A stretch of 64,000 nucleotides of DNA from positions 95,790,001 to 95,854,000 of the forward strand of contig JBITNC010000001.1 of the NCBI GenBank assembly GCA_050084985.1, in the 5' to 3' direction. The notes below the pieces were generated by a model. That model saw nothing but the letters and a program-made list of their open reading frames with translations, was not told the origin of the DNA and searched no databases. This document shows positions 1 through 64,000 of this stretch, piece by piece; the stretch's first letter is position 1; every line of letters begins with the position of its first letter. The position numbers and the translations under genes were made by a program. The stretch is from Nageia nagi (Eukaryota; Plantae; Pinophyta).

Positions 1-769
1 AAGATTAAGAGGCATGGATTACAAATTTAGCATGCAAGATCTAGATAAAGATTTAAGTAAAATTATACAAATTCCCCTCTTTTCACTTAAAGTTTTATCC
101 CTAAAAACTTGTATGCTAAAAATTGTCTTTTAAGTATGCATTTATATTTTAAGTAAAAAAATTCCCTTGTTTACTTAAAAAATAGCATACTTAACTTAAA
201 TATTTATCCTTCAAAGATAGCATACTTAGATTACCTTAGCAAATTTTTACTAAAAAATATTTTACCTAAGTAAATTACCATACTTAGAAAAAAAATGCTA
301 AGAAATTGACATTCTAGAAATTGCATGTGCACCTTAGTAAATGCAATATTAAAAATTATTCTAAGCACCTTTTTAAAAAGGTAAGCAAAGTTTAAAAAAA
401 TATTCACTACTTTTCAAGTCTGTAAGAATTAAATGGAAAAAGAGGAGACCCATACCCCTACTACATGCATATTTAATGCTACTTTTACCTCAAGCACTCC
501 AAGTCAAAAAAAATAAATGCACATAGGTAAAATAGTGATGGCTACCCTTCCCTTACCAAGAAGGAGTATACATTGCCTCTGGAAGTGTATTTAAAGAAGG
601 TAAAAAGTAGTCAACAAAAAATTAAATGCTCAAAGAAAAAAAAGAAGAGGGTTGCTTAGGAGAACACTAGACGGTGAGGTCAATCTTTTGGAGGAGAAGG
701 TCATGCATGTCTTTGATTGGAAGCTGCTTACAGATCCACTTCATTGGTGGAGAGTGCAATGGTGTGTTG

Positions 770-835
770 AAGAGTATCATTTCCACCATATTCAAGGCCC
801 TATGTGAAAGCATGGGGATCGTGGGGAAATTCGTT
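770..835 (-). pseudogene. Fragment of plant-type glutaminyl cyclase (glutamine cyclotransferase)
   Basis: A different frame from ORF 667..1008 reads NEFPHDPHAFT*GLEYGGNDTL, versus the recalled plant QC N-terminal motif EFPHDPxAFTQGLLYxGNDTL. The stop is TAG at the conserved Gln (CAG). Confidence 0.8.
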
Positions 836-1060
836 CTTATTACATTTACTCGGAGGTGCGCTCTAAGCTCCATGAAAAGATCGTGCATATGGCCCAAATC
901 AGTAGCATTGCCATGGGAGTAAAGCAAAGTGAAATGAGCATAAGGATGGTGCCAATATGTGGCTGCTATTTTATTCCCAGCCTTGGTATCCAACAATAGA
1001 CCTTCCATGTTGTTGTCCTACGGACTCCTAGTCATGAAAAAAACTTTCTGCCATCCTTAT
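836..1060 (-). pseudogene. Fragment of an ABHD17-like alpha/beta-hydrolase (N-terminal part only)
   Basis: Translates as LLLDTKAGNKIAATYWHHPYAHFTLLYSHGNATDLGHMHDLFMELRAHLRVNVI, matching the plant ABHD17-family motif TLLYSHGNAADLG..ELRAHLRVN. The expected YDYSGYG continuation is absent; there is a frameshift and stop upstream of 1008. Confidence 0.85.
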
Positions 1061-2103
1061 GGCAAGGGAGGAGGGAGTAGGCGTAGCCGACGTGTGCAAG
1101 GATGAGGATGTGCAGAGGTGAGGGCCGGACTGTGAGTGAAGGTGACTGTGGGTAGCCATGGGGGTCTGTTGAGAGTGAGGGTGACATAACACGATAGTCA
1201 TGGGGTCAGGTGAGGGAGAGGCGATAGACTACGGGTTGCATGGAGAGGGATGCAAAGCTCATGACAACAGAATCTGTACAGCCTAGTCACGATGCTAGAG
1301 GAGGAGAGGAGGTGCTCAACCAAACCAAGATTTTTTAACATCTTCTCCATGGGAAGAATGGCACAAGCCATAGCAAAGGCACGTAGGAAAAAAAGAATGA
1401 GGAGGAGGCAAAGTAGAGATTTCCAAATGGCATCGCTCGCTTCTGCAAACAGATCCCCTGCAGGAAACTGCTTCTTATCGTTCATGTGGTCGTGCATGCG
1501 AGATGAAATGGGCACCCTTCATTTTGCAATTTCTGCCATTGCGAGGAGGGGGGGCTGCAATATCATTCGTAATCCCTTTCAACGTGGCTATTTTATGCAT
1601 ATCCATTGACCATTACAATCCATAAGACTACATTTCAGCTAGGCATTTTTGTCCTCCACATTAAAAATGTTTATTAAACTTTGCAAAAAATATTCCACCC
1701 CTTTCTTTTTTTTTCTTTTTTTTTAATATGTATAAAAAAAATTGCTCTCAACAATGAAAAAAATTTCAAACTTTGAATAAAAGTATAAATTGAGAGCTGC
1801 CTCTTTAATTCAACAATAAATGGCATAAAGAAATATTGCAATTTTTATATACTAATCTCAAAACATCATGCTCACTAGAGGTTAGTATAATTAAAATCAT
1901 TATATTTCTATTTTTTAGCCCTTTTTTTTTTGCAAAATTAACTAACACAAAACTCAAGATATGTTAGTATCATTAGTGACATAAGCCAAAAATTAAGGAG
2001 ATTATATGATGGAGGTTATACCTTCTCTTGAATTTACCTCACCAAGACCTTAAAATTGAAGGAATAAGAGCTTCCACACCAAGAAGAAGAGCTTCCACAC
2101 CAA

Positions 2104-2604
2104 GCTCTGATACCAATTGTAGGAATTAAGACTACACTAATCCTCAAGGTCCAAGACTAGGAAACTCAATCATTCATCATCTACAAGCTAATAACACCAT
2201 TCACACAAGATAACACAAATATAATGTGGTTCCTCCCTCCTTGGGAGTACATCCACAACTAGTTCTCAATTCTCAATCTATGCACCTCTTACTACAATTC
2301 CTTTCTCTCCTACACAAACTAGTAGAGTAATCTTACTCCAAATCTTAGTTATGTTACAAGAGGAGAGGCCCTCTATTTATAGCATGAGAGCACCTCCCTA
2401 ACCTCCCTTTAACCCAAGGGTAAGGTTAGGGTTACAATAAATGTATGACCTAACTTTAACCTACCAACTAACCCCATGGTAAGGTCAAAGTCTACATAAT
2501 AAAGAATTCAATTAATCCCTTAAGGTATCTACATATCCTTTAAGTGATTAATTGAATTTACAAGGAGTTTAGATATTCACAATATTTCATTACAAATTCT
2601 AACA
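2104..2604 (-). mobile_element. 5' LTR (2118-2604) plus tRNA-iMet PBS of a truncated LTR retrotransposon
   Basis: GCTCTGATACCA at 2104-2115 is the reverse complement of the PBS TGGTATCAGAGC, 2 nt from TG at 2118. The LTR ends CA at 2604, where array homology begins. Shares blocks with the solo LTR at 9922-10404 (agataacacaa..gtggtt..ggagtacatccac, ctatttatag). Confidence 0.85.
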
Positions 2605-3963
2605 AATCTACCATGTAATGTAAAAAGCTTTCTATGTTATGATGATGATCTATGTCAAAACCCTGAGATAAAACTAATATAATAATATTAGTAATAAAAA
2701 CTAATACCAACATTATGCTCAATAACTCATATAGAATTGTAGCATCATTTTGACAGTACAATGCATAAAGTGACTAGAAGGGTTGTAAAAGGAGATGAAT
2801 AGGCTTACTTATAAATAGTAGAGGCAAACTAAGGTTGAATAAAGTTTCCTAAATTAATATGATTAAAAAATAAGTAATTATATTTATTTTTGGTGGACAC
2901 AAGGCAAACATACATTTGGCACCTCAAATAGTTAACTTTTTCTATTATAATATGAAGATAACAAATCAAAAATAAAGGCTACAAATAGTCCTAGGACAAA
3001 CTAACCAATTTTGGATTGGAGACCAATTAGGCAAGGTTAATCATTGGGCCAATTTAAGGTTCAACAAGATGATTAGGCCCAAACAAAAACATAAGGAATA
3101 AATATATAGATTTTTAGTATCTGCACTTGGCTATAACTCGATTGTACCTATTATGTGAAAAGAACCAAATGACCCTAATAACATTTACAAACACCTTCTA
3201 TCTCATTTTTATATATCATAAAAAATATATACCATGGTGTCAACATAAATTTGTGAATTTTGAGTATTTCTAAGAAGTTAGAGGTTCCATGTCTATTTAA
3301 ATTCTCTAAAGCATCTTTTTAGAAATATACTATTTATAATTCAAAATTTATCTAATGATAAAATACAAAACTTATTTGAATTAGGTTGATAATATGAATA
3401 ATTCCCAATAGGTATCCAAAATTTTTCATAAGAAGGATAGATATGGATTCATTTTTATAATATTAATCATTGAACTAGTAATTAATTATGTTTATTTTCT
3501 TCTTCTATGAGTATATTTTTGAAAATAACTTTATAACTTGTATTTATAATATTATTTTTACATGTTTCTAGATTGAGGCATATTTTTTATTATGCATGAT
3601 TTTGTTAGTATGATTATCTCTTATATTTAATTTTTTTATTCAATTATATAACATTTAAATATATTGAATGAAAATAAATGATTTAGGTTTATCATTTTAG
3701 GTATTTGAAATAAATTAGGATTCATCTTTCTTAATATGCATAATCAAATTTTGGGTTGATTATATGATTATAAAAGCATACAAAAATCTTAATTTCAATT
3801 TGTAATAGTTTAAAATCATATATAACACATACATTTAGTCATTTCCTAGGAATGCTTCTTTAATCCTCAAAATTAGATTATCAAGAATTACCTTAGCAAG
3901 ATACTTTAGTCTCTAGCATCTTACCACTAGTTTATGTCAAAGAATGATCTCATAATATTGATC

Positions 3964-4128
3964 ATTACTTATTCAAATGTTTCATATGTATTTATTGACT
4001 ACATATTATTTGTAATATTATATAATAAACATTAGATAACTACTATTAAATATTACTTATTCACATGTATTTCATGACTACATATTATTTGTAATATTAT
4101 ATAATATACATCAGATAACTACTATTAA
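3964..4128. repeat. Local ~80-90 bp tandem duplication
   Basis: attacttattca...gactacatattatttgtaatattatataat...agataactactattaa occurs twice; it is single in copy 4. Confidence 0.75.
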
Positions 4129-4591
4129 GATAAGGATAGTCCCTTTTACCTAATTTAGATAATTTCTATTAAGCATCTTAAATTTTCATCATTTCTACAA
4201 TATGAAAATATTTGTATGGAACATTTAAGGGATGTGATTATCTTAAGATCATTTCCCATTTTTCATATGAAATTATTGAAATATCTCAGGTAAAAAAAGA
4301 AATTCAAATATGAAAATAATTTTTATCAATAAAATCAACATTCTAATCATATTTATACTCGTTGAGTAAGTGAGAAACTTTATATTAATTGAAGATGTGT
4401 GAGGTTGTTTGTTGACCCCCTTAAACATTTATTTTCTATTTCAAATTCTCTTTAGAAATCTTTTTAAGTTTTTGGTAACGATAATATCACTACATGTGGA
4501 TAATTCATTAGAATAACCTCACTAATTAGAATAACCTCACTAATTATAACTCTGATAAAAAGTTAGTGAAAAAAAGGATCATTACATTTGG

Positions 4592-4742
4592 AAAGATATT
4601 GTAAGGGATATTATCAATATATGTCTCTATAGGATATTATCAAGATATTGTAAGAGGTAATATAAAGGACAAGTTCAAACATATTATCAATATATGTCTC
4701 TACAGGATATTATCAAGATATTGTAAGGGGTAAGATAAAGGA
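4592..4742. repeat. Local tandem duplications
   Basis: atattatcaatatatgtctcta(t/c)aggatattatcaagatattgtaag occurs twice and aagatattgtaag three times. Confidence 0.7.
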
Positions 4743-7700
4743 TAATTTAGTTAAAATAAAGGATCTTTACATTTGGTAAAATAACTTATGACATATGTCT
4801 CTATGACAGTTTTATAGGATGAAAATAAACTGACAAAAAAGGTTAGACATTATATTAGAACATCCTTAATAGGATGAAAAAGACTTGTAACATAACTCAA
4901 AAAAATATTTATCAATATATATATTTTTGGGCTTACCATGATATCCATGATGAAAACTTCTTGAATTTGTTAAGTCCCTATTTCAATCAGGTTTTGATAA
5001 GGAAAGATACATGATACAAAAGAAGAATAAAATAATTTTACCTTAGTTTAATTTCAAACTTACAAGATCATAATTCATTTGAATGCTTTGCCATATATGT
5101 AGGAATTATTGGAATGCTCATATTTGCAAAAAATATTATAATGATTCACTAATATTCAAAGTAAAAAATAGTTGCATGCTTAAATTTTGATATATGAATT
5201 CTATTTACCAAGGTTTACTTTACTATTTGTCAAGAAATGAAAGGAATATATACATAGATGACCATTTTAATTTAAAGGATAAGACAAAATACAATAGGAA
5301 ACATCCTAACATCAATGGTCTAATAAACCAAGAGGAATTGAATCAAGGTAGGGCATGATTTAGAAGTAAAGCATAAACTATGAGCCTTACTCAAAAGAGT
5401 ACAATCCAAACTAGACTACTTAAAACTATTATAAAACATGATTACAATGGATGACTAGAGTGTTTAAAGGCTTACCATATAGATAAAGCCATTCAAGGAT
5501 CAATTTGTTAACATAACAATAATCAAATAGTAATTCAACTAGAGAAAATTATAGGAATTGAATTGGTTTAAATAGATCTAAGCATTGTCACATCATATTA
5601 AAGTTAAGAATTATATTGAGAGAGGAAGTAGATGGGTGATAATTATCTTTCATGTATAAAGGAATCAAGAAGAATAAGAATGAATTAAATATAGTTTATG
5701 TAGTCGGTAAGTGGTAAGGTATGTGCCTACGAGAAATTGAATACAAGCTTATTTGATCATTACAAACCAAGTTCAATATATCTCAATTCAATTTTTTATT
5801 TGATATTATTTTTAATAATATGTTTGAACTATATTAAATTTAATGCCAAATTAAATATCATTTTAACTTTTAATGTCATAATTAATACTATTTTTTATAA
5901 GGTAAATTGAAAGAGATTTTTATAAAAGGACTCAAAACCTATATTTATAAAATAATATTAAAAAATATATCAAAATTGATCTACTATTATAATTATTTCT
6001 TAAAGATAAACAATCATCATTTGAGGTATTCCTTCATAAGTTCTTAAAGGATGTGTTCTCTAACCATAGCCTCAATTGTGAGTTTCTAAAAAACATTCAT
6101 GCCTTTAGGGCTATCAACTACAAGTTCTGTGAGGACAATGAGTTGGTATGCCTCCTCTTTAGCAACCTCATTTTGCTCTAGAACACGGGTCAACTATGTA
6201 ATCGATATTGACAACACTAGTTAGAGGATTTTTAATGCATGTATATTCCTTAATTTCATAGTTAATTGTTAGGGGCATCAATCATATCCATTTTGTAATG
6301 AAACCTCTTATTGATCATTTTTCCAACCTCCATCTTATAATCTTACTTATCAAATCCAAAGATAGATTGGATGGGATAATTAATGTTATATTCATAGCAT
6401 CAAATGCTTCTTTTAATTTTAATGTTATGTGTTACATTTCAATTCCTTTACATGTATAGAAACTTTAAATTCTAAATTTATTCTCTAATAATTAAATGAA
6501 AACCTATCTCAAAATATCCAAATTTTATTAGTAAAAACTTAATTACTTTCAAAAACTTAGTATATCTTGAACAATCAACAAATATCAGGAACCCAATCTC
6601 ATATGAGGGGGGAGGAAATATCTTAAGGATCATGATTCCAACTCTAAATAGAGAAACCAAGAAATATAAAAAAGGAATAATTGATGTTGGTTTCAAACCA
6701 AAACAAGCAAACCCACTAACTAGGAGATCACAGAAAGACACATAGTAATAGAAATAGCTAATGGAACTTAATCCATTCTAAATTTGGGTGAGATGAAAAT
6801 ACCCACCAGATACAAGAAATAAAATGTTATTTTAGAACATAAAAGAGGATTCAATGCCCCTTGACTATTGGAAGAGCAATTTAGAGCTCAAGAAGACTAT
6901 GGAGAGAAAGAGATCCTAGTATTATGTTAGAAGGATGTGATTACTTCCTAGTACTGCCCCTCTTAGGGAAAACCCTATGTTGGTCAATACGTTGTAGTAT
7001 ATAGAGTCCAAAAGAAAGATATGGATAGGTCATTTGTTTGGAAGTTTTTAAGTAAAGTACCTTAGCTATGAAATGAGTAACAACTTATTAATATTTCTTA
7101 CAACTATTATAACTTATATTTTACAAAATTTATGAATCAATTCAAAGTTGGAATGTAATATTTATCACCCTTCTTGTAAAAGGTTTGGGGTTCTTTCAAC
7201 ACCCCTTCTTTTACCCTTAATAAAAGAAATATTTTTAATGTTATGTGTAATATTTTAATATTCATTTTTGTTGTCTATACGTTTACTACCCATGATATCA
7301 TTTTTTGGTAGCCACATAAATAGAAAGAAAATATTATCGTAATAATAAAAATATCATTATAATATTATCATGGAAAATGTGTTGAAAGACTTATAGAATT
7401 GAGAGGTTTTCCTTTGAAGTGGCTATTGGACCCATTCCTTAAGGTTCATATTCAATGTAGCATTCTCTCTTGTCGATTGTTCCATTACATTTATTTAGAA
7501 ATATTACATATAATTACTATTATTGCAAGTAAAACATAGATATTTGAGATATCTATGTTTTACTATTATTGCAAGTAATTATAATATTATAATTCATTAT
7601 AAGTAAAACATACTCGTAAGGTGCACTCCAAATTTCAAACAAATTGGATATATGGAAAAAATTATAAATATTTTAAATTTTATGGTAAATTTGTTCCTTA

Positions 7701-8602
7701 AAGCATAAAATAATAAATTTATTTTTGCTCCATAGGTTGTAAATCAATTGATTGCTAGGAGATTTTTGTTGACTAAATAGAAAATCATACAATGTCATAT
7801 AATTTAATTTTCAACTCATTTTAATTGAAGAAGTGATTGCATCTGTACAATTTTTTTATAGAAAAAATAAAAATTCATTAGACAGTATCTTTTAGTGGAA
7901 GTATTTTAGTGCATAACAATTATTGGTTCAGTTTAAAAAGAATTTTGAAAGCTTGAAATAAAGGGATCATTCACCAAATACTAAGAGTAATATTTAAAGT
8001 TATGATTTTATGAGGTTGAGTAATCTTTTAGAGAAAATGTATCTTATGAAAAAAATTTAGAATTTTAACAACCTTTATCATTTAGAAAAAGTATCATAGT
8101 CTAGTAATTTGTGGTCATTTTGAAGAGAACTTTGAGAGCTTCAAATGAAAATTTATTTTATCAAATTTTGAGAATTATGAAATTACATAATTTTGAAGCT
8201 TGGGTAGTTATCCTAATACCTTAGCTTATAATGTGTTGGGTATAAACTATGGAGTATAAGTTACTACCTGAATATTTGCTCAAAAAGATTTTGATTTATT
8301 CGATTCCATAAAGATGCCTAATTTGAAAATTAAAAAGGCAAAAATATATGTAATTTCAAGTATTTAAGAAACAAAATTTAGTAAGTGTTCAATGTAAAAT
8401 AACAAGAATGAATAATGAATCAAGGTGAAAAAAGTTTGTAAATTATAATATTATAATAAACTGAATACTTATAATGAAGAAATTGCAATATAAGTATTTG
8501 CTCCAAAATTTAAAAGAAAAAAAGATGAATTAACTTTCATTATAAATCCTTTAATATTGATGGTTAAAAAGTGCGTAAAAAAAAGAGAAATTATTTTTTT
8601 TT

Positions 8603-9210
8603 GTAGATCTTACAACTAATTAAAACTTCATCAACACGGATTTGACATAATGTTTGCATCTTTTAAACATGGAAAAGTTAAAACTTTATGATGGTGAGAA
8701 ATTAAATCATTCTATGATTTCAAACTAGTGTGATAGGATCCCTGTAATCTTAGGAAGGAAGCGACAGCCTTGTCCTGTTTCTATTTACAAACATTATATT
8801 AAGAACAATGATTGTTCTCCATATTCCAAATAAACCGAATGGCTCCACAGATTTGTCAGAAAATAATGGATTAAGGTGATATGGCATATTGAGAATGAAT
8901 CTACTCTAGTTTCTTGTCTTCTCTATATTGTTAGCAGTCGTATGATAAACACATTTGAGGAGAGAAATGCAGACAGTGATGAGTGTCCATTAGAGGGAAT
9001 CCAGATACGATACGTCCCGATCAAGGAAGCTGTCCACAGCGATCATATCCGGGAGATGAATGCGTAGGCGGAATAATTATGTCCGAACTTTGTATTGGGT
9101 AGTACTAATGATGGATTGGACGTTGGCAAGCAATGGTTTCAGAGACTGATGACGGGTGCAGCTGGCCAACCATAGTCAAAGGGAGAGTAACATTTTGGTG
9201 CTTCTTCAAA
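8603..9210. other. Conserved CpG-retaining core of the repeat unit, copy 1 (function unknown)
   Basis: 8902-9070 is identical to 55468-55636 (169 bp). Only 3 differences over 8603-8866 versus copy 3. Many CG dinucleotides, in contrast to the depleted flanks. Confidence 0.85.
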
Positions 9211-9921
9211 TAAAAAAGGATAAAGAAATCTTAAAACCTTGGTCTCCCTTTGCCTTTACAATTGTTTATCTAAAACTTGAATGAGTCCATAGGCAATTTT
9301 ATTGACATGGAAAAGTAAAAATATTGTGTTATCAACGTTTCAAGGAATATGTGTGTTCAAGTGGATCTTTTTAAGGATCTTAAATAGTTATTGTACTTGT
9401 AAATTAAGGATACTTGCATTCACTATAAGGTTGTGGGTACCTTTTGAATACATGTTATTAATGTCAATTTGTGATCTATAAGATTAAGGATCATACTCTC
9501 ATGGAGGATCATTTCAAGTCTATCTCCATTGATTTCATCTTTGACCTTTGTTGTTCCTACATAAGTAAATAATAGAGGCTAGGATGAATGCACAATCATT
9601 TATAACAACAAAAATAGACATGTAAAGTTTGCTACCCTATATATCTCCCTAAGGAAAACTTTGACTCTTTCAAGTCCCTTCCTTTTCCTACACTCTTAAC
9701 TTCTCCCGCACTTTCAATCCCTTCTTTGGCTCAATCCCTTTTACCTTATACTTCCCTCTTCTTATATCCCTACCCTACCATCTTTGCTACTTCTTCATCC
9801 ATCATGGTTTTCTCGTCAAGTTTATCAACCACACATTAATCACCAAATGGACCTTTAAGTTCTCAATCCTCAATGATTGTCCAACACTTGTGCAACCTAG
9901 CTTGAACTAGAGAGAGTTATT

Positions 9922-10404
9922 TGAAGGAATTAACACTAACATATAACTTCCTAAATTACCAAGATTTCTTGAAAGCTCACAATTCACATTTAAAAAACTC
10001 ACAAAGATAACACAAGATATAAGTGGTTTCTCCAACTAGGAGTACATCCACTAACTAGATCTCACTTCATTCACAAACATGAATCTCTTACAATCCTCCT
10101 AAACTTTTCTCCTAAACACTATCCTATAGCATAACTTTACTCCACAAATTGGTGTGTGATCCAAAGAGGGAGCCTTCTATTTATAGGCCAAAATCCCTTT
10201 AGATCACCCTTTTACCTAATGTACAAAAGCATAACATGCACATCTTTTTACCCAAGAGGCATGCTCATGACATGGAGTGTAGGACAAGTTACATTATCAT
10301 ATTCACTTAAATACTTAAGGTATCAAATGATATTCTTAAGTATTAGTGAAATTACATAGAAGATTATTATAAAACCTTTAGAATAATGCATTATACATTC
10401 CACA
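9922..10404 (-). mobile_element. Solo LTR (483 bp)
   Basis: TG...CA ends; TSD TTATT (9917-9921) / TTATC (10405-10409). Empty site agttctcctctaaag in copies 2 and 3. Same family and orientation as the PBS-bearing LTR at 2118-2604. Confidence 0.9.
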
Positions 10405-10545
10405 TTATCCTCTAGAGAATCATCATCAAGCATATTTCCTTCACGAAAAAATATGAGTGATTTATTTTAAACATATTTCAATCTTTCACAGATTTGGAGG
10501 ATTAAAACATCATATATGGATATATATGATCCTCAATGATCTCCC

Positions 10546-11270
10546 ATGATCTTTCTCTCATGGAATGTCAAAGATATGATGGACAAAATGTGAGCCTAAA
10601 AACATTATCCAACATAACTCGTTATTATGGAAATCTCAATTTCTACTACCTTTAGGAAGTTAAAGCTATAGATTTTATTTTGCAAAATAAATGTAACTTT
10701 ATTTGGACATATAATCACTTTTATGTTACTAATCATTCTCAAGAGGAGGAGCTATTCTTTGTCATGGGACCTCAATGGCATGCCCATTTTGTTGTTAGGG
10801 GAGTGGATCCATCCAATTATGCCATATGGATTCTTATAGAATTAGCAAGCAACCATTTGATATAGTTAATGTTTATATCTATAATAATGCTTTTAATAGA
10901 TACAATATATGGCAATGACTTATTTTTCTCTATATCCCATGCAAGGTGAGTCCTATATGGTGACCTCAATATGATTGAGAGGGTATTTGATAAAGTCACC
11001 CATCTTCTAATGAATTAGATTGTAGGGTAGTGGGAAACTTGGTAATTAATGAAGAATAAACTAGATTTATCATATCCTAATTATTTCTTTTGACATTGTG
11101 ATCTCCCTAATCATTTATGGTTTACATGTCCTAACCTTCTAAATGTTTTCTTTGGAGTTATGAAACATATTGGTTAGGCTTTTTTGTCTAATCAATATTC
11201 TTTTCAATTTTCTTACCTTTCCAACTTGACATCCTTTGTGGAAGCCATCTTAGATACTATCAACTCTCAT
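10546..11270 (+). mobile_element. Ancient L1-type LINE remnant (endonuclease region), part of the repeat unit
   Basis: MIFLSWNVKD at 10546, L*EVK (=LQEVK) and VLYGDLNMIE are APE-endonuclease motifs; heavily decayed. Confidence 0.6.
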
Positions 11271-12546
11271 GTTTGAAACAAAGGCTCTTGATTCATTTCC
11301 TTTAAAACTAGAATGGGGGGATAGATATGTGGATGACACAAATATGAATTGGCCACATGGAAAAGATTCTCTTGAATTTCTTCATAACACCTTAATTCAA
11401 TTGATGATTGTATTCAATTTACAAAAGAAATTGAACATGATAGTAAGATACCTTTCTTAGATGTAGTAGTGTATAAAAAGGATAATGGGGATTTGGGTCA
11501 TGAGGTATATACAAAAAAGACACATACAGACATGTGCTTGCATGCTTCATCTCATCATCATTATGCTCAAAAGATGGGGGTATTCAATCCTCTAATAACT
11601 AGACTCCTAGAATTTCAATAATGACCATATACATAAGGAGAAAATGCATATAACTAAAGCATAATGAGTAATGGTTATTCTAACCAAAAAGATTAGACAT
11701 GCATGGAATAAGATAGAAAGAAGAAAAAATAATGAGAGAATAGACCATAATAATACTAATTCATACATAGGGGTAGTCTACCTTCCCTATATCGAGGGTT
11801 TAAGTGATAATTTAGCCAAAATATTAATGAAAGCACATATTAAGACAATTTTCTTCCTCTTAATAAATTAGAGAACATGTTCTTATCTGTGAAGGACTAC
11901 TTAGAACCCTTACAACATAAAGGTGTATATAAGATAATGTGTGACTGTGGAACTTGTTACATTGGTGAAATAGGTAAGTCAATACATGAAAGAGTTAAAG
12001 AACATTGTGCTGATTTACAATATAATAGAATAATCAAATCTGCCCTTGCTAAACATATAGATAAGACTAAACACCATATACTCATGGATAATATTGAAGT
12101 CCTAGCTAGATGTGATTAATTACAAGAACAAAGAATTAAAGAAGTTATTGAAATTAATCTTAACCCTAATAATATTAATAGAGACCAAGGTGTTGAGATT
12201 AGTAGGGCATGGTTACCTATTATTGATATAATTTACAAATAAAAAGGAAAAATAATTGATACTAAAATAGCCATAACTTTTGCATTTTAACTCGATTTTT
12301 CATTTTTTTACATCATTGGAAAGATATTTTATGTAGAATTTAACTTTATTTATCTTTTTGGTATGTTATAATGATAGAAAGTTGATATTGATTTTATAAA
12401 ATTGGGTAGTACTTATCTCTACTTAAAGAAGAAGGTTACACTTTATTTTCTTCATTCATTAATTCTAAAGATGGGTCCTATAGATTGGACTCGAAATATC
12501 AATAATTCAAATTCATATGCAAGTCAACTAAAAATAACTAAAGAGA
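11271..12546 (+). mobile_element. 5'-truncated Penelope-like retroelement (RT C-terminus + GIY-YIG endonuclease), decayed
   Basis: RYVDDT, FLDV..YTKKTHTD..LHASSHH, LPYIEGLSD, then GVYKIMCDCGTCYIGEIGKSIHERVKEH (GIY-YIG). Absent from copies 2 and 3. Confidence 0.9.
12458..12507 (+). ncRNA. Decayed minimal hammerhead ribozyme motif at the Penelope-like element 3' end
   Basis: CTAAAGA-T-GGGTCC-tatagatt-GGACTC-GAAA-TATC corresponds to CTGANGA/stem II/GAAA-CG-TC, with changes only at CHG and CG sites. Confidence 0.65.
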
Positions 12547-13364
12547 AATCTTAGTCTTCCTTTTCATTTTAATTTATGTTGTTATTTTATATTAACACTT
12601 CATTTCACCATCATCCCATAATAGTTATTCACATTTGTATATTTTATAACCTTTTGTATTTTTGATAAAATTATAATGATATTTGGTGTGCTTCTCCAAA
12701 TCTCTTTTTAGGGTGATAAGGTGGTGATAGAGCTTGATCATTTATGGATATTTATTAGCCACTAGGATATGCCCCTTTCACAATGAATCATATCCCACTA
12801 AAGTAGTCTTCTAGGTATAAATCTCAATCTTTCCAACATTGTCATCCAACTCTACATGGATACTCTAGATCCTCAATATGCCCTCATTCATAACCACAAC
12901 ATACTACATTATCTTGTATAACTCATCATACTAATGACTAGGATACATACTTTAAAGAATAGAACCCATCATTAGAAGGGATGACTTCCAAGGATATAAT
13001 ATGCATGGGATCAGATAATATTTTCCTATCATAATGATGGTGTCATATTCCTATTGAAACTAAGGATAAATGATGATGATAAGATCACCCCTTCCAACAT
13101 GATTTAAATGTCATTTTCTAAGATGCTCCTATAGGTTTAAACATGTGTTTATTATTATTTTTTGTTAATTCATCATCCAATATTAGGGTTAGTTTGAATA
13201 ACTCATATGGGGTTCCTTATCCACCCATTCTTTTTGTTGTAAAGTTATTATATATATTTTTAATATAATACATTTTCATGAAAAGAAGATTGATAAAAAC
13301 AAGTAATATCTATAAATACTTCATTAAATTGGATTGATTCTCAAGCTTGAAAATAATTTTCAAT

Positions 13365-16300
13365 TGTGATGGTGGGTGTTGTGGAGCGGGTGGGGAGTGA
13401 TGTGGTTCGAGTGGGCATGTCGAGGAGCTTGGTGGTTTAGGTGAGGTTTTAGATCAAGGTGGGGGAGTTGGTCTAGGATCAAAGATTCAAGTTGGTGAAG
13501 CTTTGAATGGTAATCCATTCCCTATTTCAGTTTCTAAGGTGAAGGTTGACCCTAAGCCTCTAGATTCTATCAAGAATATGATAAAGCAGAGAAAATTATC
13601 TTATACATAAGTGGCAAGAAGGTCAAACATCTCTCCTCTAGATTTGTGCTTTAATATTTGAGCTATGGAGGGGAAGATTAAGATTCTCCCAGAGATCATT
13701 AAGATCACTATGGAGGAAGGTGCTTTGAGTCTTGTGGGAAAGTTCTTAGGTCCACATCTGGATATAGATTCATTATGGGAATGGGCTTTTCAAAAATATA
13801 AAACAAGTAGGAGGTTTGATATTATGGCTCTTTTGAATTTTCTTCTTGATTAAGTTTTGTTTGGGAGAGGATCTTCAAAACATTTTGTATGAGGTACCCT
13901 AGATGTTTTAGTAGTGGGAACTATTTGTGATGAAATGGGCCTCAAATTTTGATCCCAATATCCAAGTCATTACTTTTGTTTCTATTTAGGTCAGACTTCC
14001 AAGTCTCTCATTTCAATATTGGCATGATGAAGTCTTATATGGGATTGGGAACTGGATTGAAATTCTTATTACCATTGATAAAGCTACCAAGATAAAATCT
14101 TGCATGATCTTTGCAAGATTATGCATAAGCATCTTCCTTACTTCGAACCTCCCAAAGATAATTGACTTAATTTTAGAGCTAGGATTTTGGTCACAAATGA
14201 TTGAGTACAAAAATCCTCCTCAAACCTATGAACATTGTAAGAACAAAGGCCATGATTCCTCATGGTGTCCTATGAAATTGTAGGATAAATATAAGAAAAA
14301 ATAATATGGTGGGAAAAGCTTTGTCCATATAATAGAGCTAGGAGATACTTTGGGACCGCCCGATTGTCAAGGAGGAATTGGGGAGTTTCCACCATTAATG
14401 CTTTCTATAGCTTGGAGGACCAGCTATCTAAGGTGGATCTGATGATGGAGAAACTATTATATCACAAAGCCATGGCCCTTGTGGGGCCAAGACAAATCAC
14501 AAATGAAGCCTTGCTAACATTGTTGGAAGATAAAGAGTTGGTTGATAGGATTTTAAACCAAGATATGGAGGATTAAGAGGATTCTTCCTTTTAAGAGGAG
14601 ATTCTAGTGCTAGAGGAGGAGTACCAAGGAAAGTGGGAAATTATTTCTCAAACACAAGGGTTTGAAGACCCCCAAGTTGGTGTTATGTCTAATGTTTTGG
14701 ATAGAGTCCCTAAAACTCAACTATTAGTACCCTTGGAACCTAGCTTGGAGCTCATAGCTCAAGTTGATATGAATGAAGATGTTCCTACAACCACCTATGT
14801 CTAGTCTATAGGGGGTAAGTTTTGGGATGATAAGGAGGATTATGAATCTTAAGAGGAAAATATTATTGCTACTTTGGGCTAGAATAATAAAAAGAAAAAG
14901 AAGAAACTTCATGGTTTGGTTAGAAAGGACCACCCTGGAAGACCCTCTAAGGGAGCATTAAGATACCAAGAAACCAAGATGAATATTACTAAGGGAGCCC
15001 AAGATACCCTATTTAGGGGCAAAGGAAATAAAGGTAAAATTGTGAAGTTATGAGAATCCTCTCTTGGAATGTAAGGGGAATATATGATCCCAAAAGACAT
15101 AGAAGTTCACTAGATTTAAAGAAGGATTTGATACCAAAGGTGATCCTTCTTTAAGAAACAAAAATTATTGAAAGAAAGGAACTTCTTATTAAAAATATTT
15201 TATGGAGGGAGGTGGATTTTGTTTCTGTTCATGCATTTAGTAAGTTTGGAGGTATTTTATGTCTGTGGGATATAACTAAATTAGAAGATAGAGTTATTAT
15301 TTCTATTTCAAGTTTTTACTCTATGATTTTCATTTCTTTAGTTACTAAGTAGACCTTTATTATTACGAATGTGTACAACCCCATTACTTGCATGGGTAGG
15401 AAAATTTTGTGGTCTTCTCTAAATCATATGTGGAAAGCTTTTATGGGTTTGAGCTAGATTGTGGCCGAAGATTTCAATGCATCCTTGTACCCTTTTGAGA
15501 AGCCATGGATCTAACTAGAATGAGAGAGGAGGGGGTCTCTTTCTTCCTTGATCTCTCAGGCTAAGATTTAATATCCCAATAGAGATCAGTTGATAAGCTT
15601 CTTAATAAAATTCTTGGCTTGATGAATGAAAGACTCAATAACCTTTTAAGTGGCAAGTTTTAAGAGAAGGAGTTTAAAGCTATTGTATTCGATATGGGTA
15701 GATCCAAGGCTCCTAGCCCAGATGGATTTTCTGAAAGTTGTTTTTAAACCTTTTGGGAAATCCTATGTAAGGATATTGTAATGGAAGTATAGGAATTTCA
15801 AGTCACCAAAATTATGCCAAAAGATGTGAATTCTACCTTTATTGCTCTTATCCCTAAAGATACTGATGCTAATTCTTTTGGTAAATTTTTCCCTATCAGC
15901 CTATGTAATTTCCTTTATAATATTATTTTGAAAATGATGGAAAATAGGTTGAAACCACTCTCCCTCTAATCATTAGTCCTATCAAAGGGGTTTTGTTCTA
16001 GGGAGGCAAATCTTGGATGGGATCATTATGGTTCATGAGGTTACTCACTCGACCTTGAAATCTGGAAGGGATGGCATGTTACTTAAGTTGGATATTAGTA
16101 AAGCCTAAAATAGAGTTAATTGGAAATTCCTATTATTGGTGATGCATAAGTTTGGGTTTTATTATGATTGGTTAGCTTTGGTTCATGAATGTATCTCAAC
16201 CACAACCTTTTATGTACTTTTCAATTGGGCTGATGTGGGCTATTTCCCTAGAAAAAGAGGTCTTCTCTAGGGTGATCCTTTATCCCCCTTCCTCTTTATC

Positions 16301-19300
16301 ATTTTAGCTGAAGCCTTAGGGAGGAGTATTCAAGTGGCTAGTCAAGAGGGTATGATATTTGAAGGTATTAAACCTACAAGGGATCTCCCACCTATATCTT
16401 ACCAATAGTTTTTAGATGATACCTTTATCTACTAGATCTTCTATTCCCCAAGCTCGTTGTGTAAAGCAAATTTGAGACCTTTATGAAGGGGTTGCAAGTC
16501 AAAAAATAAATTTTGAGAAAAGTAAGTTATTTTTATTAAACATTGGAAGGATTGTTGAATAGAGAGTGGAAAATAATTTTTTATTTTGCTATTGGAGAAT
16601 TGCCAACCACCTATCTGGGCATGCCTCTTTTTAAAGGTGCAATGAAAGAGGCTTTGTGGGATCCAATTATTGAATGCTTTTTGAAGAAGTTAGAAGGATG
16701 GAAGGGTGCACTTGTTAGTCAAGCAGGTAAACTTTAGCTGATTAAGTCAATTTTACAAAGCTTTATGGGGTATTATATGTCAATCTTTAAGATCCCAAGG
16801 AAGGTGTTAGACATGCTTATCCAAATTTAGAGGGACTTCCTTTATATAGGTATTAAGGAGAAAAAAAGGATGGCTTTGGTGTCCTGGAGGAAGCTTTTAT
16901 TACCTTTAATATAGGTGGTTTGGGTATTATAAATATTAAAAAGATGAATCTTGCTATGATGGACAAGATAGCATGGAAGGTGGCCATTGGGATAGATTGT
17001 CCTTAGGTGGAAATTGTCAAAGTTATGTATCTTCCAAATTCTTTATTTTTAGAAGAGGTAAATCCAAGGTTAGGCTCCACCTTTTGGAATGGTATCTAGT
17101 GTACTAAGGATTTCCTCAAAAATCATAAATGCTAGATTATTGGTGATGGGAGTAAGGTTCACTTTTGGAAGGATAGATGGTTATTGAAATCCCTTCTTTG
17201 GGAGCACGAGGATTTATATTTGTTGATGAGAAACCTTATTCTAAAATATGGAGGAAAGATTTACAATTACATTTCTCAAGGGGAGAGACACTCATGAAAA
17301 TTATTGACCTTAGACCATCCTTTATATTCTCAAAAGAAAGCCTTGGCTATAGTGAATAAGATGCTTAAATTCTATGCCATGTCTATAGGAAAGGAGGACT
17401 CCTTTCTTTGGGGGGGAGAAACAAGGGTCTTTCTCGGGCAAGTCAACCTACAAGTTCTTGGTAGTAAGATTACCTGAGCGGGATATGGCCCAAAAGGTGT
17501 GGGTCAAGCACCTCATTCCTAAAATTGGTTTTTTTTTTTCTAGGTGGCAACTCAAAATAAAATCCTCACTATAGATAACTTGAGAAGCAGGGGATTCAGT
17601 ATGGCTAATAGATGTATTTTGTGTTAAAGGAAAGAGGAATTAGTGAATCATTTGTTGATTCATTATTATTATATGGTTGAACTCTTACACTTTATTTTGC
17701 AACAATTTTATATGAAGTGGGTGGTTCCTAAGATAGTCAATGATATTCTATAATAATGGGATGATCCTTTCTTTAGTACTAGATTAAGAAGACTATGAGA
17801 TCTTAGTCTTCCCCATATTTGGTGGGGAGTTTGGGATGAAATAAACTATTAATATCACCAATTTCATTAAGAAGAACCTATCTATTTTCAAGCTCAAGAT
17901 ATTTTGGAGAGCCCCTGATGAGGCCTTGATTCTTTTTAATTGGGAATTGGAAAGGAATATTGATCTGATTGTTCAGCACCCTAGAAAGAAAGCTCATTAG
18001 GTGCATCCTTCAGTTGGTTGGCTCTTGGTTAACTTTGATGGTTTTTCAAAAGGCAATCTAGGTCCCGCGAGAGTGACAAGAGTAGTTAGAGATCAAGGGG
18101 GAGAATTAAATTAATTATTGCAAAACTTTTGGGTTATCAAATAGCCATTTTGTTGAATCTTGGGCAACATTCATTAGTCTATCTATGCTTGGAAGATTAA
18201 ATTGTAATAATCTCATTATCATGGGGGATTATCTCAATGTGATTAATATGCTCCAAGGTCCCACTCCTAAAGGTTAAGATGTCAACTCTATGATTGTGGA
18301 GGATAGAGGAATAATAATGGGATTGAAAATGTTACTATCCAGCATAAACTTTCGAGACTCTAACTTCTTGGTTGATCGAATTATGGATAAGGTAGTGGGA
18401 ATGGTAGAATTGATAGTTTGGGAAAGAGATTTTCTTGAATAGTTCATGGCTTTGGCAATAGAGGATGGATGGAAAGATTTGGCTAAGATGTAACATGGGT
18501 TGTGATCATTGGCTTTTAAATTTGAAAGTTATGGTGGAGTTTGTTTACTTAGGTGTTTTGTATGGAAGGTGGGTATTTTTGAAAAGTCTAGCTTGATGTT
18601 TTTATTGATGTGGACTAATGGCATGATTGGATGGGTTTTTTTTAGAATAATTGAATTAGCATCAGTAGATGTTGAGGTGGTTTATACTTATCTCATGGTT
18701 TTTTCCCTTTTGGGTGATAGGTTCTAGGAGTGTGGAAGATTTTGTTGGTAAGGCCAATTGGAAGGGTTTTGGTCTAGGTGACACTTGGGCAAGAGTCTAC
18801 CTTTTATTATCATGGGGGTAGCAAATTTGGGCTTGGTAAGCTTCACATCACTTGATTATGAGGCATAAAATGCATGGGAGTTAACTTTTCATATGATGTA
18901 GGATGGGACAGGCATGAACTTTAGCATATATAATGACTTCAAGCCCATTGTTAGCTCGACTTCATAAATAATGGATTTAGAGAAGTGATAGGTGATGATC
19001 ATCAAAGGGTTTGTAGGGAATCTTGCTATCCTTATAGTATGGACATCATAGCAAGGTAGTTGAGAAGGAGGTGTTTTCAATCTTAAAAGCTTGATTCTCC
19101 CAAAATATGAGTAAAGGTGATGGAAGCTATTATTTATAGTTAGTGTTCCAATAGATTTTCATCATATTTTCTCAGGAATCTATTCAAAAGAATTCATTAG
19201 AGGACCTTAGTGTTTCTGCTATAATGATGGCACATAAGAGAAAACAAGATGTGGAGGGATTAGAATTTAGATTAGAATTAAGGAAACTGAACGTCTCTTC

Positions 19301-20678
19301 TACTATTCAAACAATTGTAGAACTAGGGGGTATCTTGGATTTCTTGGAAAAATTTAATGATCATAATGAAGATGTTACTAGGAAGTTTTGGAAAGATTAC
19401 AAGGGGGCTCGACGAAGGTGTACAAGATCATATTTTAGGTGAATCACAAACTATTATCAAAGATCATGAGGTTGAAAATCTTAGGGGAGACAATTTGGTA
19501 GGATAACCATATTTTGAAAAATAGAGCTGGTTAAATTCTGTAGAGGGGGTCTTGAGCTCCCTCATGAGAAGTAGGTGGTAGTGGTCACATGTTGCTTCCA
19601 TAATTGTAGCTATAGGTTGCTCTTACAATTATGTAGTTCATCACCCTTGATAACACAAATGTATAAGTTTGTATTTTCCATTTTGGGTTCCTAAATCATC
19701 TAAAGGGAATCAAAATGAACATTCCTACATTCCTATTTATGGACTAGATAAGGCAATGAAGGATTTCCAAAAATGAAAAGGGAGTGACCTTAGCCACCAA
19801 GGTCTAATTTTGATGGTGTTTAAATATGTTATAGTTCATACGAGGGTCTTGAACATGTTCAATTGTGTGGTTTTGAAAGGGGGTCCTTTAGTTGGAATAA
19901 TTGAATGCAAATATGGAGGTGGTCAGAGAAGAAATTTGAATTAAATTTGAGAACATGGACTGGTAATTAGCTAGGATAAGGTGAAATGATATCAAACCTA
20001 AAAAGAAAAGAAAGGGGAAATTTACATGGAGGATTTAGATTTTGAGGATGACCTTGATGAGGTGGAGGTTGTGGAAAAATCACTTGAACAATTAGATGCA
20101 AAAAAATAAGGATAAGATATCCAACCTCTTAGGATGGAAGGTTGACTAGAAGGAGCTCTAGAAATGTTTACTATGGAAGAGAAGTGCACTTTTCTAGAAG
20201 TCCTTCCTGATATCCCAGCTCAAAAAGTTGATAATGTGGAAGGGATTGAGTTTGTTCCAAAGTCTCAGTGGAGGTCAAGGGTAGCTCGCTAAGGGAAAAA
20301 CCATTTTGGGTATGATCAATCCACTTTGGTTATAGTTAAGGCCCTTGAGAAAATTTTGCATGAAATGGAAGTGGAAGCTAGTAAGGAGGGTTGATGGTGG
20401 ATGAGTCCTCTATTTTGGTTATGTCCTTTGTTGGTTTCATGATTTTTACAAGGACACTAAGAAGGACTATTTTGATATTTTCTTTTTGCATATAGTAGTT
20501 TTAAATGTTGTATAGGAGGATTTTGATTTGATGTATTATCTTTGCTTCCTATAAGGATTATTATTTTTTGGATTTTCATGATCCAATCTCTCTCTTGAGC
20601 TTAAGTGCTTAATTTTGAGAAGTTGTACATGGTTAGGATTCTAGTAAAAATCCATCCTCCAATATTATTAAAAAAAAA
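13365..20678 (+). mobile_element. Near full-length decayed L1-clade LINE (ORF1, ORF2 EN-RT-zf-RNase H, extra 3' ORF, poly(A))
   Basis: ORF1: LVGKFLG and zinc knuckle remnant EHCKNKGHDSSWCP. ORF2 starts MRILSWNVRG at 15050; APSPDGF, GLL*GDPLSP, *FLDDT, TYLGMPL, NRCILC..E..NHLLIH, and RNase H NFDGFSKGNLGPA at 18031. A9 tail at 20670-20678. Absent from copy 2 (empty site ~47400-47420). Confidence 0.92.
19224..20394 (+). pseudogene. Decayed extra ORF (ORF3) inside the LINE, product unknown
   Basis: Starts MMAHKRKQ..GGILDFLEKFNDHNEDVTRKF; later FITLD, FLNHL, NIPTFLF and HQGLI (19795), then an acidic/Lys-rich tail. Lies upstream of the LINE poly(A). Confidence 0.6.
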
Positions 20679-23529
20679 TTAAGCAATGGTTGAATAAGTG
20701 TATGAATGAATTTTTAATAATGGTATAAGGACATGCCATTTATAACAAGATAACATGATACAATAATTAGGAGGGTTTATTAGGTTTATTTGAGAGAAAT
20801 ATTGGGAGTTTTATATCATAATATAATGCATAAAACGGGTCCATATTATATTATATGTAGGAATATAATGCATAGAGATAATTAATTGCCAACTTTCAAC
20901 ATATATCTCTATAGGGTTTACTACCTATGATATCATTATTTTATAGGCATATAAGGAAGATATAACTACAACATCATTATGGAAAATATATTGAAAGACT
21001 TACATACTTAGAAGGATTTTCCTTGAAGTTTCTATTAGATTTATTACTTTCTTAAGGAATATTATATGGTATTCTTTTTAATCTTAAAATTTGATATTTC
21101 ATAAGTTATTCTCTCTTATTGACTATTCTATTGTATTTTTTTAGTAAAGTCCCAAAACAAACCACTTGGTAAATTAAAACGATTTTTTATACAATAACTC
21201 AAAACCTATTATTACAAATTTGGAATAGTGTGGGAAAAAAAACTACCATTACTTATATCATATTACATTTCCTAAAAAAGGATAAATATTTTTACACATT
21301 TCATACTTACAGAGAATATTTCCCTTTTTAATGGGATTACTACTAAAACCATAATATTTGGGCCTACTATTCTTAAAATATTAAAAATTGATCTTCTAAA
21401 ATCATTAACATTAGTAGTCATCATTTCAACTTCCTATGAATTAAGAGGCTCATACCTTTAGCTTATTGTATTAGGATCCATTTTCATATATTTGGATAGA
21501 TTTCATATGATTTCTTATCTAATTTTGAGAGTATTCTACTGCTAAAGCCATATAAGATTTTCTGCTTATTGTCAGCAACATGTTTGGTTGTTTCTTTTTA
21601 CCTCACCTCATCTTCACTTATAAATCCAATATGTTTTCATGCCATATCAACTTTATTTTATACATTTCAAGTTACCTAGATATCATTCTTGAGAAATTTT
21701 ATTTATTTTACTATAGGTTCCTTCAAGTTTGATTAAAGCTTAGACTCTTTATCTTGATATGCTACTATTAATCCTTTGTTAAGAGATTTCCTTCTTAATT
21801 TTGTAGTGATCCAACCTCTATTATTAGGATGTCCAGTTTTTTGTATTTGCTTCACATTATCCACATATTGTTTAGTAATTCCATCCCTTCTCTCTGGTTC
21901 CTTTTTGATATCCTTGCCTATGATTACCACCATATTCTCCTTGTGCATACTTGATCTATATTCCCTTTATTTAATGGTTCCTTTCATAGAATCATTTGCA
22001 ATTTTTCCTTCCTCTAATTTTTGGTTTCTAATTCACCATTTGTTTCTTGATTCTCTATTACTTACAAATTATATTTTCTATGATTTTCCTTGTTGGGCAA
22101 GATCCTACATTGTGACCAATATGTTTGCAAGTTAGACACATATAATTTTTATTTTCATAGAGCATTTAGTAGATCTATTCTCCTAATTATGATTCTAATG
22201 TGATTATCTTGAAGAGATTTACTCCAAATTCCATCATGACATAAAACCTTGTATTCACCATTTGAGTTCAATCTTTTATGATCTCATTTGATGATAGAAA
22301 TATTTTTAAGGATCCTATGATCCCCTCAAACATATTTTATTTCTAAAATTTGAATTGATGATGCAAAAGGATAACCCAAATTTGATCCATCATAATTTGA
22401 GCTTTGAATGGGTTGAATTTTGGGTTCCATTTTTCTAGAAACAAACCTTGCTTACTAAAAAGCTAAGGTGAGCTTAAAATAAAGTCCATATCCTTTACAT
22501 TAATAATGGTGAACATGATGTAATCATCGAATATTGTAATGATATATATAATTCATTTAATATTTCACCTTAATGTTTCCCATTTATACATCATATCAAT
22601 ATCTGGACTAGCTCCATGAAGTTTTCCAATGAGATTGTAATGCTCCCTTTCTATTGATTGATGAGCCCTCCTTCACTAAGAGGAGTTAAATGAAGGTAAT
22701 ATTGCTTCAATAATGGTATGCATTCTTATTTCTTATGTTGCATCCATATTTTGATATATTTATCTTAAATATTCAATTCTTATGGTCTTCAATACCTAAT
22801 ATTTATTTGGAATTTATCTACACAATGCTTACAAGACATCATTATTGCATACTTGTGCTATCATATAAAAAATATAACATAAATATAAAAGAAAACATGC
22901 AATAATATATTTAATCTAAAAAAAAAAATGTATTAGTGGATCTAAATTATAAACTTATAACATGCATCAAACAATCCTATGGTAGAAATTTAATATGTAT
23001 GATCTAATCTACCATGCAATGCAAAAATATTTCTATTTTAGGATGATGATGTATGTCAAAACCCTAACATGAAGCTAATCTAATCATTGTAGTAATAAAA
23101 AGTAATACAAGCATTGTGCTCAATATCTCATAGAGAATTTTAGGGTCACTCTAAAAGTATGATAAATAAAGTGATTAGAAGGGTTGTAAGGGGAGAGGGA
23201 TAGACATACATATATATAGTAAAGGCAAATTAGCGTTTCATAAAGTTTCCTAAATTAAAAAGACGTAAAATAGGGAATAAAGTTTATTTTTATTGGAAAC
23301 AAGTAAAATATACAATTGGAATCTTAGATAGTTAGTTTTTTCCATTCTAAGATGATGACAATAAAGCAAAAAAAGGCTAAAACTAGCCCAAAGATGGATT
23401 GATTGATTTTGAATCTACAATCCAATTAGGCAAGATCAATAGATGGGCCAATTTATGAGTTAGTAGGATTATTAGGACTTGACATAAACATGATGAATAA
23501 ATATGCACATTTTCAATGTCTATACTTGG

Positions 23530-24810
23530 TGTATATCAATACATAATCGTTACTCCAAGGTTCTTCTGAAAGTATGATCACTTCCGGAGGTGACGTATGC
23601 TAAGCATAATCATAATGGGTTTTAAGAACTATTTTCGAAAGTAATTACATTATGATGAAAGAAGAAAAGCCTCGTGAAGTTAATGTTGAGTAACCCGGAG
23701 CCCGAAAGAGATGACATCAGTGATTTCTGACCTTAACCCAAAATCGGATCCCGGAAGAGATGAGGTCAGCAAGGAGTGATTGAATACCTAGATCCAGTAA
23801 GTAGAATATTCCGGAATGAAGAGATGAGGTCAGCAAAAGGGTTATCAAAAATCCATAATCAGTAAAGTGAAGCATTTCGAAAGTATGAAGATGACATCAT
23901 GGGGAAAACAATGTCCACATTCTTGAATGAAACCGAATCCCGAAAGTGATGAGGTCAGCAAAAGGGTTATCGAATACCCGGAGCTAGTAAAGTGAAGCTT
24001 TTCAAAAATATGAAGATGATGTCATGGGGAAAATAATGTTCACATTCTTGAATGAAATCGGATCCCGAAAGTGATGAGGTCAGCAAAAGGGTTATCGAAT
24101 AGCCGAAGCCAGTAAGTAGAATATCCTAGAAGAGATGAGGTCAGCGAGAGGTGAGATCATAATTATCAAGAAGCCATATCATCTGCAATCTGCCCAATTT
24201 TTGTAACATTCTGCCAAGTGGCGTATGTAGGTAGTATCAGTTAAAAGAAGGCTAGAATCTTGAAGCCATTTTTTTTGTAAACGTTTCTATTCTACAATTA
24301 TTGTAACTATTGTTACTTCAGTATAATTTGTTCTCGAAGACCTGTAGTTTTTCGTCAGTAATATGATACCATCTTGACCTTTCTTGACTAGCACTCGTAA
24401 TTGTTATTCTTAATTAGGTTACATTGTGGCAGCTTGGCATGTTTCTTGAATGATAATTACGAGCTGTTAGTATAATTGTGTCTGCATATATGGTAGAGTA
24501 AAGCTGGGAAACTATTAGAGAGTGAGAGCTTGTACCGTAGCTGCTACACTAGATTCAGACCAAGGTTTCACACACTGTGAAAGCCCATGCTGAACTAGTG
24601 ATTCACCTTTGCTTTCTCTCTTGTTACCCTAAGCCTTTTGCTTAAATTCCTTGCACTCTACTCCTTTTATTTTCTTTCCTGTTACTTCTCCTACACCCAA
24701 TGTATAAGGAACCGGCCTTCTGCAGAGATCAGACTGTCACCATAGTCTATTCTTGATTTACTTTGGTTAAGATTGTTCATGGCGCATATATTACACAATC
24801 CTAATCAATA
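23530..24810 (+). repeat. 5' LTR (1281 bp)
   Basis: TG...TA ends (CA mutated). Roughly 95% identical to the 3' LTR by eye. Internal 125 bp repeats anchored on GATGAGGTCAGC at 23823, 23948 and 24073. Confidence 0.95.
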
Positions 24811-24821
24811 GTATTTCTTTT

Positions 24822-24839
24822 TGGCACGCCCGGTGGGAC
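24822..24839 (+). promoter_or_regulatory. Primer-binding site, probably tRNA-Arg type
   Basis: TGGCACGCCCGGTGGGAC lies 11 nt after the 5' LTR and resembles Tat/Ogre Arg PBSs as I recall them. Confidence 0.75.
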
Positions 24840-24958
24840 AAGAAGAAACTTATTGGCGACTCTGCTGAAGCACTAGCTATGGTATGTATTAAAGCAGATT
24901 GTTTGTAAATATCATATGTGCTTTTGAACCTTTTATTTTCTTTTGCAACCTAGAGTTT

Positions 24959-27900
24959 ATGTGGACTAGATATAAAACCAGAGCAGCAAAAGAAGAACCA
25001 AATTTTAGAACGTTAGATGCTCCTAAGAGAAAGACCCTAATCAAGTCCAAGTCTCTGAATAGTATCAGCACCCTAAAATCCTTTACCAAGCCAGAACCAT
25101 CCAATCTTCACACTAGAAATACCTCTCTTAAAATGGCTAATCCAGCTCAGAATATTTATCCAAAATGGGACAATGGGGTACCAATAGCTCTAGCCGTGTT
25201 GCATGACATCCCAGCTAATGTTTTCAAAACCCTTCCGGAGTTTGACGCAACTTCAGAGAAAATGGCTTATGAGCATTGTGTTGATGTAGCTAGCCTAGCT
25301 AAGATTCATAATATTCAACATGAAGATGTCATGGTGAGATTACTGGCTCAGTCTTTCAAAGGAAAGGTCCTAGATTGGTACAAGGGCCTTCCTAATGGAT
25401 CTATAACCACTTGGGCTCAACTGGCAGAGCCCTTTATCTTGGAATTTAATGAATTAAGAGATCCTTTTTCTCTGTTAACACAGTTCACTTCAATCAAAAG
25501 ATATGAGCAAGAAAATATCCCTGATTTCAACATTAGATTCCAAAAAACTTAGATGAGAGTCCCAATACCAGTCAGGCCTCAGTAATTTCAAGCCTTAATG
25601 TATTACCTGAGAGCCTTTCCTCTGGATCTCTCTCTGCAAATCCAAAATTCCAAAGTAAATACTTTCCCGGAGGTCTATAGACAAGTAGTATATGCTGAAT
25701 CTTGTCTAATTGCAGTTGGAAAATTGCCAAGTCGCATGCCAATGCCTTATTTTCCAGTAACCGCCCAACAACAAGTTTTGAGACCTCAAGTAATTAGTTT
25801 GGCTCCACCTCTGGCCAGTATTCCCGCCCCTATTCAATAGTGGCCATCAACCTTGCCAGTCCCTAGAGCTCCCTTGGCCTTACCAGCCCCTCATCAGCCT
25901 AATATGAACCAAGGGGTAGCTTCATTGACAGAGATTCAGGAACTCCAAAATTTGTGTAGAAATATGGCAAATCAGATTACCATTCTAAGTAGACAAAGCA
26001 ATGTAATAAGGTATCCTTATCTTGCTGTAGAAAAGGCTCAACATGTGTTGAATGAGGATGTAAGCCAAGCTTCCTCTTCCGGGTCAGCCACTGGTTTGTG
26101 TTTGGCCTACAATGATGCTCATGAGCAAGCAACATGTCCTGTTTATCAATACCAAGAATATTTATCAAGAAGTGGGGGTATTCCTCCGCCTGGTGTAGCT
26201 AACGACATAAGCTGAGATGTGAACCTGATGAATTTTGCACCAGCAAATATAGGAGTTTTTGCTGCGGAAATAAGATCAGGGAAAAAACCCTAGTCTCCGA
26301 TATTTCAGAAAGAAAAGTTGAATCCCAAAAGAGTTCCAGTTTAGTGTTTCCTAAAAAGCAAGATGCAGTTCCTATTTCTAAAGAAAAGACCCTAGAAAAG
26401 GAAATGGTTTCCCAAAAATTCCCATCTCTAGAAACCAAACCGACGCCCAAAGCCAATGATCAAAATCTCCAGAAGTTAAGGTTCCCTTCACTCACCAAGC
26501 ATCAGAGAAAAGATGATACTCTACAGCTTCAGGAAAGATTTACTAATAGATTTAGAAATAAAATTGGTGAACCTCCAGCTATCCCAGAGTTCAACATTAT
26601 GGCAGAGCTAAAGAGAACTCCCGCAAGAGTGTCCTTGTTTGAAGCTCTAAAAATCCCCGGGCAAATTGATTTACTAAAAACATATCTTATAGCATTGAAT
26701 GAAGGAATGGAAAGAGTGCTTAACCTTTTTGAGACATCGAAATATCCAAGGATGGGAAAGAACAAACCTTCAACTTTTTATATGACTCTGAAAATCAAGG
26801 GATATGTACTTCATAATTGTTTGGTTGATTCTGGGGTAGCTACTATATGATGCCTAAAGCAGTGTGCGATGTGATGGGGTTGCCTATGACAAGAACATCC
26901 ACTGGAGTACTACAACTGGATTTCACACCTGTCAAAATAGTAGGAGTGATCAAAGATGTAGTCCTGAAAATACATAAGTGTCCCTCTATAATTATTATTC
27001 AAGAAGTTGTAGTTGTTGAGCTACCCCTTTTGTTCGGGCTATATCTGTCTAGAGAATTTACAGCTAAAATAGGGGGTTATCTAGCAATGGACTACACCCA
27101 TTATTTGATCCCTTATGGTAATAAGAGGGTAAGACTGAATAATGAGAAAATTTCTGAGTTTCACATGGAGAAAAAGGAGGAGGTTTGTGCTATCTTTGGT
27201 GAATTGGAAGAATCAAATGAATTACTGGAAGAACTATAAACCAAAGACCCTTGTAGTATGAGTATGCTCAACACTATCTACAACCTGGAGTTTGGAAATT
27301 ATTATTTAATAGAACTGAAATCTTTCATCCCAGAACTCACAAGGGAGGATTTTTGGAGAAATGAAATGTGGGAGATGTCTTTTGATGGGGCAAGATCCAA
27401 AAATGGATCCAGAGCTGGGATTATCCTGACCAACCCAACTGGTAAGGTACATAGATTTTCTTTCAGACTCACCTGGTTATGTTCCAATAATGTAGCATAA
27501 TATGAAGCTCTTTATCTTGGACTAGAACAAGCCATCAAAATGAAAATTTAGTGTTTAAGGATCAAAGGGGATTCAGAGTTGGTCATGAAATAGTTGACAG
27601 GTAAATGTTCAGTCAAGCATCATTATTTGAAATCTTATAGGAATCAGGTGTGGGATCTGTTTGAGCATTTCGAAGCATTACATATTCAGTCTATCCTAAG
27701 GAAATTCAACCAACAAGCTGACATCTTAGCACAAATGGGAGCCAGTTTTGATCCTACCAATGATTGGTTCCAGAGGAAGGTTGTTCAGCTCATTTTCAGG
27801 CCATCAGTTTCGGATAATGATTCCTTTTGGTAGGTTTTCTGGGATGAGGCTCAAATTAACCAATTTTTATTACAACAAGCTGTATGTCATGCAGTAGGAG

Positions 27901-30829
27901 AAGAGGACTCTGAAGTTTTCTGAGAGCAAGACATAATTCAGTTGAACAATAATAAAATCCCTAAGGATTTGGTTCCATTCGAAGGATTGTTTGATAGGAG
28001 TGACCAAGTAAAGAGAAGAGGTATGCATATAAACCTAGATAACTATAAAGAACATGAAGTCTTTCCAGGTAAGTCATTAAAAATTGGTGTATCTAATACT
28101 CCGAAATAGATTCAGGAAATTGTACAATTATGCAGAACATATGTTGATGTCATTGCTTGGTCTTATGATGATTTAAAGGTTTTTGATAAATCAGTGATAC
28201 AACACACAATCGAGTTGATAGATGATGCTAAACTGGTCAGACAAAAACAAAGACCAGTAAACCCTAAGATTGAAGTTGCCATGAAGCAGGAGGTCCTAAA
28301 ATTGTACAAGGCTGGGATAATTATCCCATCAAACATTCCACTTGGGTAGCCAATCTTATGCCTATCCGAAAGAAAAATGGCGAGATAAGGTTGTGTGTGG
28401 ATTTCTGGGGCTTAAACAGAGTACCTTTGAAAGATCACTATCCCTTCCCACCAATGGAGCAGATACTAAACACTGTAGCCGGTGCTGAAAAGTTCTCTTT
28501 GATAGACGATTTCTCTGGGTACAATCAGATTTGGGTCTAAAATGAAGATCAATTTAAAACAGCTTTTACAACTAAATGGGGCACATTTGCTTTTCAGAGG
28601 ATGCCTTTTGGACTATCCAATGCAGGAGCTACCTTTCAGAGAGCTATGGATTATGCATTTGGAGAGCTGGTAAATAAGAGTCTATTGGTATACCTGGATG
28701 ATATTACTATTTTCTCTCATTATAGAAACATGCATGTTCAACATCTGGAGCAAGCCTTCATCAAATGTAAGAGGTATGGTATATCCCTAAATCCTAAGAA
28801 GTCTATCTTCGTAGTAGATGAGGGTAAATTATTGGGCCATGTCATTTCAAAAGAGGGGTGGGCTATTGATCTGGATAGAGTTAAAGCTATAAATGACTTG
28901 TCTCTCCCATCTAATAAGAAGTCTCTGCAGTCTTTTCTGGGTCAGATTAACTTTGTCAGAAGATTTATTCAGGATTTCTCAAACATTATCAAACCTATCA
29001 CTCGGATGCTAAAAAAAGATACTCCTTTTGTATGGACTGAGGAAGGTAAAGAAGCTTTTCAAAAAATCAAGGTAGCAATTACAAAAGCTCCTGTACTAAG
29101 AAATCTAGATTTTAGCAAAGAATTTATTCTGTATGCGTATGGTTCAGATACTAGTGTTTCAGCCATTTTAACCCAGAAGTACGAAAGGAATGAAGAATAC
29201 CCAGTCGCATTTTTCAGCTAGACTATGAATAGTTGTGAGGAAAAATACACTTTCATTGAAAAATAGGTCCTAGCTATTGTGAAAGCGCTTAGTAAGTTAA
29301 AACATTACATTGCTCAGAGTAGGATTTTGATTCTAACCATACACCCAGATGTTAGGTCTTATGTTATGCAGGGAGAATTGGGAGAAGGAAGACCCAGGTG
29401 GATTTCAAAAATTCTAAAATACGATGTGGAAATTCGGCCCACCAAGCTCATAAAAGGAAGAGCACTTTGTGAGCAACTTGCAAAACCTACGATACCGGAA
29501 AAGGGGATGGTATGCTTTGTTGAACAAGAAACCCCAGAATCCGTATCCAGAGATACAACAAAGGATTGGATGGAGCAGTTAAACAAATATTTTGAGACCG
29601 AAAAACTACCAGGAAACATGAATGCATCCCAAAGAAGGCGATTCAAGATACATGCCCAAAATTACATAGAGATAGATCAGATACTTTATAGAAGAAATCA
29701 CGATGGCATTTTGTTAAGATGTGTACCAGTGACAAAGTCAGCTAAGCTCATTGAAGAGTTCCATTCCGGAGGGTCTGGAGGTCATTACTCCAGATACATA
29801 ACAGTGGGTAAGATTATTCAGGTAGGATATTACTGGCCTACTATGTTCAAAGATGCTTTTGCAAAGGCACAAAATTGGAAAAAGTGTCAAAGGTATGTAG
29901 GAAGAAAGAGAAATGCGGCATTACCATTGGAACCAATCCAAGTAGAAGAACCCTTCCAATAGTGGGGGCTAGATTTTATCGGAGTCATCAATCCAAACTC
30001 CTTTTCTGGACATAAATTCATCCTTATTGCTATAGACTTTTTCACCAGATGGGCAGAAGCAGAGGCCATAAAAGAGGCAAATCAGAAGACTATTCTAAGA
30101 TTTATAGAAAAGTTGATTACTAGGTATGGTATTCCCCAAATGATAATTTCGGATAATGGCTTAGCGTTCATAGGAGCTGCAGTTACTGATTTTGCTATGA
30201 GATTAGGTATCTATTGGAAAACCTCCTCAAACTATTACCCCCAGGGTAATGGTTTGGCTGAGTCTACAAATAAGAATTTGCTTCGGATCCTCAAAAGAAC
30301 AGTGGAAGATAATCCTCAGACTTGGCACGAAAAGCTTAATTGGGCATTGTGGGCAGATAGGATTACAGTAAAATCAACCATTAAAACCAGCCCATATACG
30401 TTGGTATACAGTAAAAGGGTGGTATTACCAAGTCATTCTGAGCTTCCAGTTTTAAAAGTTTTGCAAGAATATGGCAAGGATTTTGAATCTCTCAAGGTTC
30501 GGATGAATGAACTGTTGCATTTAGAAGAGCTCCAGAATCAATCATATCAAGACCTTCAGAGAAGAAATGAAATAGTAAAAAGATGGTTTGACGGTCGAAA
30601 ATCAACTCTGGATACTTTCAGAGAAGGAGATTTAGTGTTGAAATGGGATGAAGACAGAGCTAAACTTGGGAAACACAAAAAATTCGAATCCATGTGGTCT
30701 GGACCCTATGTAGTAGCTAAATGCATTGGGAGAAATGCCTTTGAGCTGACAAAATTAAATGGGTGCAAATTGCCGATTTCAGTTAATGGACAGCACCTAA
30801 AGCGATATAAGACCGCAAGCGCGGGATAG
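24959..30829 (+). pseudogene. gag-pol, disrupted
   Basis: Gag (DVMVRLLAQSFKGKVLDWY..LPNGSITTW); protease LVDSG ~26821; aRH WEMSFDGA..CSNNVA*YEAL..GDSELV ~27367-27740; RT MPFGL and YLDD (28691); RNase H; integrase GGH, WGLDFIG, SDNG, YYPQGNGLAE; WSGPY near the C-terminus. Confidence 0.95.
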
Positions 30830-31323
30830 TGATTTTTTGAAAAGACATGATTTTGTACACATATTGTAAATAGTGTGTCATTTGCATTTATTTCAAGTTG
30901 TTGTTATGGGTGTCAGTTATTTATTAGTAACTTAGTGTTAATGGTAGTTGTACTTTTGCATCGGTAGAATTGAAGTTTCCAAAAGGGGTATAGAAAATCA
31001 AATCTCGGAGTTCCCGAAAAGAGCGTATAATATCAAATCGGTTATTAATGCTACTATCCGTGAGGATATTTCGCATGTTCAGAGAGATTGTGCATCAATC
31101 AATGAAATGAGCTATAAAAGGACCAAGAGCACTACTCATCAAAAATACCTAAATTCTAGAATTCATAGAGAGCATTTGTTTACAAATTTGCAAAGCTAGT
31201 ATCTACTACGCATTGCCAGGAGCTGTGGAATATAGCAAAAGAATCTGAGAAAAGCAAAGTGCCAGTTAAGGGTGACAGAAGTGAGACAAGAAGAGTTGAG
31301 AAGCGCAGCACAAGTCAACAGAA

Positions 31324-34300
31324 ATGAGCTTAGGATCATCGGTGAAGATAGCAAGGAAAATAACAGATTCCATGGAATTATTATGGGATACTGAAATTAT
31401 AGCTCGAAATAAGAACCCCAAGGGCACCGCTGAAGGTAAGTGCCCAAACTTTAGTTTTAATCATATAGCACATTCACCAATGGGGTCAGGTCTCATGTAC
31501 TTCATTCCCCATAGATGCTTTCCTGCTCCTGAGTTGATAGAGGTTATAAGGGGGGCATTTGATCCTGCAACTAGAATTGTCAGAGACTTGCAAGGAAAGA
31601 CTATCCTAAATTTGGATTCCATTTCAGTAGCGAAGGCTTTTAATCCACCCTCCCCTATGCATTCCCTTGTGCACATTGATTGGTATATGACACCCAGTTC
31701 CAATCTGAGAGCAAATATCATGGCCTGGCTAAATAAAAATATAGCTAGGACCATAAAGTTTATGGAGTTCCCCAGTTTTGAGCTCCCGCTCTCCAATTTT
31801 TCTGCACATCTGCAATTATTATTTTCCATGTTAGCCATAGCAGTAGGCGAAGAGATAGACAGGTATGTCTCACCATCAAAATTAGCTATCGCATACCAGA
31901 TTTCTCACCCAATCTTTCCTATAATGTATGACTAGCCTATTGCCCTTTCAGATGGAATGTCTGAACAGTTAGAAAAGATTAGTGAGGGATTTCATTTTGT
32001 GTATGTGTCACACATTGTTTGGATGATGATTCACCAAAATACCAATGTTTTCAAGAATTTAACCTTGGTTCAGACTGATGAAAGTGGGTCTCAGAAGCCA
32101 ATGGACAAATGGACTGAGGAGGTGAGGTCCTTAGCAGATTATTACTTCTTTGTAGAAAACTTTTTGGTTCCTGCAATGAGTTTATTTACCCCCGCAGTTC
32201 CAAGATTATCAATAGCTTCCAAGCTTTACCTCCGGATGCCCCATGGAGAGACTGGGGACTGGTTCTTCATAGAGGAGGGGACTTTCATAGGCTTTATGGG
32301 TTTTCTGGGGCTCCTTTCTTACTACCAGTCCATGTAATGGATTGGGTTTTCAGCATGGAATACACCAGACAAATGGATTATATAGATTCTAAATATGGAG
32401 CTGCAGTAAAAAGAGGATAGTTTATGCCCTTCCTCATAAAGTGCACGACTTGGTGCTTCAAAGCAGGGGAGCAAGTGAACAATTAAAAGGTAAATTATTG
32501 AATTTAAAATTGAAAAAACTTAGTCAATATTTGCTATATGATCCTGAGGATATCTTTGGTAAGAGGTTGAGGAGCCAGCCCAATCCCCCGGGTTTTAGAG
32601 CTGAATCTAGGCCGAAGCTGCTTAATTGGTGAAACCCGAAACATGAAGGCAAGGTAATGCCCACTACCTTGATTATTAAGGATTTATTACCGCCATGGTT
32701 TGGTTTTTATAGCAAGAAAGCAAATTTTGACCCAAAAATAGATTGCATCTCAAAAAAGTCTCTGAAGACCTTAAGAGATCAAGGCTAGAGTGAGGAAAAA
32801 ATAGCTACCTTCACCCAGTACCAGATTGAATCTGGAAATTGGAATACCCCTTTAGATTTTGATTTGGATGATAAATTTGAAGAGATGTGGAGAATAGAAC
32901 ATCCCACTGACAACCGCTCAGATGAATGTTCAGAGGATAGTGATGAGGAGAGAGAGCAGGGATGTGCAGGGTCCCAAGCATCAGCTCAGGAGGAGCAACC
33001 CGAGGAAGAAACTAGGGAAGTTTCTATAGAAATAGTGGCTAGGAGGCCTGGGAGAGTGTATACCTTGAAAAGAAAAGTCCAAAAGGAGAAGGCACCATTC
33101 CCACCACCGCTAAAGAGAAGAAGGAAGAACCCTACTCCATCAGGTACGCTCTCTACTCCCTCTTCCCCTGTTTCTCTTACTCCTTCTCTATCTATTTCTA
33201 TCGTGCCCATTTCCATTCCAATTTCACTCCCACAAATTCCAGTAACCATTCTAGCTTCACCCATTCAATCTCTCATAACACCACCACCACCTATCTAATG
33301 GCAAAGTTCCCTTCCCCTTGCATCCAGCCCACAAATTCCCCCCATCATTAGCGTCACTACAATACCATCGTCACATCCACCATCTCTGCCTCCATCATCC
33401 TCTCCTTCATTCATTCTAGCACTTTCTGCCACAAATCCATTTGGCATTAGTGTCCTAGGGCCCAGTCAAGCTAGCCCTGTGACACCAGCACAGCAGATCA
33501 TGGCCTCCTCCTCTCAGGAGTTGAGCATCAGATCTCCATTCATTATGATATTAGGACAATAAGTATCTATGGACGGCATTATGCAGCAGTACCAATAGAT
33601 GAAACAGGGACGAGATGCATGGATGAAGAAGCAGGTCAAGAAGCTTCCAGTTCTGGATAATCTGGTAAGGCTTCGAACTTCAATGGATCCAAAGCATAAG
33701 GTGCTTGAAATGGCAATTGCCCAAGACCCACAAGAGGGGCAAAGTGATCTGTTCGCTATGAACACTCGGGTAAAAATTGACACTCGAGGCATATCCCGAA
33801 GTGACAAAAATGAGCTCTTGCAAACTACAGTAGACCTTAACATATCAGAGTTGACGAGGTTGGAGGTTAAGTACAGTAAGCTGTAAAAGGCTCATGAAGC
33901 TATGAAGTAGCAATTAGACACTCAAAAGATAAAATTGAAAGTTACAGAAAATAATATATCAATTTTGAAGACTAGTTTAGCGGCGACTCCTACAACAGAC
34001 ATTTTGAGCCAGAAAGATGCCATCATCTCTTAGAGAGATGCTGAGATAGCTACCAGAGTAGCAAAGATTAGCGGTTTGAATGCTAATATAGTGCAACTCT
34101 AATTAAGTCTGAATGTGAATAAGGTAGACAAATCCTTTTTGTTAAATATAAAGAAAAGATTTTGGGAGCTGAGGGCGTAGGAAATCAAAGATTTGATTCA
34201 CCTGAGAGACCATATAGAATCATGTTTATCAGAGGTCAAAAGGCTCGAGGTTGAGGTCACCAGGTGTGAAAGTGTTTTGAATCCCATTTTAGAACAGGCT

Positions 34301-34815
34301 AAGCAAGTGAACAAGAGGCTGAACGACCTCTCTAATGAAAAGCTACAGTCTTATAATATTGGTGATCGAGTGGAGCTCATGTCGGCAATTGATTACCCAA
34401 TGAGGGGGAAATGGGTTTGTTAGGAGATCAAGGGTAATGTCCTGTGCCGAACATAAGAAATGGAAAACTTGAAGTTAGATATTCAGGGATTAAATGCATC
34501 CAGAATCCCAGAGTTATGGAGAAGTGACGGCTCGCTTGTCTCTGAAGCTGAGTTTTTGAGGGTCTACAGAGCAGGATTCAAAGCATTGATGATATTGATA
34601 CGCTCTTGGTTTCATTTGATGAAACCAATTTGATAAATTTTTTTGATTCTTTGGTGAATGGTGACTTTCACATTCAACAATTGTTGAGAAAATATGCTCA
34701 TGTGTCTTATGAAATTTTGAACACTACAGCTTTAGCCCATGCAAGGCTAAAGGATTTTTTCGGGATCCCCACAAACTGGAGTAAGGTTCAGCAACTCTTG
34801 AATATACAGAAATGA
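31324..34815 (+). pseudogene. Extra 3' ORF of the Gypsy element (~1160 codons, disrupted), product unknown
   Basis: Chain of same-strand ORFs (31324 and 31957 in one frame; 32441, 32864, 33599, 34193 in a second; 34606). Globular N-terminal part, acidic patch, PPPLKRRRK, Ser/Pro-rich linker, coiled-coil-like C-terminal part. Confidence 0.75.
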
Positions 34816-34903
34816 AGTCTGATTCATTGATTCATTCTAATAAGATTTTGGGTTCTAAAATTTCTTCATAATTGGTGAAATTTTCCCACAGATGTCACCA
34901 AAA

Positions 34904-36236
34904 TGTATATCAATACATAATCGTTACTCCAAGGTCCTTCTAAAACTATGATCACTTCCGGAGGTGACGTATACTAAGCATAATCATAATGGGTTTTAAG
35001 AACCATTTTTGAAAGTAATTACATTATGATGAAAGAAGAAAAGCCCCATGAAGTTAATGTTGAGTAACTCGGAGCCCGAAAGAGATGACATCAATGATTT
35101 CTGACCTTAACCCAAAACCGGATCTCGAAAGAGATGAGGTCAGCAAGGAGTGATTGAATACCTGGAGCCAATAAGTAGAATATTTTAGAATGAAGAGATG
35201 AGGTCAGCAAAAGGGTTATCGAAAATCCATAATCAGTAAAGTGAAGCATTCCGAAAGTATGAAGATGACATCATGGGGAAAACAATGTCCACATTCTTGA
35301 ATGAAACCGGATCCGGAAGCGATGAGGTCAGCAAAAGGGTTATCAAATACCTAGAGCCAGTAAAGTGAAGCTTTCCAAAAATATGAAGATGACATCATGG
35401 GGAAAACAATGTTCACATTCTTGAATGAAATTGGATCCCGGAAGCGATGAGGTCAGCAAAAGGGTTATCGAATAGCCAGAGCCAATAAGTAGAATATCCC
35501 GGAAGAGACGAGGTCAACGAGAGGTGAGATCATAATTATCAAGAAGCCATATCATCTGCAATCTGCCCAATTTTTGTAACATTCTGCCAAGTGGCGTATG
35601 TAGGTAGTATCAGTTAAAAGAAGGCTAGAATCTTGAAGCTATTTTTTTTGTAAACATTTCTGTTCTACAATTCTTGTAACTGTTGTTACTTCAGTATAAG
35701 TAAGGAATAAACAAAGGAAAAAGGGTCGGAAGCCCTAGTATTGCTCTTTACATTTGTTCTCGAAGACCTGTAGTTTTTCATCAGTAATATGATACCATCT
35801 TGACCTTTCTTGACTAGCACTCGTAATTGTTATTCTTAATTAGGTTACATTGTGGCAGCTTGGCGTGTTTCTTGAATGATAATTATGAGCTGTTCGTATA
35901 ACTGTGTCTGCATATATGGTAGAGTAAAGCTGGGAAACTATTAGAGAGTGAGAGCTTGTACCGTAGCTGCTACACTAGATTCAGACCAAGGTTTCACACA
36001 CTATGAAAGCCCATGCTGAACTAGTGATTTACCTTTGCTTTCTCTCTTGTTACCCTAAGCCTTTTGCTTAAATTCCTCACACTCTACTCCTTTTATTTTC
36101 TTTCCTGTTACTTCTCCTACACCCAATGTATAAGGAACTGGCCTTCTCCGAAGATCAGACTGTCACCATAGTCTGTTCTTGATTTACTTTGGTTAAGATT
36201 GTTCATGGCGCATATATTACACAATCCTAATCAACA
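34904..36236 (+). repeat. 3' LTR (1333 bp)
   Basis: TG...CA ends. Has 53 bp (35700-35752) that the 5' LTR lacks. Confidence 0.95.
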
Positions 36237-36672
36237 CTTGGCTATAACTCAATTGTAACTATTGTGTGAAAAAGAAGTGAAGGGCCCTAATAATATTTAC
36301 TAACACCTTTTATATCATTTTTACAAGTCATAACAAATATATCTCATAGTGTCAACATGAATCCATGCATTTTGAGTGTATTTAAGAAGTTAAAGTTTTC
36401 ATGTTTGTTTAAATTCTCTAGACTATTTTTATGTATATAATCTTAATAACTCAAAGTTTTTCCAAAGATAAAATACAAACGTATTTGAATCGGGTTGATC
36501 ATATGAACTATTCCCAATAGGTATCCAAAATCATTCATAAGAAGGATATATATGCATTGATTTTTATAATATTAATACATTATTTGGTTATTAATTAAGT
36601 TTATTATCTTCTCCTATGTGTATATTTTTGAAAATAACTTTATAGCTTGTATTTATGATATTACTTTTACAT

Positions 36673-38203
36673 TATTCCACTAATCCAATTACATATTCCA
36701 TGCCTTAATTTCAACATTAACATTCAATAATAACATCAAAACCTCCTAGTATTAAAATACTATTACTTCCATGCCTATCAGCTATATACCTACATAACAT
36801 AGGCCTTACCAAGGTGTCCTAATTAATTGATTCCTTTATTAGAAAAAAAAACATGGTACAATGAATCATTTCTTACACATCCAGCTCTTCATAGATGAAT
36901 TGTTAGAGCTTGTCCACTTGAGTGATAATATTTTTGAGTCCTTATAAAATTTTACCTCATAAATGACCCTATATCCTTGACTATAATGTCCCTACTCACC
37001 CAAACCTTCTTCATTGAGCTTCTAACACTTACTCTAGTTAGAGAACTAAGGGGGTGAAGTCCAAGGATTCACACAAATCCTCTTTTTAAAGCCAATTTTC
37101 CTTTGTGTAATGAGTTTGCTACCATCCTTCTACCTCCTTCATAGTATTTATTTTTAGTTTACTACCATACATACCCAACTCTTCACCTCCTTTCTCCTCT
37201 TGCTCTAGTATTGGCAAGAAATCATCAAGGTCTCTCATCCATCCCTATTTCTTGTCCATGTGTTTAGCCACAACCAAAAATAGACCTTGATGAAGTGTAA
37301 ATTTTTTCTCACTTTATGGAAGTCATAAACAACATTCTCCATCTCCTTGAATAAGAAATAATGCATATTTACCCTCTTCCTCCACCTCATTTGATTCAAG
37401 ATTGTCTAGGTGATAGCCTCTTACCCATGTCATTTGGGTGTCCAACATGATATAGTTCATGATTATGCTAGCCACCACTAGCCAAGATTAAGGCAATTCC
37501 TTCCTCAAAATGTATTTCCCATCCCACTAAATATTCTCATTAGTGGTCAAAAAGCCTACTTCAGTATGTTGAGGGATGTTTCTCCTTATGGATCTTGAGC
37601 CCATCATCCGATAAGCTTGAAATCTTTGCCAACACCACTGAAGAAATCTCAAACATGAAGGAATACACAGTAACACATCCTTCTACCTAACTACTCATCA
37701 TTTGATGGAAAATGGCTACATAATATTCTTCATAGAGTTCTAGGAATCCCCAATAGCATAAATTCTTCAAGACCTCCTATACATCATCACTAATAAGGAG
37801 TTTGGCAGGCTTCGAGCATAAATCCTTATGCCCTCTATTTGAACCTCCTAATTGGCTTTCCATATTAAAACCAAACCTCTCTACATATGGATTAAAAATC
37901 TCTTTCTTCATAAGTTGATGCCACCTCCAAAATGGATCTCTTAAAATATTGAGCTACTCCTTCCACCACCTTGATGTCCAATCCTCACTTGAAGCATGCT
38001 TTATTACCTGGTATTGCTTCCAACATAATTGCTTCTCTCATGCATCTAGATGCACTCTCCAAATTACCAAGCCATATTATACTACATGCAAGGAGATATG
38101 ACCTTATCATTTACTTCTACCTGGCCACATCACACTTGTCCCATAACTTCTAATGATCTCTCCCATCCACCTCCCATGGATATTCTTTCTTTTACAATAC
38201 CAC
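36673..38203 (-). mobile_element. Decayed LINE 3' fragment carrying an ORF3 homologue
   Basis: Replaces ~650 bp of the unit (copy 1 ~3563-4220). The minus strand gives YIMLD, VNMHYFLFK..DFHK..HQGLF (37281-37292), paralleling LINE ORF3 at 19224-20394. Confidence 0.6.
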
Positions 38204-41200
38204 ACACTTAAGGGATATAATTATCCTAAGGTAATTTCCTATTTTTCATATGAAATAATTAAAATATTAAAAAAAAAGAACTTGAAACATAAAAATAATT
38301 TTGACAAAGAAAATCAACATTCTAATCACATCTATAGTCATTGATGAATTAAGCAACTTCATATTGGTTGAATATGTGTGGGGTTGTTTGTTAATCCCCT
38401 TAAACATTTTTTTTTATTCCAAAATTCTCTTTTGGTAATGATAATATTACAACATGTGGACTATTTCTATAGGTACCATTGATTCCTTTAAAAAGAAAAT
38501 CTTAGAAAATCTCACTAATTACAATTTTGATAAACATTTAGTTAAAATAAAGGATCTTTACATTGGTAAGATATTTTCAAAGAGTATATTTGATGTATTC
38601 AAGAGGAATACTAGGAATTATAAACATAATACATTGTATAAAGGGGTGTCATCTAATATTATATATGGAAATATAATGTAAATAGATAATGAATGGTCAA
38701 CTTATGACATAAATCTCTATGATAGTTTTATAGGGATAAAATAAACTCATAAACAAGGTTAGACATAATAATTCCTTGATTTTATCATAATCATGTATTT
38801 AAGAGGAATGTGGGTTTATGCAGGAAGATCTATGATAGGATGAAAAATACTTGTAATATAGCTCAACAAAATATTATCAATATATATTTTTAGGGTTTAC
38901 CATGATATCCAAGATGAAAACTTCTTGAATTGGTTCAGATCCTATTTCACTTAGGTTTTGATAAGGAAAGAGTATGATATTAAGAAGAATAAATTGATTT
39001 TACCTTAGTTTAATTTCAAACTTATAAGCTCATAAGTCATTAGATGCTTTAGATTTAACAAAGCTATTGTAGTCTTCATCAATATCTATTCAAAGTAAAA
39101 CTAGTTGCATGTCTAAATTTTGATATATTGATTTTATTTGCCAAGGTCTTATTTACTATTTATCAATAAATGAATGGAACATTTAAATAGGAATCTACAA
39201 AATCAAATATTAAAAATATTTAATAATAAAATAGTTTTATCAATATTAATCAAGATGATCATTTTAATTCAATATATAAGATACAATACAATAGGAAACA
39301 TCATAACATTAATGGTCGAATCCACCAAGTGGAATTGAATCAAGGTAGGGGATGATTAAGAAATAAAACATAAGATATGAGCTCTATACAAAGGAGTACA
39401 ATCCCAACTAGACTACTTGAAACTATTACAAAACATTGTTATAATGGATGCCTAAAGTATTTAGAGGATTATAAGATAGATAAAAGATATTCAAGGATCA
39501 ATTTGTTAACATAAAAATAATTAAGTCAACCAAAGGAAATTATAGGAATTCAATTGGTTTAAATAGATCTAAGTCTTGTCTCATTGAATTAAAGTTCATA
39601 GTCAAATCGAGAGAGGAAGTAGATGGGTAAGAATTATCTTTGATCTACAAAGTAATTGAGAGGAATAAAAATGAATCAAATGTAGTTTGTGTAGTCAGTA
39701 AGTAGTAGGGTAGGTGCTTATGAGAAATTGAATATAAAGTTATTTGATCATTACCAACATTATTTCATATCAATAAGAGTACGAAAAAAAAAATCTAAAT
39801 CTATCTGTATAAATATATTTAGATAAATTGGTTGTCAAAATTGACTTTCCACATTTATCTTTTGATATAGAGAAGGAATACCCCTCACTTTACTTATGTC
39901 TCAAATTGACACAAGGTAGTTCAATCTCAAGTCAATTGTTTTATTTTATACTTATTTTTAATAATAAGAATAATATTAAATTTAATCCACATTAAATGCC
40001 AATTTAACTTTTAATATCATAATTAATACTATTTTTTATAAGGTAAATTGAAGGAAGTTTTTATACAAGGGATCCAAAACCTATATTTACAAAATTATGT
40101 TAAAAAAATATATCAAAATTGTTTTAATTTATAATCATTACTTGGAGAGAAATAATCATCATATGAGGTGCTCCTTCATAATTTTTTAAAGAACGTGTTT
40201 CTCTAGCTATAGTCTCAATTATGAGTGTCAATAGAATTCATACCTTTGGGGCTATATGCAAATTGTGATGAGGATGATGAGCTAGTCTAACTCCACTTAG
40301 GAACCTCATATTTTCCTATAACATGGGGCAACCATGTAACCAATGTTAATAATACTTGTTAGGGGATTGTCCATACATGTATCTACATTAATCTCATAAT
40401 TTATTATTGGAGGAATTAACCATATTAGTTTTGTAATAAAGCCTCTTATTGATGAGTTTGCCAACCTCCATCATCATAACTTCATTTAAAAAATCCAAAG
40501 AAAGATTAGATGGGATAATTAATGCTATATTCAATATTTAAGTCAATATTATACCATTAAATATTGCTTTTAATTTTAATGTTATATTTTAATATTATGT
40601 GTAAGTTCCAATTCCTTTACATGTATAGAAAGTTTTTAATTTTGAATTTATCCTCTAAGAACCAAATGGAAAATTTATCTCACAAAATCCAAATCATATC
40701 AGGAAAAACTTAGTTATTTACAAAAACTAGTGCTTGAATAATAAAAAAAATATTGAGAACCCAATATCAAGTGGTAAGGGAAAGAAAGGTCTTAAGCTTC
40801 ATAGTCCAACTCAAAACATGATTACTAGGAACCATAGAAAAGGAAAATTGGTGTATGTATTGAACCAAAATAGGGAAAACCCTCTAACTAGGAGATAAAA
40901 TAAAGAGAGGTAGTAACAAAAATAGCTAATGGAATTGAATCCATTCTAAATTTGATGGAAAGAAAATACCCACCAAAGATAAGAAATGAAAGTGTTATCT
41001 TGGAACATAAGAGGACGCAATGCCCCTTCACTATTGGAAGAGCAATTCACATCTCAAGGAGACTATGGAGAGAAAGAGCTCTTAGATTCATCTTAGAAGG
41101 ATGTGATTTCTTCCCAATACTCACCCTCTCAAGGAGAAACCTATATTAGTGAAGACGTTGTAGCATATTGAGTCCAAAAGAGATATGTGGGTAGATCACA

Positions 41201-42729
41201 TGTTGGAAGTTTCTAAGTAAAGTTCTTTAGATATGAAAGGAGTAACAACTTGTTAGTCTTTCTTACAATTGTCTTAGCTATATATTTTTACAAATTTTAT
41301 GAATCAATTTGGAGTTCAAATGTAATACATATCACTCTTCTTGTAAAACGTTTAGGGACCTTTCAACATCCCTTCTTTAAAACTTAATAAGAAAAATATT
41401 TTAATGTTATGTGTAGTATTTTAATATTCATTTTTGGTGTTTATAAGTTTACTACCCATGATATCATTATTTGCTAGCCATATAAATAGAAATAAAATAT
41501 TATTGTACTAAAGAAAATATCATTATAATATTATCCTAGAAAATATATTGAAGGACTTGTAGAATTGAGAAGTTTTCCTTTGAAGTGGAATTGGAGCCAT
41601 TTCTTCTTTATAGAATTCCATATGGTGCTTCCCTATCTTAAGGTTCATATTCAATGTATTATTCTCTCTTGTTGATTGTTCTATTACAATTATTTATAAA
41701 TGTTACATATTATTATAATTATTGGTTGGTTTATGACAAGTGGTACTAGAGAATGGATCTTGGTTATTTGAAGATAAAAAAATAATATCATTTTCCCTTT
41801 GGAGGACCAAGTAAAATATAGATATCTCACTCATGATTAAGTTTTCTTTTTTTTCATGAAATTTAGAGGGTTAACAAAAAAAACATACTCATAAAGTTGC
41901 ACTCCAATTTTCAAACAAATTGGATATATTGAAAAAATTATAAATATTTTAAGTTTTATAGTAAATGTGTTCCCTAAAGCACAAAATAATAAGTTCATTT
42001 GTATATCAATGCATTCTTCATTAGACTATATCTTTTAGTGGAAGTATTGTAGTGCATAACAATTACTAGTTCAATTTGAAGAGAATTATGAGAGCTTGAA
42101 ATAAAGGGATCATTCATCAAATGCTAAGAGTAATTTTTAAAGCTATGATTTTATGAGGTTGAGTAATATTTTTTATGAAATTTATCTTATGAAAAAATTT
42201 AGAATTTTATCGGCCTATATCGTTTAGAAGAAGTGTCATAGTTTAGTAATTTATGGTTGTTTCGAAGAGAACTTCAAGAGCTTCAAATGAAGGTTTGTTT
42301 TATCAAATTTTGAGAATTATGAAGTTATATATTTTGAAGCTTAGATAGTTAGCTTATAACTTAATAGGGTATGAACTATAAAGTACAAGCTAGTACCTAA
42401 ATATTTGCTCAAAAATATTTTTATTTTTTCGATTCCATAAAGATACCTAATTTAAAAATTAAAAAGGCAAACATATGTATAGCTGCAAAATATTTAAGAA
42501 ACAAAATTTGGTAAGTGTTCAATGCAAAATAACAAAAATGAATAATGAATCAAGATGAAAGTTTATGAATCTACTCATTGAAAATTATTTATAAACTGAA
42601 TGCTTATAATGAAAAAAAGTATTTGCTCCAAAATTTAGAAGAAAAAAAAATGAATTAACTTTCATTATAAATCCTTTAATATTGATGGTTAAAAAGTGCA
42701 TAAAAAAAAAAAAGAAATTATTTTTTTTA

Positions 42730-43277
42730 GTAGATCTTACAACTAATTAAAACTTCATCAACAGAATTTGACATAATGTTTGCATCTTTTAAACATGGAA
42801 AAGTTAAAACTTTATGATGGTGAGAAATTAATTCATTCGATGATTTCAAACTAGTGTGATAGGATCACTGTAATCTTAGGAAGGAAGCGACAGCTTGTCC
42901 TGTTTCTATTTAAAAACATTAATTAAGAACAATGATTGTTCTCCATATTCCAAATAAACCGAATGGCTCCATAGATTTGTCAGAAAATAATAGGTCCCTA
43001 GATTCGTTGCTTGAGATCTAGAAAAGGTGATATGGCATATTGAGAATGAATTACTCTAGTTTCTTGTCTTCTCTATATTGTTAGCAGTCGTATGATAAAC
43101 ACATTTGAGCAGATAAATCCAGACAGTGTTGAGTGTCCATCCGTGTGTGACTTGTCATGTAGTAAAGGGAATGAGTGCCAGAATCCAGATACGTCCAGAT
43201 CAAGAAAGCTTCACAGCGATCATATAGGGGAGATGAATGTGTAGGCGACAAAATTATGTACCAACTTTGTACTGGGT
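42730..43277. other. Conserved core, copy 2 (internal indels, last part deleted)
   Basis: Near-identical to 8603-8866 and 8874-8990. Extra sequence at ~42995-43023 and ~43141-43180. Lacks the equivalent of ~9127-9325. Confidence 0.8.
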
Positions 43278-43801
43278 AGTGATGGATTTGGACGTTGAAA
43301 CTATTATCATTTGATATATGTTATCTATCTTTGAAGGAACATGTGTGTTCAAGTGGACCTTTCTAAGGATCAAAGAGTTTTTTGTCTATAAGTTGGGAAT
43401 ACTTGCATTCTTTAGAAGGTTGTGGGTGCCTTTTGGAATACATGTTATCATTGTTAATTTGTGATCTAAAAGATTAAGGATCATCTTTTCATAGAGGATT
43501 ATTTCAATCTATATCATTCAATTTCATCTTTGATCTTTGTTATTCCTACATAAGTAAATAATGGAGGCTAAGATGAATGCACAATCATTTCTAACCACAA
43601 AATAAACATGTAAATGTTGTTACTCTATATGTCTCCCTAAGAAACCTTTGACTCTTTCAGCTCTCTTGCTTTTCCTACACTCTTAGCTTATCCCAAACTT
43701 TCAATCCCTCTACCACCTCAACCCCTTTAACCTTCTACTTCCATCTTCTTATATCCCCACCCTACCATCTCTGCTACTTCTCGGACCATCATTGTTTTCT
43801 C

Positions 43802-44224
43802 TAAAGAGTCTTATCTAAATCTATTCTGAAATTATAGTGCAGAAACGAATTTATCAAAACACAACAATCTCACAAACACAAGGAATACATGATATTTACC
43901 TTGATTCACCTAGTGTGGGCTACTCCAATATGTTAAGAGCTTCTTCTTTTTCTATATTATTGGTTACAATGAATAGTACAATACATCATAATTGGCTTAT
44001 TACAATAAATATATAGGAAAACTCTCAACCCTAAACCACAATGTGGTATTAGAAAACCATGGGCTAAACTACCCATCCTCACACTTAGACAAAACCTTAG
44101 AAATCCCATTAACGATCATGTGAAAATAGGCGAATCTCAAGTGAATCCCCAAAAATATTTTCTTGGGGCCAAGGTAGGGGCCAATGTATAGTACTTCCTC
44201 TATAAACATGAGCCATATCCAACA
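43802..44224. mobile_element. Solo LTR (423 bp)
   Basis: TA...CA ends (TG mutated); perfect TSD TTCTC (43797-43801, 44225-44229). Empty site ggttttctcg(c/t)caag in copies 1 and 3. Confidence 0.85.
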
Positions 44225-44471
44225 TTCTCACCAAGTTTATCAACCATATATTAATATTCAAATGGACCCTTAAGTTCTCAATCCTCAATGATTATCCAAC
44301 ACTTGTGCAACCTAGCTTGAGCTAGAGAAAGTTCTCCTCTAAAGAATCATCACCAAGCATACTTCCTTCAAGAGAGCTATGATTGCTTTATTTTAAACAT
44401 GTTTCAATCTCTCATGGATTTGGAGGATGAAAAGATAATCTATGGATCTATATGATCCTTAATGATATCCC

Positions 44472-46690
44472 ATGATATTTCTATCATGAAATATCAAAGA
44501 GTTGATGGACGAAATGCTTAGTATAAAAAAATTATCCAACATAACTCATTATTATGGAAATTTCAATTACCACTACCTTTAGGAAGTTAAAGTTATAGAT
44601 TTTATTTTGGAGGATATATGTAACTTTATTTGGCTAGATAATCACTTTTATGTTGCTAGTCATTCTCTTAGGTGAGGAGGAGCCATACTTTTCATGCAAT
44701 TTCAATGGAATTTCCATTTTATTGTTTGGGGAGTAGATCCATCCAATTATGCCATATGGATTCTTATAGAAATTAATGGGAAACCATCTAGTATAGTTAA
44801 TGTTTATGCTATAATAATGCTTACAATAGATGTAATATATGGAAATGATTTATTTTTCTCTATATCCCATGCAATGTGGGTCCTATGTGGTGACCTTAAT
44901 ATGATTGAGAGGGGATTTGATAAAGTCAACCATCTTCTGATGATATGTATTATAGAGTACTGGGAAGCTTGGTAATTAATGAAGAATAAACTAGATTTAT
45001 CATATTTTACTTATTTCTTTTTGCCTTATGATTTCCCTAACCATTTATGGTTCATGTTTTCTAACCTTAAAATTGTTTTCTTTAGAGTTATGAAACATCT
45101 TGATTAGGCTATGTTGTCTAATCAATAATTCTCCCAATTTTCTCAGCTTTTCAATTCTGCATCCTTTATTGAAGCCATCTTAGATACCATCAACTCTCAT
45201 CATGCTCACACCATTTTTGTCAACCTTAGCTTTCCTTTTCATGTCAATTTAAGTTGTGAATGTATACTAACAATTCATTTCTCCATCATCCATCATAGTT
45301 ATTCATATTTGTATATTTTAGAACCTTTTTCCTTAACCTATTTGAGATATTGGATGGATTGAATTATGGAACAATGCCATTCATTGAACAACTTATATCT
45401 CACAAATTCTTGGGTGGAAGTTGGCTAGGATAAGATGATATTTTATTTCTATTTTTAAGTTCTTTAAAGCTTCTCTTAATCTTAAATATTTCCCTTTAAA
45501 TGTCTTTCTAGAAGTACATGTGGTCAAGTTGCAACATAAACTAAAATGAGCTAAATTATCCTTCTTGATTACAAAAAGCTCTCTTTGGAAGGTAAGTTCT
45601 AGATTTATTCGAAGGTGCTAGCTACCACTAGTCATGTTTACTATATTTATGGGTACCATCTAAGGCCAACTACTAAGAGTTAGTAAATATTTTATAGGAC
45701 TTCTTATGATCAATTTATTCTTGAAAGGTTAAGGTTTTCACCTAGTGGCTTTGGTTATTTACTACCTTCCCAAATTTTTAGGGGTATGAGTCTCCTTGAC
45801 AATAAATTTCAAATCATGAAACTCTATGTCAAATGGATCATTAGAGTATTAAAGGAGGGCGAGCCTTGAAAATTTCTCATCTATTGTTTCATCTTTACTA
45901 TCTCCCCCTTTGATCATAAAGATTGAAAAGGGTTAACTTTTCCTTTATTGTTGATAGCAATAGTTTCTATCAAAATGTTAGGTTCATTTATTCTCAAAAT
46001 TATTTTCCTAGCTTGAGAGGCTATTAAGCTTTAGCTTAGATAGAAAGGTAATGATTTTAGGAATAGGTTATCCATAAATGTCCTCAATCTTTGGTGGTCC
46101 CCTATTTTAACCCTATAGGAAAATCCATTTGCCCAAGTATATGGATTCATACACAAAGGTTTTAATTCGAACATTGGATTGAATTCCTTAAGATAATTTT
46201 AAGAATAATTTCAAATTTAAAAGTTTAGATAAGAAACATTTGGAATCATCAATGAATACAAACTTAATTACAACTACACAAACTAGGCATCTATTCTTAG
46301 AGACCCTAGTGGAAGTATTGGATATGGTATGTTGATATACTTATACATAACTAGATGGCCATACAAGGTTACTCACGTGGAGAAAAATAATGAGAGACAG
46401 GGTCTTCATTCTTCTAGGTCTCTTTAGGCCTTCGAGTTTTAGATAATTTGTATCTCCTACTTGAAGCTTAGCAATATTTATTCACTTGGAGTCTAAAGAT
46501 TATTTTATTAATCTTTCCCAACCTTTTTTACCCAATATTTTCCCTAGTAATAAGTTATTTTGGGAGATAAACTAGATTTTATATTTTTTATTTTTTTGTT
46601 GAAGTTTGGCATATCTTTTGAATCAGCATATTTTTCATTCTGAAAAGTAAAAAATAAAACTATTTTTTCTACATGTTCTCATATTATTTC
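44472..46690 (+). mobile_element. Ancient L1-type LINE remnant in the unit, copy 2
   Basis: L*EVK, IVNVYA and WVLCGDLNMIE (~44877); homologous to 10546 onward. Confidence 0.6.
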
Positions 46691-47802
46691 CTTTTGTATT
46701 TATGATAAAGTTACAATTATATTTGATGTGCTTTTTATATCTCTTTTTAGTTTGATAAGGTGTGATGGAGCTTGATCATTTATGGAAACTTATTGGTCAC
46801 TAAGATATACCCTTTCATGATGAGTCATATCCCACATGAGTAGTCTTCTAGGTATAGATCTCAATCTTTCCAACATCATCATCAAACTGTACATGGATAC
46901 TCTAGATCCTCAACCCACATTGATTCATAACCATTACATCCTACATTATCTATTATAACTCATCATAGTAGTGACTGGGATACACACTCTAAAGAATAAA
47001 ACTCATCATTTCAAGGGGTTACTTCCAAGGACATAAGATGCATGAGATCAGACAATGTTCTCTTATCATAACGATGGTGTCCCATCCTATTCTTATCAAA
47101 ACTAATCATAGATGATGATGATCAAAACACACCTTCCAACATGATTTAAATATAATTTCTTAAGATGCTCCTATAGTTTCAAACACAAAATAATATTATT
47201 TTTTGTTTATTCCTAAACTAGTATTAGGGTTAGTTTGAATAACTCATATAAAGGTTTCCTTATCCAACCATATTTTTTGATGTAAATTTATTATATTTAT
47301 TTTGAATATAATGCCTTTTCATCAAAAGAAGAGTGAAAAAAAGAAGATATATATATATATATATACTTCAATAAATTGGATGGATTGTTACACTTTAAAA
47401 TAAGTTTCAATAATGGTTGAATAAGTGTATGATTGAATTTGTAATAATGGTTTAAGGATAGACCATTTATAACAATATGACATGGTACAATAATTATGAG
47501 GGTATATTAGATTTATTTTAGAGAAATATTATGAGTTTTAGATCATAATATACTACATAAAAGGGGTCCATATTATATTATATGTAGGTATAAAATGTAA
47601 AGAGATAATTAAAAGCCAACTTGTGATATATCTCTCTAATAGGGTTTACTACCTATGATGTCATTATTTTATATGCATATAAGGCAAATGTCATTACAAC
47701 ATCATTGTGGAAAATATATTGAAAGACTTAAATATTTAGGAGGATTTTCCTTGAAGTTTCTATTAGATTTATTACTTTATTAAGGAATATTATATGGTGT
47801 TT

Positions 47803-48301
47803 TGATGCACCTTGCTGGAGCCATAACTTTTGACTGTGATGTCTATTTGTATTGAAATTTAAAACATGGTCTGTGTGCATGTTTTGCATATGGCTTAACT
47901 TAGTTATGCCACACCCTCCAAAAATCATATTTTTGGGACCTAACTCCGCCATCTAGTGTACCAAAGTTAGCTTTTACTTTATGTTCTCAAGATTTTTAGG
48001 CTTTTTTGCATGTTAGAACTTTAATATCTTTTGTTTTACATTCAGTTAATTCTAGATATTTTAAATTAAGGGTAATTTTGTAAAGGGGATGCACATACTA
48101 ATTTTGGTGATGTAATTAGACTCATTTCTATTTTTGGCAGGTTTATATTTGTAACAGGTTACTATATGAAGGATTGTATTCTCTTTGAGAAGTATTGTGA
48201 ATTCAAGAATGAGAAGAGAATTGTTTCCAAGTTTCTTCCATTATAATACATTTATGTGATTGGAGTCCATTTTTTTGTCTCTTGTATCTGAATTCACATC
48301 A
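47803..48301. mobile_element. Solo LTR (499 bp)
   Basis: TGATG...CATCA termini; perfect TSD TGTTT (47798-47802, 48302-48306). Empty site tgatgttttcttatc at 60621. Confidence 0.9.
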
Positions 48302-51058
48302 TGTTTTCTTATCATAAAGGTTCATATTTGATAAGTTATTCTCTCTTATTGACTATTCTATTGTATTTATTTAGCAAAGACAAAAAATAAGCCACATGGA
48401 AAATTGCAAGGATTTTTTATATAGGAACTCAAAACTTGTTATTACAAAATTTCAATAGTTTAGACAACATTTTAATACTATTTTTTGGGTAACAAAATAC
48501 CATTATTTATATCACATTACATTTCCTACATGTTATTTAGTATCCTAAAATAGGATAATTATTTTTTACACATTTTAAACTTATGGGGAATCTTTCCCTT
48601 TTGAATGGGATTGCTACTAAAACCATAACATTTAGGCTTGTTATTTTTGCAATAGTAAAAATTCATTATTCTATTTTCATTTAGAATAATTATCATACTT
48701 CAACTACCTATGCATTAAGAGGCTTGTACCTTTAGCTTGTTACATCAGGATCCATTTTCATGTATGAGGATATATTTTATAAGATTTCTTATTAAAATTT
48801 GAGAGTACGCTACTCCTAAAGCTATTTAGGTTATTTTCTTATTATCAACAACTTGTTTGTTTATTTATTTTTCCCTCACCTCTTCCTCACTCAGCATAAA
48901 ATATATTTTTATCCTAGATCAAATTTCTTTGATGCATTTCAAGTTACCAAATGCCATTCTTGAGAAATTGTATTTCTTTTACTATAGTTTCTTTCAAATC
49001 TAATTAGAGCTTAGACTCCTTATTGTGATATGATACTATTCTCCTTTGTTAATATATTTCCTTCTTGATTTTACATTGATCCAACCTTCATTATTAGGAT
49101 GTCCATTTTAACTTCACATTATCCATATTTTCTTCAATAATTCTATTCCTAATATTTGGTTCCTTTTTCATATCCTTACATATGGTTACCACCTAGATTC
49201 TCCTTATGCATACCTATCCAACTTATATTTAGTTAATGGTTCCTTTCATATCATTATTAAGGATTTTTACTTCCTCTAATTTTTTGGTTTCTAATTCACC
49301 ATCTATTTCTTGAGTCTTCGTTATTTACAAATTCTCTATGATTTTACTTGTTGGATAAGATCCTAGTTATGGCCAACATGCTCATAAGTCAGGCACATGT
49401 AATTTTTATTTTCATATAATAGTTCATGGATCCATTCTCATACTTTTTATTCTAACATTATTGCCATTGGAAGTTTTACTCCAAATTCCACCATGTCATA
49501 AAACCTTATATTCACCATTTGAGTTTGGGATTTTATGACCTCATCTGATGACATAATTTTTGAAAGGATCTTGTAATACACTCAAACACATTTTGTACCA
49601 AAATTTGAATGGATGATATGGAAGGGTAACCAAATTAGATCCATCATAGTTTGATCTTTGAATGGGTTGAATCTTGGGTTCCATTTTTTGATAAACAAAC
49701 CTCACTTACCAAAAAACTAATATGAGCTTAAAATAAAGTCCATATCTTTGCATTGACAAAGGTGAAAATGATGTAATCATAGGTATTACATTGATATAGA
49801 GGCTTCCTTTAATATTTCATCTTTATTTTTCCATTTATAAATCATGTCAATATTTGGCCTAGCTTCATGAAGTTTTCCAATCAAATTGTAATACTCTTTT
49901 TTTATCAATTGATGAACCCTCCTTCATTAAGAGGAATTAAATCAGGTAATATTTCTCTATTAATGGTATAATATTCTTCTTCTTTATGTTGTATGCATCT
50001 TTTTATATTTCATTTCAATCCTTATGATCTTCAATACCTGATATTTCTTCAAAACTTATCTACACAATGCTTACAAGCTATCATTATTGCATGCTTATTA
50101 TCATATGAAAAATAAAAAATAAAAAATGCAATAGTAGATCTAATCTAAAAATTAAATATGCATTAATGGATCTACATTATAAACTTATAACATGCATAAA
50201 CCAATTCTATGGTGGAAATCTAATATGCATTATCAAATCTACCATGCAATGCAAAAAACATTCTATGTTATGATGATGATCTATATCAAAATCCTAATAG
50301 AAGCTAATCTAATAATAGTAGTAATAAAAATTAATATCAACATTGTGCTTAGTAGATAAAGAGAATTGTAGTGTCACTATGATAGTATGATAAATAAAAT
50401 GAAAAGAAGAGTTGTAAAAGGAGAGAGATATGCCTACTTATAGATAGTATTGGCCAATTAGGGTTTCATAAAGTTTCCTATATTAAGAAGACTCAAAAAT
50501 AGGCAATTAAGTTTATTTTTAGCAAACACTAAGAAGAACATATAGTTGGACCTTAGATAGTTAATTTTTTCTATTTCAAGATGAGGAAAACAAAGTGAAA
50601 ATAAAGACTAAAACTAGCCTAAGAATCAATCAACAAATTTTGGATCAACATGCCAATTAGGCAAGGTGATTGATGGGCCAATTTATGAGTTAGTAGGCCA
50701 ATTAGGACCATACATAAATATGAGGAATAAATATGAACATGTTAAATATATATACTTGGCTACAAATCTATTGTAAATATTGTGTGAAAGATAAGTGAAT
50801 GACCCTAATAACATTTACTACTATTCTATCTCATTTTTACAAGTCATAACAAATATATCTCATGGTGTCAACATAAATACATGTAGTTAGAGTGTGTTTA
50901 GGAAGTTAGAATTTTCATGTTTATTTAAATTCTCTATAATATATTTTTACGTATATAATGTTAATAACTCAAAATTCATCCAAAAATAAAATATAAAACT
51001 TATTTGAATTGGGTTTATCATATGAACTGTTCCCAATGTATCCAAAATCATTCATGAA

Positions 51059-51060
51059 TA

Positions 51061-51100
<40 letters not shown>

Positions 51101-51106
51101 ATATAT
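51059..51106. repeat. Imperfect (TA)n microsatellite
   Basis: Direct reading; expanded relative to the other copies. Confidence 0.85.
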
Positions 51107-51319
51107 GCATTAATTTTTATAATATTAATCAATGAGTTGATTATTAAAATTAAGTTTGTTATCTACTTTATATATATATATTTTTTAAAATAACCTTCTA
51201 ACTTGTATTTATAATATTAATTTTACATATGTCTAGATTGAGGAATATGATTTCTTATGCATGATTTGCTTAGTGTGATTATATTTTGAATTTGATTTTT
51301 TATTCAATTGTAGAATATT

Positions 51320-51567
51320 TTTTGTTATTGAATTTTTGTCCCTTGATACAGGACACATGAACTCTTAAGCTTAGAGCTACAATTGAGGGGCATCCATGCC
51401 ATCAAAATCCATCAGGGGAACGATCCCACCTCATCCGTAGCTACCATCAACTCATAGGATTTTAGTATGTTTCAAATTTTAGGGGCAAAGTGTTTTGAAC
51501 CTAGGCCCCCTGTATCAGAGAGCTTTGAACTACCCACCTCTCCAACTTCCCTATCCATTAATTCATC
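51320..51567 (-). mobile_element. tRNA-derived SINE
   Basis: TSD TTGTAGAATATT (51308-51319, 51568-51579). Minus strand A-box-like TGGAGAGGTGG (51544-51534), B-box GGTTCAAAAC (51501-51492), A-rich tail. Absent from copies 1 and 4. Confidence 0.8.
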
Positions 51568-54500
51568 TTGTAGAATATTGAATATATTGAATGAAAATAA
51601 ATAACTTAGGTTTATCATTTTGGGTAATTGAAATAATTAAGAATCATCTAAGTTAATTTGTATAATCAAATATTAGGTTGATTTCATGATTATAAAAGCA
51701 TGCAAAAATCTTAATTTTAATTTGCATAAGTTTATAATAATATAAAATAAATATATTTAGTCACTTCCTAAGAATTTTTCTTTAATCCTCCATATTAGAT
51801 TGTCAAAAATCACCTTAGTAAGAGACTTTAGATTCTAGCATCTTACAACTAGTTTATGTCAAAGAATGATCTCATAATATCACTCATTACTTATAATATA
51901 ATATAATATCACTCATTGCTTATTCACTTGTGTTGTATGCATTTCATGGCTACATATTATTTGTAATATTATATATTTGATATTATATAACAATCATTAG
52001 GATAAGGATAGTCCATTTTACCTAATTTATATCATTTCTATTGAGCATCTTAAAGTTTTCACCATTTGTACGATATGAAAGTATTTGTATGGAACACTTA
52101 AGCAATATAATTATCCTAAGGTCATTTCCCATTTTTCATATGAAAGTATCAAAATATCTTAGGAAAAAATAAGATTTTAAATATAAAAATAATTTTGATT
52201 CAAGGAAATCAACATTCTAATCACATTTATACTCATTAACGAAGTAAGCAACTTCATATTGATTGAACATGTGTGGGGTTGTTTGTTGATCCCCTTACAA
52301 ATTTAATTTTTGTTCCAAATTATGTTTAGAAATCTTTGAAGTTTTTGGTAATGATTATATTACTACATGTGAACCTATTTCTATAGGTACCATTGATGCC
52401 TTCAAAAACAAATTCATTAGAATAATCTCACTAATTACAACTTTGATAAAATTTTAGTTTAAATAAAGGATCTTTACATTTGGTAAAATATTGTTAAAGG
52501 GTATATTGGATGTATTCAAGAGGAATACTAGGAATATTAAACATAATGCATTAGATAAAAGGGTACGATATAATATTATATGTGGAAAATAATATAAATA
52601 GATAACAAATGGTCAACTTATGACATAATCTCTTTGATAGTTCTATAAGACTAAAATAAACTCAAAAACAAGGTTAGACATTATAATTCCTTGATTTTAT
52701 CATAATCATGTATTTAAGAGGAATATGGGTTTATGCAATGACATCTATGGTAGGATGAAAAAGACTTGTAATATAGTTAACAAAAAATTATCAATATATA
52801 TGTTTGGGCCTACCATGATATCCAACATGAAAACTTCTTGAATCGGTTAAGCCTCTATTTCACTTAGGTTTTGATAAGGAAAGAAACATGATACAAAAAA
52901 AGGATAAAATGATTTTACCTTAGTTTAATTTCAAACTTACAAGCTCATAAGTTATAATTTAAGTTCTTTCCCATATCTATAGGAATCATTCAAGTGCTTT
53001 GTCAATATTGCAATGCTTCATCAATATCTATTCATACTAAAAAAATATTGCATACTCAAATTTTGATCTATGGATTCTATTTGTCAAGGTTTTCTTTACT
53101 ATTTTTCATGAAATGAAATGAATCATTGCATAGGAGATCTACAAAATCATATGTTAAAAATATTTAATAATAGCATAAGTGTATTAATATTAATCAAGAT
53201 GATCATTTTTAATTCAATGGCTAAGACACAATACGATAGGAAACATCCTAACATCAATGGTGTAATCCTCCAAGAGGAATTGAATTGAGATAGGGCATGA
53301 TTGAAAAAAAAAAAAAGAAGTTATGAGATTTATTCAAAAGAGTATAATCCCAACTAGACTATTTGAAAGTATTACAAAATATTGTTACAATGAATGCCTA
53401 GAGTATTTAGAGGATTATCAAATAGATAAAGGTATTCAAGAATCAATATGTTAACATAATAAGAATTAAGTTAGCTAGAGAAAATTATAGGAATTCATTT
53501 GGTTTAAATAGATCTAAGCATCATTCATTGCATTAAAGTTCAAAGTTAGATCGAGAGAGGAAGTAGATGGATGAGAATTATCTTTCATGTAAAAAGGAAT
53601 CGAGAGGAATAAAAATGAATCAAATGTTGTTTGCATAGTCAATAAGTGGTAGGATAGGTGCTTTATGTATAAAATTATTTGGTCATTACCAACATTATTT
53701 CATATCTATGAGAGTAAGAAATAAATCTATCTGTATAAATAGATTTAGATAGATTGGATGTCAAAATTGATTTTCTACATTTATCTTTTGATATAGAGAA
53801 GGATTACCTTTCCCTTTACTTATGTATCAAATTGGCACAAATTAACCTAACAATTTCAATCTCAATTCAATTTTTTATTTGATATTTATTTTTAATAATA
53901 TGAATAATATTAAGTTTAATGCTAAATTAAATTTCAATTTAACTTTTAATATCATAATTAATACCATTTTTATAAGGTAAATTGAAGGAGGTTTTTATAC
54001 ATGGGACCCAAAACCTATATTTATAAAATGATATTAAAAATATATATCAAAATTGATTTACTATGACAATAATTACTTGGAGAGAGACAATCATCATATG
54101 AGGTGCTCCTTCATAAGTTCTTAAAGGATGTGTTCTCTAACGATACCCTCAATTGTGAATGTCAACAAAAGTCATGCCTTTGGGACTATCAACTATAGAT
54201 TTTGATGAGGACGATGAGCTAGTTTGCCTCCTCCTTAGTAACCTCCTTTTATCTTAGAACATGGGGTGACCATATAACGATGTTGACAATGCTAGTTAGA
54301 GGATTGTCTATGCATGTATCTTCATTAATCTCACAATTTTTAGTTAGGGGATTAACCATAGTAGTTTTGTAATGAAGCAAAATTTTTAATGAGTAAATAG
54401 AAAATCATAAAAATTCCTGTATAATTATGGAAAAGATAAAAATTCATTAGAATGTATCTTTTGGTGGAAGTATTATAATGCACAATAATTATTAGTTTAG

Positions 54501-55171
54501 TTTGAAGAGAATTTGAGAGCTTGAAATAAAGGGATCATTCACCAAATACCAAGAGTAATTTTTAAAGTTATGATTTTATGAGGTTGAGTAATCTTTTCTA
54601 GGAAATCTATCTTATGAAAAAAAATTATAATTTTATTAGCCTCTATCATTTATAAGTCATAGTTTAGTAATTTATGGTTGTTTTGAAGAGAACTTTGGAG
54701 AGTTCAAAGAAGGTTTGTTTTATCAAATTTTGAGAATTATGAAGTTATATATTTTGAAGCTTGAGTAGTTTTTGTAATACCTTAGTTTATAGCTATATTG
54801 GGTATGAACTATGGAGTAAAAACTACTACCTAAATATTTGCTAAAAACTATTTTGATTTATTCAATTCCATAAAGATGCTTAATTTGAAAATTAAAATAG
54901 CAGAGTATATGTAGCTGTAAAGTATTTAAAAAACAAATTTTAGTAAGTGTTCAATGCAAAATAATAAGAATGAATAATGAATCAATATGGAGAAAGTTGA
55001 TGAATATATCGTTAAGAACTATAGTCTATAATAAACTGAATATTTATAAAAAGAAATTGCAATATAGGTATTTGCTTGAAAAATAAAAATATAAAATTGA
55101 ATTAACTTTCATCAAGTATTATTTGATATTAATGTTTAAAAAGTGCATGAGAAAAATAGAAATTATTTTTT

Positions 55172-55790
55172 GTAGATCTTACAACTAATTAAAACTTCAT
55201 CAACACGGATTTGACATAATGTTTGCATCTTTTAAACATGGAAAAGTTAAAACTTTATGATGGTGAGAAATTAAATCATTTATGATTTCAAACTAGTGTG
55301 ATAGGATCACTGTAATCTTAGGAAGGAAGCGACAGCCTTGTCCTGTTTCTTTTACAAACATTATATTAAGAACAATGATTGTTCTCCATATTCCAAATAA
55401 ACCGAATGGCTCCACAGATTTGTCAGAAAATAATAGGGTAAGGTGATATGGCATATTGAGAATGAATTACTCTAGTTTCTTGTCTTCTCTATATTGTTAG
55501 CAGTCGTATGATAAACACATTTGAGGAGAGAAATGCAGACAGTGATGAGTGTCCATTAGAGGGAATCCAGATACGATACGTCCCGATCAAGGAAGCTGTC
55601 CACAGCGATCATATCCGGGAGATGAATGCGTAGGCGACAAAGTTATGTCCGAACTTTGTATTGGGTAGTGATGGAATTGGACGTATGACAAGTCATGATT
55701 TCACAGACTGCTGCCGAGTGCAGCTGGCCGTCCCGGATGGCCAACCATAGCCGAAGGGAGAGTAACATTTTGGTGCTTCTTCGAATCAAA
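55172..55790. other. Conserved core, copy 3
   Basis: ~98% identical to the copy 1 core over the first ~470 bp. Confidence 0.85.
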
Positions 55791-55821
55791 TAGGTAAGGA
55801 GAAAGAAATCTTAAAACTAGG

Positions 55822-56509
55822 TTTTTCTTTTTTTTTTTTTGAATGAAAGAGTTAGTTATATTAAAATAAAAGTAATCTCACACAAAAGTGTTGGTGGTGG
55901 ATAGAAACACATTTAGGAGTAACCAAATTAATCTTAACTGTGAGTTGGGAGGATAAAACTATCAAAAAATCTAACCTAAATAAGTCGGTTACAGTTCAAA
56001 ACATAAATAGGACAAAATAACCATCAACTAGAATTTAAGAAGCATCATGAGGTGTGCCTTGTGCAGGCATATCTTTGAGTTGCATGGTATCCCACATTTT
56101 TTGAGCGATTAGAAGGATGTCCCAACCATCACCCTTGTGCACATAATTGGCTTCGTCGAAGGCATAATTATTGTCATCAACCCACCCATGAACTTGCGAA
56201 GGATGCAGGGGCTATGGAGTATCCCATCCATAGGAAGCATTCACTACGGTGCCCCACCCAGCATTAATGGCAAGCATCACCCCATCTTGCATGATGGTAT
56301 GACCCAGCACTTTAATTTCACCATGTCATCACAAAGAACTCGCACCATGTTCAGTTGTGGGTAGTAAGACGGAGAAATTGTGACCAATGATGCCCTCTGG
56401 AAGGAGACCATGCTCTCTTTGGAGGCCTCTATTGAGACTAACGAATGAGAACATTGAACATAAAGCACCTGGTTTTTTGGGGATACTCGACTGAAATGAA
56501 CATGGCACA
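55822..56509 (-). mobile_element. 5'-truncated poly(A)-tailed retrocopy (LINE 3' end or processed mRNA)
   Basis: T-run at 55822-55840 is poly(A) on the minus strand, preceded by AATATAA and a T-rich UTR. Decayed ORF ends ..GTPHDAS*. Empty site ttaaaaccttggtctccc at 9231. Confidence 0.8.
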
Positions 56510-57321
56510 TTGGTCTCCCTTTGCCTTTATAATTATTTATCTAAAACTTGGATGAGCCCATAAGCAAGTTTATTGGTATAGAACAATAAAAGTATTATGT
56601 TATCCATCTTTGAAGGAACATGTGTGTTCAAGTGGATTTTTTAAGGATCTCAAAGAGTTTTTTAGTATGTAAGTTGAAGATACTTTGCATTCATTGGAAT
56701 TTTGTGGTACCTTTTGAATACATGTTATCAACATCAATTTGTGATCTACAAGATTAAGGATCATCTTCATATGGAGGATCATTTCAATTTTATCTCCATC
56801 AATTTCATCTTTGACCTTTGTTATTCCTAGGTAAGTAAATAATGGGGGTTAGGATTAATGTACAATCATTTCTAACCACAAAAATAAATAAAGGTGCTAC
56901 CCTATATGTCTCCCTAAGGAAAACTTTGACTCTTTTAGCTACCCTGCTTTTCCTACACTCCTAGCTTCTCTTGCACTTTCAATCCCTTCTCTGCCTCAAC
57001 CCCTTTCACCTTCTACTTCCATCATTTTATATCCCCACCCTATCATCTTTGCTACTTCTTAGACCATCATGGTTTTCTCGCCAAGTTTATTAACCACATA
57101 TTAATCTCCAAATGGACCCTTAAGTTCTCAATCCTCAATGGTTGTCCAACATTCATGCAACCTAGCTTGATTTAGAGAGAGTTCTCCTCTAAAGAATCAT
57201 TGCCAAGCATACTTCCTTCACAAGAGCTACGAGCACTTTATTTTAAATGTGTTTCAATCTCTCATGGATTTGGAGGATCAAAACATCATTTATGGATATA
57301 TATGATCCTCAATGATCTCCC

Positions 57322-59680
57322 ATGATCTTTCTATCATGGGATGTCAAAGAGATGATGGATGAAATGCCTAGCCTACACAAATTATCCAACATAACTTGTT
57401 ATTATGAAAATCTCAATTTCCCCTACCTTTAGGAAGTTGAAGCTATAGATTTTATTTTGCAAAATAAATGTAACTTTATTTGTCTAAATAACCACTTTTA
57501 TGTTACTAATCATTCTCTTAGGCGAGGAGGACTATTCTTTTCATGGCACCTTAATGGCATAGCCATTTTTTTGTTTGGGGAGTGGATCCATCCAATTATG
57601 CCATATGGATTCTTATAGAAATTAACGGGCAACCATTTGGTATAGTTAATGTTTCTGTCTATAATAATGCTTATAATAGATGCAATATATGGAATTAACT
57701 TATTTTTCTCTGTATCCCATTTAACATGGGTTCCATATGGTGACCTTAATATGATTGAGAGGCGATTTGATAAATTCATCTGACTTTTAATGGATTGGAT
57801 TGTATGGTAGTGGGAAGCTTGGTAATTAATGAAGAATAACCTATATTTATCATATCATAATTATTTCTTTTGACCTTATGATTTTCTTAACCATTTATGA
57901 TTCATAATTTCTAACCTTCAAAATATTCTTTATAGTTATGAAACATTTTGAGTAGGCTATGTTGTCTAATAAATATTCCTTCCAATTTCTCACCTTTCCA
58001 AATCTACATCCTTAATGGAAGCCATCGTTAGATGCCATCAACTTTTATCATGCTTACATAATTTTTGTCAAGCTTACGATTCTTTTTCATGTCAATTTAA
58101 GTTGTGATTTTATATTAACACTTCTTTCTCCATCACCCCATCATATTTATTCATATTTTTAGATTTTATAATCTTTTCCCTCAACTAAGATTTTGGATGG
58201 ATTTAATTTTGGAACAATGCCATTCATTGAACAACTTATATCTTACAAAGTATTAGGTGGAAGTTGACTAGGATAAGATGATATTTTATTGCTATTTTGA
58301 AGAAGTTCTCCAAAGATTCTCTTAATCTTAAATCTTTCCCATTAAATGTCTCTCTAGAAGCACATGTGGTCAAGTTGCAACATGAACTCAAATGAGCTAA
58401 ATTATCCTACTTGATTACAAAGAAGCTCTCTTTGGAAGGTAAGTTTTAGATTTATTCTAAGGTGCTATCTAACACTCATGTTTACTATGTTGGGTACCAT
58501 CTAATACCAACTACCCAAAGCTAGTAAATATTTTTTATGACTTCTTATGATCCATTTCTTCTTAAAAGGTTAAGGTTTTAACCTAGTGGCTTAGGATATC
58601 TACTACATTCCCAAAGTTTTAGGGGTATGGTTCTCCTTGACAATAAATGTCAAGGCATGATACTCTATATCAAATGGATCATTAGAGTATTAAAGGAAGG
58701 CAATCCTTGAAAATCCTCATCTCTTATTTCATCTTTATTATCTCCTCCTTTGGTCATAAAGATTGAAAAGGGTTAAATTTTCCTTTATTATTGATAGTAA
58801 TAGTTTCTATAAAAATTTTGGGCTCATTTATTTTCAAAAGTATTTTCCAAGCTTGAGAGGCCATTAAGATTTGGCTTAAATGAAAATGTAATGATTTTAG
58901 AAATGTGTTATCCATTAATGCCCTTAGTCTTTGGTGGTCCCCTATTTTAACCCTATAGGAAAATTCATTTGCCTAGGTCCTATGGATTCGTAGACAAGGT
59001 TTTAATTCAAACATTGGATTGAATTCCTTAAGATAATTTTAATAATAATTTCAAATTTAAAAGTTTTGATAAGAAAAATTTGAGATCATCAATGAATACA
59101 AACTTGATTACATGATATACAAACTATGCATCTACTATGAGAGATCCTAGTGGAAGTATTGGATATGGTATCTTGATACACTTATGCATAACTAGATGGC
59201 CATACAAGGTTGTTCATGGCTATGTCCCCACTTGCCAATGGTGGAAAAAATTAACAAGATATGGGGTCTACATTCTCATAGGTCTCTTTAGGCCTTCAAG
59301 TTTTAGATAATTTGGGTCTCCTACTTGGAGCTTAAACAATCTTTCTTCACTTGGAGTCCCCTTTATCAAGGGTTACTATGAGGTAATCACCTTAAGGATT
59401 TGGGTTTATCTATCCACTTATGCCCATTACTTTAAGCCTCTAAAATTCCATGCACCTTGTTTAGATATGTATTAATGCTCAAGATGCCTAAAGATGGATT
59501 TATTAATCTTCCAACCTTTTTACCCAATATTTTTCCTTGGTAATAAGTTATTACGTGAGATAAACTAGATTTTTTTAATTTTTTTCCTTGAAGTTTGGTA
59601 TCTCTTATGAATAGTATTATTTTCATTATGAAAAGTAAGAAATGAAACTATTTTTTTTATATGTTCTCATATTATTTTCT
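57322..59680 (+). mobile_element. Ancient L1-type LINE remnant in the unit, copy 3
   Basis: MIFLSWDVKE, L*EVE, WVPYGDLNMIE, and CPTCQ zinc-finger remnant at ~59223. Confidence 0.6.
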
Positions 59681-62580
59681 TTTGTATTTTTGATAAAGTT
59701 ACAATGATATTTGATGTGCTTCTCCATATATGTTTTTGGGTTGATAAGGTGGTGATGGAGCTTGATCATTTATGGAAACTTATTGGCCATTAAGCTATAC
59801 CCCTTTCACAATGAGTCATATCCCACTTAGTAGTCTTCTAGGTATAGATATCAATATTTTTGACATCATCGTCCAACTCTACATGGATACTCTAGATCCT
59901 CAACCCACCCTCATTCATAACCACTACATCCTATATTATTTAGTGTAACTCATAATACTAGTGACTAGGATACACACTCTAAAAAATAAAATCCATCATT
60001 AGAAGCAGTTACTTTCAAGGACTAAGATGCATGAGATAAGACAAATGTTCTCCTATCATAACGATGGTGTCCTATTCCTTATCGAAACTAAGCATAGATG
60101 ATGATGATCGGATCACCCCTTTGAATATGATTTAAGTGTCATTTCCTAAGATGTTCCTATAGTTTCAAATATATTATTATTATTATTTGTTAATTCCTAA
60201 CCCAATATTAGGGTTAGTTTGAATAACTCATATGGGGGTGTTACTTATTCAAACATGCTTTTTGTTGTTGAGTAATAATGGTCTAAGGGCATACCATTTA
60301 TAACAAGATAATATGGTACAATAATTAAGAGGATCTATTAGGATTATTTTGGATAAATATTGGTTTTAGATCATAATATATTGCATAAAAGGGGTCCATA
60401 TTACATTATATGTAGGAATATAATGTAAAGAGATATTTAATAGACCACTTGTGGCATATCTCTCTAATAGGGTTTAGTACCTATTATATCATTGTTTTAT
60501 ATGATATAAGGAAGATATTATTACAACATCATTGTGGAAAATATATTGAAAGAATTACATACTTAGGAGGATTTTCCTTGAAGTTTCTATTAGATTTATT
60601 ACTTCTTAAGGAATATTTTATGATGTTTTCTTATCTTAAAGGTTCATATTTGATAAGTTATTCTCTCTTGTTGACTATTTTATTGTCTTTTTTTTGTAAA
60701 GACCAAAAACAAGCCACTTGGTAAATTGAAGGGGGGTTTTTTATATAGGAACCCAAAACATGTTATGAAAAAATTGCAATAGTTTAGGAAACATATCACC
60801 ACTATTTTTTGCATAAAAACTACAATTATTTATATCATATTACATTTCCTACATGTTATTTGGTATCCTAAAAATGGATAAACCATTTTTACACATTTCA
60901 AACTTATGGAGAATCTTTTCCTTTTGAATGGGATTACTACTAAACCATAGCATTTAGGCATGTTATTCTTGCAATAGTAAAAATTAGTCTTCTATAGTCA
61001 TTAAGTACAATATTCCTCCTTTCAACTAGCCTATGCATTGAGAGGATCCTACCTTTAGTTTGTTGCATCAAGATCTATTTTCATACATGAGGATATATTT
61101 CATAAATTTCTTATTAAAATTTGAGAGAATTCTACTGCTAAAGCCATTTAGGGTTATCTGCTTATTATTAGCAACTTGTTTGGTTGTTTCTTTTTCCCTC
61201 ACTTCTTCTCACTCAGGAATCCAATATGTTTTTATCCTATATTAAATTTTTGATGTTTTCATGTGAACCAAATGTCATTCTTGAGAAATTATATTTCTTT
61301 TACTATAGTTTCCTTCGAATTTGATTAGAGCTTAGACTCCTTATCTTGACACTCTACTATTCCTTATTTGTTAAGAATTTCCTTCTTGATTATACATTGA
61401 TCAACCTTAATTATTAGGATTTCCATTTTGTTGTATTTTCTTCACATTAACCATATAATGTTCAACAATTTCATCCCTAGTCTTTGGTTCATTTTTAATA
61501 TCCTTACCTATAGTTACCGCAGATTCTCCTTATGAAGACATGATCTATCTTCCATTTTTTTAATGGTTTCTTTTATAGAACTATTTGGGATTTTACCTTC
61601 TCTAATTTTTTGGCTCCTAATTCACCATTTGTTTCTTGAGTCTATTATTTATAAATTGTATTTATTATGATCTTCCTTGATAGCAAGATCCCAGGTTATG
61701 ACCAATATGTTTGTAAGTTAGACAATTGTAATTGTTATTTTCATAGAGTAGTTCATGGACCATTCTCCTAATTTTAATTCCAATATTATTTTTGGGGGAT
61801 ATTCACTCCAAATTTCATCATGATACAAAACCTTATATTCACCATTTGAGTTTGGTCTTTTATGACCTCATTTGTTGACATAAAATTTTCAAAGGATCTT
61901 ATGATACCCTTAAATATATTTTGGTGTCAAACTTTGAATGGATGATGTGGAAGGCTTAATAAAATTAGATCTATCATAATTTGAACTTTGAATGGCTTTA
62001 ATCTTGGGTTTTATTTTTTCATAAACAAACCTCGCTTACAAAAAAATAAGGCAAGTCCTTTTCCTTTACATTACCAAAGGTGAACATGATGTAATCATCA
62101 AGTATTATGATGAAATTGAGACTTCGTTTAATATTCCATATTAATTTTTCCATTTATAAATCATATTAATATTTGGCCTAGTTCTATGAAATTTTTCAAT
62201 CAAATTGCAATGCCCCCTTTTTATCAATTTAAAAACCCTCCTTCACCAAGAGGAATTAAATAAAGGTAATATTGCTTAAGTAATAGTATGGTATTCTTCT
62301 TCTTTATGTCACATCAATATTTTGATATCTTCATCTTCAATATTCAATCCTTATGATATTTAGGACCTGATATTTCTTCAAAACTTATCTACACAATACT
62401 TACAAGTTATCATTAACATATGATTGTGTCTTCATATGAAAAATATAATATAAATTATAAAATAAAACATGCAATAATATATATCTAATCTAAAAATAAA
62501 TCATGCATTAATGGATCTACATTATAAACTTATAACATGCATCAAACAATCCTATGGTGGAAATCTAATATGTATTATCT

Positions 62581-64000
62581 AATCTAACATGCAATGCAAA
62601 AAGTTTTCTATGTTGCAATGATGATCTATATCAAAAAACTAACATGAAGCTAATCTAATAATAGTAGTAATAAAAAGGAATACTAACATTATGCTTAATA
62701 GCTCATAGAGAATTGTAACATCACTTTGAAAGTACGATAAATAAAGTGACTAGAGGTTTTGTAAGAGGAGAGAGATAGAATTAGTTATAGTAGAGGCCAA
62801 TTTTGGTTTTATAAAGTTTCCTAAATATTTAAAAAAAACAAAAATAGGAAATTAGGTTTATTTTTAGTAAACACATGAAGAACACACAATTAGCACCTTA
62901 AATATCTAATTTTTTCTATTCTAAGATGAGGACAACAAAGTGAAAACAAAGGATAAAATTAGCTCAAGGATCAATTGACCAATTTTGGATCAACATGCCA
63001 ATTACGTAAGGTCAATCGATGGGCTAATTTATGATTCATTAGGCCAATTAGGACAATACATAAACATGAGGAATAAATGTACACATTTTCAATACCTACA
63101 CCTAGCTATAACTAGACTACAACTATTACATGAAAAGTAAATGAATGACTCTAATAACATTTACTAATACTTTATATCTCATTTTTACAAGTCATAACAA
63201 ATATATATCAAGGTGTCAACATAAATCCATGCAATTTGAGCATGTTTAGGAAGTTAGAGTTTTCATGTTTGTTTAAATTCTCTAGAGTATCTTTTTAAGT
63301 ATATAATATGAATAACTCAAAATTAATCCAAAGATAAAAACTTATTTGAATCAAGTTGATCATATGAACTATTCCCAATAGTTATAAAAATCATTCTCAA
63401 GAATGATAAATATGTATTGATTTTATAATATTAATTAATAAGTTGGTTATTAATTATGTTTATTATCTTATCTATATGTATATTTTTAAAAATAAATTTA
63501 TAACTTGTATTTATAATATTAATTTTACATATTTCTATATTAAGGCATATGATTTCTTATGCATGATTTTCTTAGTGTGATTATCTTTTGAATTTAATTT
63601 TTTTATTCAATTGTAGAACGTTCGAACTTCTTAAATGAAAATAAATAATTTAGGTTTATCATTTTAAGTACTTGAAATAAATTAAGATTCATCTAGGTTA
63701 ATTTGAATAATCAAATATTGGATTGATTTTATGGTTATACAAGCATGTAAAAATCTTACTTTAAATTTGCATTAGTTTATAATATTATAAAATAAATATA
63801 TTTAATCATTTCCTAAGAACTTTTCATTAATCCTCTATATTAGATTGTCAAAAAATCACCTTAGCGAGAAATATTAGTCTCTAGCATCTTACCACTAGTT
63901 TATGTCAAAGAATGATCTCATAATATCAATCATTACTTATTCATGGCTAGGCTACATATTATTTGTAATATTATAGAGTTGACATTAGATAACTATTATT
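62581..64000. repeat. Large tandem repeat, copy 4 (partial, runs off the window)
   Basis: Colinear with 2605-4050 and 50236-51990. Confidence 0.9.

What the first reader, a model, noticed from the sequence alone, without database searches (positions are those of the whole stretch)
8603..9210. A near-invariant, CpG-retaining ~0.6 kb core is the only preserved cargo of a ~13 kb tandem-array unit
Seen: flanks of the copies differ at roughly 1 in 5 bases, mostly C>T/G>A, and have lost nearly all CG. This block (also 42730-43277 and 55172-55790) is ~98% identical between copies 1 and 3, includes a 169 bp exact match, and keeps over a dozen CGs. None of the nine copy-specific insertions interrupts it. 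It matches no TE domain or RNA gene I recognise. Known: methylated plant DNA decays by deamination, and unmethylated islands in large plant genomes mark promoters and enhancers. Inference: this is a long-term unmethylated and/or selected element, amplified together with its dead-TE packaging, e.g. a copy-number-tuned distal enhancer or ncRNA array (loosely analogous to the maize b1 upstream repeats).
Basis: partly seen in the sequence, partly recalled or inferred. Interest (0 to 1): 0.9.

Follow-up and report, generated by a model that had tools for sequence, protein, structure and literature searches.

The report
Gene-conversion patch over an unmethylated-looking island
The near-identical 0.5 kb block shared by three old 13 kb plant tandem repeats was made alike by two overlapping copy-and-paste (gene conversion) events, not preserved by selection. 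It sits beside a real ~0.35 kb island that has escaped methylation-type decay.

Summary

1. **Near-invariance.** It has pair-specific edges.
   - Units 1 and 3 are 99.1% identical over 8603-9070, including a 169-bp exact match. They drop to 87% at 9071-9237, which is flank level.
   - Units 1 and 2 are 96.7% identical over 8468-8960 and drop to 79.5% beyond.
   - Units 1 and 3 are only 79% identical over 8468-8602.
   - This is the pattern of two overlapping gene-conversion tracts (permutation P<0.0005 each). The all-three "core" is their overlap. Transversions are depleted as much as transitions, and small indels lie inside, so neither hypomethylation nor constraint explains the identity.

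2. **CpG/CHG retention.** It is confined to the right half (8872-9237, CpG o/e 0.76-0.87, against 0.08-0.22 in flanks).
   - It persists where copies are at background divergence. CpGs are shared at 7/14 sites there, against 3/63 in flanks.
   - This fits long-term hypomethylation without sequence constraint.

There is no Rfam, RNA-structure, Pfam or protein match. No run on record as RNA holds the core, and it is not high-copy. Methylation, accessibility and cross-species conservation could not be tested. An enhancer or ncRNA array is not supported. A recombination-prone unmethylated island is the best reading.

The parts
2605..23005 (+). Tandem unit 1. It carries a 7.3 kb insertion at 13365-20684 and a 487-bp insertion of a very high-copy repeat at 9918-10405.
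   Evidence: Self-BLAST; MAFFT alignment of the units; read depth
23006..50230 (+). Tandem unit 2. It is split by a Ty3/gypsy LTR retrotransposon at 23530-36234, whose LTRs are 94-97% identical.
50231..62580 (+). Tandem unit 3. Unit 4 begins at 62581 and runs off the window.
8468..8960 (.). Older conversion tract between units 1 and 2. Identity is 96.7% (16 substitutions, 7 indel events). Unit 3 is 79% identical over 8468-8602.
   Evidence: Site patterns; permutation P<0.0005; identities
8603..9070 (.). Younger conversion tract between units 1 and 3. Identity is 99.1% (4 substitutions, 3 one-bp indels), with a 169-bp exact match at 8902-9070. Unit 1 is the inferred donor.
8872..9237 (.). CpG/CHG-retaining island in unit 1: GC 0.41, 11 CpG, o/e 0.76.
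42603..43110 (.). Unit 2 counterpart of the unit 1-unit 2 tract. It carries a 27-bp insertion opposite 8872. The end coordinate is approximate.
42997..43298 (.). Unit 2 island: 7 CpG, o/e 0.61. It is truncated by a deletion of the stretch matching about 9124-9270.
55172..55636 (.). Unit 3 counterpart of the unit 1-unit 3 tract.
55440..55817 (.). Unit 3 island, the best preserved: GC 0.44, 15 CpG, o/e 0.87.
55819..56509 (-). Unit 3-specific 691-bp insertion abutting the right edge of the island. On the minus strand it ends in an A-run next to the junction, so it looks retroposed. CpG o/e is 0.36. It has no Pfam match.

Best explanation
The block is two things that overlap.

(a) Near-identity. 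Two non-allelic (inter-unit) gene-conversion events reset a few hundred bases between copies of an old tandem duplication.
- The older event joined units 1 and 2 over about 8468-8960. It has 3.3% divergence since.
- The younger event copied unit 1 into unit 3 over about 8603-9070. It has 0.9% divergence since.
- Unit divergence elsewhere is 14-16%. The stretch where all three copies are alike, 8603-8960, is simply the overlap of the two tracts.

(b) CpG/CHG retention. A ~0.35 kb island (8872-9237 and its counterparts) has lost CpG and CHG far more slowly than the rest of the unit, while other bases diverged at the ordinary rate. This is what long-term absence of cytosine methylation without purifying selection would give.

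Inferred link. An unmethylated, open patch inside otherwise methylated repeat DNA is where breaks form. It is also where copies stay alike long enough for homologous repair from a neighbouring unit. That would make it the conversion hotspot of the unit. Breaks repaired by end joining would leave the small indels and filler insertions seen in unit 2.

Status. The tracts, their edges and the slow CpG/CHG decay are shown. Hypomethylation, the break hotspot and the donor direction are inferred.
For: - Odd-one-out site patterns switch abruptly. Over 8468-8602 unit 3 is the odd one at 27 of 31 variable sites. Over 8960-9070 every variable site has unit 2 as the odd one.
- In a GENECONV-style permutation test, both runs give P<0.0005. 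No other genuine tract exists in the 13 kb unit.
- Identity steps are 79.1% to 99.1% to 87.0% for units 1 and 3, and 85% to 96.7% to 79.5% for units 1 and 2.
- Unit 3-specific divergence over 8468-8602 is 20%. That is pairwise-level divergence, not the about 6% expected from one relaxed lineage.
- Transversions are 0.8% in the unit 1-unit 3 core and 6.4% in flanks, so loss of methylation-driven transitions cannot explain the identity.
- The indel-to-substitution ratio is 0.44-0.75 in the tracts and 0.13 in flanks (P=0.014 and 0.037).
- CpG retention is independent of conversion. In core stretches at background divergence, CpG is shared at 7/14 sites against 3/63 in well-aligned flank (P=1e-4). 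CHG is shared at 7/17 against 3/66 (P=4e-4).
- No flank CpG is kept in all three copies (0 of 58). In the core, 7 of 12 are kept.
- These islands are the only CpG-retaining 300-bp windows in the 64 kb outside the young LTR element.
- The chance that two ~0.5 kb tracts both touch one given 0.37 kb island in 13 kb is about 0.004 (my arithmetic).
- Literature context:
  - Gene conversion between direct repeats is common in plants, with predicted converted regions in 25% of LTR pairs (PMC7251063).
  - Plant meiotic breaks concentrate in nucleosome-depleted regulatory regions, and loss of methylation activates them (PMC5880243).
  - Stable unmethylated regions far from genes are common in large plant genomes (10.1101/2020.05.21.109744).
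Against: - No methylation, accessibility or break-mapping data could be consulted, so 'unmethylated' rests on decay statistics from only 14-17 sites.
- Without an outgroup or further array units, donors cannot be identified. Unseen units could be the donors.
- Two tracts overlapping each other by chance alone has P of about 0.07, so the hotspot claim leans on the post-hoc island coincidence.
- The left 270 bp of the tracts is AT-rich and not CpG-protected.
- Part of unit 2's divergence at 8960-9008 is transversion-rich. It may be a small rearrangement rather than point divergence.
Confidence: 0.62

Rival explanations
1. Functional element under purifying selection: a copy-number-tuned distal enhancer, promoter or ncRNA gene. 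It would be kept invariant in each unit, with unit 2 and unit 3 having each lost one end of it.
For: - It is the only block >=95% identical in all three pairs.
- It retains CpG and CHG.
- A 7+7-nt palindrome with a CAATGATTG centre lies at 8803-8817, in the part where all three copies are alike.
- Distal unmethylated regions are often regulatory.
Against: - Outside the pair-specific tracts, divergence is at or below flank identity (79-87%).
- The odd copy there shows pairwise-level divergence of 20%, not single-lineage divergence of about 6%.
- Seven indel events lie in the 358 bp where all three copies are alike.
- There is no Rfam hit at E<=1.
- Folding is no better than shuffles (z +0.58 and +1.96).
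- The 66-aa open frame has only spurious repeat-protein matches among 1.84 billion representatives.
- No RNA holder was found, and a possibly-RNA run from the same sample does not cover it.
- Another species of the same study shows nothing at >=82% identity. This is weak, because contigs prove no absence.
Confidence: 0.1
2. Conversion from an unseen, less decayed donor: another array unit beyond the window, or an ectopic master copy. That donor would import both the identity and the CpG richness, so no local hypomethylation is needed.
For: - The array continues beyond the window.
- Short DNA contigs from two low-coverage runs carry core variants that match none of the three copies, for example G>T at 8993. 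So further copies or alleles exist.
Against: - CpG and CHG sharing is high exactly where copies are at background divergence and so were not recently converted.
- Unit 3 keeps the most CpGs in 9071-9237, where it is 87% identical to unit 1.
Confidence: 0.15
3. Coincidence. Two ordinary conversion tracts happen to overlap next to a GC-richer, younger fragment of the ancestral unit, such as a captured gene or TE piece. There would be no mechanistic link and no special chromatin.
For: - Tract overlap alone has P of about 0.07.
- The unit is a patchwork with variable GC.
- One other 100-bp window reaches 95% in all pairs, at 20968.
Against: - Differential CpG/CHG decay after the duplication does not depend on ancestral composition (P about 1e-4).
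- No other significant tract exists in 13 kb.
Confidence: 0.1
4. Assembly or polishing artefact that homogenised paralogous sequence.
For: None directly. This is a generic risk in repeat arrays.
Against: - The flanks are only 85% alike, so reads would not cross-map.
- The tracts still carry private substitutions and indels.
- A 179-bp contig from a public DNA run spans 8456-8634 with no mismatch, covering both left edges. That run may be the source sample.
Confidence: 0.03

Closest known systems
Non-allelic (interlocus) gene conversion between tandem duplicates or direct repeats, for example between the LTRs of plant retrotransposons or within NLR clusters
   Same: Short tracts of about 0.5 kb with abrupt, pair-specific edges inside otherwise diverged paralogous DNA. 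Detection relies on runs of shared variants. The effect is local 'concerted evolution'.
   Different: The repeats here are 13 kb non-genic units that are already about 15% diverged. Both detectable tracts fall on the single CpG-retaining island of the unit.
Distal unmethylated regions (UMRs) of large plant genomes (Crisp et al. 2020)
   Same: A sub-kilobase patch inside TE-rich DNA that behaves as if cytosines were not methylated over evolutionary time. CpG and CHG are kept while flanks are depleted.
   Different: The methylation state is inferred from decay only. The non-CpG sequence is not conserved between copies. No gene, accessibility or TF-binding data are available.
Maize b1 upstream hepta-repeat (paramutation and enhancer repeats)
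   Same: A repeated non-coding element in tandem, far from any recognisable gene.
   Different: From my own knowledge, the b1 repeats are directly abutting 853-bp units whose number controls the epigenetic state. Here the 'cores' lie 13 kb or more apart as passengers of a segmental tandem duplication, and their identity comes from conversion. No regulatory evidence exists.
Meiotic DSB and recombination hotspots at nucleosome-depleted, hypomethylated DNA (Choi et al. 2018)
   Same: This offers a mechanism for why conversion and small repair scars would cluster at an unmethylated patch.
   Different: It has not been measured here. Retrotransposon-rich DNA is normally a coldspot.

Membership tests
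Interlocus gene-conversion tract | A run of variable sites at which one pair of copies agrees, longer than chance allows | tested here: met
   Scores were 15 and 23, against a permutation 99.9th percentile of 9 and 11. P<0.0005 for both.
Interlocus gene-conversion tract | Abrupt return to background divergence at the tract edges, with edges that differ between pairs | tested here: met
   99.1% falls to 87.0% at 9070/9071. 96.7% falls to 79.5% at 8960/8961. 79.1% rises to 99.1% at 8602/8603.
Interlocus gene-conversion tract | All substitution classes are reset, not only methylation-type transitions | tested here: met
   Transversions are 0.8% in the tract and 6.4% in flanks.
Interlocus gene-conversion tract | Donor and recipient identified by an outgroup or population data | not testable with these tools
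   Only two low-coverage DNA runs hold fragments. The unit 1 to unit 3 direction is inferred from unit 2's similarity in the overlap.
Unmethylated region / CpG island | CpG observed/expected well above the surrounding DNA | tested here: met
   o/e is 0.76-0.87 over 8872-9237 and its unit 3 counterpart, against 0.08-0.22 in flanks.
Unmethylated region / CpG island | Slower CpG and CHG loss since duplication, independent of conversion | tested here: met
   CpG shared at 7/14 sites against 3/63. CHG shared at 7/17 against 3/66.
Unmethylated region / CpG island | Absence of 5mC in bisulfite or long-read methylation data | not testable with these tools
   No methylome is accessible.
Enhancer repeat array (b1-like) | Sequence constraint on the element across copies | tested here: not met
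   Divergence is at background outside the tracts, and indels lie inside them.
Enhancer repeat array (b1-like) | Directly abutting short regulatory repeats | tested here: not met
   The cores are spaced by whole 12-14 kb units. No short tandem repeat lies at the core.
Enhancer repeat array (b1-like) | Enhancer activity, or contact with a target gene | not testable with these tools
   No ATAC, ChIP, Hi-C or reporter data are available.
Non-coding RNA gene | Match to a known family, or a stable or conserved structure | tested here: not met
   Rfam gives nothing at E<=1 locally, and nothing in the whole window at gathering score. Fold z-scores are +0.58 and +1.96.
Non-coding RNA gene | Transcripts | tested here: inconclusive
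   No RNA run holds it. One run guessed to be RNA gives no cover. Contigs cannot prove absence.
High-copy young transposable element | Depth far above that of the flanks in genomic reads | tested here: not met
   Core contig depth is 2.4-3.6, similar to flanks at 0.4-3. The repeat at 9902-10465 reaches about 1e5.
Protein-coding exon | An open frame with homologues or a domain | tested here: not met
   The 66-aa frame has no Pfam match. Its only three hits are translated-satellite-like repeat proteins.

The most novel reading that the evidence does not exclude
Each 13 kb unit carries a genuinely unmethylated, accessible regulatory island: a distal cis-element or the promoter of an unannotated transcript. 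Its open chromatin would also make it the recombination hotspot of the array, so that array units exchange and homogenise just this element. That would be a regulatory module kept alike by conversion rather than by selection on each copy.
Probability: 0.12. Interest if true: 0.6.

Novelty: new member of a known kind. Interest (0 to 1): 0.3.

Why it matters
This is a clear worked example of how 'ultra-conserved' patches in repeat arrays can mislead. Identity between paralogues came from conversion, while the signal of chromatin state (CpG/CHG survival) is a separate, offset feature. If the inferred link holds, with an unmethylated patch acting as the break and conversion hotspot of otherwise silent repeat DNA, decay statistics alone could flag candidate unmethylated regions and recombination-prone spots in large plant genomes that lack methylomes. 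It does not currently support a new class of regulatory array.

Tried and rejected
- **RNA gene.** Rfam with a permissive E-value on 7800-10000, and at gathering threshold on the whole window, found nothing. tRNA scan found none. Folding of both strands was no better than shuffles.
- **Coding exon.** Pfam on ten open frames of the units, including the core's 66-aa frame, found nothing. A HMMER scan of 1.84 billion representatives with that frame gave three hits, all internally repetitive junk-like proteins.
- **The unit as a recognisable TE.** tblastx of the units against the LTR element and other insertions of the window gave almost nothing. I could not name the unit's origin, so 'dead-TE packaging' is unverified.
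- **High-copy TE.** Rejected by contig depth.
- **Other copies or species.**
  - Two exact or degenerate pattern scans of metagenome contigs were blank.
  - The run search found only two small DNA runs holding 21-28% of the words, and no RNA holder.
  - Earlier-findings look-ups by sequence and by words were blank.
- **The unit 3 691-bp insertion as a gene fragment.** It has a near-open minus-strand frame but no Pfam match. An earlier weak CRAL_TRIO hit (E 0.028) was judged to be chance.
- **Similarity of the core to the rest of the window.** Only AT-rich noise was found.
- The laid stretch was 4201 letters.

Full report
**Setting**

- The window is AT-rich, TE-dense plant DNA.
- Self-BLAST and a three-way MAFFT alignment show a head-to-tail array:
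  - u1 is 2605-23005.
  - u2 is 23006-50230. It is split by a Ty3/gypsy LTR retrotransposon at 23530-36234, which has gag, RT, RNase H and integrase domains and LTRs 94-97% identical.
  - u3 is 50231-62580.
  - A fourth unit starts at 62581.
- With large insertions removed, the units are 12.3-14.5 kb.
- In 100-bp windows the median pairwise identity is 81-86%.

**Check of the observation**

- The block aligns at 8603 / 42730 / 55172.
- Across the whole unit it is the only extended stretch that is >=95% identical in all three pairs, over 8623-8950. One isolated 100-bp window near 20968 also reaches 95%.
- The 169-bp exact match is 8902-9070.
- CpG o/e is 0.66 in c1 and 0.77 in c3, against 0.08-0.22 in flanks.
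- Several statements need correcting:
  - c1-c3 identity over 8603-9210 is 96.2%, not 98%.
  - Flank substitutions have ts/tv of only 1.2-1.3. When polarised by majority rule, C>T+G>A are 36% of changes. That is the largest class, with a per-base rate about 3.4 times the reverse transitions, but not 'mostly'.
  - c2's block contains two 27-29 bp insertions and lacks the stretch matching about 9124-9270.
  - 'None of nine insertions interrupts it' has a chance probability of about 0.65.

**The invariance is a mosaic**

Listing, for every variable column, which copy is the odd one shows abrupt switches:

| Interval | Pattern |
|---|---|
| before 8468 | mixed |
| 8468-8602 | c3 is the odd one at 27 of 31 variable sites |
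| 8603-8960 | very few differences |
| 8960-9070 | every variable site has c2 as the odd one |
| from 9071 | mixed again |

Identities step in the same places:

| Pair | Interval | Identity |
|---|---|---|
| c1-c3 | 8468-8602 | 79.1% |
| c1-c3 | 8603-9070 | 99.1% |
| c1-c3 | 9071-9237 | 87.0% |
| c1-c2 | 7856-8467 | 85.0% |
| c1-c2 | 8468-8960 | 96.7% |
| c1-c2 | 8961-9123 | 79.5% |

- A GENECONV-style permutation of site patterns over the whole unit gives P<0.0005 for both runs. The only other high-scoring segments are places where one unit carries non-homologous sequence.
- The odd copy's divergence in the one-sided stretches is about 20%. That is pairwise level, not the roughly 6% expected if one lineage had merely been released from constraint.
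- Transversions are depleted about 8-fold (0.8% against 6.4%), so absence of methylation-driven transitions cannot produce the identity.
- Indel events are relatively over-represented. The indel-to-substitution ratio is 0.44-0.75 in the tracts and 0.13 in flanks (P=0.014 and 0.037). Seven indel events lie in the 358 bp where all three copies are alike. This argues against purifying selection.
- The simplest history has two events:
  - An older exchange between units 1 and 2 over about 8468-8960.
  - A younger copy of unit 1 into unit 3 over about 8603-9070. Unit 1 must be the donor, because unit 3 then also resembles unit 2 in the overlap (c2-c3 identity is 97.7%).
- Relative to the 14-16% unit divergence, the events date to roughly a fifth and a sixteenth of the array's age.

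**CpG/CHG retention is a separate, offset feature**

- It is confined to the right half:
  - 8872-9237 has 11 CpG and o/e 0.76.
  - The c3 counterpart 55440-55817 has 15 CpG and o/e 0.87.
  - The c2 counterpart has o/e 0.61.
  - The left half, 8603-8871, has 3 CpG and o/e 0.45.
- Outside the young LTR element, these are the only CpG-retaining 300-bp windows in the 64 kb.
- In the aligned flanks, no CpG is kept in all three copies (0 of 58 sites with a CpG in any copy). In the core, 7 of 12 are kept.
- The effect persists where conversion cannot explain it. I took only stretches where the pair is at background divergence: c1-c3 over 9071-9237 and c1-c2 over 8961-9123.
  - CpGs are shared at 7 of 14 sites, against 3 of 63 in well-aligned flank (P=1e-4).
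  - CHG sites are shared at 7 of 17, against 3 of 66 (P=4e-4).
- So cytosines in methylatable contexts decay slowly here while other positions diverge normally. That fits long-term hypomethylation without constraint. Methylation itself could not be examined.

**What it is not**

- Not an RNA gene. No Rfam family matches at E<=1 locally or at gathering score window-wide. There are no tRNAs. Folding is no better than shuffles on either strand.
- Not a coding exon. No Pfam domain was found in any open frame of the units. The core's 66-aa frame gave three hits among 1.84 billion representatives, all repetitive translated-satellite-like proteins.
- Not related to anything else in the window.
- Not a high-copy element.
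  - The run search found two small DNA runs, from two organism labels, holding 21-28% of the core's words. No holder is on record as RNA.
  - Laying their contigs on 6800-11000 shows core pieces at depth 2.4-3.6, like the flanks. The c1-specific insertion at 9902-10465 reaches about 1e5.
  - A third species of the same study showed neither core nor flanks at >=82% identity. This is weak, because contigs prove no absence.
- Two metagenome pattern scans were blank.

**Mechanism proposed**

- Shown: two tracts, their edges, and differential CpG/CHG decay.
- Inferred: the island is unmethylated and open, and is therefore the place in the unit where breaks occur. It is also where neighbouring units keep enough identity for homologous repair.
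  - Conversion homogenises it.
  - End joining leaves the scars seen in unit 2: two insertions of about 27 bp, one with an internal inverted repeat, plus a 146-bp and a 10-bp deletion.
- The chance that two 0.5 kb tracts both touch a given 0.37 kb island in 13 kb is about 0.004 (post hoc). Overlap of the two tracts with each other alone has P of about 0.07.
- Published context:
  - Conversion between plant direct repeats is frequent (PMC7251063).
  - Arabidopsis meiotic breaks favour nucleosome-depleted regulatory DNA and are unleashed by loss of CG methylation (PMC5880243).
  - Tens of thousands of stable unmethylated regions lie far from genes in maize (10.1101/2020.05.21.109744).

**Comparison and verdict**

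- It works like interlocus gene conversion in tandem duplicates, and it meets the tests I could run for that.
- It looks like a distal UMR by sequence decay only.
- It fails the tests for a b1-like enhancer repeat, an ncRNA gene, an exon and a young TE.
Its 'unmethylated' inference is plausible. Its 'selected cargo / enhancer array' reading is not supported, and its own gene-conversion refutation criterion is met.
- This is a new instance of known processes. The co-location of the conversion tracts with the island is a modestly interesting point.

Noticed in passing
window 9918-10405: A unit 1-specific ~490-bp insertion belongs to an extremely abundant repeat. Summed contig depth is about 1e5 in two DNA runs and several hundred to about 1,200 in a run guessed to be RNA, with many variant contigs. 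No family was assigned.
   Followed up: partly
window 55819-56509: A unit 3-specific 691-bp insertion lies exactly at the right edge of the island. On the minus strand it ends in an A-run at the junction, so it looks retroposed. It carries a nearly open ~165-codon frame with 3 stops, has no Pfam match, and has CpG o/e 0.36.
   Followed up: partly
window 42996-43140 (unit 2): Two insertions of about 27 bp lie inside unit 2's core. The first contains an internal inverted repeat. The second seems partly templated from nearby sequence. They look like filler DNA from break repair.
   Followed up: no
window 20960-21070 / 47690-47800 / 60520-60625: A second ~100-bp stretch is 94-97% identical in all three units. 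It is AT-rich with no CpG. It may be a short conversion or chance.
   Followed up: partly
window 8803-8817: A palindrome with 7-nt arms around a central G contains CAATGATTG, an HD-Zip II-type site. It was already noted by another first-stage finding. It lies in the overlap of the two tracts, so its identity across copies carries no extra weight.
   Followed up: partly
window 23819-24115 and 35192-35488: Each LTR of the inserted Ty3/gypsy element holds 2.4 copies of a 124-125 bp tandem repeat.
   Followed up: no
window 11344-12649, 36936-38203: These stretches align to nothing homologous in the other units. One unit carries replaced or inserted sequence there. They inflate naive divergence and conversion scans.
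   Followed up: no
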